Assembly: GCA_037129835.1 (NCBI GenBank)
Contig: JBAXUE010000003.1
Span: 18,793-82,792 of the forward strand
DNA from: a bacterium
GTDB taxonomy: Bacteria; Patescibacteriota; CPR2; UBA1875; CAIMLA01
Direction: 5' to 3'
Length of the DNA stretch: 64,000 bases
In this document: piece by piece, positions 1-64,000 of the stretch
Position numbering within the stretch: the stretch's first letter is position 1
Layout: every line of letters begins with the position of its first letter
Made by a program: the position numbers and the translations under genes
Notes under the pieces: generated by a model
Database searches by the model: none
What the model was told of the DNA's origin: nothing
The model's input: only the letters and a program-made list of their open reading frames with translations

Positions 1-78
1 CTGCCAGCCGTTTGACGAGTTCGTAATATTTTAATTGCTTGTAACTCTTTACCATATTAACTAGGACATGTTACCATA

Positions 79-1998
79 ATGTCACTACAAAATAAAGTAA
101 AAATAACGCAGAAACAGGAATATATGACGACTATCTTTATCATATTATTGATCGCACTGGTATCCATAATCCCCGGTTTTGGCATCATTTACTACATACT
201 GCGAGGTAACGAAAAGTTTAATTCATTCGATTCCATTATCTTGTCCTTGATAATTTCGCCCGTAATAGTGGTAACGCTGTCATTCTTGGAGGTATCGACT
301 GGCCTCTCCCTATCAACACCCCTTCTTTTACTAAATATATTCATGATTAACAGTGCTAGTCTGTATCTAGTTACCAGACTGAAACCAAACATAAATCTCA
401 ATAATCTAGTAAAGAGATTGTCTCTACTGCAAATATTTGTTTACCTGGGCATGTTTGTAATATTTGTGGCCAGGATATGGTCTGTAATCAGGCTCCAGAC
501 ACCCTTACTGCATGATCCCATATCTCATTCAGAGTGGCTAAAGCTTCTAACCGATACGGGCAGGACAACCAATCTTTCCTGGTATCCTCAGGGGCTTGAG
601 TATTATCTGCAATACTTTACTCGTCTAGGCGGTGTGGAACCAGCAAAGGCTATATTGCTTGGAACAAATGTATTTCTATGTCTAATCCCGATCTCACTAT
701 ATTACTTCGCAAGACTAATAAATAAGGGTGAAAACGGCCTTTTCGCTGTTAGCGCACTAGTGATTTCTTCTGTTCTAGCCATGCCGAACTACCTCTTTTT
801 CACGGCAGGCAAAAACTCCATGATTATGGCCTTCGCACTAGTGCCTCTGGCGCTTTACTATGTATATAAAACGAATAATAACCAATATGAAAATGTCTTT
901 CTCGCTCTTGTTCTTTTTTGCATATTTACGGTTCATTATCCTACGGGTGTATTCGTATACTTACTCTGGGGCGTAAACTACGCCTTGTGTACTCTTATAA
1001 ATATTCGCAAGTTAAAGAAAACTATAGCGGGTAGCCTCGGTTTTATTATTCCTACGTTCGGTTTGCTACTCCTCTCTTTGATAAAAATATATCCTGTATA
1101 CAAGGCATTTCCTGCCTCTGATGATAAGTCAGTCTCATCTATTATTGGATATCTGCAAACAGTCGGCATAAAACAGTTTATAACGACAGACTCTCTCACT
1201 TATCATATTGCCACCTTCGGCTTTCTACTGACCATACTAGTAATTGGTAGTGTCTTCCTTTATCTTTTCACTGGGCGTAAGGCTAAGGGAGATACTCTAA
1301 CCCACTTTTTAATGGGCTTTGGCTTTCTGTATGTCGGTCTGTCTATACTGCTTAAGCTTCCTCAGAAGGTATTAGGCATCTTTTTCAACCTAGAAACTAA
1401 GTTTTTTTCTTTCTTTGTTTTAATATTATTCGTTTCTTGGTTCGTTCAATACTTTGTAGAATTCGTTGAAGAGAACTACCAATTCGGGCTGGCTAGCTAT
1501 ATATATATAATACTTGGGGTTACCCTACTCATAGGGAATGTCGCTCTTTATAATGAATACCGAGATGCCGGAGCAAAACTTTCTACGGTGGCTGCTCCGG
1601 ATATACGAGCCTTTGACTATATAAAGGAGAATATTTCATCGCAGGATAAGATACTAGTACAGATGGCGAGAGGAAATGGTGTGGTAATGCCTACAGATGC
1701 TGGTGCATGGATTTCTACATACACAAACTCGCCTATAGAAGTTGATTTTTCAAATTTTTCCAAGCCTGTGTCTGAGAAAATATTCAAACAGTACCAAGTG
1801 ATTGGAACCGATAAAAAAGCACTAAACAATCTTTACTGTAGCTACGGAATCAGATATATCTACTTCGGGTCCAGGCCTGTCTTTGCTCCAGGTATGGATA
1901 AGGTTGTTCTTGAGAGTACGAAAGAAGTTACAATCGTTTATAACAACGCCGCCGTGTTGTATAAAGTAGTCCCCCAGACCTGTCCTAGTAAGAACTAG
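79..1998 (+). CDS. Large polytopic membrane protein (>=12 predicted TM helices), putative GT-C-type glycosyltransferase/polysaccharide polymerase-like
   Basis: 639-aa ORF dominated by hydrophobic helices with a large C-terminal soluble domain; located in a sugar-nucleotide/glycosyltransferase cluster. Family assignment is inferred from architecture and context only. Confidence 0.35.
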   Translation: MSLQNKVKITQKQEYMTTIFIILLIALVSIIPGFGIIYYILRGNEKFNSFDSIILSLIISPVIVVTLSFLEVSTGLSLSTPLLLLNIFMINSASLYLVTRLKPNINLNNLVKRLSLLQIFVYLGMFVIFVARIWSVIRLQTPLLHDPISHSEWLKLLTDTGRTTNLSWYPQGLEYYLQYFTRLGGVEPAKAILLGTNVFLCLIPISLYYFARLINKGENGLFAVSALVISSVLAMPNYLFFTAGKNSMIMAFALVPLALYYVYKTNNNQYENVFLALVLFCIFTVHYPTGVFVYLLWGVNYALCTLINIRKLKKTIAGSLGFIIPTFGLLLLSLIKIYPVYKAFPASDDKSVSSIIGYLQTVGIKQFITTDSLTYHIATFGFLLTILVIGSVFLYLFTGRKAKGDTLTHFLMGFGFLYVGLSILLKLPQKVLGIFFNLETKFFSFFVLILFVSWFVQYFVEFVEENYQFGLASYIYIILGVTLLIGNVALYNEYRDAGAKLSTVAAPDIRAFDYIKENISSQDKILVQMARGNGVVMPTDAGAWISTYTNSPIEVDFSNFSKPVSEKIFKQYQVIGTDKKALNNLYCSYGIRYIYFGSRPVFAPGMDKVVLESTKEVTIVYNNAAVLYKVVPQTCPSKN

Positions 1999-3236
1999 TT
2001 GATATAGTACGCTACGCCCTCATATTTATACTGATAGCCAAGCTTTGATATTACATTGTTTTTCTCGGACTCAGATGCGGTATAGAAATGAGTGCCGTTA
2101 TTATTCCAGAAACGATATACGGGTACTCCTGACGGGTCTACAGATACGTTGTATGCAACTCCGTCCAAGCGGTATTTGTACCCAAGAGTTCTAATAGTAT
2201 TGTTTTTTTCCGCTTCAGAAGCCGTGTAGAAATGTGTACCATTACTGGTATTATAGAATCTATACAGAGGAACGGTGTTCCTACCGTCACCTGGATTTAC
2301 CCGATATGCAACACCTTCAAGCCTGTATTTAGTTGGCCACTTTGCCAAAACATTATTTTTCTCGGACTCTGAAGCGGTGTAAAAGTGTGTCCCGTTTGTA
2401 TTCCAAAACCGATATACGGCTAATCCCGGATCAACGTAGTCTATGTTCCCAAAGAATGTATTGAAAAACCAAGTATAGTTGTTCGAATAAGGCGTATATG
2501 GAGTGTATCTATAAAGAGCAGCGGTAGAATTATTGCCTATATATACCGAACCGCCGCCAATGTTGACCGTGTTGCCTGCCCAGTATGGACTCGTGTTTGG
2601 ATTACGATTGGCTGAGCCATTATAACTACCCCTGAGACTACCCGCCGCCCAGTCAACTTGCATAGCAAAACCGGCGCAAGAACCTGTGGGGTTGTCATTG
2701 GTTACTCGTGGGTGACTTTCAGTCCATGTACTGCAAGCCTTCACCACACCACTATCGGTTACTGCAAATCCCGTGGCCCAACGTAGTCGCCTAGCGTTTT
2801 CTGCAGCATCGTAATTGGAATCTGTCGGTGTTACCCAGCTTTGCTCCTTATATAGAACGGCTAGTAAAACCTGCGGGTTGATACCATACCAAGAAGCTGA
2901 CTTGGCAATAACATGTGCGGCAGTCCAGCCCGTTGATTCTTCTTCACCATCGAAGGGTCCGATCTTCGTCCCGTTATAGAAACCAAAAGAATCAGTAAAT
3001 GGAGCTGGCATAACGTAATTAGCAAGATAACTACCACGAGCAACTAAAAATTCTTGTATCTGTTGCTCGTTCATAGAATTTACATTATCAAAAACGCTAT
3101 CGGGCATAATATAGCTTGGGTTTTGTGCCGCCGAGGTTACAAAGGGTGAAAATAAAAATACACCCTGTAAAACTATAATCAGAGCTGTTTTCGCAATAAA
3201 CTGTAATTTCGTGCCTTTTTTCACCATACCCTCCAT
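1995..3236 (-). CDS. Secreted protein, N-terminal signal peptide, unknown N-domain, three C-terminal ~45-aa YRFWNxNGTHFYTASExEK repeats (DUF5648-like cell-surface repeat)
   Basis: N-terminus MEGMVKKGTKLQFIAKTALIIVLQGVFLFSPFVTSAAQ is a signal peptide; C-terminus has three tandem copies of VYRFWNTNGTHFYTASESEKNNV...EGVAY; the same module ends the S8 protease at 13330..15285. Confidence 0.6.
   Translation of the reverse strand: MEGMVKKGTKLQFIAKTALIIVLQGVFLFSPFVTSAAQNPSYIMPDSVFDNVNSMNEQQIQEFLVARGSYLANYVMPAPFTDSFGFYNGTKIGPFDGEEESTGWTAAHVIAKSASWYGINPQVLLAVLYKEQSWVTPTDSNYDAAENARRLRWATGFAVTDSGVVKACSTWTESHPRVTNDNPTGSCAGFAMQVDWAAGSLRGSYNGSANRNPNTSPYWAGNTVNIGGGSVYIGNNSTAALYRYTPYTPYSNNYTWFFNTFFGNIDYVDPGLAVYRFWNTNGTHFYTASESEKNNVLAKWPTKYRLEGVAYRVNPGDGRNTVPLYRFYNTSNGTHFYTASEAEKNNTIRTLGYKYRLDGVAYNVSVDPSGVPVYRFWNNNGTHFYTASESEKNNVISKLGYQYKYEGVAYYIN
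1998..2425 (-). repeat. Three tandem ~135-nt coding repeats (YRFWN-NGTHFYTAS module)
   Basis: Nucleotide-level similarity among the three units, and to 13333..13765 (e.g. ttctcggactctgaagcggtgtaaaagtgtgt vs ttctcggattctgaagcagtgtagaagtgagt). Confidence 0.6.
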
Positions 3237-3341
3237 ACCAAATTATTTTACTATAGGGTTCTGCTCGTGTCAAAGTAGAGTCAGTTGATATTTTATGAGT
3301 AATCTGATAATATTTCGTTAGTTTAAACCAAAAAGGAGCTT

Positions 3342-4370
3342 ATGTTTAAAGGGAAAATTTTATTAATTACAGGCGGCACGGGATCTTTTGGAAATGCAGT
3401 TCTCCGCAGATTTCTAGAATCTGATATCAAAGAAATCCGGATATTCTCACGTGACGAGAAAAAACAAGAAGATATGCGCAAGCTCTATAAAAACGATAAA
3501 TTGAAGTTTTATATCGGTGATGTCCGCAACCTAGAAAGCGTATGTGAAGCCGTAAAAGAAGTAGACTATATATTTCATGCTGCGGCCCTGAAGCAGGTCC
3601 CTTCTTGCGAATTTTTTCCTATGGAGGCTGTGCGTACAAATGTATTCGGTACCGACAACGTGCTTACTGCTGCGGTAAATGCTGGGGTCAAGAAAGTAGT
3701 TTGTCTATCTACGGACAAGGCGGCTTACCCTATAAACGCCATGGGCACATCCAAAGCCATGATGGAGAAGGTAATCATCGCTAAATCGCGAAACGTAGAT
3801 CCCTCCAAAACCACTATATGCTGCACGAGATACGGTAATGTAATGGCCTCTCGTGGCTCCGTAATCCCTCTATTTATTGATCAGATAAAGGCAGGACAGC
3901 CCATCACTATCACTGACCCGAATATGACTAGATTCTTAATGAACCTAGACGAAGCCGTTGACCTCGTACTCTTTGCTTTCAAAAACGCAAACCAGGGAGA
4001 TCTCTTTATACAAAAAGCATCTGCTTCCACCATCCAAGATCTGGCACAAGCACTCCTAGAAATGTTTGACGCCAAGGGTGGAATCAAAAACATCGGCACA
4101 AGACACGGAGAGAAAGCGCATGAAACTCTCATGACGAGGGAAGAAAAAGAAAAGAGTACAGACCTCGGCCAATACTTCCAAATACCGGCAGATACTCGAG
4201 ACTTAAACTATGATAAATATCTGTCAGAGGGCAATCTAGCTATAGAAAAAATCATAGAATATACATCTGAGAATACAGAAAGACTAGACGTTGAGGGCAC
4301 TAAAAAGAAGCTTATGACAGTAGACTATGTCGTCAAGGAACTTCAGAACAAAAATGGGGAACTCATATGA
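3342..4370 (+). CDS. fnlA: UDP-N-acetylglucosamine 4,6-dehydratase/5-epimerase (CapE/FnlA/WbjB family)
   Basis: N-terminus MFKGKILLITGGTGSFGNAVLRRFLESDIKEIRIFSRDEKKQEDMRKLY is near-identical in pattern to CapE/FnlA; 342 aa; followed by a reductase and a CapG-type 2-epimerase. Confidence 0.75.
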   Translation: MFKGKILLITGGTGSFGNAVLRRFLESDIKEIRIFSRDEKKQEDMRKLYKNDKLKFYIGDVRNLESVCEAVKEVDYIFHAAALKQVPSCEFFPMEAVRTNVFGTDNVLTAAVNAGVKKVVCLSTDKAAYPINAMGTSKAMMEKVIIAKSRNVDPSKTTICCTRYGNVMASRGSVIPLFIDQIKAGQPITITDPNMTRFLMNLDEAVDLVLFAFKNANQGDLFIQKASASTIQDLAQALLEMFDAKGGIKNIGTRHGEKAHETLMTREEKEKSTDLGQYFQIPADTRDLNYDKYLSEGNLAIEKIIEYTSENTERLDVEGTKKKLMTVDYVVKELQNKNGELI

Positions 4371-5230
4371 AGAAGATCTTGGTTCTTGGCTCAAATGGTA
4401 TGGCTGGCCACGTAGTAACCCAAACATTCATAGAAGCTGGTTATGATGTAGACAACCTTACAAATACGCAACAATTCAATGACAAAACAGTGATTATGGA
4501 CCTCACAGACGGGGCGGCTTTTGATGAATATCTAGACAAAAACTCTTATGACGTAATAGTAAACTGCGTAGGTATATTGGTAGAACTAAGCGACAAACGA
4601 AAAGACCTATCCTCATATCTAAACTCCTATCTCCCTCACTATCTAGAGTATAAATACAAAGATACGAAGACCAAAATAATCCACATGAGCACAGACTGTG
4701 TATTCTCTGGAGATACAGGTCCATACCGAGAAGACTCGCCATACGACGGACAACTTTTTTACGATAGGTCCAAGGCCTTGGGTGAAATAATAAACGACAA
4801 AGACCTAACCTTCCGCATGTCTATCATCGGTCCTGATATGCAAGTAGCTGGTGTGGGTTTATTCAACTGGTTCTATGCTCAGACAGGCCAGATATTTGGT
4901 TATACCAAGTCTATGTGGACAGGTGTCACCACTATACATTTAGCAAAAGCAATGGTTGCTGCCACAGAACAAAATCTGACAGGTCTATACCACCTAGTTC
5001 CGGATAAAAATATTTCCAAATATGATCTTGTAAGTACCTTTAAAGAGGTTTTCAACCGCACTGATATTGAGATAGAGGCACGCGAGGGCGTAGTTGCCGA
5101 CAAATCGCTATTGAACACTCGGTCCGACTTTGACTTTGCGGTACCCTCCTATGAAGTGATGATAAAAGACATGAAAAAGTGGGTGATAGGGCACAAAGAG
5201 TTTTATCCTCACTATAAGATAAAGGAATAA
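4367..5230 (+). CDS. NAD(P)-dependent sugar-nucleotide reductase, RmlD-like fold (FnlB/CapF-equivalent step)
   Basis: MKKILVLGSNGMAGHVV Rossmann N-terminus, 287 aa, start overlaps the preceding stop (ATGA), sits between the FnlA-type and FnlC-type genes. Confidence 0.5.
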   Translation: MKKILVLGSNGMAGHVVTQTFIEAGYDVDNLTNTQQFNDKTVIMDLTDGAAFDEYLDKNSYDVIVNCVGILVELSDKRKDLSSYLNSYLPHYLEYKYKDTKTKIIHMSTDCVFSGDTGPYREDSPYDGQLFYDRSKALGEIINDKDLTFRMSIIGPDMQVAGVGLFNWFYAQTGQIFGYTKSMWTGVTTIHLAKAMVAATEQNLTGLYHLVPDKNISKYDLVSTFKEVFNRTDIEIEAREGVVADKSLLNTRSDFDFAVPSYEVMIKDMKKWVIGHKEFYPHYKIKE

Positions 5231-5231
5231 T

Positions 5232-6362
5232 GTGAAAAAGCTAAAAGTAATGACAATAGTCGGGACCAGACCCGAAATAATAAAGCTATCGGAATGCATC
5301 AAGGCTTGTGACAAATATTTCGATCATGCTCTCGTGCACACAGGCCAAAACTATGACTATACCTTAAACGAAGTCTTCTTCGAAAATCTAGAGCTGAAGG
5401 CCCCAAACCACTTTCTCGAAGCAGTCGGCGACAATCTTGGTGAAACAACGGGTAATATAATCGCCAAAAGCTACAACCTCCTGGTAAAAGAAAAACCCGA
5501 TGCCGTGCTCATACTCGGCGATACCAACTCTGCTCTCTCGGCGATTCCCGCTAAGAGGCTAAAAATCCCTATTTTTCATATGGAGGCTGGTAACAGGTGT
5601 TTTGACCAGAACGTGCCAGAAGAGATAAATAGAAAGATTGTTGACCATATCTCTGACGTAAACCTTCCATATACCGAACATGCCCGCAGGAATCTGCTAG
5701 CTGAGGGCGTAAAGGCAGATAATATGTTTGTAACAGGCTCCCCTATGCGAGAGGTTCTCCAAAAGTATAATAGCGAGATACTTAAGAGCGACGTACTTAA
5801 GAGATTAAAGCTAGAAAAAGACAAATACATCCTCGTTTCGGCACATCGAGAAGAGAATATAGACGATGAAGACAACTTCCTTTCTCTTATGAACGCGCTA
5901 AATGGTATTGCCGAAAAATACAAAATGCCTGTAATCTATTCTACACACCCCCGCAGCCTAGACCGACTAACTAAACGTGGATTCAAGCTACATTCACTCA
6001 TACAAATACTGAAGCCTTTTGGTTTCTTTGATTATAACAAGCTTCAACTTGATTCTTTCTGCGTCTTATCCGACAGCGGGACTCTCGCTGAAGAAGGCTC
6101 AATACTAGGATTCACCGGAGTATCGCTCCGAACTTCCACGGAAAGACCGGAGGCAGTGGATGCCGGCGCCTTACTAATCGGCGGAATAACCACTAAAAGC
6201 ATTGTGCAGGCAATGGAGCTCGCAAGAGACTTGAGGGCTGATAGCTTAAACGGCCTTGTCCCCTTAAATTACCAAGATGCCAATGTCTCTTTAAAAATCG
6301 TAAAAATAATTCAAAGCTATACTGGTATCGTTAACCAATTTGTTTGGCGCAAAAATAATTAA
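5232..6362 (+). CDS. fnlC: UDP-N-acetylglucosamine 2-epimerase, non-hydrolysing (CapG/FnlC/WbjD type)
   Basis: MKKLKVMTIVGTRPEIIKLSECIKACDKYFDHALVHTGQNYDYTLNEVFF matches the CapG/FnlC N-terminal signature; 376 aa. Confidence 0.7.
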   Translation: MKKLKVMTIVGTRPEIIKLSECIKACDKYFDHALVHTGQNYDYTLNEVFFENLELKAPNHFLEAVGDNLGETTGNIIAKSYNLLVKEKPDAVLILGDTNSALSAIPAKRLKIPIFHMEAGNRCFDQNVPEEINRKIVDHISDVNLPYTEHARRNLLAEGVKADNMFVTGSPMREVLQKYNSEILKSDVLKRLKLEKDKYILVSAHREENIDDEDNFLSLMNALNGIAEKYKMPVIYSTHPRSLDRLTKRGFKLHSLIQILKPFGFFDYNKLQLDSFCVLSDSGTLAEEGSILGFTGVSLRTSTERPEAVDAGALLIGGITTKSIVQAMELARDLRADSLNGLVPLNYQDANVSLKIVKIIQSYTGIVNQFVWRKNN

Positions 6363-6366
6363 GTTC

Positions 6367-7386
6367 TTATAACCGTTTTTTAATTAGGCTAAATTTGTCA
6401 TTGTCGGCATTGACTATCTTTGATGCCAAGTCTAAATAGTTTCTGTTTTTGAAAAACAACACCTTGCCAAAAACTACTTCTGGTAGAGAGCCGGCGTCGC
6501 TTACTATCACTTTTTTACCAAGCTCACATGCCTCTACGGCAGAGTAACCGAAACCCTCCGTAATAGAGGGTACGATTACTGCCTTCGCTCTTAAAATCGT
6601 CTTTTGTAAATCTTCTCGTGTCATGGACGGAATCACAGAAACCTGATTACCTAGCCCCGCTCCTTTTATGGCTGACACAAATCTTGCTCTTTCCTTTGGT
6701 GGATCAGAAGCCAGTACAATCAAGAATTTACTTTTGCCCCCTAATTTGCCTATATATTGGATTATGGCTTTCAATAAGACAAATATGCCTTTTGTTTTGC
6801 CAGGTCTACCAAAATATAGGTAATAATCTCCTTCAATTGCTTTCCCGATCGTCTTTGTCTTTTCCAGTTCAGGATAAATCACCATCACCTTGCTACTATC
6901 TATTCCCGAAGCCAACAAATCTCGTTTGGTCGCTTTACTAATGGCGATGTATTTATCATATCCTTTGTGCAATACCCAATATTCAAAGGCAAAAAAGCCC
7001 ATTGCTTTTATCGGATTTTCTATCCAAAACCATTTACGACCAAGGCACTCGTATACCGTGATGTAACAGGGCTTACCCCCTACTTTAGCCGCCCTCATAG
7101 CAACTGGGGCGGCCGTATATGTAGCCGTATGAACTAAATCAGCCCATCGCACATGTTCTTGGAGATCGGTATTTGAGGGAACAGGGTGTCCGAAAAAACC
7201 CTTCCAGGGGTAATAATATATTTCAATTTTTTTGTAATTCTTATTACCGCTTACACCCCCTGAGCTACTTGTGGCCACCCGAACCTCATGTCCTTCACAT
7301 ATAAACTTGAGGGCCATTTGAAGAAGCAGATTCTCTGCACCACCAACATGGGGATAGAAATGCTCTGAAACTATTAGTATTTTCAT
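6367..7386 (-). CDS. Glycosyltransferase family 4 (GT-B, retaining)
   Basis: C-terminal EGFGYSAVEA...GKKVIVSDAGSLPEVV motif typical of GT4; 339 aa. Confidence 0.7.
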   Translation of the reverse strand: MKILIVSEHFYPHVGGAENLLLQMALKFICEGHEVRVATSSSGGVSGNKNYKKIEIYYYPWKGFFGHPVPSNTDLQEHVRWADLVHTATYTAAPVAMRAAKVGGKPCYITVYECLGRKWFWIENPIKAMGFFAFEYWVLHKGYDKYIAISKATKRDLLASGIDSSKVMVIYPELEKTKTIGKAIEGDYYLYFGRPGKTKGIFVLLKAIIQYIGKLGGKSKFLIVLASDPPKERARFVSAIKGAGLGNQVSVIPSMTREDLQKTILRAKAVIVPSITEGFGYSAVEACELGKKVIVSDAGSLPEVVFGKVLFFKNRNYLDLASKIVNADNDKFSLIKKRL

Positions 7387-7721
7387 TTTTTGTTTATTTT
7401 TTCCTCTAGAAGGGCCTGATGCTGGGTCAACTTAATTATTCTATCTGTCTGATGGGATACGATGACAGACAACATGAGAGTAAGCCCAAGAAGTCCCAAG
7501 AAAGCCGCTATAAATATAAGAGTAGGTGGATAAATAATTCCGAGATAGTGGGAAATCGTAGTGATTATACCTATGTCCAAAAAGCCTAAGGGCAAGAGCA
7601 ACGCGATAAATAGCCAGAGAATGGCGTATTTTTCTCTCAGATGTTTCTTTTTGAGTAGCCAGATAATGGTGCCCAACAAAACAAGACATATTCCGAGTAG
7701 AAAAATATAATAATTTTGCAT
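7383..7721 (-). CDS. DUF2304-like small membrane protein (partner of GT2 polyprenyl-phosphate glycosyltransferases)
   Basis: 112 aa, 3-4 TM segments, REKYAILWLFIALLLP motif; immediately downstream of a DPM1-like GT2 with a 4-nt overlap. Confidence 0.45.
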   Translation of the reverse strand: MQNYYIFLLGICLVLLGTIIWLLKKKHLREKYAILWLFIALLLPLGFLDIGIITTISHYLGIIYPPTLIFIAAFLGLLGLTLMLSVIVSHQTDRIIKLTQHQALLEEKINKK

Positions 7722-7722
7722 C

Positions 7723-8415
7723 TTATCCCCTTACCTTCTGCATAAGCATAGAGCTTATGACCTTAAACATATAATAAACTGACTTTAGCGGAGTAATAGA
7801 CGACTTACCACCCTGTCTTTCTTTCATAAGGACAGGTGTTTCTACTATCTTTTTGCCCCTATTTTTCAAATACACTATCACTTCTGGCTCAGGATAATCA
7901 CTGGGATAATTGGCCGCATATAGTGCGATTACCTCTCTATTTACCAGGCGAAAGCCTGAGGTAGCGTCTGTAATCCTCTGACCCGTGAGTATCTGCGTGA
8001 TAAACGCAAAGATATTTATGCCTATTCTCCTGGCAAAGGATGAGCGGAAGCTCTTCTCCCCAAGGAATCTCGAACCTATGACGAGATCAGCCTTTTCACG
8101 ATCCTGTGCAGCGACCAACTTTTTGATCTCCTTGGGCTCGTGCTGCCCATCTCCATCAACCTGTACCGCGAAGTCGTAATTATTATTAAGTGCGTATATA
8201 TAGCCCGTTTGCATCGCTCCACCAATACCGAGATTTAGTGGTAATGAGATGTGAGATATTTTATTGTTCGAAAGTATTTCTTCGGTTTTATCGATCGAGC
8301 AGTCATTAACAACCATTATGTCCGCAGTCGGTTCTGCCTCTCGGATGTTTCTTATCACATCCAGAATACTCTTTTCCTCATTATACGCCGGCACTATTAC
8401 TAGTAGCTTTGCCAA
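7723..8415 (-). CDS. GT2 polyprenyl-phosphate sugar synthase (DPM1/GtrB-like)
   Basis: VIVPAYNEE, DCSIDKT and VDGDGQH motifs (DXD-type GT-A); 230 aa. Confidence 0.7.
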   Translation of the reverse strand: MAKLLVIVPAYNEEKSILDVIRNIREAEPTADIMVVNDCSIDKTEEILSNNKISHISLPLNLGIGGAMQTGYIYALNNNYDFAVQVDGDGQHEPKEIKKLVAAQDREKADLVIGSRFLGEKSFRSSFARRIGINIFAFITQILTGQRITDATSGFRLVNREVIALYAANYPSDYPEPEVIVYLKNRGKKIVETPVLMKERQGGKSSITPLKSVYYMFKVISSMLMQKVRG

Positions 8416-8456
8416 AACAATCCCCTTACTTAGTCCTCTAATTTGTTAATTTTAGC

Positions 8457-9824
8457 TTATTTGTGCTTATCTTTCAATGAAATAGCGGATTTGTCAGATA
8501 ATATCAACCCTGGCAAGAACAATACGCCCAGGGTCAACATATATAAATACCGGTAGTCGTTAGAGACCCCAACAAGTACCAACAGAGGAACGTTTATACA
8601 TATAATGGACACAAAACCCATGATGCGCGCACTCTTTCTGACTATGCCATAAACAAATGCCGCCGCATAAAACATCAGGGCCAGAGCGTGATTCCAAAAG
8701 ATAACTCTCTGGGGCAAGTGGATGGACCAATAGAAAAAGTCAGTAAATGGCGCCGTAATAAAACTACTACGGGGTATGTAATCCATCTTATTGCTAGAAA
8801 CACCGATATAAAATGGGTCGTACCAGCCTTTCATCCCAAAACCTAGCTGATATGCAACAAGACAAGTCCTGTCCGCCATCAATACCGGTAGGTTTTTTAG
8901 GAATAACTGATTTGATTTACTTGCAAAATCTTTTTGATATAGATTGTTATTAGCAAAATAACTATCAACAGTACTCCTGTTTGCCATCATGAGCCCGTCT
9001 ATACTACTACACCTATAGCCACTGACGTATTTATCTTTTGGAATAATCGAGGTGAAGTATATTGTTTCTTCTGCTGTGATATTGGCGTCATTTGAGCTCA
9101 TTACCGCCGCTACTAGCTGTAGCCTCAGTGAAGTACTCGCATCTACATAGCTTGTGGTGTTAACTCCAGATAGAGTTGCCACTGGCCCTGTAATTACAAT
9201 AAACACAATACCCAGAGATACAACTTGAAGGAACAATCCCTTCCAATTGATTTTCTTTACTAAAAATAGTAATAATGGCGATAAAAGCAGATATACTGCT
9301 CCGTTATGGCGAGTAGGCGCGATAAGCAAACTAAGTCCGAGGAAAACATAGATAAGATTCGTTTGAGAATCATCATCTAAAAATCTCAGATAAACATAAC
9401 CGAGCAACACTATCAACTGCGAGAATATGACGTCTTTCCACATAGTAACGTTGTATATTCCGACTGCAGGTGACAACCAAAAAAAGATGAGGGTAGCCAC
9501 AATTAAATATTTGTTTACCTTCTTTTTATAAAAATATATAGCGAAAAGCGCCGCGATTAGTGATGATAATAATATTTGGAAAAATATAAATGACGCAATA
9601 CCGCCTAAATATTTTACAAAAATACCTAGAAAAAGCGTAAATACATAAGGGTGCGCGTTGGAGATTTTTCCGGACGCAATCTGTGTAAGCTGATTGATCG
9701 AATCTATGCTGAGATTAGCGGGATAAAAAGCATAAAGCCAAACAGAAAAAATTGCCGTTGATAATATAAAAACGGCCCAAAATACACTTAATTTTGCAAA
9801 TATTTTGCTAATGGTGCCTTCCAA
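8457..9824 (-). CDS. Polytopic membrane protein, putative GT-C glycosyltransferase using a lipid-linked sugar donor
   Basis: 455 aa, many TM helices; follows a GT2/DUF2304 pair; overlaps rmlD start by 37 nt. Confidence 0.35.
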   Translation of the reverse strand: MEGTISKIFAKLSVFWAVFILSTAIFSVWLYAFYPANLSIDSINQLTQIASGKISNAHPYVFTLFLGIFVKYLGGIASFIFFQILLSSLIAALFAIYFYKKKVNKYLIVATLIFFWLSPAVGIYNVTMWKDVIFSQLIVLLGYVYLRFLDDDSQTNLIYVFLGLSLLIAPTRHNGAVYLLLSPLLLFLVKKINWKGLFLQVVSLGIVFIVITGPVATLSGVNTTSYVDASTSLRLQLVAAVMSSNDANITAEETIYFTSIIPKDKYVSGYRCSSIDGLMMANRSTVDSYFANNNLYQKDFASKSNQLFLKNLPVLMADRTCLVAYQLGFGMKGWYDPFYIGVSSNKMDYIPRSSFITAPFTDFFYWSIHLPQRVIFWNHALALMFYAAAFVYGIVRKSARIMGFVSIICINVPLLVLVGVSNDYRYLYMLTLGVLFLPGLILSDKSAISLKDKHK

Positions 9825-10633
9825 TCACTAAGAAATAAATCACTTGCTTTTGATTTTGTTAAATCCAGGGCCGAATACATCGGACGAGGAGCAATAGTGT
9901 GGTCCTTTTTGTCTGACAAGTATTCTTCGGTGGTGATTCCCACTACTTTTGTCTTTTTGCCTGCTATAGTAAAAATTTCTGTAGCAAAGTCCGCCCAAGA
10001 AATAATCTGCCCGTCCCCGGTGACGTTATAAATACCTGGTGTTGAGTGCTTCTGGACAACATTATAGATGGCCCTCGCCAGATCTGGCGCATAGGTGGGT
10101 CTGCCGTATTGATCATTCACTACTTTGATTTCATTCATCTTCTCAGATAGGGCTAGCATGGTTCGAACAAAGTTATTGCCCTCTCCATAAACCCAAGATG
10201 TGCGCAGCACATAGCCATTTTGTAGGGCCAGAACGGCCGTTTCTCCGTCTAGTTTGGATTTACCATAAGCACTAAGGGGGTTTGTTTTAGTATCTTCTGG
10301 TATTGGCTCAGTGGCAGTGCCATCAAAAACATAATCAGTACTAATATATATCATCGATATCCCTGCCTTTTTACAAGCATTAACTAAGTTGCGCGTACCG
10401 CCGGCGTTTACCTTATTTGCAAGATCAGGATTTTCTTCACAGCCATCTACGTTCGTGATGGCCGCTCCATGCACTAGAAAATCTGGCTCAAAATCAGTAA
10501 AAACACGCTCTATCTGAGTGGGATCTGTGATTTCCATGTTATCTGTGTCGGTAAGGAGTATTTCTTCGTTTTTTAAAACTTCTGCAAGGGCTTTGCCCAG
10601 CTGTCCGTTGCCCCCCGTGATTAATATTTTCAT
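9788..10633 (-). CDS. rmlD: dTDP-4-dehydrorhamnose reductase
   Basis: MKILITGGNGQLGKAL...YISTDYVFDG...RTSWVYG, typical RmlD; 281 aa. Confidence 0.8.
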   Translation of the reverse strand: MKILITGGNGQLGKALAEVLKNEEILLTDTDNMEITDPTQIERVFTDFEPDFLVHGAAITNVDGCEENPDLANKVNAGGTRNLVNACKKAGISMIYISTDYVFDGTATEPIPEDTKTNPLSAYGKSKLDGETAVLALQNGYVLRTSWVYGEGNNFVRTMLALSEKMNEIKVVNDQYGRPTYAPDLARAIYNVVQKHSTPGIYNVTGDGQIISWADFATEIFTIAGKKTKVVGITTEEYLSDKKDHTIAPRPMYSALDLTKSKASDLFLSDWKAPLAKYLQN

Positions 10634-10679
10634 ATTGTTATTCCTTGATATTATTTACTCGCTAAACTACAATCTATGT

Positions 10680-11045
10680 ATGTTATACCTACTTACTATA
10701 TTTACTGCTGCGCTTTTGGCGACAGGACAAATGTTTTGGAAAAAAGCCGCTGTTACCTATCCCACACTGATTGCTGACCATCTTTCCCCAACAAGTGCTG
10801 CGTTACGTGTAATTTTCTCTACTAAATTCTTTATTGGCGCTTTTCTATATGTTGTCGCCACCCTGATATATCTGTGGTTATTTTCAAAATATCCCTATTA
10901 TATTGTACAAACAACCCTAATGGTGACCTCCCTCGTATTAACCGCCGCTATCTCTGTTTTTATTTTTAAGGAAGAGCTTTCACTAATTAATCTGCTAGGA
11001 ATCAGTATTATACTTTTTGGTGTTTTCTTGGTTTCTGCCAAATAA
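10680..11045 (+). CDS. Small 4-TM membrane protein, EamA/SMR-like (possible lipid-linked sugar flippase subunit)
   Basis: The track ORF starts at 10518 but its first 54 codons overlap rmlD antisense; the in-frame ATG at ~10680 (MLYLLTIFTAALLATGQMFWKK...) gives a 121-aa, 4-helix protein. Confidence 0.4.
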   Translation: MLYLLTIFTAALLATGQMFWKKAAVTYPTLIADHLSPTSAALRVIFSTKFFIGAFLYVVATLIYLWLFSKYPYYIVQTTLMVTSLVLTAAISVFIFKEELSLINLLGISIILFGVFLVSAK

Positions 11046-11049
11046 GGGC

Positions 11050-11526
11050 TTATTTATTCTCGATACTCCAGTCAAAACCTACTTCTGGACTATCCCAGTC
11101 AAGACGCTCCTCGTCTGGGTTTTTGGGGTCATATGACTCCGTCGTAACATAGGTTATTACAACCGGATCATTACCAAGGACCTGATATCCATGAGCAACT
11201 CCGATAGGTATCAGAAGTGATGCTGGATTATCTTCACCCATAAAGAATTGTTCTGTGGTTTTATAAGTTGGTGAGTCTTTGCGCAGATCGTGTAAAACAA
11301 CTCTGGCATTGCCGACAGGGAAGAACCATAAGTCGTCTTGTTTTTTATGATAGTGAAAAGCTTTAATAACTCCTGGGTTGGTCTTAGATATAGAGAATTG
11401 ACCAAATTTTGTCAGCATATTCTCGTCATCTCGAGCTACTTCTGAAAAAAAGCCTCTGTCGTCACTGTGACGCACTAGTTTTTTAAACTTAACTCCCTGT
11501 ATTTTTCCTTCTTTGATATCTGCCAT
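11050..11526 (-). CDS. rmlC: dTDP-4-dehydrorhamnose 3,5-epimerase
   Basis: MADIKEGKIQGVKFKKLVRHSDDRGFFSEV...HYHKKQDDLWFF...HGYQVLG cupin motifs; start moved to internal Met (M47 of the track ORF) directly abutting the rmlB stop. Confidence 0.75.
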   Translation of the reverse strand: MADIKEGKIQGVKFKKLVRHSDDRGFFSEVARDDENMLTKFGQFSISKTNPGVIKAFHYHKKQDDLWFFPVGNARVVLHDLRKDSPTYKTTEQFFMGEDNPASLLIPIGVAHGYQVLGNDPVVITYVTTESYDPKNPDEERLDWDSPEVGFDWSIENK

Positions 11527-11527
11527 T

Positions 11528-12538
11528 TTATTCTCCGTATTGTTTATTATAATAATCTTGATATTTACCGCTTTTGACAGCCTGCCACCACTCTGGATTG
11601 TTCTGGTACCACTCAATCGTTTCTTTAAGTCTCTGCTCAAAGGGATGTTTTGGTTCCCAGCCAAGCTCGTTATGAATCTTGGTCCAATCTACCGCGTATC
11701 TAACATCGTGTGCGGGGCGATCTTTAACGTACTCGATATCGTCTTCTGTTTTACCCATTATCTTTAACATCATTTTGACTAATTCTAGGTTGGTTATGTC
11801 TTTGGTCAGACCTCCAATACAGTATGTTTCACCTATTTTGCCTTGTTTTAAAACCAAGTCAATGGCCTCACAGTGATCTTCCACATAGAGCCAATCACGA
11901 ACCTGGTTACCTACTCCATATATGGGCACCTTCTTACCCTCTATAAGATTTGTTACCGCAAGAGGAATAAGCTTCTCAGGGAAGTGATATGGTCCATAGT
12001 TGTTTGAGCAATTTGTAATCGTGAATGGTAACCCAAAAGTATCACCATAGGCTCTAACGAGATGATCAGATCCTGCCTTGGAAGCACTGTAAGGGCTATG
12101 AGGGTCATAAGGAGTGTTCTCGTTAAACTTGCCGCCACTTAGTGGTAATGTGCCAAACACTTCGTCTGTGGAGACATGGTGAAATCTGGTAACACCTGCT
12201 TTAATAGAAGCATCTAAAAGTATTTGGGTACCAAGAATGTTTGTTTTAACAAATGTGGCGGGCTCAAGAATTGAGCGATCCACATGAGACTCTGCGGCAA
12301 AGTGGACAACTGTATCACAGCCACTGATGGCTTTTGCCACATCTTCTGGGCTGGTGATATCTCCTTTGATAAAGATATATCTAGGGTCTTTCTCTACTGC
12401 TTTCAAGTTTGAAAGATTCCCAGCATATGTTAGGCAGTCAAGATTCACAACCTCAATATCTTTGTATTTTCCAAGCATATGATGGATAAAGTTTGAACCA
12501 ATAAACCCAGCACCACCAGTAACTAAATACTTTTTCAC
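11528..12538 (-). CDS. rmlB: dTDP-glucose 4,6-dehydratase
   Basis: MKKYLVTGGAGFIGSNF...YSASKAGSDHLV (YxxxK SDR motif); 336 aa. Confidence 0.85.
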   Translation of the reverse strand: MKKYLVTGGAGFIGSNFIHHMLGKYKDIEVVNLDCLTYAGNLSNLKAVEKDPRYIFIKGDITSPEDVAKAISGCDTVVHFAAESHVDRSILEPATFVKTNILGTQILLDASIKAGVTRFHHVSTDEVFGTLPLSGGKFNENTPYDPHSPYSASKAGSDHLVRAYGDTFGLPFTITNCSNNYGPYHFPEKLIPLAVTNLIEGKKVPIYGVGNQVRDWLYVEDHCEAIDLVLKQGKIGETYCIGGLTKDITNLELVKMMLKIMGKTEDDIEYVKDRPAHDVRYAVDWTKIHNELGWEPKHPFEQRLKETIEWYQNNPEWWQAVKSGKYQDYYNKQYGE

Positions 12539-13269
12539 TATCTACCTTCCTCTTTTTTTGACATTGCCTTTTCCTGCATTAGGTTCGCCGCACGAAGCAA
12601 GCTATCAAAAGTGCCGGCGTCTTCCCAAAGACCTTCTATTATATTTACTTTGAGATCACCGTTCTGTAGATAAACGTTTTGTAGGTCCACAATCTCAAGC
12701 TCTCCTCGAGGTGAAGGTTTTAATTCTTTAGCGAACTTCACTACTCTTGAGTCAAAGGTATAGATACCAACAGAGGCATAGTCTGATTTTGGCTTTTGGG
12801 GCTTCTCCTCTATCGAGACAACGTGACCGTCTTTAGCAAACTCCACCACGCCAAACCTTTCTGGGTCGGCTACTTTCTTTGCGTATGTGACCGCCCCGCC
12901 CTTGAAGCTTTTGATGTGCTCTGAAAAATCGTAATCAAAAATATTATCTCCAAGAATGAGCGTGACGTCATCATTGTCTATAAAGTCATCTCCGTATATG
13001 AAGGCTTCTGGTAAACCCCCGGGTGTTGGCTGGACCACATAGCTAATCCTGGCGCCAACTTCTTTGCCGGTTCCTAGCAGATTAAGATAGTGTCCGGCAA
13101 ATTCTGGAGATACAATAATCAGTATCTCAGTAATTCCTGCTCTGGTCAGTGTTTCGATGGGATAATAGATCATTGGTTTGTTATATACGGGCAATAGCTG
13201 CTTTGAAGTTACCCATGTTAGTGGTCTGAGCCTGGTGGCTTTCCCGCCAGCAAGTATGATTCCCTTCAT
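12538..13269 (-). CDS. rmlA: Glucose-1-phosphate thymidylyltransferase (short form)
   Basis: MKGIILAGGKATRLRPLTWVTSKQLLPVYNKPMIYYPIETL nucleotidyltransferase signature; 243 aa. Confidence 0.8.
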   Translation of the reverse strand: MKGIILAGGKATRLRPLTWVTSKQLLPVYNKPMIYYPIETLTRAGITEILIIVSPEFAGHYLNLLGTGKEVGARISYVVQPTPGGLPEAFIYGDDFIDNDDVTLILGDNIFDYDFSEHIKSFKGGAVTYAKKVADPERFGVVEFAKDGHVVSIEEKPQKPKSDYASVGIYTFDSRVVKFAKELKPSPRGELEIVDLQNVYLQNGDLKVNIIEGLWEDAGTFDSLLRAANLMQEKAMSKKEEGR

Positions 13270-13329
13270 ATTTCTCCTTTTATTAGCTTGTGTATTTTAG
13301 CACAAATAGGTTATATATCAAACCCGGGC

Positions 13330-15285
13330 TCATGGCAGATAATAAGCTACGCCTTCTAGTCTGAATGTGCCAGGCCATCTGGCCATAATGTTGTTCTTCT
13401 CGGATTCTGAAGCAGTGTAGAAGTGAGTGCCATTCGCGTTCCAGAAGCGATATACGGGTGTCCCGCTCGAATCCATAGTTACATTATAAGCAACTCCCTC
13501 TAATTTATATTTCGTAGGCCACTTCCTAACAGCGTCTAAAGCCTCGGTATATGACGCGGTGTAAAAATGGGTGCCGTTGCTATTCCATAGTCGATAAAGT
13601 GGTGTCAGCGCTCTCTGGGAATTAAGATTGGTGGTATAGGCCACACCCTCATATTTATATATATTTGGCCATCTAGCCATAACGTTGCTCTTTTCAGACT
13701 CTGACGCAGTGTAAAAATGGGTTCCGTTTGTGTTCCAGAAGCGATAGACATTTTGCAGTACCACTGGAGGTGGTGTATAAGAATCAACCGCTGGAGGCGG
13801 AACATAGGGGGCCACAACTGTATTTACACTTACTGTGACGGTCGCACTATTTATACCGCCATTTGTTGCCCTTACAATATATGTTCCGGGGCTCGTATTA
13901 GTAAATAATCCAGTCGAATTTGTTCCCGTCCATGTATATGTTAGTGGAATATCATGGTTTGAAACATCTTGCCCTTGAGCTGTAAATTGGATAGTTTCAC
14001 CAGAAGTAATTGTTTGGGTGGTGGAAGGGTAGATATTGATATGATCCAGCCCTGTATAATTTACAGACTTTAGAGCGTTTATTCTGCCGTAACCGTAGAA
14101 GTCTGTCCTACTTTGCGAAGCCATACCCGCAACTTTGTCGGCGCCCTGCTCTATCATGGACTGCACTTCATCGGGCGTATAATTGTTTCTCGCCAGAAGT
14201 AGTGCCGCCAGGCCAGCGACATAGGGGCTTGCGAGCGAGGTACCACTTGCGGACGCGTAGGCGTTGTTTGTATATGCACTTCCAGACCAGGCAGTGCTGG
14301 CGGCATAAATACTCGTACCCGGTGCTGAAACATCTACCTCGGGACCAAAACTAGAATATGAGGCAATAAAATCATCTGAGCCCGTTGCCCCTACCGCTAT
14401 TACACTGTCATATGCTGCCGGATAATTAGTTCTGCGCAGAGTGAGGTCTGCATTGCTGCCCGAATTACCAGCTGCGGCAACTATGGTTACTCCGCTGTTA
14501 TGAGAATCATTTATGGCCGCCTCAAGTGCTGGATCACTCCCCTCTATATAGTTATAACCAAGGCTCATATTTACAACCTTCGCTCCATTTAGTGTGGCAT
14601 ATCTCAGACCGGCTGTTATGCTAGCCGTGGTTCCGTTTCCATCGTTGTCCATAACTCTTATCGGCATAATTTTGGCATACCAATTAATGCCAGCCATTCC
14701 GACGGCATTATTTGCTGTAGCCCCGATAACGCTGGCCACCGCCGTTCCGTGAGAAACACTCTCGCCTCCTCCTGTTGGAAGCGATGGATCGCTATCGTTA
14801 TTTACAAAATCCCACCCTCCCACAATGCGACCAGTGAGGTCTTGATGGTTTTGATTGATGCCAGTATCTAGCACTGCTACCGTTACCGCACTATTACCCG
14901 TGGTGATATCCCAAGCCCCCGGTGCACTTATTTTTGGCAATGCCCATTGGCTTGAATAAGCTGGGTCATTTGGAATGGCGGTAGTTTTGTATTTCTTGTT
15001 AATAGAATAACTGGTTATTTTACCTGTTTTCTTTTTTTGTTTTGCGGTTAATTCTTGGTCGGCCCCCAATACCAACACACCATACTTGGAATAATCTTTT
15101 TTAATATTAATAAAGCCCTCTTTTGCGCTGGCCACTCCTACCGTTTTGGGATTGAAATATACCACAATATCTTCGCCTGCTGCATCTATTTTCTGTGTTA
15201 TCGTAAGGGGTATCAGAAATATCGTTAGACACAATATCGCAACGTTGCTCCAAAATATTATTCGTCTAATGTGAAATAGCCTCAA
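13330..15285 (-). CDS. Secreted subtilisin-like serine protease (S8) with Pro-rich linker and three C-terminal YRFWN-NGTHFYTAS repeats
   Basis: Catalytic triad motifs VAVLDTGI (Asp), HGTAVASVIG (His), GTSLASPYVAGLAALL (Ser); N-terminal signal/anchor; C-terminus carries the same repeat module as 1995..3236. Confidence 0.8.
   Translation of the reverse strand: MRLFHIRRIIFWSNVAILCLTIFLIPLTITQKIDAAGEDIVVYFNPKTVGVASAKEGFINIKKDYSKYGVLVLGADQELTAKQKKKTGKITSYSINKKYKTTAIPNDPAYSSQWALPKISAPGAWDITTGNSAVTVAVLDTGINQNHQDLTGRIVGGWDFVNNDSDPSLPTGGGESVSHGTAVASVIGATANNAVGMAGINWYAKIMPIRVMDNDGNGTTASITAGLRYATLNGAKVVNMSLGYNYIEGSDPALEAAINDSHNSGVTIVAAAGNSGSNADLTLRRTNYPAAYDSVIAVGATGSDDFIASYSSFGPEVDVSAPGTSIYAASTAWSGSAYTNNAYASASGTSLASPYVAGLAALLLARNNYTPDEVQSMIEQGADKVAGMASQSRTDFYGYGRINALKSVNYTGLDHINIYPSTTQTITSGETIQFTAQGQDVSNHDIPLTYTWTGTNSTGLFTNTSPGTYIVRATNGGINSATVTVSVNTVVAPYVPPPAVDSYTPPPVVLQNVYRFWNTNGTHFYTASESEKSNVMARWPNIYKYEGVAYTTNLNSQRALTPLYRLWNSNGTHFYTASYTEALDAVRKWPTKYKLEGVAYNVTMDSSGTPVYRFWNANGTHFYTASESEKNNIMARWPGTFRLEGVAYYLP
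13333..13765 (-). repeat. Three tandem coding repeats homologous to 1998..2425
   Basis: Protein repeats VYRFWNTNGTHFYTASESEKSNVMARWP.../PLYRLWNSNGTHFYTASYTE.../PVYRFWNANGTHFYTASESEKNNIMARWP...; nucleotide similarity to the first gene. Confidence 0.6.
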
Positions 15286-15303
15286 GGCGCCCTCCGTTAT
15301 GTG

Positions 15304-16164
15304 TTAACGTACTTCGTTTAGAAATTTCTTGAATTCTTTATTTAATTTGTCATGCTTTAGGGCCATGCAAACTGTTGCTTCTAGGAAGCCAAGTTTGTCT
15401 CCCGTATCAAAGTATTTTCCTTTATAAACCATTCCTTTTGCCCCCTCTGCTTCAATCTGTTTCTCGAGAGCATCTGTAAGCTGTATTTCATTGCCAGCCC
15501 CGGCAGTGGTTTTTTCTAAATACTTAAAAATACTTGGTGTAAGTATATAGCGCCCGTAAATTGATAAATTAGATGGAGCATCCTCTTTTTTTGGCTTTTC
15601 AACAACGCCGTTAATATCAAAGATATCCCCATCCCCTTCTTTGGCTACAACACCATAGGAACTGACTTTCTCCCAAGGAACTTCTTGCACACCAATAACA
15701 CTTTTCTCTGTTTTTACACATTCGGCGACCATTTTCTTTGTAAATTCTCCGCCATCTTCCATGAGCACGTCTGGCAAGATAACTATAAAGGGCTCGTCTC
15801 CCACTAGCTCTTTGGCCCTGAGTACTGCGTGCCCAAGGCCGAGAGGTTCTTTTTGTCGCACATATACTATTTCGGCCATTTCTGAGATAGCCTTCACTTC
15901 TTTTAGTAGCTCGTCTTTGCCTTTTAATTCGAGCATGTGTTCGAGCTCATACGAGTGATCAAAATAATCTTCGATGGCTCTCTTGCCACGGCCAGTGATA
16001 AATATTATTTCCTCTGCGCCGGCCCTTACCGCCTCTTCGACGGCATAGTGGATTGCTGGCTTGTCAATGATGGGCAGCATCTCCTTGGGCATAGATTTTG
16101 TTGCTGGCAAAAATCTGGTTCCAAAGCCAGCGGCAGGGATAACGGCTTTTCGAATTTTTTTCAT
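15304..16164 (-). CDS. galU: UTP--glucose-1-phosphate uridylyltransferase
   Basis: MKKIRKAVIPAAGFGTRFLPATKSMPKEMLPIIDKPAIHY signature; 286 aa. Confidence 0.8.
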   Translation of the reverse strand: MKKIRKAVIPAAGFGTRFLPATKSMPKEMLPIIDKPAIHYAVEEAVRAGAEEIIFITGRGKRAIEDYFDHSYELEHMLELKGKDELLKEVKAISEMAEIVYVRQKEPLGLGHAVLRAKELVGDEPFIVILPDVLMEDGGEFTKKMVAECVKTEKSVIGVQEVPWEKVSSYGVVAKEGDGDIFDINGVVEKPKKEDAPSNLSIYGRYILTPSIFKYLEKTTAGAGNEIQLTDALEKQIEAEGAKGMVYKGKYFDTGDKLGFLEATVCMALKHDKLNKEFKKFLNEVR

Positions 16165-16236
16165 TTCTTCCCTATAAATTATTTAATTGAACAGGTTGTA
16201 TTATACTAGACTTACAAGGGATAGACCAGTCACCTG

Positions 16237-16953
16237 CTATACATCGAGGCTTTTTTTAATGGCAGAGAAGTCTTTGACTGCTTTCAAACCAATTTTAAAT
16301 ATTCTTGTCAAATTTATAGAATTAACACCACCCTGACGAGGACGAAAAGTAATGGGGCGAAAATCTATATTCTCTTTATTTTTCACCAACAGAACTGTTA
16401 GCATCACGTTCGATAGATTAAAATCTTTGGGAATTTTCTCAATATATTTTTTGAGAACACGTGTCTTTACTAAGCGAAAGGGCGTATTCGCATCAACAAC
16501 ATTTAAGCCAAAAATCAGAAATAGTACTAACTTCAAGGTTTTTGTAACAAATGATCGAGATAGTCCATCTTGTCTTCTGTTTCTGTGGCCAATAATTGCA
16601 GAATATTTAGTTCTATCTTCCCAAAAAGAAGCGAATTCTGAAGGAAGCGTCTGCCCGTCGCCATCAGTTTGAAACACGTAGTCTGCGTTGTTTTTTATAG
16701 CATAATGGTACCCATATAGTATGGTGGCACCATGACCGCTATTACTTTTTGTGATCGTAACCAGACAAGGAAGTTGTTTTTGTAGGGCCAATAATTTTTT
16801 ATAAGTATGGTCATTACTACCGTCGTCTATTATAGCTACCTTTGAATTATTGCCTATTTTTGCAACAACTTCGTGCCATTCTTTGGCCACACTTTCAATA
16901 TTCATCTCTTCGTTGTAGGCGGGAATGACTATATAAAGCCTGTCTTTTAACAT
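16237..16953 (-). CDS. GT2 polyprenyl-phosphate sugar synthase (GtrB/DPM1-like)
   Basis: LYIVIPAYNEEMNI, IDDGSNDHT, QTDGDGQ motifs; 238 aa; followed by a GtrA-like gene. Confidence 0.7.
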   Translation of the reverse strand: MLKDRLYIVIPAYNEEMNIESVAKEWHEVVAKIGNNSKVAIIDDGSNDHTYKKLLALQKQLPCLVTITKSNSGHGATILYGYHYAIKNNADYVFQTDGDGQTLPSEFASFWEDRTKYSAIIGHRNRRQDGLSRSFVTKTLKLVLFLIFGLNVVDANTPFRLVKTRVLKKYIEKIPKDFNLSNVMLTVLLVKNKENIDFRPITFRPRQGGVNSINLTRIFKIGLKAVKDFSAIKKSLDV

Positions 16954-17369
16954 TATTTCCCTTCTTGAAAAGTAAATAGTTTATTTAGCACAAACTGGAA
17001 CGCGGCTACAACAAAGATTGATCCTACCTTCACGTATATATCGTTGATTATAAGGACCCGAGTACCAAGGTAGAGAATTATCATAGAAAGCAAGAGACCG
17101 ACATAGCCGACCAAGAAAAATTTTGCCGCACGGGCCTTTAATTTGTCGGTTTTTTTAAAATTATAAAAAGCATTAAGGTAAAAACTTACGGAAATACCAA
17201 TGTTAATACCAATAAAATTAGCAAGATATTCATTTAAATGTGTTGACCGTGTTAATAAATAGTATGTGATTGTATCTAAACTAGCGGCAGTTAACCCCAT
17301 CACACCATATAATATAGATTGTCTTATTATGGGATACTCTTTATAAATTGTCTTCATCTTTTTTATCAT
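16953..17369 (-). CDS. GtrA-family small membrane protein (lipid-linked sugar translocation)
   Basis: 138 aa, 4 TM; YGVMGLTAASLDTITYYLL and C-terminal FQFVLNKLFTFQ are GtrA-like; operonic with GT2 and glf. Confidence 0.55.
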   Translation of the reverse strand: MIKKMKTIYKEYPIIRQSILYGVMGLTAASLDTITYYLLTRSTHLNEYLANFIGINIGISVSFYLNAFYNFKKTDKLKARAAKFFLVGYVGLLLSMIILYLGTRVLIINDIYVKVGSIFVVAAFQFVLNKLFTFQEGK

Positions 17370-18519
17370 TTATAATCATTTCTGCCACATCAAGAGCTTT
17401 TTCTATTGCTGCATCCATATTGTAATAGCCGTAGTTTGCCAATCTTCCGCAAAGGAACATATTCCCTAATTTTTTGGCTAAATTCTTATATTTATTATAA
17501 AGAATTATATTTTTTTCTTCAATAATTGGGTAATATGGTATGTTCCCGATATTTTCATTTGGCGAATATTCACGTGGATACTCTTTTAGAATCGTTGACT
17601 TATTTTTAATAATTTGCTTAGTGAGATATTTAAATTCAGTTATCCGGGTATATTTCTCACTTATCGTATAATTGACTACTGCAGCTGGTTGAAAAGTCGT
17701 GATCTTTTTTTGCTCAAATCTTAAGTCCAGAGATATATAAGGTAATCGCCCAAACCTGTAATCAAAAAATTCATCGATTGCCCCTGTGTAGACAATCGGT
17801 TTATCCCATTGATCCCCCTCAAAATATATTTTATTGTCCTTGTGAGATATTAACTCCTTGCTATCTATAGAAGTCCTAACTAATATATTTTTGTGATCAA
17901 GTAAGTTTTTAAAAAGCTCGGTGAACCCGTTCTGCGGCATCATTTGGATTTTGTCTTGAAAATATCTATCGTCGTAACCTAATAGGATTGGGACTCGATT
18001 TATAACGCTCTGATTAACTTTTTCAAAGGGTACTCCCCATTGTTTGGCGGTGTATCTAGCAAAAACATTATTATATACGAACCGTCCGAATTCCTTTATG
18101 TTTGGCTCCTTACTATTAATCAAATCCAGCACCGACACTCTTTCATTACTCCCAAAATGCTCATTTAGTAGTTTTTTAATAGTGTCAGCTTCTTTTTTTT
18201 CAAAAAGACTTTCTATTGACTTGTAATTAAAGGGTATCGGAACTAAGATACCGCCTATATTCCCCAAGACTCTATGTTCGTATTTATACCATGCAGAAAA
18301 TGGCTTTATAAAAGCAAAGACCTCTTCGTTGTTTGTGTGAAAAATGTGTGGTCCGTAGTTGTGGATCAAAATGCCCTGCGAATCATAGGAATCATACATG
18401 TTGCCGGCTATATGACTTCTTTTTTCTATAATGACTACCCTCTTGCCGTTATCGGCCAATTTCCTAGCACATACGGCCCCAGAAAAACCACAACCCACAA
18501 CTATTACGTCTTTTTCCAT
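17341..18519 (-). CDS. glf: UDP-galactopyranose mutase
   Basis: VIVVGCGFSGAVCARKLADNGKRVVIIEKRSHIAGNMYD FAD-binding N-terminus; 392 aa. Confidence 0.85.
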   Translation of the reverse strand: MEKDVIVVGCGFSGAVCARKLADNGKRVVIIEKRSHIAGNMYDSYDSQGILIHNYGPHIFHTNNEEVFAFIKPFSAWYKYEHRVLGNIGGILVPIPFNYKSIESLFEKKEADTIKKLLNEHFGSNERVSVLDLINSKEPNIKEFGRFVYNNVFARYTAKQWGVPFEKVNQSVINRVPILLGYDDRYFQDKIQMMPQNGFTELFKNLLDHKNILVRTSIDSKELISHKDNKIYFEGDQWDKPIVYTGAIDEFFDYRFGRLPYISLDLRFEQKKITTFQPAAVVNYTISEKYTRITEFKYLTKQIIKNKSTILKEYPREYSPNENIGNIPYYPIIEEKNIILYNKYKNLAKKLGNMFLCGRLANYGYYNMDAAIEKALDVAEMIINDKKDEDNL

Positions 18520-18554
18520 TTAACATTCCTTGCCTAAATATAAAGTATGCCGAA

Positions 18555-20198
18555 TCATTTAATTCTCATATATACTACAAAAATATCGGTAGGATTAACC
18601 GGCTTATAATATTCCCCTAACAGGCCGTCAAGCACCTTGTCGGCATTTACGGTATATTCACCAAAACTTGCTACTTGTGATATTTTTTTTGAAGATACTA
18701 TTATTTTGGGTTTTTGTTTTAATAGATCAAGTAGGTATTCTTTTAATCGATTCTTGTCCACAAAGGCAACGGGGTCTTGATATATATATTTTGAGCAAGA
18801 CATTTTTTGAGAGGCCAGATATATGTTTACAAAATTACCAGTAACCGATATACATTGTTCGCGGCCAGAATATTGACGAACAATCTGTGCTGTTTTAATA
18901 ATGCTATTAGTATATATCTTTCTTGAATATGGGTCGTTTAATAGAATATTGTCGATCAACGGATTGGCACCGCGATTTGCGCTAATGTTGATAATTTTAT
19001 ATCCCAGAAATATGCAATTAGACAGAATACACATAAACAACGCAACAACTATAAGTGCTCGAAAAAATATGTCTCTTATCGACTGGTGCTTATTATTAAC
19101 AATATGATTAATTAACAACACTGTTGGTATAAGATAGCATGGCACAAGGATCATGCCGTAATGGGCGTATCCCGTGCCCGTAGAACCAATAAAAACAAAA
19201 GATGCGCAAAAATATACCATTAAAGAGAAAATTAGTAATCCTTCTTTTTTCGAGTTATTTTTTCTAAGAATTAAATAATATATTAGAATGCATAAGCTGC
19301 TAGTGGCCAACAAGTCTATATAGGACGTTATCGCCATTATTCTGTTGCCTGGCATAAGCTGTGTGTATTTTAAGTTAAACAGAATATATGCCAGGTAAAA
19401 ATCATTCAAGGCCTTATTTACAAACAGATAGATCGCTATCGGCACAGAAACGAACAAAGTACCACAAATAAAATATAGTATGTAACCAGTTGCTATTTTA
19501 AATTTTTTCCTAAATATGACTGCGAAAAACAAAATGGGGCAATATGATAACCATATTGCTATCATATTTGGTCTGAGAAACAAAACAGCGGCGGCACAAG
19601 ATCCAAGAATCATTAACTGCTTTTTGTTCAAATTCTTTTCTTTCCAAATGCTGCTGGTAAATATATATAAGGAAATAAAGATAAAGGGGAGTGCGTATTC
19701 TTCTACGAGATTGCCGCTAGAAAAATATACAGCAACGGTACTAATAGAAATAACTGTTGATAAAAATGCTACAAGAGGTTTAGAAAAAATCTTAGCTGTT
19801 TTATAGGCGAAATAGATGGCGACACAGATACTTAAAAGCTCAAATATCCACAACAACCAAGTACCGCCTGGAAGAGTTCCAAGAAAATTAATTAAATACA
19901 GAACTGGTCCCTTGTGATCAAAGACCTCTTTATAGGGAATAAATCCTCTATTTATCGCCCTACCCATATAGATAAATACACTTGAGTCTGTACCCGGTAG
20001 TGCTCTTGATATCGGGCTTAGCGTACCTTGAGAAACCAACAATAAGCCAACTATAAATAAGGATAAATAATATGCGGTTTCAATTTTAAGTAGCCTGTTG
20101 GTAAAAATTTTAACAACGCCTTTTCCCACCTCAATCTTTATTTTCTCTTTGTGGGCGAACAATGACTGCCCTGTCTCTTCCAGTTCCGCTTGACTCAC
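18555..20198 (-). CDS. Polytopic membrane protein, putative GT-C (candidate galactofuranosyl/rhamnosyl transferase or polymerase); true start probably downstream of the track start
   Basis: 547 aa with >10 TM helices; the 5' end overlaps jag by 68 nt, so the real start is likely internal. Confidence 0.35.
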   Translation of the reverse strand: MSQAELEETGQSLFAHKEKIKIEVGKGVVKIFTNRLLKIETAYYLSLFIVGLLLVSQGTLSPISRALPGTDSSVFIYMGRAINRGFIPYKEVFDHKGPVLYLINFLGTLPGGTWLLWIFELLSICVAIYFAYKTAKIFSKPLVAFLSTVISISTVAVYFSSGNLVEEYALPFIFISLYIFTSSIWKEKNLNKKQLMILGSCAAAVLFLRPNMIAIWLSYCPILFFAVIFRKKFKIATGYILYFICGTLFVSVPIAIYLFVNKALNDFYLAYILFNLKYTQLMPGNRIMAITSYIDLLATSSLCILIYYLILRKNNSKKEGLLIFSLMVYFCASFVFIGSTGTGYAHYGMILVPCYLIPTVLLINHIVNNKHQSIRDIFFRALIVVALFMCILSNCIFLGYKIINISANRGANPLIDNILLNDPYSRKIYTNSIIKTAQIVRQYSGREQCISVTGNFVNIYLASQKMSCSKYIYQDPVAFVDKNRLKEYLLDLLKQKPKIIVSSKKISQVASFGEYTVNADKVLDGLLGEYYKPVNPTDIFVVYMRIK

Positions 20199-20601
20199 TT
20201 ATTAACCCGTTTTTTGAGACCTCTTCATGAACAATCCGTCTCTCATATGAATTAAGCCCCGTTATTCTTTCTGGGAATCCGCTCGCCGTAGTTTTCTCAA
20301 TGGCTTTTTGGGCAATTTCTACAATCCTTCGATCTTTGTTTTTTAAATATTCGCCCGAGTCAATTCGCACTGAGATGTCCTTGTCGAGCTGGTGGCGAAT
20401 AATTATCCCGAGAATGTAATTTAAGTCTGAGAGCGTTTCTCCATGATAACCGATAATTATCGCCGAATCTTTACCAACTAGATTTATTCTGAGGCCACTT
20501 GTATTCGCACTAACCTCTGGTGTGAGATTGACCCGAAGGAGGCGTAAAAATTCTTCGGCTATCTGCTGGGCTTTCTTTATATCAGAGTTGTTTATTGACA
20601 T
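20131..20601 (-). CDS. jag: Jag/KhpB-like RNA-binding protein (KH + R3H)
   Basis: 156 aa, ...GYHGETLSDLNYIL... and a C-terminal R3H-like region; sits immediately downstream of yidC as in many bacteria. Confidence 0.7.
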   Translation of the reverse strand: MSINNSDIKKAQQIAEEFLRLLRVNLTPEVSANTSGLRINLVGKDSAIIIGYHGETLSDLNYILGIIIRHQLDKDISVRIDSGEYLKNKDRRIVEIAQKAIEKTTASGFPERITGLNSYERRIVHEEVSKNGLISESSGTGRDRAVIVRPQRENKD

Positions 20602-20632
20602 AATTTCTCCTATTCTAGAGGGCCGAAAATAT

Positions 20633-21487
20633 TTATTTTTTCTTCTTCCCTTTTAACTGCTTTTTTTCGGCTTTCTTTTCATCTGCCTCAACTTCAATAA
20701 CAGCTTCTTTGTCTAATTCTTCGACATCGCCGCGCATTACATACCACTGTTGGAAATATGACATAACGGTTGTGACGGTCCAGTATAGAGGGAGTGCGGC
20801 TGGCAAGATAAAGCCTATGTATAAGATCATTAGTGGCATCATATACATAAGAGCGGCTGTTGGCCCCGCCTGGGTACCCGGCTGTTTCGCCATTACTTGT
20901 CTGAGCTGAATAAACTGCGTACCCCCCGCAAGCAGGGTAATAATTACCTCGATATTGATTACGAGTGGTGAGAATGAAGTCATTGCCTTATTGGCAAGAT
21001 TGAATATCCCCAAGAAATAAGTATTAAAGGGCACCGAAAGTGCGCTTTTTACAAAACCAATATCCTTCATCCACGGGTAGAGATAATTCCAAATACCGGC
21101 ATTTGGGCTAAGAAGCTTAATAAAAGCCGGGTCACTAAATTTCATAATGGCATAATATAAGGCAAAGAGTAAAGGAAGCTGAACCAAAGAAGGTAGGCAA
21201 GAAGAGAACGGGTTAACTTCTTTTTCCTTATATAGCTCAAGGGTCATCTCTTGAACTTTTTTGGAATCATTCTTATATTTTTCTTGGATTTTTTTAATCT
21301 CGGGCTGCAGTTTTGTTAAGCCCTTTTGACTTCTGAGCGTTTGGGATTGAAGCGGCCAAAGGATTCCGCGGATGAGAAGCGTTACTAAAATTATGGCAAT
21401 GCCAAAATCATGAAAAGCTATCGAGCTGTAGAAAAATACTAAAATATTTACCAGGGGTTGTACTAAAATTGTATCAAATATGTTCAT
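20633..21487 (-). CDS. yidC: Membrane protein insertase YidC (short monoderm form)
   Basis: 284 aa; ...GILWPLQSQTLRSQKGLTKLQPEIKKIQEKYKND... and the 5-TM core are typical of YidC/Oxa1. Confidence 0.85.
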   Translation of the reverse strand: MNIFDTILVQPLVNILVFFYSSIAFHDFGIAIILVTLLIRGILWPLQSQTLRSQKGLTKLQPEIKKIQEKYKNDSKKVQEMTLELYKEKEVNPFSSCLPSLVQLPLLFALYYAIMKFSDPAFIKLLSPNAGIWNYLYPWMKDIGFVKSALSVPFNTYFLGIFNLANKAMTSFSPLVINIEVIITLLAGGTQFIQLRQVMAKQPGTQAGPTAALMYMMPLMILYIGFILPAALPLYWTVTTVMSYFQQWYVMRGDVEELDKEAVIEVEADEKKAEKKQLKGKKKK

Positions 21488-21671
21488 TAAATCTTCCTAT
21501 TAACATGAAACATTCTATCACGCGATGAGGGTAAACTCAACAAGCTTAATATTTCTTATCCACTACATTGGGGACAAATATAGGGGGTTGTGGAAAACTT
21601 TTTTATGTATTATAATGAGCACAGATTTTACTAATTATTGGGTCTTGGGCGGATCCAAACTGGGGTGGAAA
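21488..21671. promoter_or_regulatory. yidC-dnaA intergenic region with DnaA-box-like 9-mers (oriC part / dnaA promoter)
   Basis: TTATCCACT at about 21557 and TTTTCCACA (reverse) at about 21590, each one mismatch from TTATCCACA; coordinates +/-1. Confidence 0.45.
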
Positions 21672-23036
21672 ATGGAAAAAGAACAGATATGGAAATCGGT
21701 TCTCGGGGAGTTGGAGGTGTCTTTATCAAAGGCAAACTTTACGACTTGGTTTAAAAACACTCAGATAGTCTCCGCCGACGAAAACAGCGCCGTTGTTGGT
21801 GTCCCCAATGTCTTTACTAAAGAGTGGTTAGAGAAAAAATATCATTCACAAATACTAGAGGCCATTGGGCACGTCATACCATCTATAAAAAATATCGATT
21901 ACCGAGTTGGAACTATAAAAAAACTAGAAAAAGACATCCGTCCAGCTGTAGACATTCAGAAAATAGAAGAAAGCGTAAGTTCTTCTGAGGGGATTGAGGA
22001 CGGTTATGTTTCTGTCGGAGATCTTAACCCAAAATACACACTGGAAACCTTCGTAGTCGGAAACTCAAATAAGCTGGCTTTTGCCGCCTGTCAAAGCGTT
22101 GCTGAAAATCCAGGGACAAAATATAATCCCTTATTTATTTATGGAGGGGTTGGTCTCGGCAAAACCCACTTAATGCAGGCCGTTGGTAATGCAATACATA
22201 AAATAAATAAGAAGAAAAAAGTTGTTTATGTTACTAGTGAAAAATTTACGAACGACTTTATATCCTCTATTACTGACAAAAAAACTAACGCCTTTAAAGA
22301 CAAATATCGTAAAACAGATGTACTTATTGTTGATGATATGCAGTTTCTCGCCGGTAAGGAACAAACTCAAGAAGAGTTCTTTCACACCTTTAATGCACTA
22401 CATCAAGCTAATAAGCAGATCATAATTGCCAGTGATCGTCCTCCAAAAGCAATTCCTACCCTTGAGGAGAGGCTAAGATCTAGGTTTGAATGGGGACTTC
22501 TTGTAGATATTCAGTCTCCGGATTTAGAAACAAGGATCGCTATTTTACAGAGAAAAAGTCAATCTCGGGGCTACGTAGTTCAACTTGAGGTGCTTGATTA
22601 TATTGCCAGAAATATTCAAAATAATATTCGTGAGCTTGAGGGTGCGCTCAATAGAATCCTTGCTTATTGCGAACTTAATGGTGGTCAGCCAAGCCTAGAT
22701 GTAGCAAAAACGGTTCTGAGCAGTCTTATAAATAACAGCCGCCGAAAAGGCTTTAATTCAAAACAAATTATAGAAAAAGTTGCGAGTTTTTATGACATCT
22801 CGGTCAATGAAATAATGGGAACAAAGAGAGACAAAGAGATAGTTTTGCCTAGACAAATAGCGATGTATTTAATGCGCGAAGAATTGCAGCTTTCTTATCC
22901 TAAAATAGCAAGGGAGCTTGGTAAAAAAGACCACACTACCGCTATTCATTCTTGCGATAAAATAGAAAAAGAACTAGACCACAATGAAGTGATGAGACAT
23001 GAGATAGGGTTAATAAAGGAAAGGTTATATGGTTAG
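21672..23036 (+). CDS. dnaA: Chromosomal replication initiator DnaA
   Basis: The track ORF starts at 21525 but the conserved DnaA N-terminus MEKEQIWKSVLGELEVSLSKANFTTWF begins at the internal Met with upstream GGGGTGG; Walker A GGVGLGKTHL, box VII, C-terminal HTH. Confidence 0.9.
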   Translation: MEKEQIWKSVLGELEVSLSKANFTTWFKNTQIVSADENSAVVGVPNVFTKEWLEKKYHSQILEAIGHVIPSIKNIDYRVGTIKKLEKDIRPAVDIQKIEESVSSSEGIEDGYVSVGDLNPKYTLETFVVGNSNKLAFAACQSVAENPGTKYNPLFIYGGVGLGKTHLMQAVGNAIHKINKKKKVVYVTSEKFTNDFISSITDKKTNAFKDKYRKTDVLIVDDMQFLAGKEQTQEEFFHTFNALHQANKQIIIASDRPPKAIPTLEERLRSRFEWGLLVDIQSPDLETRIAILQRKSQSRGYVVQLEVLDYIARNIQNNIRELEGALNRILAYCELNGGQPSLDVAKTVLSSLINNSRRKGFNSKQIIEKVASFYDISVNEIMGTKRDKEIVLPRQIAMYLMREELQLSYPKIARELGKKDHTTAIHSCDKIEKELDHNEVMRHEIGLIKERLYG

Positions 23037-23285
23037 TTGTGGATAAGTATGTTTATAACTAGTTATTATCCTATTTCTTCCTTGTTTAGAAAACAAAGTT
23101 AAAAAATGGGCAAGAAAAGTTATCAGCATTGTTACCAATAGTTATACCTAGGGTTGTACGGTTTTAAAAACACATAAAATAAAGTAAAATTAAGATTAAA
23201 AAAGGTCTTTTAACAAACATACACAGGGTTTATTACTAAGATTATTAATATATATTATAAATAATTAGACAAATAAGGGGATAAG
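23037..23285. promoter_or_regulatory. dnaA-dnaN intergenic oriC candidate: perfect DnaA box plus AT-rich unwinding-like stretch
   Basis: tgtggataa at about 23038-23046 is the reverse of TTATCCACA; degenerate TTATCCTAT nearby; very AT-rich stretch ttattaatatatattataaataatt just upstream of dnaN. Confidence 0.6.
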
Positions 23286-24383
23286 ATGAAAGTATCAATT
23301 CTAAAAGAAAATTTAGCAAAAGCATTATCAATTTGCGGAAGAGTAGTTTCTACTAGAGGAAGCTTAGAGATCCTTAGTAACGTAATGATTAGCACAGAAT
23401 CAGGTAGAATAAAAATATCTGCAACAAATCTAGAAGTTGGTATAAACTATTGGGTTGGTGCAAAAGTAGAAAAAGAAGGGGCTATCACAGTTCCTGCTAG
23501 ACTTATTACAGATGTTGTTAGTTCTCTTTCTAGTGAAAAAATAATATTAGACATAGAAGATACAACACTTCATATCAATTCTGACAATGACAAACTCTCT
23601 ATAAAAGGAATTTCAATTGATGAGTTTCCTCTTATTCCTAAAATAGAAAATACTACCTTTAAAATTTCTTCTAAGGTTCTTCGCGAGGCACTAAGCCAGG
23701 TTAGTTTTGCTGCAGCTCTTGATGAGGCACGCCCCGTACTTTCCGGTGTGTATATGTTAGTAGACGGGGACAAGCTTGTTTTAGCTGCGACAGACAGTTA
23801 TAGGCTTGCCGAAAAAATAATCAAATTAGAGAAAAAAGTAGCTGATAGAATAGAAGTAATTATTCCAGCAAGAGCTCTTATAGAATTATCTAGAACGCTC
23901 TCAGATCTAGAAACGGATATAAAAGTTTGTATTACCGACAACCAAATTTTATTCGCAGCAGACGAGGTAGAGTTCACATCTAGATTAATAGAAGGAAATT
24001 TTCCAAACTATAAACAAATCATCCCCGATACTAGTGATACAAAAGCAGTTGTTTCTGTAAGCGATTTTTCCAGCGTTCTAAAAGTTGCTAGCCTTTTTGC
24101 TAGAGAAAATGCCAATAGTGTTAATATATATATTAAATCAAAAGGGAAAATAGAAATAAATGCGACATCTTCGCAGGTTGGTGATAGTTCTTCTGTTATT
24201 GATGCAGAAGTAGAAGGAAAAGATGGAGAAATCGCCTTTAACAGTAAATATATTCTTGAAGTTTTATCTAGTCTTAAAAGCGAAAAAATAGAATTTGAAA
24301 TTAGTGGTAAATTAAATCCGGGAGTAATACACCCAGAGGGAGTTAAGGACTATACTTATATTATTATGCCGCTTCGCTCTTAA
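23286..24383 (+). CDS. dnaN: DNA polymerase III beta sliding clamp
   Basis: 365 aa, MKVSILKENLAKALS..., three-domain beta-clamp length, canonical dnaA-dnaN-recF order. Confidence 0.9.
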   Translation: MKVSILKENLAKALSICGRVVSTRGSLEILSNVMISTESGRIKISATNLEVGINYWVGAKVEKEGAITVPARLITDVVSSLSSEKIILDIEDTTLHINSDNDKLSIKGISIDEFPLIPKIENTTFKISSKVLREALSQVSFAAALDEARPVLSGVYMLVDGDKLVLAATDSYRLAEKIIKLEKKVADRIEVIIPARALIELSRTLSDLETDIKVCITDNQILFAADEVEFTSRLIEGNFPNYKQIIPDTSDTKAVVSVSDFSSVLKVASLFARENANSVNIYIKSKGKIEINATSSQVGDSSSVIDAEVEGKDGEIAFNSKYILEVLSSLKSEKIEFEISGKLNPGVIHPEGVKDYTYIIMPLRS

Positions 24384-24388
24384 TATTT

Positions 24389-25471
24389 ATGGAAATCAAA
24401 AGCTTAAAACTACAAAATTGGCGAAGCCATAACACATTAAACTTTGATTTTAATGAAATTACTATTATTATAGGAGTAAATGCTTCTGGAAAAACAAACT
24501 TTTTAGAAGCTATATATTATTTAGCGACCGCAAAAAGCTTTCGTTCTAAAGATATGAATTTAATTGGCTGGGAACAAAACTTTACAAGGATAGAAGCTGT
24601 TATAAATAAAGGCAATGATAAAGAAGATATTACCGTTGTTTTGGAAAAATTACCCAATTTTAGGAAGACAGTAAAGCTAAAAGAACAAAAAGTTAGTAGT
24701 AGTAAAATACTAGGTCATCTGAATTGTGTTATTTTTACCCCAGAAGAAATAGAACTAATATATACTCTTCCTGATGCAAGAAGAAGATATATAAATCTTA
24801 TACTCAGCCAGACGAACGTCAAGTATGCATATAACCTACTTCATTATAAAAAAGTTGTAGAACAAAGGAACAACCTTTTAAAGAGACTTTCAAAAGGAAC
24901 TGGGAGTATTGGCGAGTTAGAGTTGTGGGACGGCAAGCTTGCTGAATATGCCACACCAATAATAGAGGAAAGGCTAGACTATTTAAGACAAATAAATGAC
25001 AAAATAAGTGATTATTATAAAAAACTATCAAATCAAAAAGCCTCGCTAGAAATCAAATACAAGCCTTCTGTAGAGCCCGACAAAGGCTGGGCGGGGATTA
25101 TTGAAGGATTGCTTAAAAATCGCGAGAGAGACACCGTAGTTGGCTCTACAAGCATAGGACCACACCGTGATGACTTGGGTTTTATAATGAATGGTAGGGA
25201 TATCGTCGATTTTGCATCTAGGGGAGAGTTTAGGACGGTTATGCTCGCCCTAAAACTATCAGAAATAGATTACTTCTATCAAAAAACTGGGGAGAAGCCA
25301 GTTCTTCTGCTTGACGACGTATTTAGTGAGCTAGACGAATGTCGCAGAGACCTACTATCTCAGATATTTCTAAATCAACAAACAATAGTGACCACCACTG
25401 ACCTTGACCATGTTAGTAAAAATATTTTAGAAAAAGCAAAGGTAATTAATCTAGGACAAACTTGTGGATAA
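24389..25471 (+). CDS. recF: DNA replication/repair protein RecF
   Basis: Walker A GVNASGKTNFLEAI, C-terminal LLLDDVFSELD; 360 aa. Confidence 0.85.
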   Translation: MEIKSLKLQNWRSHNTLNFDFNEITIIIGVNASGKTNFLEAIYYLATAKSFRSKDMNLIGWEQNFTRIEAVINKGNDKEDITVVLEKLPNFRKTVKLKEQKVSSSKILGHLNCVIFTPEEIELIYTLPDARRRYINLILSQTNVKYAYNLLHYKKVVEQRNNLLKRLSKGTGSIGELELWDGKLAEYATPIIEERLDYLRQINDKISDYYKKLSNQKASLEIKYKPSVEPDKGWAGIIEGLLKNRERDTVVGSTSIGPHRDDLGFIMNGRDIVDFASRGEFRTVMLALKLSEIDYFYQKTGEKPVLLLDDVFSELDECRRDLLSQIFLNQQTIVTTTDLDHVSKNILEKAKVINLGQTCG

Positions 25472-25748
25472 TAACAACCTTTTTTCTAAAAGGCTCGATC
25501 AGCTTGGAATAAAAAGACAAGTTGATGCTAGTATGATAGTGGCAATGGCCCAAAAGATTATTACCGATACTTTTGGCGAAAGAGGAACAGAAAATATTCG
25601 TGTCGTATCTTTCAACAGAGGTACCTTAAAAATAACCACAACGAGCGGTGCTTGGTCTGCAGAGTGTCAGGGAATACTTCCAAAAATAAAAACACCACCC
25701 ATCGAAAGAGTAGTGTTTGTGAGTGGATATTATAACGAAGAAAATTAG
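25464..25748 (+). CDS. Small DUF721/DciA-like protein downstream of recF
   Basis: 94 aa, overlaps the recF stop; position and size match the DUF721 ORF that commonly follows recF; motif similarity is weak. Confidence 0.3.
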   Translation: MDNNNLFSKRLDQLGIKRQVDASMIVAMAQKIITDTFGERGTENIRVVSFNRGTLKITTTSGAWSAECQGILPKIKTPPIERVVFVSGYYNEEN

Positions 25749-25752
25749 CGCC

Positions 25753-26415
25753 CTAAAGATTTATATCTATTTTTTCTGTGTTGGCACCCTTGTCTTTTAG
25801 CCAAGTGATAACGTCTTCACTTGTTCCTTCGTTTGAATAAGAAACAAGAATATTGACCCTACCGTTTAGCATTAGCGAACCTTCAAAAATGGTAAATTTA
25901 TCATTTTCAACAGGTATGCTACTAATAAATTCAAAACCCTTTGTTTTACCTTCTTCAAAGGCATCTTCTTCGGACATTAATTTTTCTGTCATCGAAGTGC
26001 TGATCATCTCATTTTCTTTTAATGCCCTGGTCTTAAAAGATATGTCAGACACGCGTCCCTTTAGCGACAGAAAATCAGAATAGGGTGTTATTGTTAATGT
26101 ATATTCATTATTTGGAAGCAAGTAACCATTCTTTTCAAAACTAATAAATAATTTATTTTTACTCACCGAGGACTGCACCACTGGTTTGTAGCTTGAGTTG
26201 ATTTTGTCTTTAATTTCTACTTTTGTTAGACCCTCTTTGATGTTAGAACCATAAGTGAGGATTATCTTGGGCTCTAGCGCTACATTTTCTTGGCCTGTTA
26301 CCACAGAACTATCCTTGAGTTCGGGGGGTCTAAGAATAAAGGGTAGTGTAACTATGCCTACAAATAAAAAACCTATTAATGTAAATATTATAATCAGTCT
26401 TGTTTTTGACTCCAT
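25753..26415 (-). CDS. N-terminally anchored extracellular protein of unknown function (last gene of the T4SS/hydrolase array)
   Basis: 220 aa; single N-terminal TM (LIIIFTLIGFLFVGIVTLPFIL), rest hydrophilic and beta-rich. Confidence 0.5.
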   Translation of the reverse strand: MESKTRLIIIFTLIGFLFVGIVTLPFILRPPELKDSSVVTGQENVALEPKIILTYGSNIKEGLTKVEIKDKINSSYKPVVQSSVSKNKLFISFEKNGYLLPNNEYTLTITPYSDFLSLKGRVSDISFKTRALKENEMISTSMTEKLMSEEDAFEEGKTKGFEFISSIPVENDKFTIFEGSLMLNGRVNILVSYSNEGTSEDVITWLKDKGANTEKIDINL

Positions 26416-27023
26416 TATTCGGCCTCAAAACTATTGCCAAAACGAAGCCAGGTTCCGCGGCCATAGTTTGGATAGCTTTTAATCATCACGCAGGCACCAG
26501 CGTTGCCCTCGATGGTGTACAGTCTGGTGCCGACAATATTATAGACTATTCCAATGTGATGATCTTTCTGGATCATATCCCCAGGTTTTGGAATTTTTGT
26601 AGTGATATCGTATTTATATTTTAAGCTGTCCATCATGCCATTCGCTGCACAGGTATGAGGAAAGCTTGCACCAGCATGCCCGTATACCCACCCGGCAAAG
26701 CCTGCACACCAAGGCCAATCACTAGGAGAAAGACCACAGGCGTATTTCACATATTTTTGTGGGTCACCCTCATTTTGTTGAGATCCGGTGCCACACACCT
26801 TGGCGTCAAACTCCTTTTGGGCTTCGTCTATTATCTTTTGCCTAATCCCCGTAAGATTAGTCGGCGGCGTAAAAGCTCCTGGGATAATAGCAGTGGGAGA
26901 AAAATATGGGCAAGAAAAAAAGTCGACAGCACGAACCAGCTTGGGGTTAATTGAAATAATAACGATTAACAACAGTGTAGAAAAGATGACAGCAACCAGG
27001 TGTGTAGTTTTTTTGTTATTCAA
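26415..27023 (-). CDS. Secreted CHAP-domain peptidoglycan amidase/endopeptidase
   Basis: Signal peptide then FFSCPYFSP motif; Cys in WCAGFAGWVYGHAG and His in DHHIGIVYNIVGTRLYTIEGNAG are CHAP-like. Confidence 0.55.
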   Translation of the reverse strand: MNNKKTTHLVAVIFSTLLLIVIISINPKLVRAVDFFSCPYFSPTAIIPGAFTPPTNLTGIRQKIIDEAQKEFDAKVCGTGSQQNEGDPQKYVKYACGLSPSDWPWCAGFAGWVYGHAGASFPHTCAANGMMDSLKYKYDITTKIPKPGDMIQKDHHIGIVYNIVGTRLYTIEGNAGACVMIKSYPNYGRGTWLRFGNSFEAE

Positions 27024-27639
27024 CGGTATACTCTATCTGCAACTTGTTGTAGTCTTTGTCTGTGGCTAGTAGCCACTCTTCTGCTTCTTTGGCGTAAGTG
27101 TCTCGTTTACTAGAGTCGCCGGCCAATACTAGGGTGATTAATATATTCGGTTTTGAATCTTGATTTGCATAATTAATATCTATTCTATAATTACTTTTAT
27201 AATAAGGTAGATTGGCAAGAATGGGGTAATCCTTAACTAGCTTGTCTAATTTTTCTTGGGACTTTGTTTCCATTGCGTATTCAACATCGTATAGATCTTC
27301 TGTGGAAAGCTTGTCGTATGTAATGGTTGTCGTATCTGCATCGAGGGCGACCTCAACTGTTTGAGTCTTATTATTCGCCACATCGAAAGACGTTGTCTTA
27401 CTTATAAAAAGATCCTGAGAAAACACTATGTTATAATGGCCGGAGCTTAAATAGATTGTTTGGTCGCCAGTATATTTTTTATCTCCGATCGAATAGGAAA
27501 CCCTTTTAGGGGAAACTACAAACTTGACATTTGCACCCCCGCGCAGGGCATAGTTTACCCCAAATAAAAGAATTAAAAGCAAAGCAAAAGATCCCGCTAT
27601 AAACAAGTATAAGGTAATTTCATTTTTTGATATATTCAC
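27016..27639 (-). CDS. Membrane-anchored PEGA-domain protein (paralog of 30628..31371)
   Basis: N-terminal TM; VVSPKRVSYSIGDKKYTGDQTIYLSSGHYNIVFSQDLF is PEGA-like; C-terminal LANLPYYKSNYRIDINYANQDS is shared with 30628..31371. Confidence 0.45.
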   Translation of the reverse strand: MNISKNEITLYLFIAGSFALLLILLFGVNYALRGGANVKFVVSPKRVSYSIGDKKYTGDQTIYLSSGHYNIVFSQDLFISKTTSFDVANNKTQTVEVALDADTTTITYDKLSTEDLYDVEYAMETKSQEKLDKLVKDYPILANLPYYKSNYRIDINYANQDSKPNILITLVLAGDSSKRDTYAKEAEEWLLATDKDYNKLQIEYTVE

Positions 27640-27648
27640 TCGACCTCC

Positions 27649-28296
27649 TTATTTTAACCGAACAGCCCAAGACATATCAGAATACCACGACTTACACTTT
27701 GGTCTGTAGGCATGTTTACCGATTGATGCGCCCAAAACCCCACCAGGACACCCACAGTAGCCAGGGCCGACATAAAGCATGGCATGTGAGCCGTAGTCTA
27801 CATTAAATAGCATATCGCCTGGCTGTAGTTGTTTTGTGCTAGTTACGGGATGAATAATTTGATATTTATCAGAATGTTTATTGTAGTAGTTTTTAATAGC
27901 TTCGCCCGCTAGCGTATTTACTAGTGCGCTTGGATCTACTCCTGAATGCCTAAGAGCCGTGACCACGAAACCGTAACAGTCGGTCACTCCCTTTTCTTTT
28001 TCGTGATCGTAAAGCGAAGGATTTTTTATATATTCACAGCCTTTTGCAATAAGGGCAGTCGCACCAGCTCCAGGAGTGCCGGGCAGTCCGGGAGTGACAC
28101 CACCCGTCCCTCCGCCGCCTGTTCCGCCGCCACCCGTACCGGGGGTAACCACTGGGGATACGTAAATGGGACAATCGAGGAAGTTAATTGCCCTTGTTGT
28201 TTTGGGATAGGCAATAAAACAACAGAGAACTAAAAGAACTGCCGTGAATATTATTAAGGATTGTTTTCGTTTATTTTTCAATCTCATACCTTTCAA
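27649..28296 (-). CDS. Secreted NlpC/P60-like cell-wall endopeptidase with Gly-rich linker
   Basis: Signal peptide then INFLDCPIYVSP, linker GTGGGGTGGGGTGG, Cys in TDCYGFVVTAL and His in SHAMLYVG; C-terminal KCKSWYSDMSWAVRLK shared with 31349..32047. Confidence 0.5.
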   Translation of the reverse strand: MKGMRLKNKRKQSLIIFTAVLLVLCCFIAYPKTTRAINFLDCPIYVSPVVTPGTGGGGTGGGGTGGVTPGLPGTPGAGATALIAKGCEYIKNPSLYDHEKEKGVTDCYGFVVTALRHSGVDPSALVNTLAGEAIKNYYNKHSDKYQIIHPVTSTKQLQPGDMLFNVDYGSHAMLYVGPGYCGCPGGVLGASIGKHAYRPKCKSWYSDMSWAVRLK

Positions 28297-28966
28297 TTGT
28301 GGTTAGTCCAGTGGCAAGATTAATAATATCTAAAGGAATTCCCAGCTCATTTAATAAGGCACTATCGTAATCCGTGCCGGGGCCGTATACCACCCTCCAA
28401 ATACCTTCTTCCTTTTTTTGGATTATCATCGCATCTTCCACTTCTTCGTAGGACGCCTTTATCCACGATATGGCCCAGTCGTTAATAATTTTTTTATTTA
28501 CCGACTCAAAAGGAATATCTACATTGCCTTTTATGTTGTCATCTATTTGCTGAAAATCATTTTGATATTCATTTAGCATTTCTTTCTCTTTGAAAATAAT
28601 GAGGTTCGTTTTTTCTAGGGCTTGTTTATAGTTATTTTGTTTAATAAGGTCTGTTGCTTCTGATAAATCTTTATCAAAATATTCAGGATTGTAATTTATT
28701 TCAGCTAAGTCATTTTTAATACCTGCACGAATGACAGCTATAGAGTAGTTAATACATGTGGACTCATTGTCTTCACAGTTTGGGTATTCTTCTGAGGGCG
28801 TCCATTTATCATTACTAGCTAGTTCTTTAAAGGTTCTCGCATCGTAGGCCGTTGTAGATTGTTGAACCAGATATATAAGGCCAATAATAACAAGTAGCGC
28901 CAAGGACAAGCCCGAAATAGCCACGATATAAAGTGTTTTTTTGTCTTTTATTAGATTGGTTTCCAA
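28271..28966 (-). CDS. N-terminally anchored extracellular protein, unknown function
   Basis: 231 aa, one N-terminal TM (LYIVAISGLSLALLVIIGLIYLV), acidic ectodomain; overlaps neighbours (operonic). Confidence 0.5.
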   Translation of the reverse strand: METNLIKDKKTLYIVAISGLSLALLVIIGLIYLVQQSTTAYDARTFKELASNDKWTPSEEYPNCEDNESTCINYSIAVIRAGIKNDLAEINYNPEYFDKDLSEATDLIKQNNYKQALEKTNLIIFKEKEMLNEYQNDFQQIDDNIKGNVDIPFESVNKKIINDWAISWIKASYEEVEDAMIIQKKEEGIWRVVYGPGTDYDSALLNELGIPLDIINLATGLTTIERYEIEK

Positions 28967-28999
28967 AGTTGCCCCCTTATTTTTTTAGATAAGACCCAT

Positions 29000-29533
29000 T
29001 CACTCCACTAACCCTAGGTCAAAAACCTTAAAAGCGTTTCCCTCGTCCTTTATTATTGTTATCCAATAATTTTGTTTTAAAGAATTTTTTTCTGTAGAGC
29101 TTGATAGCGTTGTATCAACACTTACTAAAAGGCACATATGCCCACCCTCTTGTTCCTCGCAGTATTCTACCGGCCCAGATGCGGCAGAGCTGTCTGTTAT
29201 AGGAGATACGAGGTTTACGTTTTCATATTCCAAGACAGGGCTGTCTTTTGTAAAATATTTTAGCAACCTTTCTTTGCGGGATTCTGTTGTTTCAGAAATT
29301 GATTGTTGGGAATACTCTTCTATTGCTTTCTGCGCCAATAATGTCTGATTGTTTAGGCTCCATTCCTCCCGCTTGTCCGCTACGCTATTCGTTATTTGCT
29401 TATCGTTTTTCTTATTTGTTGTTACTTTTTCATTTGTGGAATTAATATATAGCACGAAACCTATAAATATTAATATAGTGCCAGCGATAATAGATATAAG
29501 CAGCATTTTATTTTTATTCATCTTAACCTCCAC
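29000..29533 (-). CDS. N-terminally anchored extracellular protein, unknown function
   Basis: 177 aa, N-terminal TM (MLLISIIAGTILIFIGFVLYI), Cys-containing ectodomain. Confidence 0.5.
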   Translation of the reverse strand: MEVKMNKNKMLLISIIAGTILIFIGFVLYINSTNEKVTTNKKNDKQITNSVADKREEWSLNNQTLLAQKAIEEYSQQSISETTESRKERLLKYFTKDSPVLEYENVNLVSPITDSSAASGPVEYCEEQEGGHMCLLVSVDTTLSSSTEKNSLKQNYWITIIKDEGNAFKVFDLGLVE

Positions 29534-30641
29534 TCATTGACCAATGCCAATCCTCTGCAGGATAATTAATAAAACCATATGTTGCACCATTTTTCTTTAA
29601 CCATTTATATACAGGATCTCCCTTGCTTACTAACGATCCTTTATAAGTAAAGTCAATAGCAAGGCCTCTTTCGTGATTAGAGTTTCCTGGTTTGGCTACC
29701 TTACCTCCACAATTTGGTGAGCAACCGGCATATATACCTTGTTGCGTTTCGTAACTGCGAAACCCGCTCCCGCTTAAGGAGACGCCGTCTGCCTTTGCTG
29801 CCGCAATCATTTCCACTGTTCTTTGAGAAATTAGGGCGTTAACCACCCCTACTGCAGTGCCACACTTTCGGAAAGTAAATCCGTTCGTCGGGTGCTTATA
29901 AGTCCCCTTGTCAGAAGAACCTGAGGCATATGCGACACTTGAATAATCCGTTCCATTCTTTAAGCTCCACCCACTTCCCTTACTGATGGTATTTGCTGGC
30001 TTTGCAGTGCCAGAACCACCACCAACACTTGTTGTGGTTGTTGGTGTTGCGGCCAGCTTGCATTTTGGTCTCGAGAAACCGGCTAGATCAGAGCGCCCAT
30101 AAGAAGAGATTCTAACATATGCCCCCGTATATGGAGCCTCTATCATTTTGCCACCACCGATTACCATTCCTACGTGGTGGATAGGACTCCCGAAAAACAC
30201 TAAATCCCCGGGTAGCTCGCTTCCTTTACTGACCTTTGGCTGACCAGAGTATTGGTCACCAGAATAATGCGGCAATGAAACACCTGCCTTTTTATACGCA
30301 TATAGCATGAGCCCCGAGCAATCAAAGCTATTGGGGCCAGCGGCTGCCCAAACGTAAGGCTTCCCTATTTGTTTCTGAGCTTCGGCTACGGCGATGGCGG
30401 CACAGGCATTCGGTGTACCGCTGATAGTCCCCCCACCAGCACCACCACCCGTCCCACCACCAATACCCGGAATCGTTGGCAAGGTTATGGGCTTGATATA
30501 AATAGGACACTCCCAAAAGGAGATAGCCATTGTTTTAATGGGTATTATGAATAACAGACCAAGGCTCACAAACAATAGTCCAAACAAAAGAAATACTTTT
30601 CTTGGAACCAGCCTCTTTATTTTATTGTTATTCCGCGACAT
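29523..30641 (-). CDS. Bifunctional secreted peptidoglycan hydrolase: NlpC/P60 endopeptidase + VanY/M15 D,D-carboxypeptidase-like domain
   Basis: Signal peptide then ISFWECPIYIKP, Gly linker GGGTGGGAGGGT, NlpC/P60 Cys FDCSGLMLYAY and His HHVGMVIGGG; C-terminal SGFRSYETQQ and NSNHERGLAIDF match M15 Zn-peptidase motifs. Confidence 0.6.
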   Translation of the reverse strand: MSRNNNKIKRLVPRKVFLLFGLLFVSLGLLFIIPIKTMAISFWECPIYIKPITLPTIPGIGGGTGGGAGGGTISGTPNACAAIAVAEAQKQIGKPYVWAAAGPNSFDCSGLMLYAYKKAGVSLPHYSGDQYSGQPKVSKGSELPGDLVFFGSPIHHVGMVIGGGKMIEAPYTGAYVRISSYGRSDLAGFSRPKCKLAATPTTTTSVGGGSGTAKPANTISKGSGWSLKNGTDYSSVAYASGSSDKGTYKHPTNGFTFRKCGTAVGVVNALISQRTVEMIAAAKADGVSLSGSGFRSYETQQGIYAGCSPNCGGKVAKPGNSNHERGLAIDFTYKGSLVSKGDPVYKWLKKNGATYGFINYPAEDWHWSMSGG

Positions 30642-31371
30642 ACCTCACCTGTAGGTTTGCATAGTTAGGATCTTCTGTTTTTAGCCAATCTTCCGCTGCT
30701 TGTTTAAAGGGGCCTTCTAGTTCGGTTGCGCCTTTTGTCAAAAGAGTTATCTCTATAAATGGCAAGGCTGAGTCATCGTTTTCGTAGCTTATGTCAATAT
30801 GATAGTCGCCGGTATAGTATGGTAGACTGCCAAGTATGGGGTATGAAGAAACTAGGTCGGCCAACTCTTTATCCCCTTCTGCCTCTGATATTTTGTCTAT
30901 AGTATTTTGTTCTTCGATAGACAACTCCTCATAATAAGCGTTGGCGGCCTCGTCACTCGTTTGTTCGTTGAAATAATCTACAACCTTTTTGTCTGCCGCA
31001 GATAGATCGTCATATTTAATTTTATTGCTACTTTTTAAGCTTAGAGGAATCAGGTCTACCGCAATTGTTTGATCTTTATTGCGTTCTGCTATTATCTCAA
31101 TATTCTTGTCGTTAAATAAGTCTCTTTTAAAAATGACGTTGTAATGTCCAGGAGGAACTACGATTGTTTGGTTCCCAGTATATTTTTTCTTATTTATTGT
31201 GTATGTAGCATCTGCGGGACTAATCGCGATATAGATTTTTGTAGTATTGCCTACAAAAAACAATAAACTGATTCCTAGTGCCAAAATAATAAATGTTGCA
31301 AACGCTATTAGGGCATATAAAATATTCTTTTTTTTCTGTTCTTCCATCTTAATTACCCTCTTCAAAATCAC
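30628..31371 (-). CDS. Membrane-anchored PEGA-domain protein (paralog of 27016..27639)
   Basis: N-terminal TM; IAISPADATYTINKKKYTGNQTIVVPPGHYNVIFKRDLF PEGA-like; C-terminal LGSLPYYTGDYHIDISYENDDS. Confidence 0.45.
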   Translation of the reverse strand: MILKRVIKMEEQKKKNILYALIAFATFIILALGISLLFFVGNTTKIYIAISPADATYTINKKKYTGNQTIVVPPGHYNVIFKRDLFNDKNIEIIAERNKDQTIAVDLIPLSLKSSNKIKYDDLSAADKKVVDYFNEQTSDEAANAYYEELSIEEQNTIDKISEAEGDKELADLVSSYPILGSLPYYTGDYHIDISYENDDSALPFIEITLLTKGATELEGPFKQAAEDWLKTEDPNYANLQVRYVAE

Positions 31372-32047
31372 TTAGTTTGGCCATAGCTAGCAATTCCTGT
31401 ATTTCGTCATCGCTGGGGCTTTCTACTAATTGGCCCACAGCGGGTTTAAGTCTTACGACTGTTGTCATTTTCTTTGTCCAGCTGCTGCACTTTGGGCCAT
31501 GTCCACCAAGTGAGGCTGAAATTACGCCACCCTTACAGCCACAATATTTTGAACCAACAAACATGCTGGCGTGCGAGTTTGATGACTTGGTGCTAAAAAG
31601 CATGTCCCCAGGCATCAACTTCTTGGTGCTTTTTATCCCCTTTATGACCTCATATTTATCAGTGTTTTTGCTGAAATATTTTGGAGCTTGATATGCCTGT
31701 CCCGAATCTGGAACCTTGGTGTCTACTTTGGTTCGTCGAAGCGCAGTAATCAGCATACCCCAGCAGTCTGTAAAGTCCTTGGACTTGACCTTTTCTTTTT
31801 TATAGAGCGACGAGCTATTTTTATAATCACACACCTTTTTTTTAAGTGTTTCTGCATCTATATAATATTCTTGATTACAACTTCCCGGCGGAGATGTAAA
31901 CATGGGGCAGGGAATAGCCTCTGCAAATGCCACACCCCCCCATATTTGTCTGTCCACAACATTGAAAGCGCAGATGAATAATGCCAAAATCGATGCGGCT
32001 AGAATAATAATAGTTAGTCTTGTCTTTTTTCTGATATTTTTCCTCAT
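31349..32047 (-). CDS. Secreted NlpC/P60-like endopeptidase (paralog of 27649..28296)
   Basis: Likely start at MRKNIRKK with GGGGAGG 4 nt upstream (track start 32071); AIPCPMFTSP after the signal, Cys in TDCWGMLITAL, His in SHASMFVG, C-terminal KCSSWTKKMTTVVRLK. Confidence 0.5.
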   Translation of the reverse strand: MRKNIRKKTRLTIIILAASILALFICAFNVVDRQIWGGVAFAEAIPCPMFTSPPGSCNQEYYIDAETLKKKVCDYKNSSSLYKKEKVKSKDFTDCWGMLITALRRTKVDTKVPDSGQAYQAPKYFSKNTDKYEVIKGIKSTKKLMPGDMLFSTKSSNSHASMFVGSKYCGCKGGVISASLGGHGPKCSSWTKKMTTVVRLKPAVGQLVESPSDDEIQELLAMAKLSDFEEGN

Positions 32048-32251
32048 TTTTCCTCCCCAAGTATCACTCAAATAACATTATATATGGATACAAGTCAAAA
32101 TAATACTATTGAGCATGTGTTAATGTTTGTCCTTTGGCGAAATGGTTTCCTCGATTCTTGCTGGGCTATACGACTGATAATGTTTAGATAATGATGCGTT
32201 GAAGCATAAAAGGAGGCTGTTTTTAAATTAAGGCCCCCGCTACTCGGTTGT

Positions 32252-32776
32252 TTAGCCGGCCTTGCCTCCAGTGTTTGCGGTCATATCAAAATAAACGGTT
32301 TCGAGATTAGTTTTGTTTATTATTGAGTTATTAATATAATCCTTAGCTTCGTTCTTATATTTTTCGAAAGGCAGCTGATAAACAGTAATGTTGCAGATGT
32401 TACCACTTTCCATTTCTGTGCAATCTACGCTGTATTCCGACCCAATATAAGGGAGAAGATAGCTCTTTTTTAACTCATAAGTCTTGTTTCGGGTTTTGTT
32501 GGTCACTTCCAGTGTCGAAATCTCTGTCAGATAATCGTCTTTAGATATTTCGATTTTATATTTACCGGTCTTTAGTTCTATGGTTATCGGTGAGTTTCCG
32601 ACCACGGCACCATCGATTTTTATCTTTGCTGACCCAGGCACTGTGTTTATTGTTATTTTAGGTTTTCCGCTAAGCGCACTTGCAACCAGGGTAAGGACCA
32701 ATATTACTAGAAACAGAATTATAATTGCTATAATTATTTTAGTTTTTGTTTCTAGGTTAGAAATTATGGTGTACAT
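32252..32776 (-). CDS. Membrane-anchored PEGA-domain protein
   Basis: N-terminal TM then TINTVPGSAKIKIDGAVVGNSPITIELKTGKYKIEISKDDYL, a close match to the PEGA pattern. Confidence 0.45.
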   Translation of the reverse strand: MYTIISNLETKTKIIIAIIILFLVILVLTLVASALSGKPKITINTVPGSAKIKIDGAVVGNSPITIELKTGKYKIEISKDDYLTEISTLEVTNKTRNKTYELKKSYLLPYIGSEYSVDCTEMESGNICNITVYQLPFEKYKNEAKDYINNSIINKTNLETVYFDMTANTGGKAG

Positions 32777-34740
32777 GTTATTGCGCTCCCAGCATTGTTA
32801 TTAATTTTCGTTATCCACTGCTTGATCTCATTTATATAGGTTGCGGTATCGTTTTGCGTTGGGGGTGCATATTCCATCATCATGTCCGGTATCGTTTTTA
32901 TTCCCATCCCTTTTATATATACTCTTTTAATATAAACGGAAATATTGTCGCTACCAGTAAGGCTATCGTCCCAGGAATTCCACTTGTAATAAATCGAGCC
33001 GCTTGGGTGGGGCTGGCTACCGCCTGCCTGTCTCCCAAAAGAATTATGGCTGCCCTTACTTGTCCCACTTCCAACGCTTCCAAATTGAGTTTCTTTTCTG
33101 GCTAATGATACTAGTAAAGCAGGATTAATATTTGAGGCCTTGCCACTGGCCAAGAAAAGGGCGCCCTTACCGCTTAACGGCTTCCCGCTACCGATAAATT
33201 TATTAAGGGCCGCAATATATTTTGCTTCATCAGAAATATTTGGAAAAGCAACCGAAATGCAGGCGGTTGTTGAGGCAGTACCACCGGGTGTAGGAGTCGT
33301 GGGCCCGGCCGGCGTAGAGGGTGACGGAGTAGACGGAGTAGAAGGAGCAGGGGCCGCGGTACCCGTCTTGGGGCTATCAAAAACCTTACATGTTCCCGTT
33401 AGTGTTTCGGGCAATGTGCCAGGAACGTATTCCCATTCTTCCCTGTCGGGCGGGTTTGCTGGAAAGGCGGCCTTCATGTAAGTGACAAATTCCTTAATGT
33501 GACCACTATTTTCATCCCCCCACCCTGGAGTTTTGGGGCGAAGAGGTATAAGTTCCGGCCTAGTGAGCCTGAAGAAGGTCGCTGCCCCCACATCGTTGGT
33601 TCCAAGAAAGTTGTTCAATACGTCCATAGCTTTTTCAAAAGGCAGTAGTGGTAATTTCGCGAGACCCTTAAATGCCTCCCATCCAGCTACCAATATGTTT
33701 GTCCTTAGTTGTCTCCAAAATCTTGCGATATCACCCTCATAGTCTTCGAGAATATATTTATCAGTAAACGGCTCATATAGGAACCAAATCTTGCTTGCAA
33801 GATCGTCTATTTTTCGCCACTGTCCGATATAGACAATATTTCTATAAGGATCAATATCTGCAGGGGACATATCGTTTTTATTTGCATCTTGTAGAGCAAT
33901 ACGGATTTTACCAGCACGGCAACGGATGGCCTCTATCGCACATTTATGATAACAAACAGGGTCGATTTCTGGACCTGTCAGAGTTATTACGGTGCATTTA
34001 AGATAGCACTCTGGGATCTGGTCTGCGATGTTAGTTTCCTTGTAGTCTATCGCTGCCAATATCTCTGGCGTTGTTTTGTTATATTTTTCTTTTTCGCCAG
34101 TCGGGCTGCCGTTTTCGTCTACCACTGAATAGGTTTTTCCAAGATCCCAATCTTTGCCGCTAGAATCCTTATAGCCATTCGCTGCCTGTACGTAAGCGTC
34201 ATAGTAGGTAATAAACCGTTGCATGGCTGCAGTCGGGACGTCTGCTTTTGGGCAGCTGTCTCCCCAGCCCCCTGCGATGAATGAAACTGACACAAAAACA
34301 GTCCCTATTACCATGGCTAGGGGCAAGAAAGCACAACTTGCAACGCAAGCAAGAGCGGCCAAAGCTTCCAAAAAGGCCTTTATCAACCGCTTTATCATTC
34401 TTTTCCAGAATTCTTTATCAAAAGCAAGCTTAAGTAGTTCCAGGTCTGCCATCACGTCAGTTCCGACTGATTCAATAGCTCTTGCACCGGCCTGAACACC
34501 CTTGACTACCTTTTTTGCATCTTCAACACCCTCTTTGATCTTTTGGCCAGTCTTTGAGTTCCCGGCAGCATCAATGGCCCCTTCTTTGCCCTTTTTTACA
34601 GCATATCCAATAGGGTCCTTATTAATTTCGCCTATTTTGTCTTTTACACCACCACCGATTTTATCAGCACCAGCTTTAACACCACTGCCAACCTTGTCAG
34701 CACCGGCTTTTGCCAGTTTTCCTAAGTTCTCCAGGCCCAC
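32764..34740 (-). CDS. PrgK-like large membrane-anchored extracellular protein: N-terminal GADK repeats, TM, Cys-rich ectodomain, Pro/Thr linker, C-terminal putative muramidase-like domain
   Basis: 658 aa; repeats GADKVGSGVKAGADKIGGGVKDKIG; TM at about aa 130-165; linker TAAPAPSTPSTPSPSTPAGPTTPTPGG; C-terminal NINPALLVSLARKETQFG loosely resembles a glucosaminidase/lysozyme core; directly downstream of VirB4. Confidence 0.35.
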   Translation of the reverse strand: MGLENLGKLAKAGADKVGSGVKAGADKIGGGVKDKIGEINKDPIGYAVKKGKEGAIDAAGNSKTGQKIKEGVEDAKKVVKGVQAGARAIESVGTDVMADLELLKLAFDKEFWKRMIKRLIKAFLEALAALACVASCAFLPLAMVIGTVFVSVSFIAGGWGDSCPKADVPTAAMQRFITYYDAYVQAANGYKDSSGKDWDLGKTYSVVDENGSPTGEKEKYNKTTPEILAAIDYKETNIADQIPECYLKCTVITLTGPEIDPVCYHKCAIEAIRCRAGKIRIALQDANKNDMSPADIDPYRNIVYIGQWRKIDDLASKIWFLYEPFTDKYILEDYEGDIARFWRQLRTNILVAGWEAFKGLAKLPLLPFEKAMDVLNNFLGTNDVGAATFFRLTRPELIPLRPKTPGWGDENSGHIKEFVTYMKAAFPANPPDREEWEYVPGTLPETLTGTCKVFDSPKTGTAAPAPSTPSTPSPSTPAGPTTPTPGGTASTTACISVAFPNISDEAKYIAALNKFIGSGKPLSGKGALFLASGKASNINPALLVSLARKETQFGSVGSGTSKGSHNSFGRQAGGSQPHPSGSIYYKWNSWDDSLTGSDNISVYIKRVYIKGMGIKTIPDMMMEYAPPTQNDTATYINEIKQWITKINNNAGSAITCTP

Positions 34741-36516
34741 CTATTCCGCCTCTTCTTTTTTCAGCGCCTTCTCTGGGTTTGTGTTCGCCAACAGGTTTTC
34801 TTGGTAACTTGGGATTATTTGCATAGCAACATGCCGAAGCCCAGCAATAAACAATCCCTCACCAACACCAGTAGTTACTAAGTAGTCTCTCTCTGTTTCT
34901 GTTAGTTTCCACGCCTCTTTAACATAATCAACTTGCGCCGGATGCTGCCGGAGGAGTATCGCCATAGAAGAGTTTTGTGCGATTGCGCGACCGTATTCGG
35001 AGCCAAAAAAGTCGGCTGCATCTTGAGCAATACAGGTAAGGCCAAGATAATATTTACGTCCTCTTTTTGCTAGCGAGAAAAGGAATTGTGCCGATTCAGG
35101 ATATTTCATAAGTACCCAGGCTTCATCAACAAACAAGAGGCGCTTTTTCTTTTCGCTTTTGATTTTATTCCAGATAAAGTTAAGTATTGAATACATTGCT
35201 ATCGGTCTCAGCTCATCCTCAAGGTCCCTGATAGAGAAAACCACCAAACGATTTTGCATACTTACATTGGATTGCTGATTCATAAGACCCGAGTATGTAC
35301 CATTTGTGTATTTATCTAGTCGAACCGCGATACTTTCACCGCCGTTGATGCTCTCCAAAACTTTTTGAAGATCATGAAATGTAGGTGGTTGTAATCCGTG
35401 AGTTTTTGGGTCTTCGGTAATACCCTTGGATGCGTATGCCTCGATGATTGCTTTGTCTAAAACATTGCTTTCTTCTGGAGAAATATTTCCAACCATGACT
35501 CGCACTAAACCAGCTAGCATTATTGTATTGCTACGAATGGACTCTATTGCCTCTTTTTCGTCATTTATCAAGGGAAGATCAAACGGATTTACGTGCTGTT
35601 CTGAATTAATGTTTATACTCAAGTAGCTGCCACCAAAGGCCAAAGAGAGCTCTTCATATTCATTTTCCGGATCAATTACAAGAATATCGGTGCCAAGAAT
35701 AAGAGACCTTATTAGCTCTAGCTTTACAGTATAGCTTTTCCCGGCTCCAGACATAGCGATAACAACAGAATTATAATTTGGTAAACTAAAGCGATCAAAA
35801 ATAATTAAACTATTGTTTATTTTGTTAATACCGTAAAACACCCCTGTATCTTGAGATAATGTGTCGGACAAGAATGGGAAAAAGGTGGAGATGGCCTCGG
35901 TGTCTAGGTTTCTTCCTATGGATATTTCCTCTCTATCAAGCGGTAGGGTCGAGTTGAACCCTTCTTTGCCTTGATAGAGTGTCCTTTTTGAATACACCAA
36001 GAGCTCATTAAGCATTTTTTCTACTCGATCAACACTGTCATTTAGTGATTCCATCGTTTCTGCGTATATGGTGAGATAGAATCCTACTTTAAATATTTTT
36101 GTCTGACCCGTAGCGATTTTTTCACGTAGATTCTCTACGTCCGCATATTTTGCCTCAAGGCCAGGATCCCTAACGAGACCTCTCTGGGCATTCATATCTA
36201 GAGTCGACTCTAACTGAGTTGACTTTCCTCTTAGTCTTTGGGCAATAGCTGCGTTGTCTTGAGGGTAGATGTGGATAGAAACATCAAGGGGTAGGTCGGT
36301 ATTAATGGTTTGTGAGAGCCATCCCGGGAAGAGCATCCTTGGGTAGTCGTATACAAATAGAGTTGTAAGATATACCTGGCCAAGCTTCAGGTGATCTACT
36401 GCTATTTCCAAAGCAGAAGGAGCCAGCAAGTCTCTTACACTTGTAAGCCCTTGTTGGAATACCTGCATTGCTCGAGTCTGTCTTAGTTCGTCTGCGCTTT
36501 TATTCTCTTGAAACAT
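34741..36516 (-). CDS. virB4: Type IV secretion ATPase VirB4/TrbE/PrgJ family (C-terminal two-thirds)
   Basis: Walker A VIAMSGAGKSYT, DPENEY, Walker B RLLFVDEAWVLM; 591 aa; Walker A at about aa 245, so the usual ~200-aa N-terminal domain is missing from this ORF. Confidence 0.7.
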   Translation of the reverse strand: MFQENKSADELRQTRAMQVFQQGLTSVRDLLAPSALEIAVDHLKLGQVYLTTLFVYDYPRMLFPGWLSQTINTDLPLDVSIHIYPQDNAAIAQRLRGKSTQLESTLDMNAQRGLVRDPGLEAKYADVENLREKIATGQTKIFKVGFYLTIYAETMESLNDSVDRVEKMLNELLVYSKRTLYQGKEGFNSTLPLDREEISIGRNLDTEAISTFFPFLSDTLSQDTGVFYGINKINNSLIIFDRFSLPNYNSVVIAMSGAGKSYTVKLELIRSLILGTDILVIDPENEYEELSLAFGGSYLSININSEQHVNPFDLPLINDEKEAIESIRSNTIMLAGLVRVMVGNISPEESNVLDKAIIEAYASKGITEDPKTHGLQPPTFHDLQKVLESINGGESIAVRLDKYTNGTYSGLMNQQSNVSMQNRLVVFSIRDLEDELRPIAMYSILNFIWNKIKSEKKKRLLFVDEAWVLMKYPESAQFLFSLAKRGRKYYLGLTCIAQDAADFFGSEYGRAIAQNSSMAILLRQHPAQVDYVKEAWKLTETERDYLVTTGVGEGLFIAGLRHVAMQIIPSYQENLLANTNPEKALKKEEAE

Positions 36517-37174
36517 CTGGTGTTTCTCCTACAAACTCTTTTGTTACTACGGATCTTTCTAAGGAAGACGCATCTGACATATAGCCAAACTTATCAATAC
36601 CTGGGTTGTATGAAATGTAATAGAGCTCTATTAGCCCTTGAGTATCAAGGGGGATACAGTTGATACCAATATTTTTTAAACCCATTTCTACGACAGAAGT
36701 TCTTTGATTAAGGGTGTTTATAGCCTTGTCGGTAGTTTTTGATATTAACTCCGTGTTCGGCTGCTCTTTTTGGCCAGCAATATATGGGAAGTATGGTACA
36801 ACGATGTAAAACTTTTTATCCATTAGGTTCGCTCTTTTTGTAATTTCTTCTAAGAAATTATGATAATCCTGAACGTGCTGAGCGGTGTAGTCGTCGGTGG
36901 CTTTTTTTGCGATATCTGAAATATTTTTTAAGTACTTTGCGAGATTAACCCTTCTAGATTGAACAAGAATTTGCATTGGAAAATCTACGGCATTGATCAG
37001 GTCCTGGAATGCCATTATTAGGCTTTCTTGCTCCCCCTCTGATCGGAGAGCGAAATTCAAGCTAGAAGACATGACAACTTTTCTCATTGACTTGTCTTTT
37101 AAATACACCACACCGTCGTGTATTTTATCTATTTCTAAAAAGCTTTGGGTGCTCGGTGCTTTTGGTTTAGCCAT
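36500..37174 (-). CDS. Candidate detached N-terminal domain of VirB4 (224 aa), overlapping the ATPase ORF by 17 nt in another frame
   Basis: 224 + 591 aa = 815 aa, a typical full VirB4 length; no TM; position directly upstream of virB4. Could be a real split, a frameshift or a sequencing error. Confidence 0.3.
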   Translation of the reverse strand: MAKPKAPSTQSFLEIDKIHDGVVYLKDKSMRKVVMSSSLNFALRSEGEQESLIMAFQDLINAVDFPMQILVQSRRVNLAKYLKNISDIAKKATDDYTAQHVQDYHNFLEEITKRANLMDKKFYIVVPYFPYIAGQKEQPNTELISKTTDKAINTLNQRTSVVEMGLKNIGINCIPLDTQGLIELYYISYNPGIDKFGYMSDASSLERSVVTKEFVGETPDVSRE

Positions 37175-37875
37175 TACTTTTTACCTCCAGGAGACTCTAG
37201 GTCTGCAAATTTATAGGCAGAGAGGTCTGGCAGATTACTGTTTTGACCCTTATTGGGATTTACTGTGGCAACTTGTGAAATAGCCGGTTCTCTGTTTTTT
37301 GCTACATTTTCGGCGGCATCATTCAGTGCCTGCGTTATCTCTTTGTTTCTGCTCGGAGTTTCGTTCAGTGCTATTTCTGCCGAAATATAGTCATCTGTCA
37401 TTTCTTCAATCCCACCGTCCAGAAGCGCCGCCATTTTTTTTATATGCGACAGCTCTTGGCGAACGCCTTTTTTGTTTTCAATGCCCGAGTCGAATGGTTG
37501 TCCAGTATCAGACTTACTCTTCAGTGTGACCTTTTCTGTTAATTTATTTAATGAGTCAAGTGCCCCGCCAGCATCTAGAGATTCTTTTGCCCATAATCGC
37601 AACTTTTCACCAGTATAGTACTGGTATAAAGGGAAGATATAATAATCAAGCGGCCTAGAATTGTATGGCACAAAGGCGAGCGAAAAAAATAGGGCTACAG
37701 GGAAAATAGCGGCGAGAACACCAACAAATATCGGTAGTTTGGCAGCGGTGAATAGCGTGTAAAATCCGAAGCCAAAACCAATCCCTGCAAGCATAAAGCC
37801 AAATTGTTTTAGGGTTAGCGGACCAAGGACTTGATCTGCAACCTCCACATCTTGTGGAACGTTATAGTAATTCAT
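37174..37875 (-). CDS. VirB3/PrgI-like small inner-membrane T4SS component with C-terminal soluble extension
   Basis: Two adjacent TM helices near the N-terminus (LTLKQFGFMLAGIGFGFGFYTLFTAAKLPIFVGVLAAIFPVALFFSLAFVPY) immediately upstream of VirB4, as for VirB3/PrgI/TcpE. Confidence 0.3.
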   Translation of the reverse strand: MNYYNVPQDVEVADQVLGPLTLKQFGFMLAGIGFGFGFYTLFTAAKLPIFVGVLAAIFPVALFFSLAFVPYNSRPLDYYIFPLYQYYTGEKLRLWAKESLDAGGALDSLNKLTEKVTLKSKSDTGQPFDSGIENKKGVRQELSHIKKMAALLDGGIEEMTDDYISAEIALNETPSRNKEITQALNDAAENVAKNREPAISQVATVNPNKGQNSNLPDLSAYKFADLESPGGKK

Positions 37876-37911
37876 TTATCTTCCTATATACCATTTAATG
37901 CTTCTTTACAC

Positions 37912-40329
37912 TTATAAATCATCAATTTGCTTGTTTATTGCAGTTGCCTTATCTTGTTCTTCCACTGTTGCGTGTGCTGGCCCCGCAGCCCTTGTTTCGT
38001 CAATGGTCGCTCTTTTCTCAGCTTCTTCGAACTTTGCCTGTTTGGCTGCTGCAGCCTTTTCTGTTGCGGTTGCCGCCGCCGCCGCATGTGCCGCCGCCGC
38101 TGCTGTTGCTGCCTTTGCGGCATCAATTTGTGCCCTGTTAATAGGCTCTGCTTCTTCTTGTGCCTTAGAAACTTCTTCTATCATCGCTTCTGTTTGGGCT
38201 GCGCTCTTGCTCTTTTCTCTTTTAGCTGATTTTTCAAAGGCGCCAAGAACCTTCTTGCTATCGGCAGTTACCTTGCCGGATCGATCCATGTGTGTAGAAG
38301 CGGCCGCAACTCTAGTATTGATTGTTTCTGTTTGTTCTTGACTAAATTGGCTGAAGTCGGTTACCTGGCTGAAGTCAACTAGGGCCATATGCTCTGGGTT
38401 GATTTTGCCGGTGTTGTCTGTAAATGTCTTTGAAGCATCGAAAATAATATTGTCTGCTTCTGCTCCGGTTTGCAGATCCCCTGGGTTGCTTGCTCGTAAT
38501 TTTTCTGCTCGTCTCTTCTCTGCGGCAAAGTTTTTACCCATGTTTCCAGCCAAAAGATCTTTGTAGTCTTTTCCGTTTGCTCTGATGACCGCAGAGGTTA
38601 CTCTGCTATCGCCCATGTCGCTAGCCTTTCTTTGTAGCCGTCCATTTTTAGCAGTCCATCTGCTTACCTTGCTTCTCTCTTCATCGGTAAGTACTGGGCC
38701 ACCATGATGTGAATTTTCCTCTTTTATGAACAGCTCTTGCATGTCCTTTGTTTTAAAGTCTTTGTAATATTCATCCTTTATTGGCACATCTGTTATTACG
38801 CCGTGTCTATCATATTCATATCCAGCCTCGGTTTCTTTCCCCATATGTGCAAACGCTTGATCACCTTTAAACTTGTAGTCACCATCTTTGTCTGTCAGTA
38901 CTCTGAGCCTCTCTCTGCCCATTGGATCAAAACTAGCTTCTTTGGTAACAAGTTCTTCGTCTCCGGCTTGTCTTTTCTCGGCGTCACCGTCATTAACTCC
39001 CAGAACTATCGCCGAAGCCTTACCAAGAATTCTTTTGCCAAAGTTATCAGAGTTGGCAGCCGCCTCTCCCCCAAGTCCACTATGGACTCTTTCATTCCAA
39101 GGTATACCGCTTTTATTCATAGCTTTTGACCCTTCCTTCATTACCATTCCGCCCAATGACTTTGCCTTGTTTGTTACCATGCCTTGCCCAGCCTTACCTA
39201 TGGCAGCAGCAGCCCCTCCGAGAAATTTGAGAGGTAAAAATATAGCGGCTATGGTAGCAACCAGGCCTGCAAAAAGAAGGTAATATGAAACCGGGTCAAA
39301 AATTTCTATAATAGATTTCGGTGCCCCGCCAGCCATAACATCAATTCCACCCCCCATTCCAAAGCTCTTGGAATTATCTGTTGCCCATGGATATTTTCCG
39401 CCAGTCACAATCTCATCTTGTATAAATTGTTTCCCTTTTTGTGACACCAGGGTCTTAGCAGTCCCCACAAGGCTAGTTTTAGAAGCGCCAAATGTAATCA
39501 ATTGGCCAACAAATAGGACTAATACAAATATTGGTAGGAAAAAGACCCACTTCGTAAATTCCTTCCACCAAGTGCTATATACGCTTTTTGTCCAAGGCAA
39601 CACGTTACAAGCAAAGGCCAGGGGCGCCAGGATGATGCACAGCATCACTACTACCGCCCTGAAAGCAAGCATGGCGCAAGCGCAAATCATAATCAGTAAG
39701 GCTATTATAGCGACAAATATTGAAAGGAAAGCGACCACCACGTTACTCCCTGTACCAATTCCTGAATATGTGGCCATTAGCACTTCAGTCATACTTTGAG
39801 TGCCGATTATTTGATTAACCATAACGCTTGCAAGGTCGTAAATCACAGCAGCAAGAGGACGACTAATAATCATCATAAAGATTGTCAGGGCAAGCTTGGG
39901 AACCATCGCCGAAAGTGTCCATTCCTTTAAGCCAACATTAAAGGTGGTTGCAAAGATGGCGACTAGCAGTGTGACTCCAAAAATAGAATAAGCTATAGTG
40001 TCGGTTGATACTACTAGTTGTTGATACATTGTGTTGGTTGGGTCGGTGCCTACGGTAATTACCATTTTAGACATGAACATAGCGAGGGATAACAGAACAA
40101 AGCCGAAGCCGTAAATCGCTTGAGCAATAGAGGTGAACATGGCGGTAAAAAAGTCGACGATCCAGTCAAGGGGATTTAGAGAGAATCTAGCAGCATAGGA
40201 AAGGCTTGGTGCTAGTAGCACGGTTGCTGCTCCTGCATATACATAGCCACGTTTATAAAATAAGCTTTTTATTTTTGCCCTTGTACGGGACACACTTTGA
40301 GCGATACCCATATAATCCCCCCCAAACAA
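37912..40329 (-). CDS. VirB6/TrbL/PrgH-like polytopic T4SS channel protein with long charged, Ala-rich C-terminal tail
   Basis: 805 aa; about 8 TM helices in the first ~400 aa, then a hydrophilic domain ending in AAKAATAAAAAHAAAAATATEKAAAAKQ; upstream of the VirB3-like and VirB4 genes. Confidence 0.4.
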   Translation of the reverse strand: MFGGDYMGIAQSVSRTRAKIKSLFYKRGYVYAGAATVLLAPSLSYAARFSLNPLDWIVDFFTAMFTSIAQAIYGFGFVLLSLAMFMSKMVITVGTDPTNTMYQQLVVSTDTIAYSIFGVTLLVAIFATTFNVGLKEWTLSAMVPKLALTIFMMIISRPLAAVIYDLASVMVNQIIGTQSMTEVLMATYSGIGTGSNVVVAFLSIFVAIIALLIMICACAMLAFRAVVVMLCIILAPLAFACNVLPWTKSVYSTWWKEFTKWVFFLPIFVLVLFVGQLITFGASKTSLVGTAKTLVSQKGKQFIQDEIVTGGKYPWATDNSKSFGMGGGIDVMAGGAPKSIIEIFDPVSYYLLFAGLVATIAAIFLPLKFLGGAAAAIGKAGQGMVTNKAKSLGGMVMKEGSKAMNKSGIPWNERVHSGLGGEAAANSDNFGKRILGKASAIVLGVNDGDAEKRQAGDEELVTKEASFDPMGRERLRVLTDKDGDYKFKGDQAFAHMGKETEAGYEYDRHGVITDVPIKDEYYKDFKTKDMQELFIKEENSHHGGPVLTDEERSKVSRWTAKNGRLQRKASDMGDSRVTSAVIRANGKDYKDLLAGNMGKNFAAEKRRAEKLRASNPGDLQTGAEADNIIFDASKTFTDNTGKINPEHMALVDFSQVTDFSQFSQEQTETINTRVAAASTHMDRSGKVTADSKKVLGAFEKSAKREKSKSAAQTEAMIEEVSKAQEEAEPINRAQIDAAKAATAAAAAHAAAAATATEKAAAAKQAKFEEAEKRATIDETRAAGPAHATVEEQDKATAINKQIDDL

Positions 40330-40440
40330 TTAATAATCATTAACAATAGTTTAAAACATATTACACTTTCAAGCAATAAAAAAGATGCTTCATGTGGAAG
40401 CATCTTGCGAAGTAATCTTTCGAACCCCTGGTTTGTTTCT

Positions 40441-40797
40441 TTAAAATCGCCCGATGATAAAACCAATAAGACTTACTAGTAGATAAGAGCCAGCAACGAT
40501 AGCTATACCGATAAGGCCAGAGGTAAGTATCTTTTTTGCGGTTGTTGACCTTGTTGGGTCTCCAGCAGAAAGCATGTACATTATACCGCCATAAATAAGG
40601 ACCAGTACGGCAATAGTAAATGTAACCCCCCATACTATGTCATAGATGCTAGTAAGAAAGTGTTGTAGCGTACTGCTACCAAACTGTGTGGTTACTACTG
40701 AAATAGCTTTCGCCATGGTTGTCATTGGTAAAAACAGAGCCGTTATTCCGAGGCCAAGCCCAAAACCGTTTATCATTTTTTGTTTATTCATATCCAC
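40441..40797 (-). CDS. VirB2/TrbC-like pilin-type protein 1 (signal peptide + two hydrophobic helices around a short polar loop)
   Basis: 118 aa; ...VLVLIYGGIMYMLSAGDPTRSTTAKKILTSGLIGIAIVAGSYLLV; paralogous to the next two ORFs. Confidence 0.45.
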   Translation of the reverse strand: MDMNKQKMINGFGLGLGITALFLPMTTMAKAISVVTTQFGSSTLQHFLTSIYDIVWGVTFTIAVLVLIYGGIMYMLSAGDPTRSTTAKKILTSGLIGIAIVAGSYLLVSLIGFIIGRF

Positions 40798-40849
40798 TCC
40801 TTATTATAAAAATATTTTAACATGTGCAGACCCATAGTCAACATCTTTT

Positions 40850-41248
40850 TTATGTAAACAGCGTTGCGAGATACCCAGCGAAGCTCACTAATAGTTTAGA
40901 TCCAGCGATAACAGCAATAGCTATAAAGATATATGTGAGATATTTTTTGGCCGTTGTCGCTCTGTTTGCGTCACCCGCCGAGGTCATATACATAATTCCC
41001 GCCATCACTACCGCCAGCGTGGCTGCAGTAAGAGTGACTCCAAGAAAAATATCAAAAATGTTACTCGTTATGCATGTGACCATTTCTACTCCAGAAATAC
41101 CAGGAGTAGATAGTTCGGTGCAACCCTTATAGAAGGGATTGGAAGAACCGGGGTCTCTGGCAGTCTTGTATGCGTGAGCAATTGTGCCCAACGGAAATAT
41201 TGAAAGAAAGACGGCTATAACAATAAGTAAATTGATTCGTCTTTTCAT
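40850..41248 (-). CDS. VirB2/TrbC-like pilin-type protein 2
   Basis: ...LAVVMAGIMYMTSAGDANRATTAKKYLTYIFIAIAVIAGSKLLV aligns with protein 1; start probably at the internal MKRRINLL (track start 41284 overlaps the upstream gene by 40 nt). Confidence 0.45.
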   Translation of the reverse strand: MKRRINLLIVIAVFLSIFPLGTIAHAYKTARDPGSSNPFYKGCTELSTPGISGVEMVTCITSNIFDIFLGVTLTAATLAVVMAGIMYMTSAGDANRATTAKKYLTYIFIAIAVIAGSKLLVSFAGYLATLFT

Positions 41249-41655
41249 TTGAAGTTGATGCCCATAAAAGAGAGGATAATCCAAAATGCTGACATCGCGA
41301 ATGCCCCCGTAAACGCTGCAATTATCATTTTTTTACCCTGCTCATACCTTGCGGCGTTACCAATGGAGACGAACATTGTGACCCCACCCAATATCATCAT
41401 TACAAGCGACAGGGTATATAAGATTGGGGCGGCATGACCGGCCATTTTACCAAGAGCTTGTGGCGCGTTGTCTGTATCATCAAATAAGCCGTGATTTAAT
41501 AGACTTCCAGCTAATATATTCGCGGGATAAGTAATAATAAAAGAAAATATTAAGGCATAAACAACATATGATTTTTTTTGCAATTGTTTAAATAGTTTTG
41601 TAATGGTGTGCACAGTCGAAACCCCCCTTGATATAAAAAGATTACACAACACCAT
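41245..41655 (-). CDS. VirB2/TrbC-like pilin-type protein 3 (more divergent)
   Basis: 136 aa; ...LVMMILGGVTMFVSIGNAARYEQGKKMIIAAFTGAFAMSAFWIILSF has the same topology; first gene of the minus-strand array, AT-rich promoter region upstream. Confidence 0.4.
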   Translation of the reverse strand: MVLCNLFISRGVSTVHTITKLFKQLQKKSYVVYALIFSFIITYPANILAGSLLNHGLFDDTDNAPQALGKMAGHAAPILYTLSLVMMILGGVTMFVSIGNAARYEQGKKMIIAAFTGAFAMSAFWIILSFMGINFK

Positions 41656-41676
41656 ACAATATTACAAGTATTTTTA

Positions 41677-42189
41677 TTGTTTATTAATACTATTTATCTG
41701 AAAGATTTTCTGTATTATAATTTACACATAATGACATTTGAAATTGAAAAATATTATAAATACAAAAAAGGCCCAATCTGGTATCTAGTCGTAGTGTCGG
41801 TTTTTTCTTTTTTTTCTTTTCGCGCCTATATGGCAAATGATTATTATCAGCTATTTCTTTATGCACTCGTCGCATCTGGTTTATTGGCCTATATATTAAT
41901 TAAGCCTTTGAAAAATAAAGTTGAAATAACAGAAAGCTCTATACATATCGATAAAAATGTTTTTCTCTTTGTTAACATGGACGGCTACATCCTTCTCGAG
42001 GACAAAGAAGTCTATATGTTTCATTTATTTATGAAGAGCAAGTGGAAGCCCACTATCAAGCTGACCTTTCTAAAGGAGCAGAAAAAAGATGTTGATAAAG
42101 TTGACACTTTTCTAGAAAAGAAGCTTAAAGTTTTGGAAAACGAAAAAGAGCCCTCGATGGATTACCTTCAAAGGCTCTTTAGGTTCTAG
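41677..42189 (+). CDS. Hypothetical small membrane protein, 2 TM + C-terminal PH-like (YcxB-like) domain
   Basis: 170 aa, Lys-rich, two hydrophobic helices (WYLVVVSVFSFFSF..., LFLYALVASGLLAYILI) followed by a soluble domain; divergent from the pilin operon. Confidence 0.3.
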   Translation: MFINTIYLKDFLYYNLHIMTFEIEKYYKYKKGPIWYLVVVSVFSFFSFRAYMANDYYQLFLYALVASGLLAYILIKPLKNKVEITESSIHIDKNVFLFVNMDGYILLEDKEVYMFHLFMKSKWKPTIKLTFLKEQKKDVDKVDTFLEKKLKVLENEKEPSMDYLQRLFRF

Positions 42190-42214
42190 AATCTAAAGAA
42201 CTTAGTATCGGCAG

Positions 42215-42721
42215 TTAACTTCCGCTAACCTTTATCTTGCGTAGTTTGTGTGTTTCTGCCTTGGGTATTCTGATAGTAAGAATGCCTTTCTTGAAATCTG
42301 CAAGGGCTTCGTCGGCAAGACCCTTTTGCGGCAAGTTTATTGTTCGTGAGAATGATCCCCAGTAGCACTCTTGGGCATGGTATGAGCCAGAGTCTACTTC
42401 CTTGATATCCGCCCTCTCACCTCTGATGATTACCATGTCGTCTGTAACTGTGATGTCGATATTATCACCGTCTACGCCGGCGACCGGAGCCTTAATAACG
42501 ATTTCTTTTGCTGTTTCATAAACGTCAACAGCCAACTGTCCTTCGAGCGTTGTTTCTTCTGGAGCTTCGGTGATGCCGGTATTAACCCAATCATCAGTTA
42601 AAATATTTTCTTCAAGGAAAAAGCTCTCTTCGGTTACTGGGTTTACTGCCGAAGTTTTTTTCTTAATATTTGGTAGTTTTGGTAGCATCATGATATTCCT
42701 CCCGACGACTACAGCCGCCAA
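42215..42721 (-). CDS. Small heat-shock protein, Hsp20/alpha-crystallin family
   Basis: 168 aa; C-terminal FKKGILTIRIPKAE and the alpha-crystallin core ...SFSRTINLP... Confidence 0.8.
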   Translation of the reverse strand: MAAVVVGRNIMMLPKLPNIKKKTSAVNPVTEESFFLEENILTDDWVNTGITEAPEETTLEGQLAVDVYETAKEIVIKAPVAGVDGDNIDITVTDDMVIIRGERADIKEVDSGSYHAQECYWGSFSRTINLPQKGLADEALADFKKGILTIRIPKAETHKLRKIKVSGS

Positions 42722-42925
42722 CCATTTTTAACTTAATAATATTTTCTCACGTTAAGAATAATATAGCAATAACAAATTTCGATAAAAACAGAAATATTTG
42801 AGCACGATTTGGTTAATAATTTAGCGACAGCAATAATAAGGATATAATAATTTTAAACTTAGATTCGCAGTAAATACGCGATAACAAAAATAGTGACAAA
42901 ACATACATTATAGTCTAATATATTC

Positions 42926-43507
42926 GTGAGGGGGGTGTTTATGGCCTATGTTAGAAAGTGTCTCCGGGATAATGTACGTCGAGTGCTGCTGGTATTACTA
43001 AACGAGGGAGGGGAAGTTCATGAGCTTGATTCTGATCCTCTTGAGGCTAAGAAGGTAACAGAAATCTTTTTAGACGAAGATGGCTACGGTTATAGTCAGT
43101 CAAAGATGCGTCGAGTACTGCGAAGCTTGTCAGATAAAGGCTTTGTCGAGGTAAAATGGAAAAATTCAGGCGTTATAGCATCTTTAACCGAGGCTGGACG
43201 ACTCAGGGCACTCCGTTATAAGGTAGATGAGATCAATATTGAAGTTCCGGCCTGGTGGGATCATCGCTGGAGAATAGTGATGTTTGATGTACCAGAGAGC
43301 CACAAACGCGCGCGCGATTTATTCAAAGAAAAGCTTATGGATTTGGGCTTTGTACAGCTACAAAATAGTGTATACGTTCATCCTGCAGAAAGTCATAACG
43401 AGATAGAGTTTATACGAACGACATACGGCATCAAGGATTATGTAAAAATATTGTTGGTCGATCGTATAGAGGGAGAGTTGGCGCTCAGGAAGCATTTTGG
43501 TCTGTAA
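42926..43507 (+). CDS. Putative transcriptional regulator: N-terminal winged HTH + C-terminal Cas2/PaaX-C-like domain
   Basis: wHTH-like VRRVLLVLLNEGGEVHELDSD...KMRRVLRSLSDKGFVEVKW; C-terminal WDHRWRIVMFDVPESHKRARDLFKEKLMDLGFVQLQNSVYV resembles the Cas2 core; no CRISPR array nearby. Confidence 0.3.
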   Translation: MRGVFMAYVRKCLRDNVRRVLLVLLNEGGEVHELDSDPLEAKKVTEIFLDEDGYGYSQSKMRRVLRSLSDKGFVEVKWKNSGVIASLTEAGRLRALRYKVDEINIEVPAWWDHRWRIVMFDVPESHKRARDLFKEKLMDLGFVQLQNSVYVHPAESHNEIEFIRTTYGIKDYVKILLVDRIEGELALRKHFGL

Positions 43508-44200
43508 GTGCAACAACTTATTACATATGTGGGCAACGCAGTAGTTGAAGCCGTCTTTCCGCCGAAATGTGACTGCGGTAAGTGGGGCAAGAATATTTGC
43601 AAAGATTGCTTATTTAAGGCCATTATTTATAAAACACCGCTGTGTCCAATATGCGGTAAAATATCACCCCAGAGTAAAACTTGTATTAACTGTAAGAATA
43701 AAAGCAAACTAACTGGCGTTATGATACTTGGGAAACACGATGGGGTCCTAAAGAAATCTATTTGGAGGTTAAAATACGGCTTTAATAAAACAATTTCGAA
43801 AGACCTGGCCTCTATGCTGGTAGATAAATTTGGAGAGGGGATTAGTAAGAAGCGGCCAGTTGTGACATGGGTCCCTGAAACCAAGAAAAAACTCAGATCA
43901 CGTGGCTATAATCAGTCAAAAGAAATAGCGCAGCATTTTGCAGATAAATTACTTCTATGCAGCGGGAGATTACTTGCCAAAAACACAGAGACAAAAAGCC
44001 AGGTAGGGCTCAAAAAAAGAGAACGACTTATGAATGTCACCGGTAGTTTTGACTATGTCGGGCCAAAAGAAATCAATAATAATATAGTGTTGATAATCGA
44101 TGATGTTTATACAACCGGCGCCACACTAGAAGAGTGCGCAAAGGTCCTTCGTAGGGCTGGATATAGAGAAATTTGGGCTATGGTGCTTACCAGAGACTAA
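43508..44200 (+). CDS. comFC: Competence protein ComFC (Zn-ribbon + phosphoribosyltransferase domain)
   Basis: Cys clusters CDCGKWGKNICKDC...CPICGK...CINC then the PRTase motif VLIIDDVYTTGATL. Confidence 0.7.
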   Translation: MQQLITYVGNAVVEAVFPPKCDCGKWGKNICKDCLFKAIIYKTPLCPICGKISPQSKTCINCKNKSKLTGVMILGKHDGVLKKSIWRLKYGFNKTISKDLASMLVDKFGEGISKKRPVVTWVPETKKKLRSRGYNQSKEIAQHFADKLLLCSGRLLAKNTETKSQVGLKKRERLMNVTGSFDYVGPKEINNNIVLIIDDVYTTGATLEECAKVLRRAGYREIWAMVLTRD

Positions 44201-44217
44201 ATTTCTCTTTTGAAGGT

Positions 44218-45888
44218 TTATTCTTTGATTACTCGCAGAACTTCGCCAATGGTTGTTACGCCCGAAAGAGACTTGAGCAGGCCATCTTGTTCCATGGTGA
44301 CCATGCCAGATTCAATCGCTTTTTCGCGAACGCTAAATATATTAGCACCTTCAGAAATTAAAATTTGAATATCGCGTTTCATCTCAAGGATTTCAAAAAT
44401 ACCGATGCGTCCTTTGAAACCTAGGTTTTTACATTTATCACAGCCAGCACCGATAGTAAATTTATATGGTGCGATGGGCTTTAACTCTTCTGGCAAGGAG
44501 CTTACTATCCTGGTTATTTCGCCATCTTCAAAAGGTGTTGGTATATATTCTTTTCGACAATCTGGGCAAATAATACGGACTAAACGTTGAGCGATAATGA
44601 GATTCGTTGAGGCGGCAAATAAAGAGGGTTCGTTAACAAGATCTATGTATCTTGAGATAGCCGTGACAGCATCGTTAGCATGAAGTGTAGAAACCATTAG
44701 GTGTCCCGTTAACGCAGCCTGGATAGCAACACTGGCTGTATTGCCATCTCGAATTTCACCAACCATTATTATGTCTGGATCTTCACGAAGTACAGCCTTT
44801 AGTCTCTCAAAAAATGATTCGCCCTCATTTATTTGAGACTGAACAGCACCAACCAGGGTATATTCTACGGGGTCTTCTAGGGTAATAATTTTTACACTTT
44901 CGGTGTTGAGTCTGTTTAATATGGCATAAATCGTGGTTGTTTTGCCAGAACCTGTTGGTCCCACAATAAGGATCATCCCATGTGGTCTATTAAGTGCGTT
45001 TTCGAGCTTTGGTTGATCGTAGGCACCTAAGCCCAAGTCGCTTATATCTAGAGTGGTAGTTTGGGCACTAAATAAACGGATTACTATATCATCGCCGTAC
45101 ATTGTAGGCATGGTCTCGATACGAACCCCGAGCTCAGTATCATTGTAATTTAGAGCAAACCTACCGCCTTGAGGAATTTTTGCATTTAGTTTTAATTCTG
45201 ACTGAAGTTCTACCTGGGATAATACATATTTGTATTGTTTCGCATTTAGGGTGGCGACGTGGTGTAGCGTACCGTCAAGCCTGTATCTAATATAGGTGTC
45301 ACCCTCTCTCGGCTCAACATGGATATCAGAAGCCTTGGACTCAAATGCCATAAAAAGGATAACCTTTAAAAGCTCTTGGACTGGTGTGGCCTGAAGCTTT
45401 GCCTGTAGCTCATCGAATGATTTGATGGTGGCAATATTGGTTAGATCTACAATATTGTCATCTTTGTCGAAGGGAACCTTCTTCTCAATATTCTTATATC
45501 TAGATAAAAATTCTACAAAAGAAGGTTCAGAAATAAGAACGATATTGATTTGAATTAATAGATATTGCTTCTTAAGTTCCTTAAAAAATTCTTCAAAATC
45601 CTTTTCGGCGTCTGTAATGGCGACCGTTAAAATGTTTTCATTATAATCAATAGGGAACGCTGAATATTTAATAACTTCTTCTCGAGAAAAAAAGCTGAGA
45701 ACATCGTTTTGTATATATGCGCCCTTGAGATATACGTATCCGAATCCAATGTCCGCCGCTTTGGCTTTTACGGCTTCTTCTAGGTCTGTTCTATATAAGC
45801 TACCAATCGTCTTGGTAAGTGAATTGTCGTTATTGTTCAAAACCCCTCCAGATTTAAAGAAGCCATAAGGGCTACTCGTTACTACCAT
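44218..45888 (-). CDS. pilB: Type IV pilus assembly ATPase PilB (GspE family)
   Basis: Walker A LIVGPTGSGKTTT, Asp/His boxes, tetracysteine CPDC...CDKC, N-terminal GSPII_E-N-like domain; 556 aa. Confidence 0.75.
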   Translation of the reverse strand: MVVTSSPYGFFKSGGVLNNNDNSLTKTIGSLYRTDLEEAVKAKAADIGFGYVYLKGAYIQNDVLSFFSREEVIKYSAFPIDYNENILTVAITDAEKDFEEFFKELKKQYLLIQINIVLISEPSFVEFLSRYKNIEKKVPFDKDDNIVDLTNIATIKSFDELQAKLQATPVQELLKVILFMAFESKASDIHVEPREGDTYIRYRLDGTLHHVATLNAKQYKYVLSQVELQSELKLNAKIPQGGRFALNYNDTELGVRIETMPTMYGDDIVIRLFSAQTTTLDISDLGLGAYDQPKLENALNRPHGMILIVGPTGSGKTTTIYAILNRLNTESVKIITLEDPVEYTLVGAVQSQINEGESFFERLKAVLREDPDIIMVGEIRDGNTASVAIQAALTGHLMVSTLHANDAVTAISRYIDLVNEPSLFAASTNLIIAQRLVRIICPDCRKEYIPTPFEDGEITRIVSSLPEELKPIAPYKFTIGAGCDKCKNLGFKGRIGIFEILEMKRDIQILISEGANIFSVREKAIESGMVTMEQDGLLKSLSGVTTIGEVLRVIKE

Positions 45889-45904
45889 TATTTTAGCACA
45901 ATTT

Positions 45905-45930
45905 AAAAAATGACCAATAGGTCATTTTTC
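45905..45930 (-). terminator. Hairpin + U-tract downstream of tRNA-Ser(CGA)
   Basis: aaaaatgacc-aata-ggtcattttt: 10-bp arms with a 4-nt loop, A/T tracts on both sides (bidirectional shape). Confidence 0.4.
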
Positions 45931-46014
45931 GTCATGTTGTTCATTCGACTACGCTCAGGACATTCGACTTGCAACCTCTATTGGCTATAGCCATGAACGA
46001 GCTTGCGAGTCGAA

Positions 46015-46104
46015 TGGCGGAGAGGGTGGGATTTGAACCCACGGTGACCTTGCGACCACAACGGTGTTCGAGACCGTCCTATTCAACCGCTCTAGCACCT
46101 CTCC
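46015..46104 (-). tRNA. tRNA-Ser (anticodon CGA), type II with long variable arm
   Basis: Reverse complement GGAGAGGTGCTAGAGCGGTTGAATAGG-ACGGT-CTCGAAC-ACCGT-TGTGGTCGCAAGGTCACCG-TGGGTTCAAATCCCA-CCTCTCC-G-CCA folds as a cloverleaf; anticodon loop CUCGAAC; encoded CCA. Confidence 0.8.
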
Positions 46105-46110
46105 ATATAT

Positions 46111-46674
46111 TTAATTAACGATATATAGGTACACCTCATTTATTTTTTTTGCAGGAACCAACTCGGTAATTTCAAATGCATTAGAAACAATGCGCGTTCC
46201 GGGTTTCAGCTGTTTGTATATGGTCTGATGAAACCTGTTCATTGTGTGCGGGAAAAGATAGCAAAAAACGACATCTGCGTCAGATATATTTTTTTTAAAA
46301 AAGTTGCCCCACAATAATTCTCCCCGAGAAATACCAATCATTCTTCTAAGATAGTAATACAAAACAAGTGGAATTGAAATTTCAAAACCCGTAGCCTTTG
46401 CCCCTAGCATAGTAGCAGCATCGACTATCTTGCCATCTCCAGCACCAAGGTCATACACTCTTTCGCCCTTTTTAATATTACTAATTTCCAGCATTGTTTT
46501 GACCCTAGATTTGTTTGAAGGTACGAACGGTGCCCAATAAAATGTATAAAAGCTAGAGATAAAAAAGAGCATTCCAAATGCGGGTATTATTAATGGCCAA
46601 TATACGTTGAAGGTTTGTGCCAAATAGATACCTATCGCCATTAGTATTAGTTCAAATATTATTTCGGGAACCAT
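46111..46674 (-). CDS. Membrane-anchored class I SAM-dependent methyltransferase-like protein
   Basis: Two N-terminal TM helices then motif I VYDLGAGDGKIVDAA; 187 aa. Confidence 0.4.
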   Translation of the reverse strand: MVPEIIFELILMAIGIYLAQTFNVYWPLIIPAFGMLFFISSFYTFYWAPFVPSNKSRVKTMLEISNIKKGERVYDLGAGDGKIVDAATMLGAKATGFEISIPLVLYYYLRRMIGISRGELLWGNFFKKNISDADVVFCYLFPHTMNRFHQTIYKQLKPGTRIVSNAFEITELVPAKKINEVYLYIVN

Positions 46675-46697
46675 TTTTTCTCCTAGATATGATCTAT

Positions 46698-46774
46698 TGG
46701 TGCGCCTGGGAGGATTCGAACCTCCGACCTTACGGACCGCAACCGTACGCTCTAATCCCCTGAGCTACAGGCGC
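46698..46774 (-). tRNA. tRNA-Arg (anticodon read as GCG)
   Basis: Reverse complement GCGCCTG-TA-GCTC-AGGGGATTA-GAGC-G-TACGG-TTGCGGT-CCGTA-AGGTC-GGAGG-TTCGAAT-CCTCC-CAGGCGC-A-CCA; G37 fits a CGN-decoding tRNA; anticodon read by eye, +/-1 nt. Confidence 0.6.
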
Positions 46775-46872
46775 TTATTATTGACGAGTAAATATCTCAC
46801 AGATTATACTGCACCGCAGTCGATAATTCAATCTTAAAACCGCCCATAAGGGCGGCTTTAAGTGGTTTGGGT

Positions 46873-47454
46873 TTAGTATTTTTCTGATAAAATTTGGTAA
46901 AAAGCTTGTGGATGATCACAAACAGGGCAAATTTTTGGTGGTTCCGTACCTTCATGTACGTAGCCGCATTCACGACAAGTCCACCAAGTTTTTTCACCTC
47001 TTTTGAAGGCAATATCTTGTTCCAGGACGTTTAAAAGCTGGGTGTATCTGTGAAAATGATGATCCTCTGCTTCACCAATATCCGTTAGGCGTGCAGCAAT
47101 CTTGTCTAGCCCCTCTTCTTTGGCGGTTTTTGCAAAGTCAGGGTACATAGTGGACTTTTCGAAATCTTCACCGGCTATAGCTGCTTTTAAGTTTTCCTTA
47201 GTTGTATCCCAAACATTAGGTACTTCTGCATCAATCTTGATTGCTGGATAACTAACGTCGTTTTTTTTGAGTTCTTGGATGTGTTTCATTAGCATCTTGG
47301 CATGCGTTTTTTCTTGGTTGGCAGTTTCTTCAAATACGCCGGCAATTTGTTCGTAACCCTCATCTCTTGCCACCTTTGCGTAGATAGTATATCTATTTCT
47401 TGCTTGGCTTTCACCGGCAAAAGCTTTCGCTAGGTTTTCAATTGTCTTTTCCAT
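46873..47454 (-). CDS. rbr: Rubrerythrin (di-iron ferritin-like domain + C-terminal rubredoxin-like Cys4)
   Basis: EKTHAKMLMKH / EDHHFHRY di-iron ligand motifs, C-terminal CRECGYVHEG...CPVCDHP. Confidence 0.8.
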   Translation of the reverse strand: MEKTIENLAKAFAGESQARNRYTIYAKVARDEGYEQIAGVFEETANQEKTHAKMLMKHIQELKKNDVSYPAIKIDAEVPNVWDTTKENLKAAIAGEDFEKSTMYPDFAKTAKEEGLDKIAARLTDIGEAEDHHFHRYTQLLNVLEQDIAFKRGEKTWWTCRECGYVHEGTEPPKICPVCDHPQAFYQILSEKY

Positions 47455-47553
47455 TTCTTCTCCTTTGCTAAGTTTATTTTACTATATTATAGCATTCTAT
47501 GAAGCCCCCGTAATAGTATTTGTATCTATACGGCGGTAGTTTATAATACAAAT

Positions 47554-47724
47554 ATGGATAATAAAGAAAAAGCAGAGAAAATAGAAGAACTGTATCAGAG
47601 GTCTTTAGATGAATTAACCATACTTAACAAAAAGCAAATGCAGATTATAAGGGATTTTCATAAAAAACTTGAAGAAATAAAGATAAAAGAAATCCAAAAT
47701 AAACTGGGGAAAAACGATGAGTAG
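47554..47724 (+). CDS. Small 56-aa coiled-coil ORF translationally coupled (GATGAGTAG overlap) to the HD-domain gene; possibly leaderless
   Basis: MDNKEKAEKIEELYQRSLDELTILNKKQMQIIRDFHKKLEEIKIKEIQNKLGKNDE; TTGTAT-N16-TATAAT with the -10 ending 6 nt before the ATG; not in the ORF track (<60 aa). Confidence 0.25.
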   Translation: MDNKEKAEKIEELYQRSLDELTILNKKQMQIIRDFHKKLEEIKIKEIQNKLGKNDE

Positions 47725-50056
47725 TTCTTCAGAAACCTTGGCTCCGCCACAGCCAGAGACTCAAAAAACGCCTGATAGCTTGGCAGAGCAAGGTGAGATG
47801 CCTATTACCGACGAACAACTAAAGGCTATTGTCGAAGGGGACTCCGAAAGTTTAACAAGGGGCGCTAGTGCTGTAAAAAAGCTTTCCGAAGGTGTTTTAA
47901 GAGCAGGTTCTGATTATGGCACGACAACCGAAGAAGCAGTCAGAGTGGCAACGGAAACGGGCGCAACAGAAGAACTTGCCACCAATGACGCATTAGCCGA
48001 ACAAGTTGTAGAGGACTTTGGACGAGGTTCCGCGGCCATTGTAGCGGAAGGAACTGCAGCTCCGGTAGTGGATATCGCGGAGTCGCCAGACTCACCAGCC
48101 TCTTCCCCGATATGGGTTGTTACTAGCGGCGAAGTTAACCCTATGGATATAGCTCGCCAAGCGAGTGAGGTAGTGCCCGAAGCTCAATCCGAAGCTATTG
48201 CGCAAGACACAACCGAAGCCGGTACTGAAATACGGGGAACCGTGGAAAAAGAACAAAGTCTTTCCGTGACAGAGAGAGCGGGAGAGATGCTCCGTGCCTA
48301 CTCGGAAGTACGTGGGAAAATAATACTAGAGCAAAAACTGGCACGTGAATCAGAAAAATTACAGAGACCTTTGACACCCGTAGAAACTGACGAAATAACC
48401 AAAGAGGTTTCTGCAAGAATTAGAAAAACAACAGAATATTTTGAATCAGTTGATAAAGAAAGAAGCCCAGAGACTCCGCTTGCGAGGGTTGCATCCATCT
48501 ACGAGGGGCTTGGAGATGTCGATAAAGATGCCTTGGAGGCACACATGAAGCTAGTAATAGAGTTAGCCTTTAATCAACAAATCGACAACCCAGAGCAGTA
48601 TTGTTCTCATGGTTTTGACCACACTTTAAGCGTTGCTGAATACACCAAACAGGTAGCCGAAAATAATTCAGAAATAATCAGTAAAGTACAAGCTCAATAC
48701 GGTATTACTGAGGCGGAAGCGATGTTTCTTCTAGAAACTGTTGCGCTTTTTCACGATTTTGGTTATCCGACAATTGGCCAAAGAAGTAAGGCTGCCCATG
48801 GTATTACTGGAGCAGAAATAATTTCTCAAGACCAATCACTCGCGCCGTTATTGGGGTCAGGAGATAGGGTGGGCCTGGTCGGTGTTGATCCTGATAAAAG
48901 GGATGCCCTTGCCCATGATTTGAGGGATGCAGTACTTTTGCATTCGGCTGATAAGGTAGAAAGTCATTTCTCGGTCAAGGTTGTATCTAGAAAGGGCACA
49001 TTTTTAACAAGTGCAGGTAATGTAGATGAGGTTGTCTCCACTTTTACATCCCCAGACACCGAAACGGGGGCTCCGTCAGAAGAATCAACCGAGATTTATG
49101 TAGCTAGAGGTAGTGATATGGACGTATTGGATGGCATCAGAATCGCTCGTGAACAGTCAGAGGACCCAGGTAAACCAATTGAAGTCATAGTGGTTGATAA
49201 TGGGCTTGAAGTGGGTAAATGGCGTTATGGTGATTCGGAGGGCGAGCCAAGCCTAATAACTGTACATGTCACTGACGAAGGATTTGAAGGTAGGTCAGCT
49301 GACTTGCACGAGAATAAGGACAAAATGATCGGTCTTGAATATTCAGAAGTAGATATTGAGGATGAGCCACTCCAAGGTGTTATTCGTGTAGCTGATAATA
49401 TGGACATGAGAAGAGTGCGTCTATCTGAGACTCAGTTAGACCCAGCCTTTCAAGAAATATATGAAGCATTTGGTGATATGGGGGACCATTCTATGGCCCT
49501 CGCCAGTTTTGAAAAACTAGAAGATGACTGGCAAAAATTATCTGATGAACAAAGCGGAAAAAAGGATGAAATTAAGACCCGGGTCCAAGAAACCTTATTA
49601 AAATTGGAGTTCTCTGAAGAACAAATTATCGCGGTATTAACGGCGGAAGATTTCCCTAGATCTGCTACTGAAATGCTAAAAGAGCAAATTATCCAAAGTA
49701 TCCTTAGCCAAGATAGGTATAGCGGTTATGAACAACCCCAACGAGATGCTATCGAAGAGATATCCATGTCTCAAAATTCAGAAGCGATGCGTCACTTTGA
49801 TGGCTGTATGGCTATTGAGGGGGTAGAGTTATCCGGATCGATGCTGACTGTTACTGTCGACAGAAAAGCGTTTGAACGCTTAAACAAATTTGGTGCTGAT
49901 GAAAAAGCAGCGGGTATAATACCCATAGGGGCATACCAGATATGGAGAGCCATACAGGCCTACGGTAGTCTCACGGTGGGGAAACAGCTTATTAACGTCA
50001 GGGTTGTGGATCAAGAGGGGGAAGAGATTGAATTACCGTTTACGACCAAGGCCTAA
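47717..50056 (+). CDS. Large (779 aa) highly acidic protein with central HD-type phosphohydrolase domain
   Basis: HGFDHTLSVAEYTKQ...LLETVALFHDFGYPTIGQRSKAAHGITGAEI (H...HD...H); long Glu/Asp-rich N- and C-terminal regions; no TM. Confidence 0.45.
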   Translation: MSSSSETLAPPQPETQKTPDSLAEQGEMPITDEQLKAIVEGDSESLTRGASAVKKLSEGVLRAGSDYGTTTEEAVRVATETGATEELATNDALAEQVVEDFGRGSAAIVAEGTAAPVVDIAESPDSPASSPIWVVTSGEVNPMDIARQASEVVPEAQSEAIAQDTTEAGTEIRGTVEKEQSLSVTERAGEMLRAYSEVRGKIILEQKLARESEKLQRPLTPVETDEITKEVSARIRKTTEYFESVDKERSPETPLARVASIYEGLGDVDKDALEAHMKLVIELAFNQQIDNPEQYCSHGFDHTLSVAEYTKQVAENNSEIISKVQAQYGITEAEAMFLLETVALFHDFGYPTIGQRSKAAHGITGAEIISQDQSLAPLLGSGDRVGLVGVDPDKRDALAHDLRDAVLLHSADKVESHFSVKVVSRKGTFLTSAGNVDEVVSTFTSPDTETGAPSEESTEIYVARGSDMDVLDGIRIAREQSEDPGKPIEVIVVDNGLEVGKWRYGDSEGEPSLITVHVTDEGFEGRSADLHENKDKMIGLEYSEVDIEDEPLQGVIRVADNMDMRRVRLSETQLDPAFQEIYEAFGDMGDHSMALASFEKLEDDWQKLSDEQSGKKDEIKTRVQETLLKLEFSEEQIIAVLTAEDFPRSATEMLKEQIIQSILSQDRYSGYEQPQRDAIEEISMSQNSEAMRHFDGCMAIEGVELSGSMLTVTVDRKAFERLNKFGADEKAAGIIPIGAYQIWRAIQAYGSLTVGKQLINVRVVDQEGEEIELPFTTKA

Positions 50057-50086
50057 TTTAATAAATATTATTAGAAAGGAAAAACT

Positions 50087-50857
50087 ATGAGAATGCCAGA
50101 AAATTCTAATGGTAATATAGAGCGTCTTAAAGAAGAAGCATTAAATAAATGGAATTTATCATATTCAGGAATACTTGAGGCGCGAATACAAGAATTTGTT
50201 AAACAAGAAAACAAGATGGTTAAGGTTGTGGATAAATTGCAACCGACCGAAACATTTATTGTCGGTGATGAAAAGGCAACATTGAATCACCGGTTACTTG
50301 GGGGTGGTGTTGGAGACATCGGGGGCACTATCGAAAATAGCATAGAAGCAGATCATTATCGTAAGTATGCTTGGTGGCGCAATGCTTTTGACCAGGGAGG
50401 ATTGGAATACAAAATGTCTGAGCTTTCCGTTATCTCTTTGGCGAAAGAGGCTGGGGTAGAAGATTCAGATATATTTCGAGCATCAACTGTTTTATCAAAA
50501 TATCGTTTTGAATTAGGCGAAAAAACCACCCATGAAATGAGCGAGTGGGTAATGGAGGAAATATTTAAGATATTAGCACCAAAACTTCTACCAGACTACA
50601 GACCCATGATAGCTGATTCTGCTCTCAGAATCATACCACTTACAAAGGAAGCACAAGAGGCTAGGACCGAAGATAATTCCGCATGGGAGAGATCCTTGCA
50701 AACAATTCGTGAAGCATCTGTTCAGTTGGATCAAATTTTTCGAGATGAGTCGCTACGTTCCCGTCAAGCAATAGGGAGTGAAGAACCCACCCTTACTAGT
50801 CAATTAATACAACAGAATACAGACATACAACCCGAGAACGCCAACCCTGACTGGTAG
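50087..50857 (+). CDS. Hypothetical soluble protein (256 aa), co-oriented with the HD-domain gene
   Basis: AAAGGAAAAA before the ATG; no recognisable motifs. Confidence 0.4.
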   Translation: MRMPENSNGNIERLKEEALNKWNLSYSGILEARIQEFVKQENKMVKVVDKLQPTETFIVGDEKATLNHRLLGGGVGDIGGTIENSIEADHYRKYAWWRNAFDQGGLEYKMSELSVISLAKEAGVEDSDIFRASTVLSKYRFELGEKTTHEMSEWVMEEIFKILAPKLLPDYRPMIADSALRIIPLTKEAQEARTEDNSAWERSLQTIREASVQLDQIFRDESLRSRQAIGSEEPTLTSQLIQQNTDIQPENANPDW

Positions 50858-50904
50858 GCCCCTTGTCGTACTTTGTATATAAGTAGTTTTATGACTCAAA
50901 TGAT

Positions 50905-51672
50905 TTATCTGAGAGTTCCGCTAAATACTTGCCATGCGAGAAGGGCCTTAGCGACTAAAGAAAAAGTTATATAAGCATATTCGCCATATATATAATCTTT
51001 CCATTTTCCGACCTTTTTGTACTGAAGAATCATATTAATCGAGAAAACATTGAAGGCGATAAATAGACTCCAGAAAATGGCGTAAACAAAGTCTGGCACT
51101 GCGCTTCCTCCTGCTGCTAAAGCATTGTAAAAATATAGTCCCATTACTACCCAGGGCATTGAGCCGGCAAAACAACCGAATAAGTACGCAGTCCAGTCCA
51201 CCTTCTTTGTTGTTTGGTTTTGAATCTCCATCATCCAACCGAATAAAATCATGCATGCGTTTAATGAAAAGATCAAAATAAGTGTCGATAAATCATAAAT
51301 ACCACAGAGGATAGCAATAACAACTACCATCATTGAAGAAGTGATAGAATATTCAGCCCATCTAAAAAGATTCATTCCTTTTTGAATTTGTTCTTCGTAC
51401 TTTTTACGCCAAACGAAAGCCGAGCCAAGCAAAAATAGCCCAGACAATAGCAAGAACGAAGCTACTATCGGTCCTAGCTGCCACTGAGCAAAGGCAACTC
51501 CATAAGCTGGGGTTGGCATACCGGGAATATTTCCTTGCTTACCTAAGTAACTAGTAGTGATCTGCGCGAAGGCATCTTTATTTGATATTGTCCACATCAC
51601 AACACCTTGCGCGAAAAGTATAATACCGACAATAGCATTATATATTCTGAGATTTTTTAGTCTTTTTTCCAT
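50905..51672 (-). CDS. Heliorhodopsin (7-TM retinal protein, inverted topology)
   Basis: NLFRWAEYSITSSMMVVVIAILCGI, ACMILFGWMME, FGCFAGSMPWVVMGLYF and C-terminal ...KWKDYIYGEYAYITFSLVAKALLAWQVFSGTL match the conserved heliorhodopsin blocks (counterion Glu in RWxEYS, Schiff-base Lys in SLVAK); 255 aa, 7 helices. Confidence 0.75.
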   Translation of the reverse strand: MEKRLKNLRIYNAIVGIILFAQGVVMWTISNKDAFAQITTSYLGKQGNIPGMPTPAYGVAFAQWQLGPIVASFLLLSGLFLLGSAFVWRKKYEEQIQKGMNLFRWAEYSITSSMMVVVIAILCGIYDLSTLILIFSLNACMILFGWMMEIQNQTTKKVDWTAYLFGCFAGSMPWVVMGLYFYNALAAGGSAVPDFVYAIFWSLFIAFNVFSINMILQYKKVGKWKDYIYGEYAYITFSLVAKALLAWQVFSGTLR

Positions 51673-51916
51673 ATTTACCCCTTTCTATGAAGATGGTACA
51701 CCTTATTATCTAAATAAAAAAGGCCACTACTTGGTCATTAATTTTAGCGATCTTTATCTTCAATATATTTTTAACATTTTTTCCCGTTAAACTCAGCTTT
51801 TGGCTCTGTTCAGAGCAATGTGTCCATTCGACTATGCTCAGGGAATTCTGGCTTGTAATCTTTTGCCCTTCGACTCGCTTACTCGCTCAGGGCATAAATC
51901 TCCTTTATGAGATTTA

Positions 51917-52006
51917 TGGCGGAAGGGGTGGGATTCGAACCCACGATACCATTGCTGGTATGACGGTTTTCAAGACCGTTCGATTCAACCGCTCTCGCAC
52001 CCTTCC
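51917..52006 (-). tRNA. tRNA-Ser (anticodon TGA), type II
   Basis: Reverse complement GGAAGGGTGCGAGAGCGGTTGAATCGA-ACGGT-CTTGAAA-ACCGT-CATACCAGCAATGGTATC-GTGGGTTCGAATCCCAC-CCCTTCC-G-CCA; anticodon loop CUUGAAA. Confidence 0.8.
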
Positions 52007-52233
52007 GTGCGGCAGGATAACCTGCTCTAAACCTCTTAATATACGATGCCGGGCACCTCCTTTGATGGACCCCTATAACACTCCGAAACCGGACCATCTG
52101 GTCCCATTCCTCTGCCATAACAATTGTATCCAAAAAAATAAAAATAAATAATGACCCCGGCTGTTACGGCTGCAATTACAGCTAGCAAAGATAAGCACAT
52201 TTTCCTTGAAATCATTGAGTTGCTTCCTTATAT

Positions 52234-52326
52234 TGGCGGAGAGGGAGGGATTCGAACCCTCGCGCCAGGTTACCCCGACCTACAGGTTTAGCAAACCCGC
52301 CCCTTCAGCCTCTTGGGTACCTCTCC
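52234..52326 (-). tRNA. tRNA-Ser (anticodon GCT), type II
   Basis: Reverse complement GGAGAGGTACCCAAGAGGCTGAAGGGG-CGGGT-TTGCTAA-ACCTG-TAGGTCGGGGTAACCTGGCGC-GAGGGTTCGAATCCCTC-CCTCTCC-G-CCA; anticodon GCU, A37. Confidence 0.8.
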
Positions 52327-52401
52327 GCATTAGCTCAAGCTATTTAGCTCATATTGCCGTCAAATTATACTTGATTTAGGCTTATTAAACAAGTAAAACT
52401 T

Positions 52402-53337
52402 GTGAAAATCTGTATAGCAGGCTATATTTCTTATATGACTTTAGATAAAGAAATACAAAATAAGAAGACAAAATATATTATTTTGGCATTTTCAGTGTTG
52501 ATTTTAGGAACCATACTAATCGTTGGATTAAAGTTATTAACAGTACAATTAGCAAAAGAATACCTACGCAAAGCAGAAAACACTACTACTAATACTGATA
52601 GACTAAAGTACTCGGAGACCTCGGCAGCGCTAAACGAAACCGAGGCGGCAATAGTTTTGGCAGGGGAATCGGCCTATGCCTTAAAAGACTATCAGCTAGC
52701 AATTCAGTATTATACAAGGCTTAATAACAATGTCGGTAAATTAGGCTCTGCAGAAGCATATTATCAGCTAGGTAGGTACGATAGCGCGAAAGAATTATTT
52801 CATGATTATAGTATTACGGACCTGACGGACTCGGAATATGAGCTATTAATTAAAACAGATCTAAGTCGAGGTGATATTAATTCAGTAAGAAAAGAGTTGG
52901 CGGGTTTCAAAACCGATGATCCATCTCGGGGTTTCTTAAATAATACTTATTGTCGAATAGACTACAGAGAAAATCCGGAGTGTTCTGCGATATACGTCTT
53001 AGACAAAATTAATCTAACAGAAACTGATAAGACTTACCTGTTGTCTACGGCATATAATTACTTTAATACGCAGAGTTTTCCACAAACAGCGTTAGCCTTA
53101 CTTAGAGAGGGGCGTGAAAAAGACCTTATTACGCGAGATGGCCTAAATTCGCTTGCAAATACGGATGAAACAAATGGAAATTTGAATTTAGCCTACAAAG
53201 AATTGGTTGAATCTCTAGCAAAAGATCAATATTATCCACAAACTTATCAACAGCTTATTTCTGTCGCAGAAAAACTCGGAGATAAGACTGCGGTATCAGA
53301 ATACCAAACTATACTAACAGGACTATATATTACGTAG
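52402..53337 (+). CDS. Hypothetical N-terminally anchored protein with TPR-like helical repeats (GTG start)
   Basis: 311 aa; TM ILAFSVLILGTILIVGL; AEAYYQLGRYDSAKELF-type repeats. Confidence 0.35.
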   Translation: MKICIAGYISYMTLDKEIQNKKTKYIILAFSVLILGTILIVGLKLLTVQLAKEYLRKAENTTTNTDRLKYSETSAALNETEAAIVLAGESAYALKDYQLAIQYYTRLNNNVGKLGSAEAYYQLGRYDSAKELFHDYSITDLTDSEYELLIKTDLSRGDINSVRKELAGFKTDDPSRGFLNNTYCRIDYRENPECSAIYVLDKINLTETDKTYLLSTAYNYFNTQSFPQTALALLREGREKDLITRDGLNSLANTDETNGNLNLAYKELVESLAKDQYYPQTYQQLISVAEKLGDKTAVSEYQTILTGLYIT

Positions 53338-53359
53338 TGCTAACTGTAGATGTTTCTTC

Positions 53360-53385
53360 GCCAATGTTTCACGTGAAACATTGGC
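53360..53385. promoter_or_regulatory. Perfect 26-bp palindrome gccaatgtttcac|gtgaaacattggc between convergent genes (hairpin or protein-binding site)
   Basis: Perfect inverted repeat with CACGTG core; not followed by a T-tract on either strand; core GTTTCACGTGAAAC recurs at 53775..53796 inside valS. Confidence 0.4.
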
Positions 53386-53438
53386 TACGACCTGACGGCC
53401 TGAAACATATTTAGTAAACAGAGGCATTCGGTCTTATA

Positions 53439-55553
53439 TTACTTAGGCCACAAGCTAATTATTAGAGGTTTTTCTTCTTTTAGCTCTTCCCAAATAGTTT
53501 CTGTTAAAAATGGCATAAATGGATGGAGCATTCTTAGCGAATTCCTTAGTACATAGTCGAGCGTGTGTTGCGCTGCAACTTTGCTTTTGTCGTTATCTTG
53601 AATTCTGGTTTTTGCGTTTTCTATATATATGTCACAGAAATCATGCCAAAAAAAGGAATATACCGATTCTGCTGCAATACTTAGTTTGTAGCCCTCAATT
53701 GCTTTCGTTACGACTTTTAAGGTAGATTCGTATTTAATTAAGATATCTTTATCAGCTTGGGTTAATTCTTTTTCAATTGTTTCACGTGAAACAATTTTAT
53801 AATCTTCTAGGTTCATTAAGACAAAACGTGCTGCATTCCAAACTTTATTTGCGAAATGCTTCTGTCCCTTGATGTTTTCCTCAGAAACAGCTACGTCGTT
53901 CTCAATTAAGGCGCCCCAAACCAAGCTCATTCGGAGTGCGTCGGAGCCATATTTATCCACCATCTCTACTGGATCAATCACGTTACCTTTGGATTTACTA
54001 ATCTTTAAGCCTTGTTTATCACGAACAAGTCCATGTAAAACCACATTTTCGAAAGGAGTTTCACCTGTTTCGTAAATTCCGAGCATCATCATGCGGATTA
54101 CCCAGAATGGTAATATGTCGGCAGCGGTTTCCATTACAGTAGTAGGGTAAAAATAGTCGAAATCTTCTTTGCTGTTTACTTCTAGGGCAGCGAAAGGCCA
54201 TTGGCCAGATGAAAACCAAGTATCGAAGGTATCTTTATCCTGGGTGAGCTTGGACGAACCACAATGAGTACAGGTAGGAGGTACTTCCCCTGCAGTGATT
54301 GTCCACTTATTACAACCAGCACAATGCCAAGCAGGAATTCTTATTCCCCATACTATCTGCCGGCTGATGTTCCAGTCACGTAGATTTGTAAGCCAGTGCA
54401 TCGCAGTCTTTTCGAATTTTCTGGCGTTAAAGGTCGTTTGTTTGTTTTCTATCGCAGAGAGTGCAGATTCGGCTAGTTTTTCTACCTTAATAAACCACTG
54501 ATCTTCTAATAAGGGTTCTATAACGGTATTACAACGATAGCACTTACCAACGGAATGGTGCAAATCTTCTGTTTTTGTTAATAATTTGGCTTCCTCGAGC
54601 CTTTTTATTGTTAGCTCTCTAGCTGCTTTCGGCCGCAGTCCCACGTATTCTTCTGGAACATTCTGCATTTTTCCTTCTTTGCTGATGATAGAAATAAGCG
54701 GAAGGTTGTGTTTCTGTCCTATTTCATAATCTGTAGCATCGTGGGCAGGAGTAACCTTGAGCGCGCCCGTACCGAACCCTATTTCTACAAGCTCATCAGC
54801 TATTATTGGCACTTCCCTTCCTATGAGTGGAATAGTAGCGATCTTGCCAACTAGGCTTCCCAGTTTTTTGTCTTTTGGGTTCACCGCTACTGCGACATCG
54901 GCAAATATGGTTTCTGGTCTAGTGGTTGCAATAGTCACGGTACCATAATCTAGGTAGTATAGTTTGTCGTCTTGTTCTTTGTAATCAACCTCAAGTTGAG
55001 AAAAGGCAGTTCCACAGCGGACACAGTAGTTCACTACTCTCTCGCCTCGATATATTAAGTCGTCCTTGAAAAGCTTATTAAACGTTCGATAGACTACTTT
55101 GACAATCGCTGGATCTAGGGTGTATTTACCTCTGGACCAGTCACAAGAGGCACCGAGTGCTCTAAGTTGATTCTCCATATTATTACGGTTATCCACAACA
55201 TAATCCCATATCATTTGGTATAGTGTATCGCGATCATAGTCGAACCTGCTTTTGCCTTCTTTGGCCAATTTTTTCTCAAATACGTATTGCGTTTCTATGC
55301 CTGCATGATCTGCCCCGGGGACCCATAAAGTAGGGCGTCCCTTCATTCTCCAGTAGCGAGTGAGGATATCTTCTACGAATACGAAGCGAGCATGACCGAT
55401 GTGCAGATTGTCATTCGCATTTGGTGGAGGCATTATTATAGTAAAGGGCTTTTCACCTTTTTTGATTATTGGCTTAAAGTAGCCATTATCTTCCCAAAAT
55501 TTGTATATTCTTTTTTCGTTTTCGGCCGGGCTGTATGCTTTTGCCATTTCCAT
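53439..55553 (-). CDS. valS: Valyl-tRNA synthetase (compact form)
   Basis: HIGH as PPPNANDNLHIGHA, KMSKS as KISKSKGNVIDP, ISRQIVWGIRIPAW motif typical of ValRS; 704 aa; preceded by a T-box-like leader. Confidence 0.65.
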   Translation of the reverse strand: MEMAKAYSPAENEKRIYKFWEDNGYFKPIIKKGEKPFTIIMPPPNANDNLHIGHARFVFVEDILTRYWRMKGRPTLWVPGADHAGIETQYVFEKKLAKEGKSRFDYDRDTLYQMIWDYVVDNRNNMENQLRALGASCDWSRGKYTLDPAIVKVVYRTFNKLFKDDLIYRGERVVNYCVRCGTAFSQLEVDYKEQDDKLYYLDYGTVTIATTRPETIFADVAVAVNPKDKKLGSLVGKIATIPLIGREVPIIADELVEIGFGTGALKVTPAHDATDYEIGQKHNLPLISIISKEGKMQNVPEEYVGLRPKAARELTIKRLEEAKLLTKTEDLHHSVGKCYRCNTVIEPLLEDQWFIKVEKLAESALSAIENKQTTFNARKFEKTAMHWLTNLRDWNISRQIVWGIRIPAWHCAGCNKWTITAGEVPPTCTHCGSSKLTQDKDTFDTWFSSGQWPFAALEVNSKEDFDYFYPTTVMETAADILPFWVIRMMMLGIYETGETPFENVVLHGLVRDKQGLKISKSKGNVIDPVEMVDKYGSDALRMSLVWGALIENDVAVSEENIKGQKHFANKVWNAARFVLMNLEDYKIVSRETIEKELTQADKDILIKYESTLKVVTKAIEGYKLSIAAESVYSFFWHDFCDIYIENAKTRIQDNDKSKVAAQHTLDYVLRNSLRMLHPFMPFLTETIWEELKEEKPLIISLWPK

Positions 55554-55730
55554 ATTTGTTTTCCTTATATAAAAACCACACCTAGCTCAGGAGCCCTCTC
55601 GGGCGGTACCATCCTGATTCCTTAGTGTGGGATACTTACTCTTCTGCTATTACGGGCTTACCCGTCGGGTTCTAATTGCTAAATGCTTTCTTCCCGAGAC
55701 TCACTAGTGACTAGCTAGCTCGATGTCTGT
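55554..55730 (-). ncRNA. T-box riboswitch-like leader of valS
   Basis: Minus-strand RNA contains AAUCAGGAUGGUACCGCCCGAGAGGG (15/18 match to T-box consensus AAUUAGGGUGGUACCGCG) about 40-60 nt upstream of the valS ATG, then GGUUUUUAU; a leader of about 177 nt from the predicted promoter; GUCA candidate Val specifier in CUAGUCACUAG. Confidence 0.5.
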
Positions 55731-55736
55731 GACAGA

Positions 55737-55765
55737 ATTTTAGAATATTTTATCGTTTTTGTCAA
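55737..55765 (-). promoter_or_regulatory. Sigma70-like promoter for T-box/valS (TTGACA-N17-TAAAAT on minus strand)
   Basis: Plus-strand tgtcaa (55760-55765) and atttta (55737-55742) are 17 nt apart. Confidence 0.4.
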
Positions 55766-55774
55766 TTAACACTA

Positions 55775-55803
55775 TTGACAATAATGCAATATTATGTTAG
55801 TAT
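55775..55803 (+). promoter_or_regulatory. Divergent sigma70-like promoter for the small GC-rich gene (TTGACA-N17-TAGTAT)
   Basis: ttgaca at 55775-55780, 17-nt spacer, tagtat at 55798-55803; SD GGAGG 6 nt before the ATG at 55889. Confidence 0.4.
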
Positions 55804-55888
55804 ATCCTAGTTCCGTAAGGAACAGCACCTTGCAGTAGTAGTTGTAGTCGCTAGCCATAAAGGTTAGCCCACACCACAGGAGGCAGTA

Positions 55889-56164
55889 ATGTACACACAG
55901 GTTTTTGCTACCGTTTGGCCGCTCCTCGTTTTGACTGCTGGAATAGCAGTTGTGGCACCAAAAGTGCCGCGTTGGACATGGATGGTCATAAATGTTGTGT
56001 CGGGGATTCTTCTCGGCGCTTTCGGCGGACTCGTTTCGTTTACAGCAATCGCCACAGGCGGAAACCCAAATGTCGGCCCAGCTGCACTCCTCTCGTTCGC
56101 GGGAGGACTTGCATGGGCAGCGGTATGGCTCCTGTATTACTGGGAGCACCGCTCGAAGGCATAA
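55889..56164 (+). CDS. Small (91 aa) hydrophobic 3-TM membrane protein in a GC-rich islet
   Basis: MYTQVFATVWPLLVLTAGIAVVAPKVPRWTWMVINVVSGILLGAFGGLVSFTAIATGGNPNVGPAALLSFAGGLAWAAVWLLYYWEHRSKA; own promoter, SD and terminator; local G+C clearly above the surrounding DNA. Confidence 0.5.
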   Translation: MYTQVFATVWPLLVLTAGIAVVAPKVPRWTWMVINVVSGILLGAFGGLVSFTAIATGGNPNVGPAALLSFAGGLAWAAVWLLYYWEHRSKA

Positions 56165-56183
56165 CTACTATGCACGATGCAAA

Positions 56184-56214
56184 GCCTCAGAACCACACGG
56201 TTCTGAGGCTTTTG
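56184..56214 (+). terminator. Rho-independent terminator (gcctcagaacc-acac-ggttctgaggc + TTTTG)
   Basis: 11-bp perfect stem, 4-nt loop, T-tract; between the small gene and the convergent tsaD stop. Confidence 0.55.
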
Positions 56215-56217
56215 CCT

Positions 56218-57288
56218 TTAGATAAGTTTTAAATTCGGATCTGGGACTAAGGATTTCGCATCACAATAATCATCTATTAAGGAATGTTGATATGCGGCCG
56301 CCGCTATCATGGCAGCGTTATCGGTACAGCACTTAATATCTGGTATAAATATATTTACTTTATAATCACCGAGCTCTTCGATAACTTGTTTCCTTAGATT
56401 CGTGTTCGCAGCAACGCCCCCAGACAACAAAACGGTTTTTGGTTTATATTCTTTGACTGCACGAGCAAGGTTTCTCGACATTATTTTATTTGCGGTAAAC
56501 TCAAATGATGCGGAGATGTCTTCTTTCTGCTTTATTGTTAGCGATTCGTTGTCGGCTTTGACTCTTTTAATAAGGTTAAGAACGGCTGTTTTGAGGCCAG
56601 AATACGAGAAGTCAAGACTCTCTTTTGGATTAACCAGAAATCCTTCTTCGTTTCTTTTTGGCGCCGAAGTCAAGTCAGTAATGGGTAGCCTGTAAGCTTC
56701 TTTGTTGCCCAAAAGAGCCATTTTTGATATTTCTGGTCCACCCGGATATCCGAGATCGAGCATTTTTGCTACTTTATCATAAGCTTCACCGGCGGCGTCA
56801 TCTTGGGTTTCTCCGATAATTTTGTAATTAAGGTGCTTCGCCATATAAATCACGTTGGTGTGGCCACCTGATGCCGTTAGGCAAACCAAGGGGAAAGTAG
56901 GCACTTCTGGCAAATTCTTCTTCAACCAGTTTGCATAGATGTGCCCTTCTGTGTGATGAACTGCGATGAGGGGCTTGTTATATATATAGGCCAAAGTTTT
57001 CGCAGTATTTACCCCGACTATTAGTGAACCGATAAGGCCAGGACCTTCAGTAACTGCGATTGCATCAATCTCGTCCCAAGTTACTTCGGCGACGCGAAAA
57101 GCTTCTTCCAAAACGGGAATAATGTGCTTGATATGCTCCCTAGCAGCCACTTCTGGAACAACACCGCCATAAGCACTATGTTCGAGCTGTGTTGCCACAA
57201 TTGAGCTTAGGATAATACTACCATCTGTAACGATCGCCACCGAGGTGTCGTCACAGCTTGTTTCTATTGCTAAAATATTCATAAGCAT
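56218..57288 (-). CDS. tsaD: tRNA N6-adenosine threonylcarbamoyltransferase TsaD (Kae1/Gcp family)
   Basis: MLMNILAIETSCDDTSVAIV..., HHTEGHIYANWL, GVAANTNLR motifs; 356 aa. Confidence 0.85.
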   Translation of the reverse strand: MLMNILAIETSCDDTSVAIVTDGSIILSSIVATQLEHSAYGGVVPEVAAREHIKHIIPVLEEAFRVAEVTWDEIDAIAVTEGPGLIGSLIVGVNTAKTLAYIYNKPLIAVHHTEGHIYANWLKKNLPEVPTFPLVCLTASGGHTNVIYMAKHLNYKIIGETQDDAAGEAYDKVAKMLDLGYPGGPEISKMALLGNKEAYRLPITDLTSAPKRNEEGFLVNPKESLDFSYSGLKTAVLNLIKRVKADNESLTIKQKEDISASFEFTANKIMSRNLARAVKEYKPKTVLLSGGVAANTNLRKQVIEELGDYKVNIFIPDIKCCTDNAAMIAAAAYQHSLIDDYCDAKSLVPDPNLKLI

Positions 57289-57301
57289 ATTCTAACACAG
57301 G

Positions 57302-58321
57302 TTGTACTTTAAGCTCTTGGTCTCAGATGATAGAATGTTAGACATGAGTAAAACATTGAACATATTGTCAGATAGCAAAAACAATCTCTTTCAATCGGAG
57401 CAGTGGGAAGATTATCAAGAGGCATTGGGCAATAAAACTTTTAGAATAAAACTTAATGATGTTTCGGTACTGTTAATAAAAAAACCTTTATATAAAGATA
57501 AAAGTTATTTGTACTGTCCTAAGGGTCCCGTCTGTGATGAGGAAACTTGGTCCGTTCTTAAACGCCAAGCGGGCGAGATAGCAGAAAAAGAATCATGTGT
57601 TTTTCTTAGGGTAGAGCCCTTTGAAATCTCCCAAAAGATTGTTGTCGATTTAAAGCTCAAGAAGGTTGGTACCTACTCACCAAATAGTAAGCAATTTTCG
57701 CCGATGAACACTAGAGTTCTTGATATAGAACCAAGAGATGATGACATTCTCGCCCAAATGAAACCAAAGTGGAGATATAATATCAAGCTTGGATACCGCA
57801 AAGGAGTCCAGGTAAGGATGAGCACAAAACTAGAAGATCTGCGAAAGTTTCATGAACTCTCTTTGGGCCTAAAAGAACGGGGATATACACCTTTTGAGCT
57901 AGCGCACTATGAACGGATGCTCTATTCATTAACTAAAGGAAAGCATATTGCACTTTTCATTGCAGAATATGAGAATAAAATCCTTTCTGCGATCCTTGTT
58001 ACTTTCTACGGCGGAGTAGCGACCTATTTGCACGGTGCTTCTAGCGATGAGTGTAGGGAGTTGATGCCGAATCACTTGGCTCAATGGGAAGCTATATTAG
58101 AATCTAGGCGTCGTGGCTGTGTTTTATATGATTTCTGGGGGATTGCACCTGATGAAGACGAAAATCATCCCTGGGCAGGTATCACACGCTTTAAGAGGGG
58201 TTTTGGCGGTGAAGTAGTAAAATTCGCAGGGGCTTATGATTGTATTTTTGATAAAAAGTGGTATAGTGCTTTTCATACATACAATTTTCTGAGGAAAGTC
58301 ACAAAAAATGAACATCGATAA
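57302..58321 (+). CDS. FemAB-family aminoacyl-tRNA-dependent peptidoglycan peptidyltransferase (FemX/MurM-like)
   Basis: 339 aa; ...YLHGASSDECRELMPNHLAQWEAILESRRRGCVLYDFWGI...RFKRGFGG resembles the FemAB/GNAT-fold family; adjacent to murE. Confidence 0.45.
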   Translation: MYFKLLVSDDRMLDMSKTLNILSDSKNNLFQSEQWEDYQEALGNKTFRIKLNDVSVLLIKKPLYKDKSYLYCPKGPVCDEETWSVLKRQAGEIAEKESCVFLRVEPFEISQKIVVDLKLKKVGTYSPNSKQFSPMNTRVLDIEPRDDDILAQMKPKWRYNIKLGYRKGVQVRMSTKLEDLRKFHELSLGLKERGYTPFELAHYERMLYSLTKGKHIALFIAEYENKILSAILVTFYGGVATYLHGASSDECRELMPNHLAQWEAILESRRRGCVLYDFWGIAPDEDENHPWAGITRFKRGFGGEVVKFAGAYDCIFDKKWYSAFHTYNFLRKVTKNEHR

Positions 58322-59615
58322 TATATTAAATACTGGACGAAAAATTATTCCCAAGAAAGTCTTTGCATCAGCACAGCCTTTTTATCATCTATTGCTTTCC
58401 ATAACGGGGAATATCCGATATGGGTTCCCAGGAAAGAAGATGATAGTCGTGGGGGTGACTGGGACAAATGGTAAATCAACGACAACGGAGCTTATATTAT
58501 CAGTTTTTAAGGAAAACGGCTTAAAATCAGGGATGTTATCAACCGTAGCCTTTGAAATTGCTGGCAAAAGAGCTGAAAACACAACAAATCGAACTACTCT
58601 TGGCCGTTGGCAGACACCAAAGAAGCTGCGAGAGATGGTAGATGCTGGTTGTACTCATGCAATAATCGAAGTAGCCAGTGAGGGGCTAGTCATGAATCGA
58701 GTTTGGGGGGTACCATTTGACGTTGCTGTTTTTACTAATTTATCCCCAGAGCATTTGAATACTCACAAAACTATGGAAAACTATCGTAATGCCAAGGGAC
58801 TTATGTTTTCTGGCCTCAAAAATTCATTTAAAAAAAGCGCCCCAAAGACGATAGTCGTTAACGCAGATGACAAAGAAGCCAAATACTTTATGGGTTTTGA
58901 AGCGGATCAGAAGATAACCTTTGGTATAAATGACGGTCAAGTTTGGGCAACTAATATGTATTTTGAAGATGAGACCAAATATACTCTGGTTGATGACAAG
59001 ACAAAATACGAAGTAAGGTCTAGTTTGCCGGCAAGATTCAATATTTATAATCAGCTAGCCGCCTATTCTGTAGGCAAGGCACTCTCTTTGAATCCAGGAA
59101 AATGTATCAAAGGGCTAGAAAAGGTAAAAAAAGTGCTAGGCAGGATGGAAGAAGTCCCAAACGATATTGGGATTAAGATAATAGTAGACTACGCCGTAAC
59201 GCCTGATGCATTTGAGCTTTTGTTCTCAGAACTTAGAAGAACTACAAAGGGTAAAATAATTGCAGTTTTTGGCGCTACGGGTGACAGAGACAAGGATAAA
59301 AGACCACTTCTGGGGGAAGTAGCTGCCAAGATGACAAACTATTTGATAATTACTGACGAAGAATCTTACAGTGAAAATCCTGCAGTGATTGTCGATTCCA
59401 TAGCTGAAGGTGTCGAAAGAGTTCGCAAGGGTAACTATGAAATAATTCTCGACCGCAGAGAAGCGATTAAGCAAGCTTTAGTTTTGGCAAAAGTAGGCGA
59501 TACGGTCGTAATTACCGGAATGGGACATCAAAAATATCGTAATGTCGGTGGTGATAAAAAAGTCGAATGGAATGAGGCCAAGGTCATCGGAAACATTCTA
59601 TCAGAACTCAAATAA
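58308..59615 (+). CDS. murE: UDP-N-acetylmuramoyl-tripeptide (Mur) ligase, MurE-like
   Basis: P-loop VVGVTGTNGKSTTT, DYAVTPDAFE (DYAHTPDA-like), Mur ligase C-terminal domain; 435 aa. Confidence 0.65.
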   Translation: MNIDNILNTGRKIIPKKVFASAQPFYHLLLSITGNIRYGFPGKKMIVVGVTGTNGKSTTTELILSVFKENGLKSGMLSTVAFEIAGKRAENTTNRTTLGRWQTPKKLREMVDAGCTHAIIEVASEGLVMNRVWGVPFDVAVFTNLSPEHLNTHKTMENYRNAKGLMFSGLKNSFKKSAPKTIVVNADDKEAKYFMGFEADQKITFGINDGQVWATNMYFEDETKYTLVDDKTKYEVRSSLPARFNIYNQLAAYSVGKALSLNPGKCIKGLEKVKKVLGRMEEVPNDIGIKIIVDYAVTPDAFELLFSELRRTTKGKIIAVFGATGDRDKDKRPLLGEVAAKMTNYLIITDEESYSENPAVIVDSIAEGVERVRKGNYEIILDRREAIKQALVLAKVGDTVVITGMGHQKYRNVGGDKKVEWNEAKVIGNILSELK

Positions 59616-59768
59616 TTTACTTTTTATAGTATATCTCATACTGGGTTGCTTATTTATTTCCTTAATTAATTATCTGAAACTAGCATTTGTTCTCGTCACC
59701 CTTGACAAAGGAGCTATAAAGCGTTATTATGTGTGGTCAAATTAAATTCAGAAAAACCAGGAGCAAGC

Positions 59769-61385
59769 ATGGAATTGTCCCCAAAACAACAAATAGCAGA
59801 ACTGATAAAGAGTAATCAGCGAATTTTGATAGTTGGCCACAAAAACTCGGGTGGTGATCTTATCGGTTCTATGCTGGCGCTCGAACGAGTGCTTGTTTCT
59901 CAAGGCAAGGAAGTTTCTTTGGTATTGTCAGAAGGCGTTGAGACGGCTCACCTGTTCCTACCTGGTGTTGAGAAGATCGGTCGTGAACTATCAGGCCAAA
60001 GAGATCTTATCGTTAGGATTGATAAAAACGCAAACAAAATTGAAAAAATCGCTTATAACGAAGAAAATGGATTTCTTAATATTGTTATCACACCTAGTGG
60101 TAAAGCAATTGCGAAATCAAATTTGAATATAGTAGATGGTAATTACAAATACGACCTTATTTTCGTGTTAGACACACAGGATGTAGAAAAAATTGACCCC
60201 GTTTATGATAAATATACGGAACTATTTTTCGAAGTACCGATAATCAATATCGATCATCATGCAGGAAACGAGCATTTTGGAACCGTTAACTTGGTCGATA
60301 TGACAGCGACCTCTACGGCAGAAATTTTAGTATCTATTATTGAGGCAATCGGGCCAGGGAACTTTGATGCTGATGTGGCGACTTGTTTACTTACTGGGCT
60401 TATCGCCGATACGGCTAGCTTTAAAAATACTAATACTACGCCAAAATCATTAACAATATCAGCACAGATGTTGGCAGCTGGGGCGAGACAGCAAGAGATT
60501 ATTCAAAATTTATATAAGGCTAGACCGATTCAAACGTTGAAACTTTGGGGCAAGCTGCTATCAGGTCTTGAATATGACGCAGAACATCGAATCGTCTATA
60601 CGGTTGTGAATAAAGAAGATCTGAGCACAGCAAAAGCCTCTATCGAAGATGTTCAAATTGTACTGGATGAGCTCCTTAGCAGCACTCCAGGAACTGATAT
60701 CGTACTAGTACTAGTCGAGAACAACGCCAATATTACTGGTTTGTTGCGCGGTTTAAATGGTCAAGACGTACTATCTTTAGCAGAAGGCTTTGGCGGTAAT
60801 GGTAAGGCTCTAGAGGCAAGCTTCGAAGTCCAAAATGCAACAATAGCCAATAATAAAGAACAAATCATAACAAAAATAATGAATTTCAGAGATGCTCAGC
60901 TAGGTAAGCCCCAAAATCAGCCCATCTCAGTAATGGTAGAGAAGGCTGAACCCCCAAAGGTAGCTGTAGAAGAAGTCAAAATAACTGAGATTAAAGTTAT
61001 TGACAATGGAACTCAGCAAGAAGACGTAAACGAGCTTATCTCGATAGAGAAAACAATCGATAATACGCCAGAGGAAATCGCTGGCGATAACGGTTTTTCG
61101 TTAGAGGAAATATTTACCCCAACACCTGAGTACGCACCAGTAGAGGAAGATGTTGTCCTCGAAGTCTCTGACGATTCCATAGAAAAGGCTCTGGAATCTA
61201 TCGATCTAGAGATAGAGGGAGCACCCGTCCCGATACTGGATTCTCCTAATATCGATATAGAAGAAGTAAAAACAAAAAGTGAAACATTACAAAAAATCGG
61301 AGAAGTTATGAGGGGTTATAAGCCAGGAACTTCTGAGCCAGAAAACGGAAATCAACCTATAGATTCTACGATTTGGAAGAAATAA
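59769..61385 (+). CDS. DHH-family phosphoesterase (NrnA-like oligoribonuclease/pAp phosphatase) with long acidic C-terminal extension
   Basis: Start at MELSPKQ with AGGAG upstream; GHKNSGGD, NIDHHAGNEHFG (DHH), C-terminal ~170 aa Glu/Asp-rich. Confidence 0.6.
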   Translation: MELSPKQQIAELIKSNQRILIVGHKNSGGDLIGSMLALERVLVSQGKEVSLVLSEGVETAHLFLPGVEKIGRELSGQRDLIVRIDKNANKIEKIAYNEENGFLNIVITPSGKAIAKSNLNIVDGNYKYDLIFVLDTQDVEKIDPVYDKYTELFFEVPIINIDHHAGNEHFGTVNLVDMTATSTAEILVSIIEAIGPGNFDADVATCLLTGLIADTASFKNTNTTPKSLTISAQMLAAGARQQEIIQNLYKARPIQTLKLWGKLLSGLEYDAEHRIVYTVVNKEDLSTAKASIEDVQIVLDELLSSTPGTDIVLVLVENNANITGLLRGLNGQDVLSLAEGFGGNGKALEASFEVQNATIANNKEQIITKIMNFRDAQLGKPQNQPISVMVEKAEPPKVAVEEVKITEIKVIDNGTQQEDVNELISIEKTIDNTPEEIAGDNGFSLEEIFTPTPEYAPVEEDVVLEVSDDSIEKALESIDLEIEGAPVPILDSPNIDIEEVKTKSETLQKIGEVMRGYKPGTSEPENGNQPIDSTIWKK

Positions 61386-61486
61386 GCTATTTGGGCATTT
61401 TTAGCGTTGTTTAAAAGGGTGGATACAAGCCACAGAAAGCTTGTAAGCAGTCTATTGTGAACAACTAGGTCTTAGGGGGGAGACAA

Positions 61487-61864
61487 ATGTCTGGAATTAG
61501 GATAGGTAAGTGGATTGGCTGGCATCTGTTTGTCAAAAGCAATAACCTCTCCGATGAGGGTGTTGTGACAGAATGTCTCGGCCAGGAAGGTATTATTACC
61601 TTCGAAACAAATAACGGTGAATTTAGCTTCTATTCCGATTCGCTAAAAAAAGGCGGACGCGGATACGAAGTATCCGGGGACGCACCCAGGAAGGCGTATT
61701 TAGTTCCTGTGGGGGTGACTCTGTCAGAAAGACTTGTTCTTGCACTATTCACGATTGTCCTTTTGATGATCTACGCTGTAGCTATCTGGTATGGAATAAA
61801 AGGTATTCAAGCCTTTTTCCACTCAGATATCCTGCGAATCATCGCTGATATCGGACCACTCTAG
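61487..61864 (+). CDS. Hypothetical protein with C-terminal TM helix, in second GC-rich islet
   Basis: 125 aa; SD GGGGGGAG; C-terminal LVLALFTIVLLMIYAVAIWYGIKGI; G+C noticeably higher than flanks. Confidence 0.4.
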   Translation: MSGIRIGKWIGWHLFVKSNNLSDEGVVTECLGQEGIITFETNNGEFSFYSDSLKKGGRGYEVSGDAPRKAYLVPVGVTLSERLVLALFTIVLLMIYAVAIWYGIKGIQAFFHSDILRIIADIGPL

Positions 61865-61882
61865 ACGAGGGAGGTGAGGCGT

Positions 61883-62065
61883 ATGTCTAAGCACGTAGGG
61901 GAGATGACGGAGGTCCAATTTCGGATTCATCTTCTTGATCACTGCAAATCGCAAACTCCCATCGAAGTTCAGGAGTTCGAGGAGATCGTGCAGGAAGCTG
62001 TACGGCGAGGGTACGGTGAAGATATGGCCAGACAAGGATGGCTAGTTCGCAATAAGAAAACATAA
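61883..62065 (+). CDS. Small (60 aa) charged protein, second gene of the GC-rich islet
   Basis: MSKHVGEMTEVQFRIHLLDHCKSQTPIEVQEFEEIVQEAVRRGYGEDMARQGWLVRNKKT; GAGGGAGG SD; 18-nt gap after the previous gene. Confidence 0.35.
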   Translation: MSKHVGEMTEVQFRIHLLDHCKSQTPIEVQEFEEIVQEAVRRGYGEDMARQGWLVRNKKT

Positions 62066-62115
62066 GCGGCCGGGGACCGCAATGAAATACGTTTCGTTGC
62101 TGGGCCACCGGCCGC
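62066..62115. terminator. GC-rich nested hairpin between the islet and the convergent trpS
   Basis: gcggccgg...ccggccgc outer 8-bp stem with an inner gcaatgaaa/tttcgttgc stem. Confidence 0.4.
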
Positions 62116-62139
62116 GATTCGTTTAGGAGATATGGTTAG

Positions 62140-63141
62140 TTAAATACCAAGCCCGATGGCATCTTGTACACGTTTCAGAGTCTCTGCAGCAATAGGCTTT
62201 GCTTTAGTTGCACCGTCTTTCAATACTTTTAGGACATATTCATCGCTTATTTCGTTATATTTTTCTTGGAACGGTGTTAGTAGTTTAATAACGGATTCAG
62301 CAACGTCTTTTTTAAATTCACCATATGAAACACCGGCATATTTTCTTTCGAGATCCTTAATAGGAGTTTCGGTACATACAGACAAAATGTTTAATAAATT
62401 GGAGATCCCCGGTTTATTGGTTTTGTCGAAAATGATTTTGTTGTCTGAATCGGTTACTGCTTTTGCTAGTTTTGAGAGTATTACTTCCGGTTTATCTAGA
62501 ATCTCGATTCTACTATTTGGATTATCGTCAGATTTTGACATTTTTTCAGTGGGGACTGTCAGCGACATTATTCGGGTTGCTTCTTTGTTGGTGGTAAATT
62601 CTGGCATAACAAAAACTTTGCCGTAACGCTTGTTGATTCGTTCAGCGATGTCCCTAGTTATCTCCACATGTTGTTTTTGGTCATCTCCTACGGGTACTTC
62701 GTCAGCGTCGTAGAGCAGAATATCGGCGGCCATGAGAACCGGATAATCAAAAAGTCCCACAGAGACGGCTTCTCCTTTGTTTCTTGATTTGTCTTTGAAT
62801 TGAGTCATTCTGCTAGCTTCGCCAAAATAAGTAAAGCAATTTAGAACCCAACATAGTTCTGATAGTTCTGATACTGTCGATTGCACAAATACTATGGATT
62901 TTTTTGGGTCTATCCCCGCTGCGAGATATATTTTAGCAATTTCCAGTGTTCGACTTTTTAGCAAAACAGGGTCTTGTGGTACAGTAATTGCATGCATATC
63001 CATTACGCAAAAAATATTATTTTTGCCATCCTGTTCTTTAACCCATTTGTAGATAGTTGCTAAATAATTACCTATATGTAGGTCACCGCTTGGTTGGATA
63101 CCAGAAAAAACTCTCTTTTTTGTCATAACTCTCCTATTCAT
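62140..63141 (-). CDS. trpS: Tryptophanyl-tRNA synthetase
   Basis: HIGH as FSGIQPSGDLHIGNY, KMSKS as KMSKSD; 333 aa. Confidence 0.85.
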   Translation of the reverse strand: MNRRVMTKKRVFSGIQPSGDLHIGNYLATIYKWVKEQDGKNNIFCVMDMHAITVPQDPVLLKSRTLEIAKIYLAAGIDPKKSIVFVQSTVSELSELCWVLNCFTYFGEASRMTQFKDKSRNKGEAVSVGLFDYPVLMAADILLYDADEVPVGDDQKQHVEITRDIAERINKRYGKVFVMPEFTTNKEATRIMSLTVPTEKMSKSDDNPNSRIEILDKPEVILSKLAKAVTDSDNKIIFDKTNKPGISNLLNILSVCTETPIKDLERKYAGVSYGEFKKDVAESVIKLLTPFQEKYNEISDEYVLKVLKDGATKAKPIAAETLKRVQDAIGLGI

Positions 63142-63183
63142 TTACATTTTAATATTATTAATCATTGATGTCTAATAAAGCGG

Positions 63184-63906
63184 TTATATTAACTCTGTTT
63201 TGTGATATCTGCCTGCGAAACCTTGAAACTCCGTATAGGTATCTTCTCCTATTAGAAACGGGTAAAAGCCGAGTTCCTCGATCAGTTCTAGGTTCTTTGC
63301 ATTTATTGGTAATATTACATCATTTGATATTGTCTCTGATACTTTCAAGATAGTTCTAGATATGGGTGTTTGTTTTTTTCCCGATAACAAACCTTCAATA
63401 ACAGCCTTAATTTCTTGAAAACTTTCAGGAGTTTTTGAATATTTAATCCCAGTCTCAAAAGAAACTCCTATCTCGTATTGTCCGATTAGTGAGTGTTTTG
63501 CCATCTCTTTGACCATATATATAATGGTGCCAAAGTCCGTAAGGTTCAGAATTTGTTTTGTCTTGATATCTATATTTGTAATGATCGGCGTTGTAAGTGT
63601 GTCAGATGTAGTAGTATGTATGTCTATTAGATATTCTGGATTTCCTATCGCGTTTATCATTCTACTAGCCAAACGTTCTTCATAGTTTCCTGTTGAGTTT
63701 CCAGGAAAACAACGGTTCAGGTCTTCTTCGATATATCTTGTTTTTTGTTTTAGGGCTTTTGTGTTAGCGAGTATTAGCTTTAACTCAGGGTATTTATCGA
63801 TTTTGGAAGTGTAATAATCAAAAAACTTCTTTCCAAAAATTTCATCACCATGCAAACAACAAACAATAGTCACTTTTATTGTTCCGGTACCTTTAGTTAT
63901 TATCAT
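63184..63906 (-). CDS. AstE/AspA (succinylglutamate desuccinylase/aspartoacylase) family Zn-hydrolase-like protein
   Basis: N-terminal VTIVCCLHGDEIFGKK resembles the HGNE metal-binding motif; 240 aa. Confidence 0.35.
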   Translation of the reverse strand: MIITKGTGTIKVTIVCCLHGDEIFGKKFFDYYTSKIDKYPELKLILANTKALKQKTRYIEEDLNRCFPGNSTGNYEERLASRMINAIGNPEYLIDIHTTTSDTLTTPIITNIDIKTKQILNLTDFGTIIYMVKEMAKHSLIGQYEIGVSFETGIKYSKTPESFQEIKAVIEGLLSGKKQTPISRTILKVSETISNDVILPINAKNLELIEELGFYPFLIGEDTYTEFQGFAGRYHKTELI

Positions 63907-64000
63907 CTATTCTCCTTAATTTAAAAAACCTTGTAAACACTCGAAGCAAATAGCTTTAAATATTTACAAGGACCTTCAAGAGGTGGTGCCACCTTGTTTT

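Follow-up and report, generated by a model that had tools for sequence, protein, structure and literature searches.

Is the valine--tRNA ligase gene of this bacterium governed by an RNA that senses its cognate tRNA? The question is raised by the leader directly upstream of valS on the minus strand of the stretch of DNA analysed here (64,000 nt, called the window below). The gene is an ORF at 53439..55553 (-) with its ATG at 55553..55551 (-). Its 704-aa product is identified as a valine--tRNA ligase by an NCBIfam equivalog (883 bits), and valS is the gene predicted to be under the control of the leader. A sigma-70-like promoter, TTGACA-N17-TAAAAT, is found at 55765..55737 (-) by sequence and promoter scan. 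Its -35 box TTGACA (55760..55765, minus strand) and -10 box TAAAAT (55737..55742, minus strand) are separated by a 17-nt spacer and match at 11 of 12 positions, making this the joint-best site of its type across the 20 kb scanned. Transcription is likely to start near 55730, about 177 nt upstream of the ATG. The -10 box ends ~10 nt before the first stem of the leader (Stem I), which therefore leaves no space for a long Stem I. A Shine-Dalgarno (SD) sequence, AGGA, is located at 55562..55565 (-), 8 nt upstream of the ATG.

The nearest named relatives of this ValRS belong to Microgenomates, Woesebacteria, Shapirobacteria, and Patescibacteria MAGs. In such MAGs, too, tsaD lies upstream, and tRNA-Arg(gcg) and tRNA-Ser(cga) lie as a pair downstream. 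Because the ValRS relatives, tsaD, and the tRNA pair are shared with MAGs of the Candidate Phyla Radiation (CPR), placement of the genome in the CPR appears reasonable. The first-pass annotation, made from the letters of the DNA, had described a valS gene behind a TTGACA-N17-TAAAAT promoter ~177 nt upstream in a CPR-like genome, and all three descriptions hold.

The same annotation had proposed a T-box in the leader, with a 15/18 match to the canonical core about 40-60 nt before the start codon and a U-run behind it. The core AAUCAGGAUGGUACCGCCCGAGAGGG is indeed present at 55619..55594 (-), 41-66 nt upstream of the valS ATG. Of its first 18 nt, 15 agree with the canonical AAUUAGGGUGGUACCGCG, and UUUUU follows at 55575..55571 (-). 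The degenerate core RGGRTGGNACCRYC with at most one mismatch has a chance expectation of 0.28 per window. A scan of the window with Rfam at gathering thresholds returned four tRNAs only and no T-box match. With permissive filters, the Rfam T-box model (RF00230) matched 55586..55732 (-) end to end with 31.1 bits (E = 3.3e-5 locally, E = 0.004 for the whole window). The T-box is the only Rfam family that matches the leader, and the full model is covered apart from Stem I, where 71 model positions are replaced by 3 nt. The Rfam score had been named beforehand as a check on the assignment, and here the outcome is adverse, as 31.1 bits is far under the gathering threshold of 93 bits. The leaders of relatives score 22-44 bits or have no match, and none reaches 93. 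Standard annotation overlooks the T-box of the valS leader. The Rfam score alone denies family membership, and comparative evidence was therefore sought.

Relatives of the ValRS were searched for among genome and metagenome contigs, and the contigs of 12 ValRS proteins 65-77% identical to that of the window were included. A covariance model (R1) was seeded with the leaders of the window and L015 only, because a four-leader MAFFT alignment mis-registered Stem I between members with a 7-nt loop and members with a 10-nt loop. R1 matches 13 further distinct leaders, each immediately upstream of valS. We will use the term “type A” for the resulting set of 14 (the window, L015, L010, L018, L161-L164, L166, L167, and L169-L172). 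An equivalent promoter at equal distance is found in L161, L162, L169, and L170. The leader is present in 10 of the loci of the 12 closest ValRS proteins and absent in the other two, L165 and L173; it is also absent in L081-083 and L086, where tsaD adjoins valS. The distribution of the leader among CPR valS genes is patchy. Horizontal transfer was considered for L015, where the leader is more conserved than the protein, and rejected, as identity to the window leader is 60-75% for every member.

The proposed fold is well supported by the 14-sequence alignment (A6). When the helices are placed on it, 97.9% of the cells are paired, compared with 22-48% when the partners are slid. Changes on both sides are seen in 22 of 28 pairs, and none of 500 shuffles was as good, a significance that is overstated because the set of 14 includes several close pairs. 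The compensatory changes persist across ValRS divergence down to 46% identity. The helices upheld by these changes, together with the invariant GUC-A and UGGUACC motifs described below, point to purifying selection on the parts of the leader that would contact the tRNA.

A family-specific model (R3) scores the window leader at 141.8 bits. Apart from valS leaders in CPR relatives, none of its matches exceeds 17.4 bits; it finds no other copy in the window, and it does not match the valS T-box of a Firmicute (L031). R3 also matches a second sub-type upstream of valS, which we will call type B (L084, L085, and L009). In type B, Stem II is a plain hairpin whose loop reads YRAAMRGAAACUYAA, and the specifier loop is CUAGUCC or CCAGUCC (GUC-C). 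The type B expression platforms differ from one another, with a canonical terminator in L009 and, in L084, a hairpin that abuts the AUG and lacks a U-run. A degenerate copy in Shapirobacteria (L022) is matched as well; its 3' domain is degenerate and lacks helix A2. In L008, a hairpin with a CAGUCA loop was considered and rejected, as it lies inside the upstream coding region.

Stem I is ultrashort, with a total of 30 nt at 55698..55727 (-), and has the form GAC-[AUC]-GA-G-CUAG-[CUAGUCA]-CUAG-U-GA-GUC. A helix of 4-5 bp carries a 7-nt terminal loop that ends in GUC-A. The base of the stem resembles a K-turn in a sequence-level test, having a C-stem, a 3-nt bulge, and tandem G-A pairs. In relatives this site reads RAR / YRAG, with A-A in some. 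On A6, the two Stem I helices (helices 1 and 2) are 90-98% paired with compensatory changes. Three leaders (L166, L171, and L172) have an extra small hairpin within Stem I. The AG bulge, the distal loop, and the elbow-stacking IDTM are absent.

The putative specifier is the valine codon GUC at 55711..55709 (-), followed by the purine A at 55708, so that the whole element (55708..55711) forms the 3' end of the 7-nt loop. All 14 type A leaders have GUC-A at this position, with varying bases in the rest of the loop (CUA, CCA, CUU, AAU). The expectation that a Stem I with a valine specifier could be drawn thus stands in respect of the specifier and needs correction in respect of the stem, which is ultrashort and presents the specifier in a terminal loop and not in a side loop.

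Stem II lies at 55665..55697 (-). It is formed by a closing helix UCGGG/CCCGA, an S-turn-like element AAGAAA / UUAGAA, and a small upper helix GC/GC. Its helices (3 and 4 on A6) are 98.6-100% paired, with 7 of 7 pairs changed on both sides, and the S-turn-like motif AAGAAA...(A/U)(G/U)UAGAA is kept across the leaders. The next hairpin, Stem IIA, is CGG-GUAAGC-CCG at 55653..55664 (-); its helix (helix 5) is invariant in A6. The loop of Stem IIA can pair with the downstream linker to form a IIA/B pseudoknot. Across the family, this pairing has a mean energy of -3.44 kcal/mol for cognate partners vs -1.43 kcal/mol for non-cognate partners, and 0 of 20000 permutations was as good. The pairings seen in relatives include UAUGC/GCAUA, GAGAA/UUCUC, ACUCA/UGAGU, and GCUC/GAGC. 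In the window copy, the loop GC pairs with GC at 55647..55646 (-), giving 2 bp only. This short pseudoknot of the window counts against the complete explanation given below.

Between Stem IIA and the core, a purine flank AAGUA precedes a mini Stem III, UCC[CACACUAA]GGA, which is followed by an A (55619..55637, minus strand). A fold constrained to the ON state pairs UCC with GGA. The motif AAGUA-UCC[..]GGA-A of the window corresponds to AAG-x-G-CC[..]GG-AA in most relatives. As Stem III is 2-3 bp long and invariant, covariation is uninformative here. One leader, L170, has a 6-bp insertion helix at this place. In known T-boxes, the discriminator contains the motif 5'-RRRxG-Stem III-AA-3', and Stem III is required for binding of the tRNA 3' end (PMC7583486). 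The window sequence probably corresponds to this motif.

The antiterminator-like element at 55587..55617 (-) consists of helix A1 (UCAGGA/UCCUGA), a bulge, and helix A2 (GCCC-GAGA-GGGC). On A6, A1 and A2 (helices 6 and 7) are 96-100% paired with compensatory changes in 8 of 10 pairs. The bulge is the 7-nt UGGUACC at 55611..55605 (-), and UGGU is found in 14 of 14 leaders. A73 is the usual discriminator base of tRNA-Val, and judging by the bulge sequence, UGGU fits a cognate tRNA-Val with A73. A tRNA-Val gene was sought for its anticodon and A73 in the window and in 23 loci, and none was found there. The basal pair of A2 is G-C in the window, not G-U. Across the family, this pair (219-249 in the alignment) is UA in seven leaders, GC in three, AU in one, GU in one, and other in two. 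In solved T-box structures, a G-U wobble in this basal position acts as a steric aminoacyl sensor.

On this evidence, the leader is very probably a T-box-type sensor of tRNA-Val. The proposal that valS is under tRNA-sensing control of the T-box type, which the first-pass annotation had made, gains support from the valine specifier, the UGGU bulge, and the covariation in 14 leaders.

How would such a sensor act on valS? The order of elements is the same in 14 of 14 leaders: the core, a G-rich strand, a U-run, an A/U spacer, an SD, and the start codon. The G-rich strand, segment Y (CU.AGGUGUGG), lies at 55576..55585 (-) and would be the 3' strand of the base helix of a predicted terminator. The U-run (UUUUU, 55571..55575, minus strand) is directly 3' of Y. 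It has at least 4 U in 14 of 14 leaders, mostly U5-7, and the distance from its end to the start codon is 13-24 nt, with 40 nt in one leader. The partner predicted for Y is segment X, CCACACU.AG, at 55621..55630 (-), which spans Stem III from its 5' strand through its loop. The MFE structure of the 3' domain is a composite X:Y hairpin in 14 of 14 leaders, inside which A1, the bulge, and A2 stay intact. An upstream GAAG is able to pair with the U-run in this hairpin.

X and Y are out of register in the MAFFT alignment, and for this reason register-free duplex tests and slide controls were adopted. RNAalifold on the MAFFT-aligned 3' domains recovered A1/A2 only. In the register-free test, cognate X:Y duplexes have a mean energy of -8.83 kcal/mol vs -6.90 kcal/mol for non-cognate pairs (permutation p = 0.00025). 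The window X:Y duplex, at -12.5 kcal/mol, is the best of the set. On the R2/A9 alignment, the X:Y helix is 83.5% paired vs 33-53% when slid, with a covariation score of 0.53 vs 0.06-0.18 and 6 of 6 pairs changed on both sides; this alignment is model-guided and fitted to the tested structure, and these percentages and covariation values lean toward it, with their significance overstated.

In the window, the composite fold has an energy of -26.1 kcal/mol, compared with -15.7 kcal/mol for the ON fold with Y blocked and -11.1 kcal/mol for a canonical terminator fold. Typical ranges across the leaders are -19.5 to -26, -12 to -18, and -4.5 to -13.7 kcal/mol, respectively. The one outlier is L170 (ON -32.5, composite -39.5 kcal/mol), whose Stem III carries a long insert. 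The composite exceeds the ON fold in stability by 6-12 kcal/mol. A terminator scan that requires a loop of 3-8 nt did not flag the valS leader site, where a long hairpin with interruptions is predicted. Sites with a simple hairpin and a U-run show no enrichment in the window (18 found vs 17 expected), so that overall terminator usage gives no argument here. With just 2-3 bp, Stem III is thin as a competing element. Y is also able to pair with the 3' strand of A1 in about half of the members.

These models point to transcription attenuation as the probable output of the leader, and a topology in which X:Y pairing competes with Stem III is cautiously preferred. The complete statement, that the valS leader is a reduced, valine-specific T-box with tRNA-Val-dependent transcription attenuation based on X:Y, is held with a little more confidence than doubt.

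A different output would follow if the leader were a translational T-box similar to those of actinobacterial ileS, where the tRNA governs access to the SD and the U-run would be an A/U-rich spacer. Such a spacer is hard to reconcile with a U-run that in all 14 leaders stands directly after the co-varying G-rich strand and is followed by a stretch to the SD of variable length and sequence, although the type B leader L084, with its hairpin next to the AUG and no U-run, would suit translational control. The A1 3' strand contains UCCU, which is complementary to the SD AGGA, yet the SD is mostly unpaired in tRNA-free ensembles (mean unpaired probability about 0.63; 0.79 in the window). The start codon is paired in the MFE structure of the window, but this pairing is not conserved, with unpaired probabilities from 0.03 to 0.93 across the leaders. 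Ultrashort Stem I has so far been linked to translational control, and with the foregoing a translational output is considered unlikely.

Attenuation could also proceed by the canonical T-box switch, in which the 3' strand of A1/A2 pairs with Y, the antiterminator is destroyed, and X:Y pairing is incidental. The first-pass annotation had expected terminator and antiterminator helices that exclude each other, with a terminator overlapping the T-box sequence. The folds and duplex tests give another picture: the two are not mutually exclusive through a shared 3' strand, the antiterminator stays inside the predicted hairpin, and the competitor of that hairpin is Stem III. The pairing of the A1 3' strand with Y reaches -7 to -9.6 kcal/mol in L164, L163, L166, L010, and L161, but in the window it is only -5.7 kcal/mol, the same as with shuffled Y. 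The cognate preference seen for X:Y is absent for this pairing (cognate -5.91 vs non-cognate -5.72 kcal/mol, p = 0.30). The canonical OFF fold is also less stable than the antiterminator (ON) fold in 14 of 14 leaders. Canonical terminators do occur near at hand, in type B L009 and in a second T-box in the window (63920..64000); run through the same pipeline as controls, this second T-box and the Firmicute valS leader L031 give classical terminators made from the A1 3' strand. Taken together, the canonical switch is judged quite improbable for the valS leader.

It is highly improbable that the leader is a tRNA-independent structure (a constitutive attenuator, a pause site, or a stabiliser) in which the T-box-like core is a decaying relic. 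The loss of the element in the close relatives L081-083, L086, L165, and L173, the degenerate 3' domain of L022 without A2, and the non-conserved G-U sensor pair of A2 are in keeping with decay. Against this, neither GUC-A nor UGGUACC varies, and the helices are upheld by compensatory changes across ValRS divergence down to 46% identity. Chance likeness to a T-box core within A/T-rich intergenic DNA, for which the Rfam score (31 vs 93 bits) might speak, is effectively refuted by the 13 homologous leaders in the same place upstream of valS, the strong covariation in the set of 14, and the R3 scans, in which the window scores 141.8 bits and nothing outside the CPR valS leaders exceeds 17.4 bits.

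For the preferred reading, a T-box that attenuates transcription through X:Y, the following mechanism can be proposed. The anticodon of tRNA-Val(GAC) would pair with the specifier GUC, with Stem II buttressing the complex by analogy with the solved structures of other T-boxes, and the ACCA end of the tRNA would bind the UGGU bulge. By default, the switch would be OFF: Y would invade Stem III and pair with X, so that A1, the bulge, and A2 are extended into one long hairpin. Abutting U5, this hairpin would act as an intrinsic terminator and stop transcription. When tRNA-Val is uncharged, its ACCA end would form a duplex with the bulge, onto which Stem III and the purines flanking it would be locked. 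The locked Stem III would withhold X from Y, and RNA polymerase would read through into valS. From the modelled folds we infer that the object of competition in this switch is Stem III; in canonical T-boxes it is the A1/A2 3' strands.

The closest known relatives of the valS leader are the actinobacterial ultrashort Stem I ileS T-boxes. T-box class definitions have been taken from PMC7583486, PMC7778990, and PMC11297988. T-boxes with an ultrashort Stem I are known only from actinobacterial ileS, where they control translation (PMC7583486). They include the ileS T-boxes of M. tuberculosis and Nocardia farcinica (PDB 6UFG and 6UFM; ‘class II’ of TBDB, cited in PMC7583486). The valS leader shares with them the short Stem I, the specifier and purine in a terminal loop, and the lack of an elbow-binding IDTM. 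Stem II with its S-turn and the IIA/B pseudoknot are kept in both, presumably in compensation. Both also have a discriminator formed by A1, the bulge, A2, and a Stem III, which is putative in the valS leader, and both precede the gene of a class I aminoacyl-tRNA synthetase.

The differences from the actinobacterial ileS T-boxes concern the host (CPR/Microgenomates), the gene and specifier (valS with GUC vs ileS with AUC), and the platform. The valS leader has a terminator-like hairpin with U5-7 and a free SD, in contrast to the SD sequestrator of the actinobacterial class, a feature that fails here. Its competing strand is predicted to lie in Stem III, not in the A1/A2 3' strand. In A2, where actinobacterial forms often have insertions, the valS leader has no more than a 4-bp tetraloop hairpin.

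With the canonical T-box (RF00230; for example Bacillus subtilis tyrS and glyQS), the valS leader shares the K-turn, the specifier with its purine, the S-turn, the IIA/B pseudoknot, and the UGGN bulge. A hairpin and U-run before an aminoacyl-tRNA synthetase gene and a predicted default OFF state are also common to both. Unlike that of the canonical T-box, its Stem I is shorter by ~70 nt, with the specifier side loop, the AG bulge, and the distal loop or IDTM all missing. In addition, its predicted terminator encloses the antiterminator rather than replacing it, and the A2 basal pair is G-C, not G-U. Four T-box features thus fail in the leader: the Rfam score, a long Stem I with IDTM, a shared-strand terminator, and the A2 G-U pair. 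As modelled, the off-switch hairpin is predicted to be built unlike that of every described T-box. A distinct CPR/Microgenomates class of T-box, combining a terminator switch, an ultrashort Stem I without IDTM, a sensor inside the terminator, and competition for Stem III, is proposed tentatively.

A search of the literature on T-boxes in connection with CPR, Patescibacteria, or Microgenomates, or with metagenome surveys, turned up no paper that connects T-boxes to these lineages. With the valS leader, both the Candidate Phyla Radiation and valS would join the known range of T-box regulation and, more narrowly, of the ultrashort Stem I architecture. From the sequences, an RNA sensor of tRNA charging appears to be retained in reduced CPR genomes for at least one synthetase, in a patchy manner. 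The short-stem (class II) model of TBDB has been applied only to Actinobacteria and to sequences that already pass RF00230. The Rfam threshold and the TBDB search design would both overlook this family of valS leaders.

Transcriptional T-boxes are generally held to depend on a long Stem I and its IDTM to capture the tRNA fast (PMC7583486), a rule that speaks against attenuation by the valS leader. If the U-run hairpin of the valS leader is a working terminator, it would contradict this rule. A predicted OFF state that spares A1/A2 and targets Stem III would be independent evolutionary evidence for Stem III and its purine flanks as the linchpin of the discriminator. The leader would also offer a compact natural scaffold of about 155 nt for engineered tRNA-responsive switches.

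The second T-box of the window (63920..64000, minus strand) lies upstream of an AstE/AspA-family gene and runs off the window end, so that its Stem I is outside the window. Like the valS leader, it belongs to the same genome and has A1-UGGNACC-A2 followed by a hairpin with U6, an SD, and an ATG. Unlike the valS leader, it has the bulge UGGC and a 9-bp terminator, CCUUGUAAA/UUUACAAGG, in which the A1 3' strand serves as the 5' strand.

The valS leader has a patchy distribution among the ValRS relatives that were compared with the window by contig locus (L-numbers). It is wholly absent in the close relatives L081-L083, L086, L165, and L173, which are 60-74% identical. In L081-L083 and L086, valS lies immediately 3' of tsaD, while in L165 and L173 the region upstream of valS contains no T-box. 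Therefore, the leader has been repeatedly lost or gained within the clade.

A second sub-type of the short-stem valS T-box is found in three ValRS relatives that are ~60% identical (L009:1355-1500, L084:645-800, and L085:561-800). The Stem I loop reads CUAGUCC or CCAGUCC, such that GUC is followed by C and not by a purine, and Stem II forms a simple hairpin whose 15-nt loop, YRAAMRGAAACUYAA, is conserved. The expression platform varies among the three: L009 carries a terminator of the canonical type, L084 a hairpin adjoining the AUG, and L085 a spacer of 136 nt.

The leader of L022 (L022:1332-1508), from a Candidatus Shapirobacteria MAG, has a K-turn and a Stem I loop, CUAGUCA, identical to that of the window. 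Its 3' domain is degenerate, with GCUA/UAGC around the 14-nt loop AAUUGGUAAAAAUC, and lacks both the A2 helix of the antiterminator-like region and the U-run. This leader may be a T-box in decay or one that has been reduced further. Some valS leaders carry lineage-specific insertions. In L166 (500-545), L171 (490-535), and L172 (510-560), an additional small hairpin separates the helix of Stem I from its closing strand and creates a three-way junction, and a 6-bp helix is inserted within Stem III of L170 (455-490). The deposited L164 ValRS call (730 aa) starts at 701, inside the T-box element at 601-743 (region L164:601-776); the real start is probably an AUG ~75 nt further downstream, as in relatives.

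In the window promoter region, the inverted repeat TTGTCAAT-N6-AATTGACAA (55750-55790), one arm of which is the valS -35 box, gives divergent back-to-back -35 boxes for valS and for a small ORF of opposite orientation (55889-56164) with no Pfam match. L161 and L162 have the same layout. The Rfam match to mir-96 on this repeat is spurious.

A second T-box 3' domain, CAAGG-UGGCACC-ACCU..AGGU-CCUUG, is located on the minus strand at 63920-64000 and is interrupted by the window end, leaving its specifier past coordinate 64000. After the core come a 9-bp terminator of canonical form (CCUUGUAAA/UUUACAAGG and U6), the Shine-Dalgarno sequence AAGGAG, and the ATG of a 240-aa AstE/AspA-family gene (succinylglutamate desuccinylase/aspartoacylase; 63184-63906, minus strand), which is an unusual target for a T-box. 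The UGGC bulge implies G73 in the tRNA.

Three sub-threshold Rfam matches to "Plastid-psbl-rps4" on the plus strand (46018-46104, 51920-52006, and 52237-52326) are antisense to the three tRNA-Ser genes of the window and look like artefacts of tRNA-like structure read on the opposite strand. The same match is obtained for the L015 tRNA-Ser.

Follow-up and report, generated by a model that had tools for sequence, protein, structure and literature searches.

Pairing between the two ends of a bacterial mRNA has been described in two settings that bear on the locus considered here. In the hbs mRNA of B. subtilis the 5′ and 3′ UTRs pair over 14 bp, and this interaction modulates cleavage by RNase Y (Braun, Durand and Condon 2017; PMC5737220); the type I toxin mRNAs of the hok/Sok system (plasmid R1) and of aapA1/IsoA1 (H. 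pylori) contain 5′-3′ long-distance interactions (PMC5416894). A further account gives type I systems as known only from Proteobacteria, Firmicutes and Tenericutes (PMC12390103).

The locus compared with these systems is a GC-rich islet between valS and tsaD in the window, by which we mean the whole stretch of DNA analysed, 64,000 nucleotides (64 kb) in length. This islet forms a monocistronic expression cassette, complete in itself, for an integral membrane protein that has three helices and is restricted to one lineage. The reading we favour, with a probability of roughly 0.6, is that the cassette is conserved and vertically inherited, and that its G+C content derives from the protein it encodes together with a third-position G+C (GC3) tied to a stable mRNA fold, closed at its ends, that is predicted by computation. 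The parts of the cassette, and the neighbouring valS elements, are as follows.

55586..55732, minus strand: T-box leader of valS, a neighbouring element outside the cassette (Rfam T-box match)
55737..55765, minus strand: divergent valS promoter, TTGACA-N17-TAAAAT (score 11/12)
55775..55803, plus strand: sigma-70-type promoter of the small gene, TTGACA, 17-nt spacer and TG-extended TAGTAT (score 10/12)
55810..55823, plus strand: predicted hairpin H1 at the transcript 5′ end, GUUCC-GUAA-GGAAC, starting at the predicted transcription start
55825..55849, plus strand: 5′ arm of the predicted long-range helix, GCACCUUGCAGUAGUAGUUGUAGUC (minimum-free-energy fold)
55850..55868, plus strand: predicted 5′-UTR hairpin H2, 7 bp, GCUAGCC-AUAAA-GGUUAGC, upstream of the Shine-Dalgarno sequence
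55879..55883, plus strand: Shine-Dalgarno sequence (SD) GGAGG, 5 nt before the ATG
55889..56164, plus strand: coding sequence (CDS) of the small gene, 91 aa, a three-helix membrane protein of an ORFan family (ORF list)
56158..56180, plus strand: 3′ arm of the predicted long-range helix, GGCAUAACUACUAUGCACGAUGC, with the UAA stop (56162-56164) inside it (minimum-free-energy fold)
56181..56219, plus strand: intrinsic terminator, a perfect 14-bp stem AAAGCCUCAGAACC/GGUUCUGAGGCUUU (56181-56194 paired to 56199-56212) with loop ACAC and tail UUGCCUUU (inverted-repeat scan and fold)

The original prediction had placed a three-helix ORF of 91 aa between valS and tsaD and had given it a promoter, an SD and a terminator of its own, making it an autonomous small gene. 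The ORF is indeed there, in the order valS(-)/small gene(+)/tsaD(-) with both neighbours identified by Pfam (E 7e-118 for valS, E 3e-86 for tsaD), and all three expression elements were located. The promoter had been called perfect, which is true of the TTGACA -35 box (55775-55780), 17 nt from the -10 box, but not of the -10 box itself (TAGTAT, 55798-55803, preceded by TG), which matches at four of six positions; the form TTGACA-N17-TAnnAT with a TGn extension is kept in all seven orthologous loci that extend that far, and a GGAG(G) SD is common to all orthologues. The -35 boxes of valS and the small gene stand back to back, 9 bp apart, as a 22-nt imperfect inverted repeat (55745-55766 with 55774-55795), and back-to-back divergent promoters are also kept at orthologous loci. 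At the other end of the cassette the terminator is shared with the convergent tsaD, the two 3′ ends meeting head to head (tsaD stop, 56218-56220). Its stem covaries at four pairs among six orthologues, with 94% of cells paired, and a simple terminator scan made no call here because the T run is interrupted. The T-box leader of valS, which lies in the divergent promoter region common to both genes, scores 31.1 bits (E 5.6e-5), where the gathering threshold is 93, and lacks most of Stem I; a DNA pattern drawn from its core, GGAGCCC...GGGCGGTACCATCCT, was used to find metagenome loci and returned nine, eight of them adjoining valS.

An antisense ORF of 125 aa (55772..56149, minus strand) overlaps the cassette. 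It was rejected as a gene, both because the codon-aligned antisense frame carries 0-4 stops per orthologue and because substitutions track the sense frame.

The protein is hydrophobic and rich in Gly, Ala and Trp, as had been proposed: its 91 residues include 14 Ala, 10 Gly and 6 Trp, and only six are charged or His. AlphaFold2 models helices at residues 2-22, 28-55 and 63-90 (pLDDT 77.6). Basic residues lie in loop 1 and the C-terminal tail, EHRSKA, is charged, an arrangement that under the positive-inside rule would be consistent with an N-out/C-in topology. No significant match was returned from Pfam, NCBIfam, PHROGs, PADLOC or PDB sequences, nor from the PDB by Foldseek, and no relatives were found in the viral contigs, phage genomes and plasmids searched; the best family match, phrog_14607, is a PHROG holin/anti-holin family at a non-significant E of 0.13. 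A word-indexed protein search recovered a 98% identical twin only, a profile search six clusters only, and an exhaustive phmmer search of 1.84 billion representative proteins four representatives, with no relative outside the Saccharibacteria group. The family is genuinely tiny, an ORFan family of 90-98 residues in about seven sequence clusters.

That the small gene is a real one under purifying selection is evident from its substitutions. The window and its near-identical copy at locus L001 differ at 23 nucleotides, 21 of which are third codon positions, and the affected codons comprise 20 synonymous and 2 non-synonymous changes; three independent pairs give dN/dS values of 0.027, 0.056 and 0.186. 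Family members are separated by dS of 0.37 to >1, and across the family the protein keeps its length, the three helices and the placement of Gly, Pro and Trp residues.

The position of the gene is equally constant. Orthologues with 37-98% identity occupy the slot valS(-)/gene(+)/tsaD(-) in no fewer than five deep lineages of Saccharibacteria, whose TsaD proteins share about 66% identity. The window and L011 have one and the same order, TPR(+)/valS(-)/gene(+)/tsaD(-)/FemAB(+)/Mur ligase(+)/DHH(+), and gene order at L009 agrees with that of the window up to the Mur ligase; shorter loci that reach a flank have valS or tsaD there each time, with the sole exception of L001, whose downstream flank is not tsaD. 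A TsaD search of reference genomes yielded one useful Saccharibacteria locus, which ends before the tsaD-valS site. Together, these comparisons show vertical inheritance of the cassette within a group of Saccharibacteria, where its place between tsaD and valS, the latter under T-box control, has stayed fixed.

The claim that the islet is GC-rich against its surroundings withstood a sliding-window check (54.7% vs 40.3%). With a G+C content of about 0.55 (0.547-0.553) against 0.403 for the 64-kb window, the CDS is among the top 0.39% of 276-nt windows and forms the second-highest GC peak in the 64 kb. Most of this excess is due to amino-acid composition, because back-translation of the protein with host codon usage already gives an expected G+C of 0.50 ± 0.017; about two-thirds of it is shown to come from the Gly/Ala/Pro/Trp-rich protein, and the rest is GC3. 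GC3 in the window CDS is 0.52-0.527 against an expected 0.416 (z 2.3, where reference genes have a standard deviation of 1.9), and the value of 0.52 compares with a mean of 0.37. Codon usage is atypical, in that CTC encodes seven of the 11 Leu residues and TCG all four Ser; the GC3 excess in the window alone is modest. All orthologues share the trait, with G+C of 0.53-0.58 and GC3 of 0.51-0.67 against a GC3 of 0.27-0.42 in flanking genes, and the raised GC3 is shown to be kept in every one of them despite saturating synonymous turnover. Further small genes of relatives, a thioredoxin among them, are likewise GC3-rich.

It could be argued that nothing special is at work, the G+C being a by-product of the amino acids and the fold described below a by-product of the G+C. 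The back-translated value of 0.50 fits such an account, as does the fact that several other windows reach a G+C of 0.54-0.565 by way of GC1 and GC2, but the GC3 of orthologues, up to 0.65-0.67 where neighbouring genes have 0.27-0.34, does not, and further evidence against it comes from the fold itself.

The compositional contrast and the CTC and TCG preferences are also what would be expected of a foreign islet recently acquired from a higher-GC donor, with its composition still unameliorated, and distribution provides further points in favour of this. In one sister clade the gene is absent and tsaD directly abuts the valS promoter; in L015, a member of that clade, the tsaD-valS slot is filled by a different gene, an ORFan of 129 aa whose product also has three helices but is a singleton without homology to the family (hhalign probability 0.7%); and the near-identical L001 copy has its non-tsaD flank. 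Moreover, ValRS is 80-83% identical among gene-bearing lineages and 42-63% identical to lineages without the gene, whereas for TsaD and the Mur ligase the distance is about equal in the two comparisons. Against such an origin, slot and orientation are identical in the deep lineages listed above, and the raised G+C and GC3 persist at dS of 0.37 to >1, where a neutral signature should have decayed; since both are common to all orthologues, they look like a trait that is maintained rather than a donor signature that is fading. The gene-bearing lineages are deep branches and those without it fall into a single tight clade, a pattern that favours loss. Flanking repeats beyond short chance direct matches are absent from the locus, as are mobility genes, and the 1.84 billion proteins and the phage, plasmid and viral sets contain no relative outside the group. 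We therefore regard recent acquisition as extremely improbable. The original prediction, which had proposed it, had also named conserved presence across relatives with normal codon usage, that is, an ancestral core gene, as the observation that would speak against it. Conserved presence is largely what is seen; codon usage is not normal, and hence this is not simply an ordinary core gene. Presence and absence at the site likewise divide, in that the gene is accessory to the extent that one related clade lacks it, but elsewhere it keeps the same slot down to a TsaD identity of about 66%.

The predicted transcript has a minimum free energy of -173.7 kcal/mol (z -5.7 to -6.9), and eight orthologous transcripts have z-scores of -3.1 to -6.1. 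Among 1272 windows of 410 nt, taken from both strands of the 64 kb, it is the most stable, exceeding those over the tRNA cluster, and its residual is still the most extreme in the window after correction for GC (z -4.8). The CDS contributes on its own account, with a z of -3.09 against a mean of -0.46 (sd 0.98) in 36 control coding windows, and permutation of synonymous codons weakens the fold in 8/8 orthologues (mean z -2.1), the signal being weak in L007 (z -0.1) and L009 (z -1.5). As these z-scores come from dinucleotide-preserving shuffles and codon permutations, composition is controlled for. Two predicted hairpins shape the leader. H1 is present in 8/8 orthologues with stems that differ in sequence (UCAUCCC/GGGGUGA in L009, UCAUUC/GAAUGA in L007), and six of the seven pairs of H2 show compensatory changes on both sides in an RNAalifold analysis of the eight orthologues.

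The feature that would close the molecule is a long-range helix of 21 bp in the minimum-free-energy fold, in which 55825-55849 pairs with 56158-56180 so that the 5′ UTR is joined to the stop codon and 3′ UTR. As a duplex it has a predicted energy of -23.6 kcal/mol, a value reached by 0/500 shuffles. A helix between the same regions arises independently in the single-sequence fold of each orthologue (9-26 pairs), duplex energies lie below those of shuffles in 8/8 orthologues (p 0 to 0.036), and arms pair with their cognate partners at a mean of -22.7 kcal/mol, against -14.7 for non-cognate ones. Every orthologue, and likewise the unrelated gene of L015, whose mRNA design matches that of the cassette, has an equivalent 3′ arm immediately before the terminator, and the arms of L007, L009 and L015 have entirely different sequences. 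In an alignment of six sequences, 85.5% of cells of the outer helix are paired, and sliding the 3′ partners by 1-3 columns leaves 29-40% of cells paired across the whole structure. Column-wise covariation of the helix is weak among these six alignable sequences, with one pair changed on both sides, so that the covariation argument rests mainly on L007, L009 and L015. Codon-aware RNAalifold of whole transcripts, on an alignment without the stop codon, did not recover the helix, since the arms of different lineages do not align by position; support for it is accordingly taken from the per-sequence folds and the duplex tests. In silico, then, the raised GC3 is shown to go with an unusually stable predicted mRNA closed end to end, though other causes may contribute to the GC3. 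Against the by-product account, this specific complementarity of the arms, recurring with different sequences, adds to the composition-controlled z-scores and the GC-corrected residual, and we consider that account very unlikely.

A fold of this stability, weakened by synonymous-codon permutation and having UTR helices that covary, raises the question of whether the RNA itself might be the functional product, either as a dual-function molecule or as a primarily non-coding structured RNA, such as one that binds a ligand or a protein, to which the ORF is secondary. The most stable fold in 64 kb, above the tRNA cluster, would not be out of place in such a molecule. The coding signature is nonetheless clear (21/23 differences at third positions, dN/dS 0.03-0.19), and the conserved protein length, helices and Gly/Pro/Trp positions tell the same story. 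No Rfam family was matched over the cassette at gathering scores or even at E up to 10, the sub-threshold T-box being the one match nearby, and codon-aware RNAalifold shows no positional conservation of helices within the CDS. We give this possibility little weight.

A more substantial alternative is that the cassette is a type I toxin-antitoxin-like or holin-like module, in which a membrane-damaging protein is encoded by a closed mRNA that acts as a throttled store in the manner of hok and aapA1. The mRNA design does recall that of type I toxins, in line with the membrane-active toxin suggested in the original prediction: like hok/Sok and aapA1/IsoA1, the cassette has a compact and very stable mRNA, in its case a predicted one, with a 5′ hairpin and with its ends paired through a 5′-3′ long-distance interaction (PMC5416894), the predicted helix measuring 9-21 bp across the orthologues. 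The protein, too, is small, hydrophobic and glycine-rich, with its charged C-terminal tail, and a fixed chromosomal locus between housekeeping genes combined with a patchy distribution is common to both. The protein evolves fast, being 37-38% identical where ValRS is about 76-77% identical (tblastn), and the presence/absence polymorphism, together with the unrelated three-helix ORFan in the slot of L015, would also suit a toxin.

Several features set the cassette apart from these systems. The hok and aapA1 toxins are proteins of 30-52 aa with a single helix, and at 91 aa and three helices the product of the cassette is well outside the usual range of fewer than 60 aa and one helix. In hok/Sok and aapA1/IsoA1 a cis-antisense RNA is made from its own promoter, whereas a search of the window, L009 and L011 turned up no conserved minus-strand promoter either inside the transcript or next to it; restraint might instead come from an antisense or trans-acting RNA that escaped detection, or from tsaD read-through via the shared terminator. 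In hok and aapA1 mRNAs the long-distance interaction sequesters the SD until 3′ processing releases it. The SD of the cassette, with an unpaired probability of 0.04-0.40, is likewise predicted to be mostly paired, a point in favour of a toxin, but its pairing partners are not conserved, and opening the region of the translation start takes marginally more energy than in control genes (8.4 vs 6.3 kcal/mol, p 0.06). Finally, a strong promoter combined with a strong SD is more typical of a protein that is made abundantly.

Unmasking of the SD in the manner of hok seems doubtful, as removal of the 3′ arm in silico gives no consistent change and does not systematically free the SD.

Class I phage holins, such as S105 of lambda, have three helices with the N-terminus outside and the C-terminus inside. 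The protein of the cassette resembles them in its similar size and its three hydrophobic helices, and its basic loop 1 and charged tail would be consistent with the same topology. It differs in that there is no sequence or profile similarity (the PHROG match at E 0.13 being the best), no endolysin, phage or lysis genes among the neighbours checked, no match to holin, defence or phage families, and no viral relative of a cassette that is stably inherited between valS and tsaD. Taken together, toxin, holin and entry-exclusion functions, all named in the original prediction, are conceivable; a toxin or holin module we judge a good deal less probable than not.

Returning to the conserved cassette with a protein- and fold-derived G+C content, several consequences can be envisioned for its mRNA. 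The fold would shield both ends of the message and its leader from ribonucleases and may also moderate translation, and a ribosome that terminates would have to unwind the closing helix, so that translation would be coupled to the conformation of the mRNA. The mRNA would then be long-lived, and the small protein made from it may pack or oligomerise in the membrane via its glycine-rich helices. A bolder extension, which we put forward only tentatively and with the odds against it, is that a closed-loop mRNA of this kind constitutes an undescribed mode of control of small membrane-protein genes in Saccharibacteria (Patescibacteria/CPR). The helix, reinforced by selection for GC at synonymous sites all along the CDS, may then gate decay or ribosome loading, and each terminating ribosome may reopen the helix between 5′ UTR and stop codon. 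To judge from the sequence at L015, the frame of promoter, closure and terminator may even be retained when the CDS within it is replaced by an unrelated three-helix ORFan. In the most striking version of this extension, the encoded proteins would be membrane toxins and the cassette the first type I-like toxin system in CPR, one operating without a cis-antisense RNA.

The cassette offers a caution for compositional screens, in which a GC spike with atypical codons is usually called a horizontally acquired islet; here the spike is a conserved trait, made up of amino-acid composition and of what appears to be synonymous-site selection accompanying mRNA folding. It also adds a family of three-helix membrane proteins that had not been described before and is confined to some Saccharibacteria. 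Should the predicted fold be real, the cassette would provide a compact comparative case of 5′/3′-end pairing in a bacterial mRNA from an uncultivated lineage with reduced genomes, backed by natural replacement experiments in which the sequences of the arms vary across lineages and, in L015, the CDS differs as well. The tsaD-valS slot and the other GC3-rich small genes of relatives suggest that there may be a class of small mRNAs stabilised by structure.

Among the described systems, the hbs mRNA offers the comparison to which the favoured reading leads. Each is a monocistronic mRNA about 400 nt long whose product has about 90 aa, and each combines a strong SD with a highly structured 5′ UTR; in the cassette, promoter and terminator lie about 410 nt apart, with GGAGG, H1 and H2 in place. 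The pairing of 5′ and 3′ UTRs known from hbs is predicted for the cassette by its computed fold. For hbs, what RNase Y and RNase J1 do is an experimental finding, while the cassette is known from its sequence, and a scan of ten long ORFs of the window identified no RNase genes. The products differ, hbs encoding an abundant DNA-binding protein and the cassette a membrane protein. In two respects the cassette departs from the design of hbs: its predicted helix includes or abuts the stop codon, and its whole CDS is GC3-enriched and predicted to be folded, in a genome that is otherwise AT-rich.

The small gene between valS and tsaD is a self-contained unit whose 91-aa ORF, promoter, Shine-Dalgarno (SD) sequence and hairpin terminator are all present as the original prediction described, which supports its description as an autonomous small accessory gene. 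Its parts and immediate neighbours are as follows.

55775-55780 and 55798-55803, + strand: small-gene promoter, TTGACA, a 17-nt spacer and a TG-extended TAGTAT (10/12 in the promoter scan)
5 nt upstream of the small-gene ATG, + strand: Shine-Dalgarno sequence GGAGG
55889-56164, + strand: small-gene ORF, 91 aa
56181-56194 with 56199-56212, + strand: small-gene terminator, a perfect 14-bp hairpin and then a UUGCCUUU tail
55737-55765, - strand: valS promoter
55586-55732, - strand: valS T-box leader (Rfam 31.1 bits, E 5.6e-5, below the gathering score of 93)
left neighbour, divergent: class I aminoacyl-tRNA synthetase of the ValRS type (Pfam E 7e-118)
right neighbour, convergent: TsaD (Pfam E 3e-86)

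A twin of the protein, 98% identical, is encoded on a 617-nt metagenome contig (L001). The two genes differ at 23 of 276 nucleotides, 21 of them third codon positions, with 20 synonymous and 2 non-synonymous codon changes; Nei-Gojobori dN/dS is 0.027 for this pair, 0.056 for L005/L021 and 0.186 for L006/L011, all metagenome loci with orthologues. A 125-aa antisense ORF (55772-56149, - strand) was considered as a gene and rejected, as the equivalent frame holds 0-4 stops in the orthologues and substitutions track the sense frame; it is a by-product of GC-rich, stop-poor sequence. Given the substitution pattern, the dN/dS values and an antisense frame that is neither conserved nor fitting, the sense ORF is protein-coding and under purifying selection.

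Homologue searches with the protein returned a tiny, lineage-specific ORFan family: one cluster by word-indexed protein search, four representatives by exhaustive phmmer of 1.84 billion proteins and six clusters by profile search, with an extra orthologue (L021) found by a DNA pattern drawn from the adjacent valS T-box. Among reference genomes, an uncultured Candidatus Saccharibacteria MAG is the nearest by TsaD (67%). The most distant orthologues, L009 and L011, come from contigs of 308 kb and 29 kb; by tblastn their proteins share 37-38% identity with that of the window (34% and 38% in the family alignment) where ValRS is ~76-77% identical (tblastn), so the small protein evolves fast. L011 repeats the complete gene order of the window, TPR(+)/valS(-)/small gene(+)/tsaD(-)/FemAB(+)/Mur ligase(+)/DHH(+), which L009 matches up to the Mur ligase, and the shorter contigs (L005, L006, L007, L008, L010 and L021) carry valS upstream, tsaD downstream, or both. 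Every small-gene locus that reaches it keeps the near-consensus promoter, and every locus with enough flank has the same valS/small gene/tsaD arrangement, with the sole exception of L001, where the conserved terminator is followed (431-617) by ~180 nt of AT-rich sequence with no similarity to tsaD or the other sequences compared; a rearrangement, an insertion or a chimeric assembly might each explain it.

Windowed G+C bore out the predicted compositional contrast: the small-gene CDS has 54.7% G+C against 40.3% for the window, lies in the top 0.39% of 276-nt windows and is the second-highest G+C peak in 64 kb. When the protein was back-translated with codon frequencies taken from 32 long window genes, the expected G+C was 0.501 ± 0.017 against an observed 0.553 (P about 0.002), so that amino-acid composition accounts for roughly two-thirds of the excess over 0.40; the rest sits at synonymous sites. 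G+C at third codon positions (GC3) is 0.527 against an expected 0.416, a z of 2.3 that is unremarkable alone because the reference genes scatter with an sd of 1.9; Leu is CTC at 7 of 11 codons (host frequency 12%) and Ser is TCG at 4 of 4 (host frequency 9%). Besides the small gene, none of the genuine, non-overlapping window ORFs of at least 50 aa reaches a GC3 of 0.48. All orthologues have a CDS G+C of 0.53-0.58 and a GC3 of 0.51-0.67, against 0.39-0.44 G+C in the remainder of each locus and a GC3 of 0.27-0.42 in flanking genes; in L009, the small gene stands at 0.65 and its flanks at 0.31-0.34. High GC3 is not unique to the small gene in relatives, since L011 has three adjacent small GC3-rich genes (13663-14818: hyp136, 0.61; hyp104, 0.66; thioredoxin, 0.67) and L009 has hyp153 (13050-13511; 0.64), with other genes of these loci at 0.27-0.46 (rpsO 0.41). 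The opposite outliers in the window are two genes at 23286-25471 (+), just downstream of dnaA (21525-23036), with strikingly low GC3 (0.21 and 0.285; z -5.9 and -3.1 given their protein sequences); the presence of dnaA places the window near the replication origin.

The original prediction had taken the G+C contrast as a sign of a horizontally acquired or selfish gene. Synonymous divergence between orthologues runs from 0.37 to saturation, a distance at which a donor signature evolving neutrally would be gone; something must therefore be keeping GC3 high, a point against recent horizontal transfer and in favour of selection on the nucleotide sequence. Horizontal acquisition is not supported, the gene holding the same slot in deep lineages and its G+C and GC3 anomaly being kept in every orthologue.

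Presence at the site is nonetheless not universal: deep lineages keep the gene and one clade is without it. Five loci reached with the T-box pattern have no orthologue between tsaD and the valS leader. In four of them (L014 5139-5345, L017 3399-3611, L018 1661-1873, L020 3686-3922) the gap measures about 205 nt; tsaD and valS read in one direction with no terminator between them, the tsaD stop codon overlapping the valS T-box promoter at its -35 box (...AAA TTG ACA TAA). In distance trees of TsaD and Mur ligase these four and the fifth, L015, form one tight clade, 72-90% identical, and the three lineages with the gene (the window, L009 and L011) each form a deep branch of their own, at about 66% identity to each other; the simplest reading of these trees is an old gene lost in one clade. 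L015, although within this clade, has an ORFan of its own in an 867-nt gap.

4877-5266 of L015, - strand: 129-aa three-helix ORFan, promoter at about 5345-5373

Its protein shows no detectable homology to the small-protein family (hhalign probability 0.7%) and is a singleton in a 5.8-billion-protein database, yet the gene has the cassette's TG-extended promoter type, -35 boxes back to back with those of valS and a similar terminator tail, and its transcript has a 5' hairpin, a closing 5'/3' helix of 9 bp or longer adjoining UAG and a fold z of -2.8. This replacement makes the slot a conserved home of fast-evolving or replaceable small membrane-protein genes. The neighbouring valS (53439-55553) may itself have a history different from that of its neighbours, possibly a replacement in one group, to judge from a comparison of the window with L009, L011, L014, L015, L017 and L020: ValRS identities are 80-83% within gene-bearing lineages and only 42-63% against the clade without the gene, where TsaD and Mur ligase show much the same distance either way (63-73%). 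The valS T-box is without most of Stem I (3 nt in place of model positions 24-94), and Saccharibacteria valS loci share its conserved antiterminator/terminator core, GGAGCCC...GGGCGGTACCATCCT.

Judged by its predicted folds, the small-gene mRNA appears to be under selection for high G+C, extensive folding and end-to-end closure. For the predicted transcript (55810-56218) the fold energy is -173.7 kcal/mol, against -135 ± 5.6 for dinucleotide shuffles (z -6.9; -5.7 in an independent run); the z values of eight distinct orthologous transcripts are -5.7, -5.8, -5.6, -4.4, -5.8, -6.1, -3.1 and -4.8. The CDS alone has a z of -3.09, against a mean of -0.46 (sd 0.98, minimum -2.6) for 36 random coding windows of the same genome. 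Among 1272 windows of 410 nt on both strands the region is the most stable (-171 vs a mean of -93 ± 15 kcal/mol), ahead of the tRNA cluster and still the most extreme after regression on GC (z -4.7 to -4.8). Permuting synonymous codons among sites, with protein, codon usage and GC3 held constant, weakens the fold in 8/8 orthologues (z -0.1 to -4.1, mean -2.1).

Four elements are common to every single-sequence fold: a hairpin at the predicted transcription start (H1), whose stem sequences differ in L007 and L009; a long-range helix; a 7-bp hairpin (H2) in the interval from the 5' arm to the SD, with compensatory changes on both sides in 6/7 pairs; and the terminator hairpin, in which four pairs covary. 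The long-range helix pairs 5' UTR nucleotides about 15-40 with a stretch that directly precedes the terminator and lies at the stop codon or shortly after it; in the window it has 21 bp (55825-55849 with 56158-56180, UAA included), elsewhere 9-26 pairs. Arm-to-arm duplex energy is below that of shuffled 3' arms in 8/8 orthologues (p from 0 to 0.036) and below nearly all CDS-internal windows in 5/8, and cognate arms average -22.7 kcal/mol against -14.7 with the arms of other lineages. The six alignable sequences show little covariation in this helix; their outer ten pairs are 85.5% paired, and shifting the 3' partners by 1-3 columns leaves 29-40% of cells paired, counted over the whole structure. 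The stronger argument for the helix is that the same closure is predicted from unrelated sequences in L007 (CGUACAAAAC/GUUUUGUACG), L009 (AAUAGC-CCUAUCGU/ACGAUAGG-GCUAUU, its UAG included) and the unrelated gene of L015 (GCCUUGAAA/UUUCAAGGC).

Other stretches of the window also stand out. After the DHH-family gene, 61487-62117 holds two small + strand ORFs, one of 125 aa with a C-terminal hydrophobic segment and one of about 60 aa from an ATG at 61883, and then a long GC-rich hairpin (about 62056-62117). Its local GC peak is 0.533, its 125-aa CDS has a fold z of -4.3, windows across 61487-62110 fold to -142 kcal/mol, among the most stable in 64 kb, and an Rfam scan of 61487-62117 gave no family at gathering score. 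The third most stable 410-nt fold (29991-30600, - strand; -150 kcal/mol, GC 0.52) lies inside a long ORF (29523-30641) with unusually high GC2 (0.52). The tRNA genes (46015-46774 and 51917-52326, - strand) comprise three tRNA-Ser (CGA, TGA, GCT) and one tRNA-Arg (GCG), with about 230 nt between two of the former, which lie just upstream of the TPR gene. Type IV secretion/conjugation-like genes, including a TraG/VirB4-type P-loop ATPase and a glucosaminidase-domain protein, occur with a T2SSE/pilus ATPase at 32764-36516 (-) and 44218-45888 (-).

The protein itself has 14 Ala, 10 Gly and 6 Trp, and only six residues that are charged or His. AlphaFold2, run on a seven-sequence alignment, places helices at 2-22, 28-55 and 63-90 (pLDDT 77.6). 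Glycines 39, 46, 57, 58, 63 and 73 of helices 2 and 3 are invariant, as is the Pro-Lys/Arg turn following helix 1, and on this model the protein resembles a membrane subunit that packs tightly or forms oligomers. The family gave no meaningful match in Pfam, NCBIfam, PHROGs, PADLOC, PDB sequences or PDB folds, and no relatives were found in viral contigs, phage genomes or plasmids; for a holin, only the predicted topology speaks. That the gene is type I toxin-like is a reading drawn from its mRNA, which, like the very stable hok and aapA1 messages closed by a 5'-3' long-distance interaction (PMC5416894), is predicted to be very stable and closed 5' to 3'; fast evolution, patchy distribution and replacement are likewise expected of conflict genes. 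We consider it unlikely, however, as the protein has 91 aa and three helices, no conserved antisense promoter is found in the window, L009 or L011, and the SD, although predicted to be paired (unpaired probability 0.04-0.40), pairs with partners that are not conserved and shows no consistent change when the 3' arm is taken away. Local opening of the start region would cost only marginally more than in 29 control genes (8.4 vs 6.3 kcal/mol, p 0.06).

The L011 thioredoxin CDS folds with a z of -4.2 and L009 hyp153 with a z of -3.0. These genomes may hold a wider class of small mRNAs stabilised by structure, with the cassette as its clearest example; if so, the case for a toxin weakens further and that for mRNA stability gains. 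Near-consensus promoter, strong SD, 5'-terminal hairpin, helix between 5' UTR and 3' end, and strong terminator are together what would be expected of a long-lived mRNA with both of its ends shielded. Since the stop codon lies in or beside the 3' arm, a ribosome terminating there would have to melt the closing helix, so translation is probably coupled to mRNA conformation. These mechanistic steps we infer from regularities at the sequence level. The cassette is a conserved, lineage-specific ORFan membrane-protein unit and a probable variant of the mRNAs closed by 5'/3'-UTR pairing. In the Bacillus subtilis hbs mRNA, 14-bp pairing of the 5' UTR with the 3' UTR restricts cleavage of the structured leader by RNase Y, and a strong SD contributes to mRNA stability (PMC5737220). 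Both mRNAs are about 400 nt long and both proteins about 90 aa (PMC5737220), and the same logic may, by analogy, apply to the cassette.
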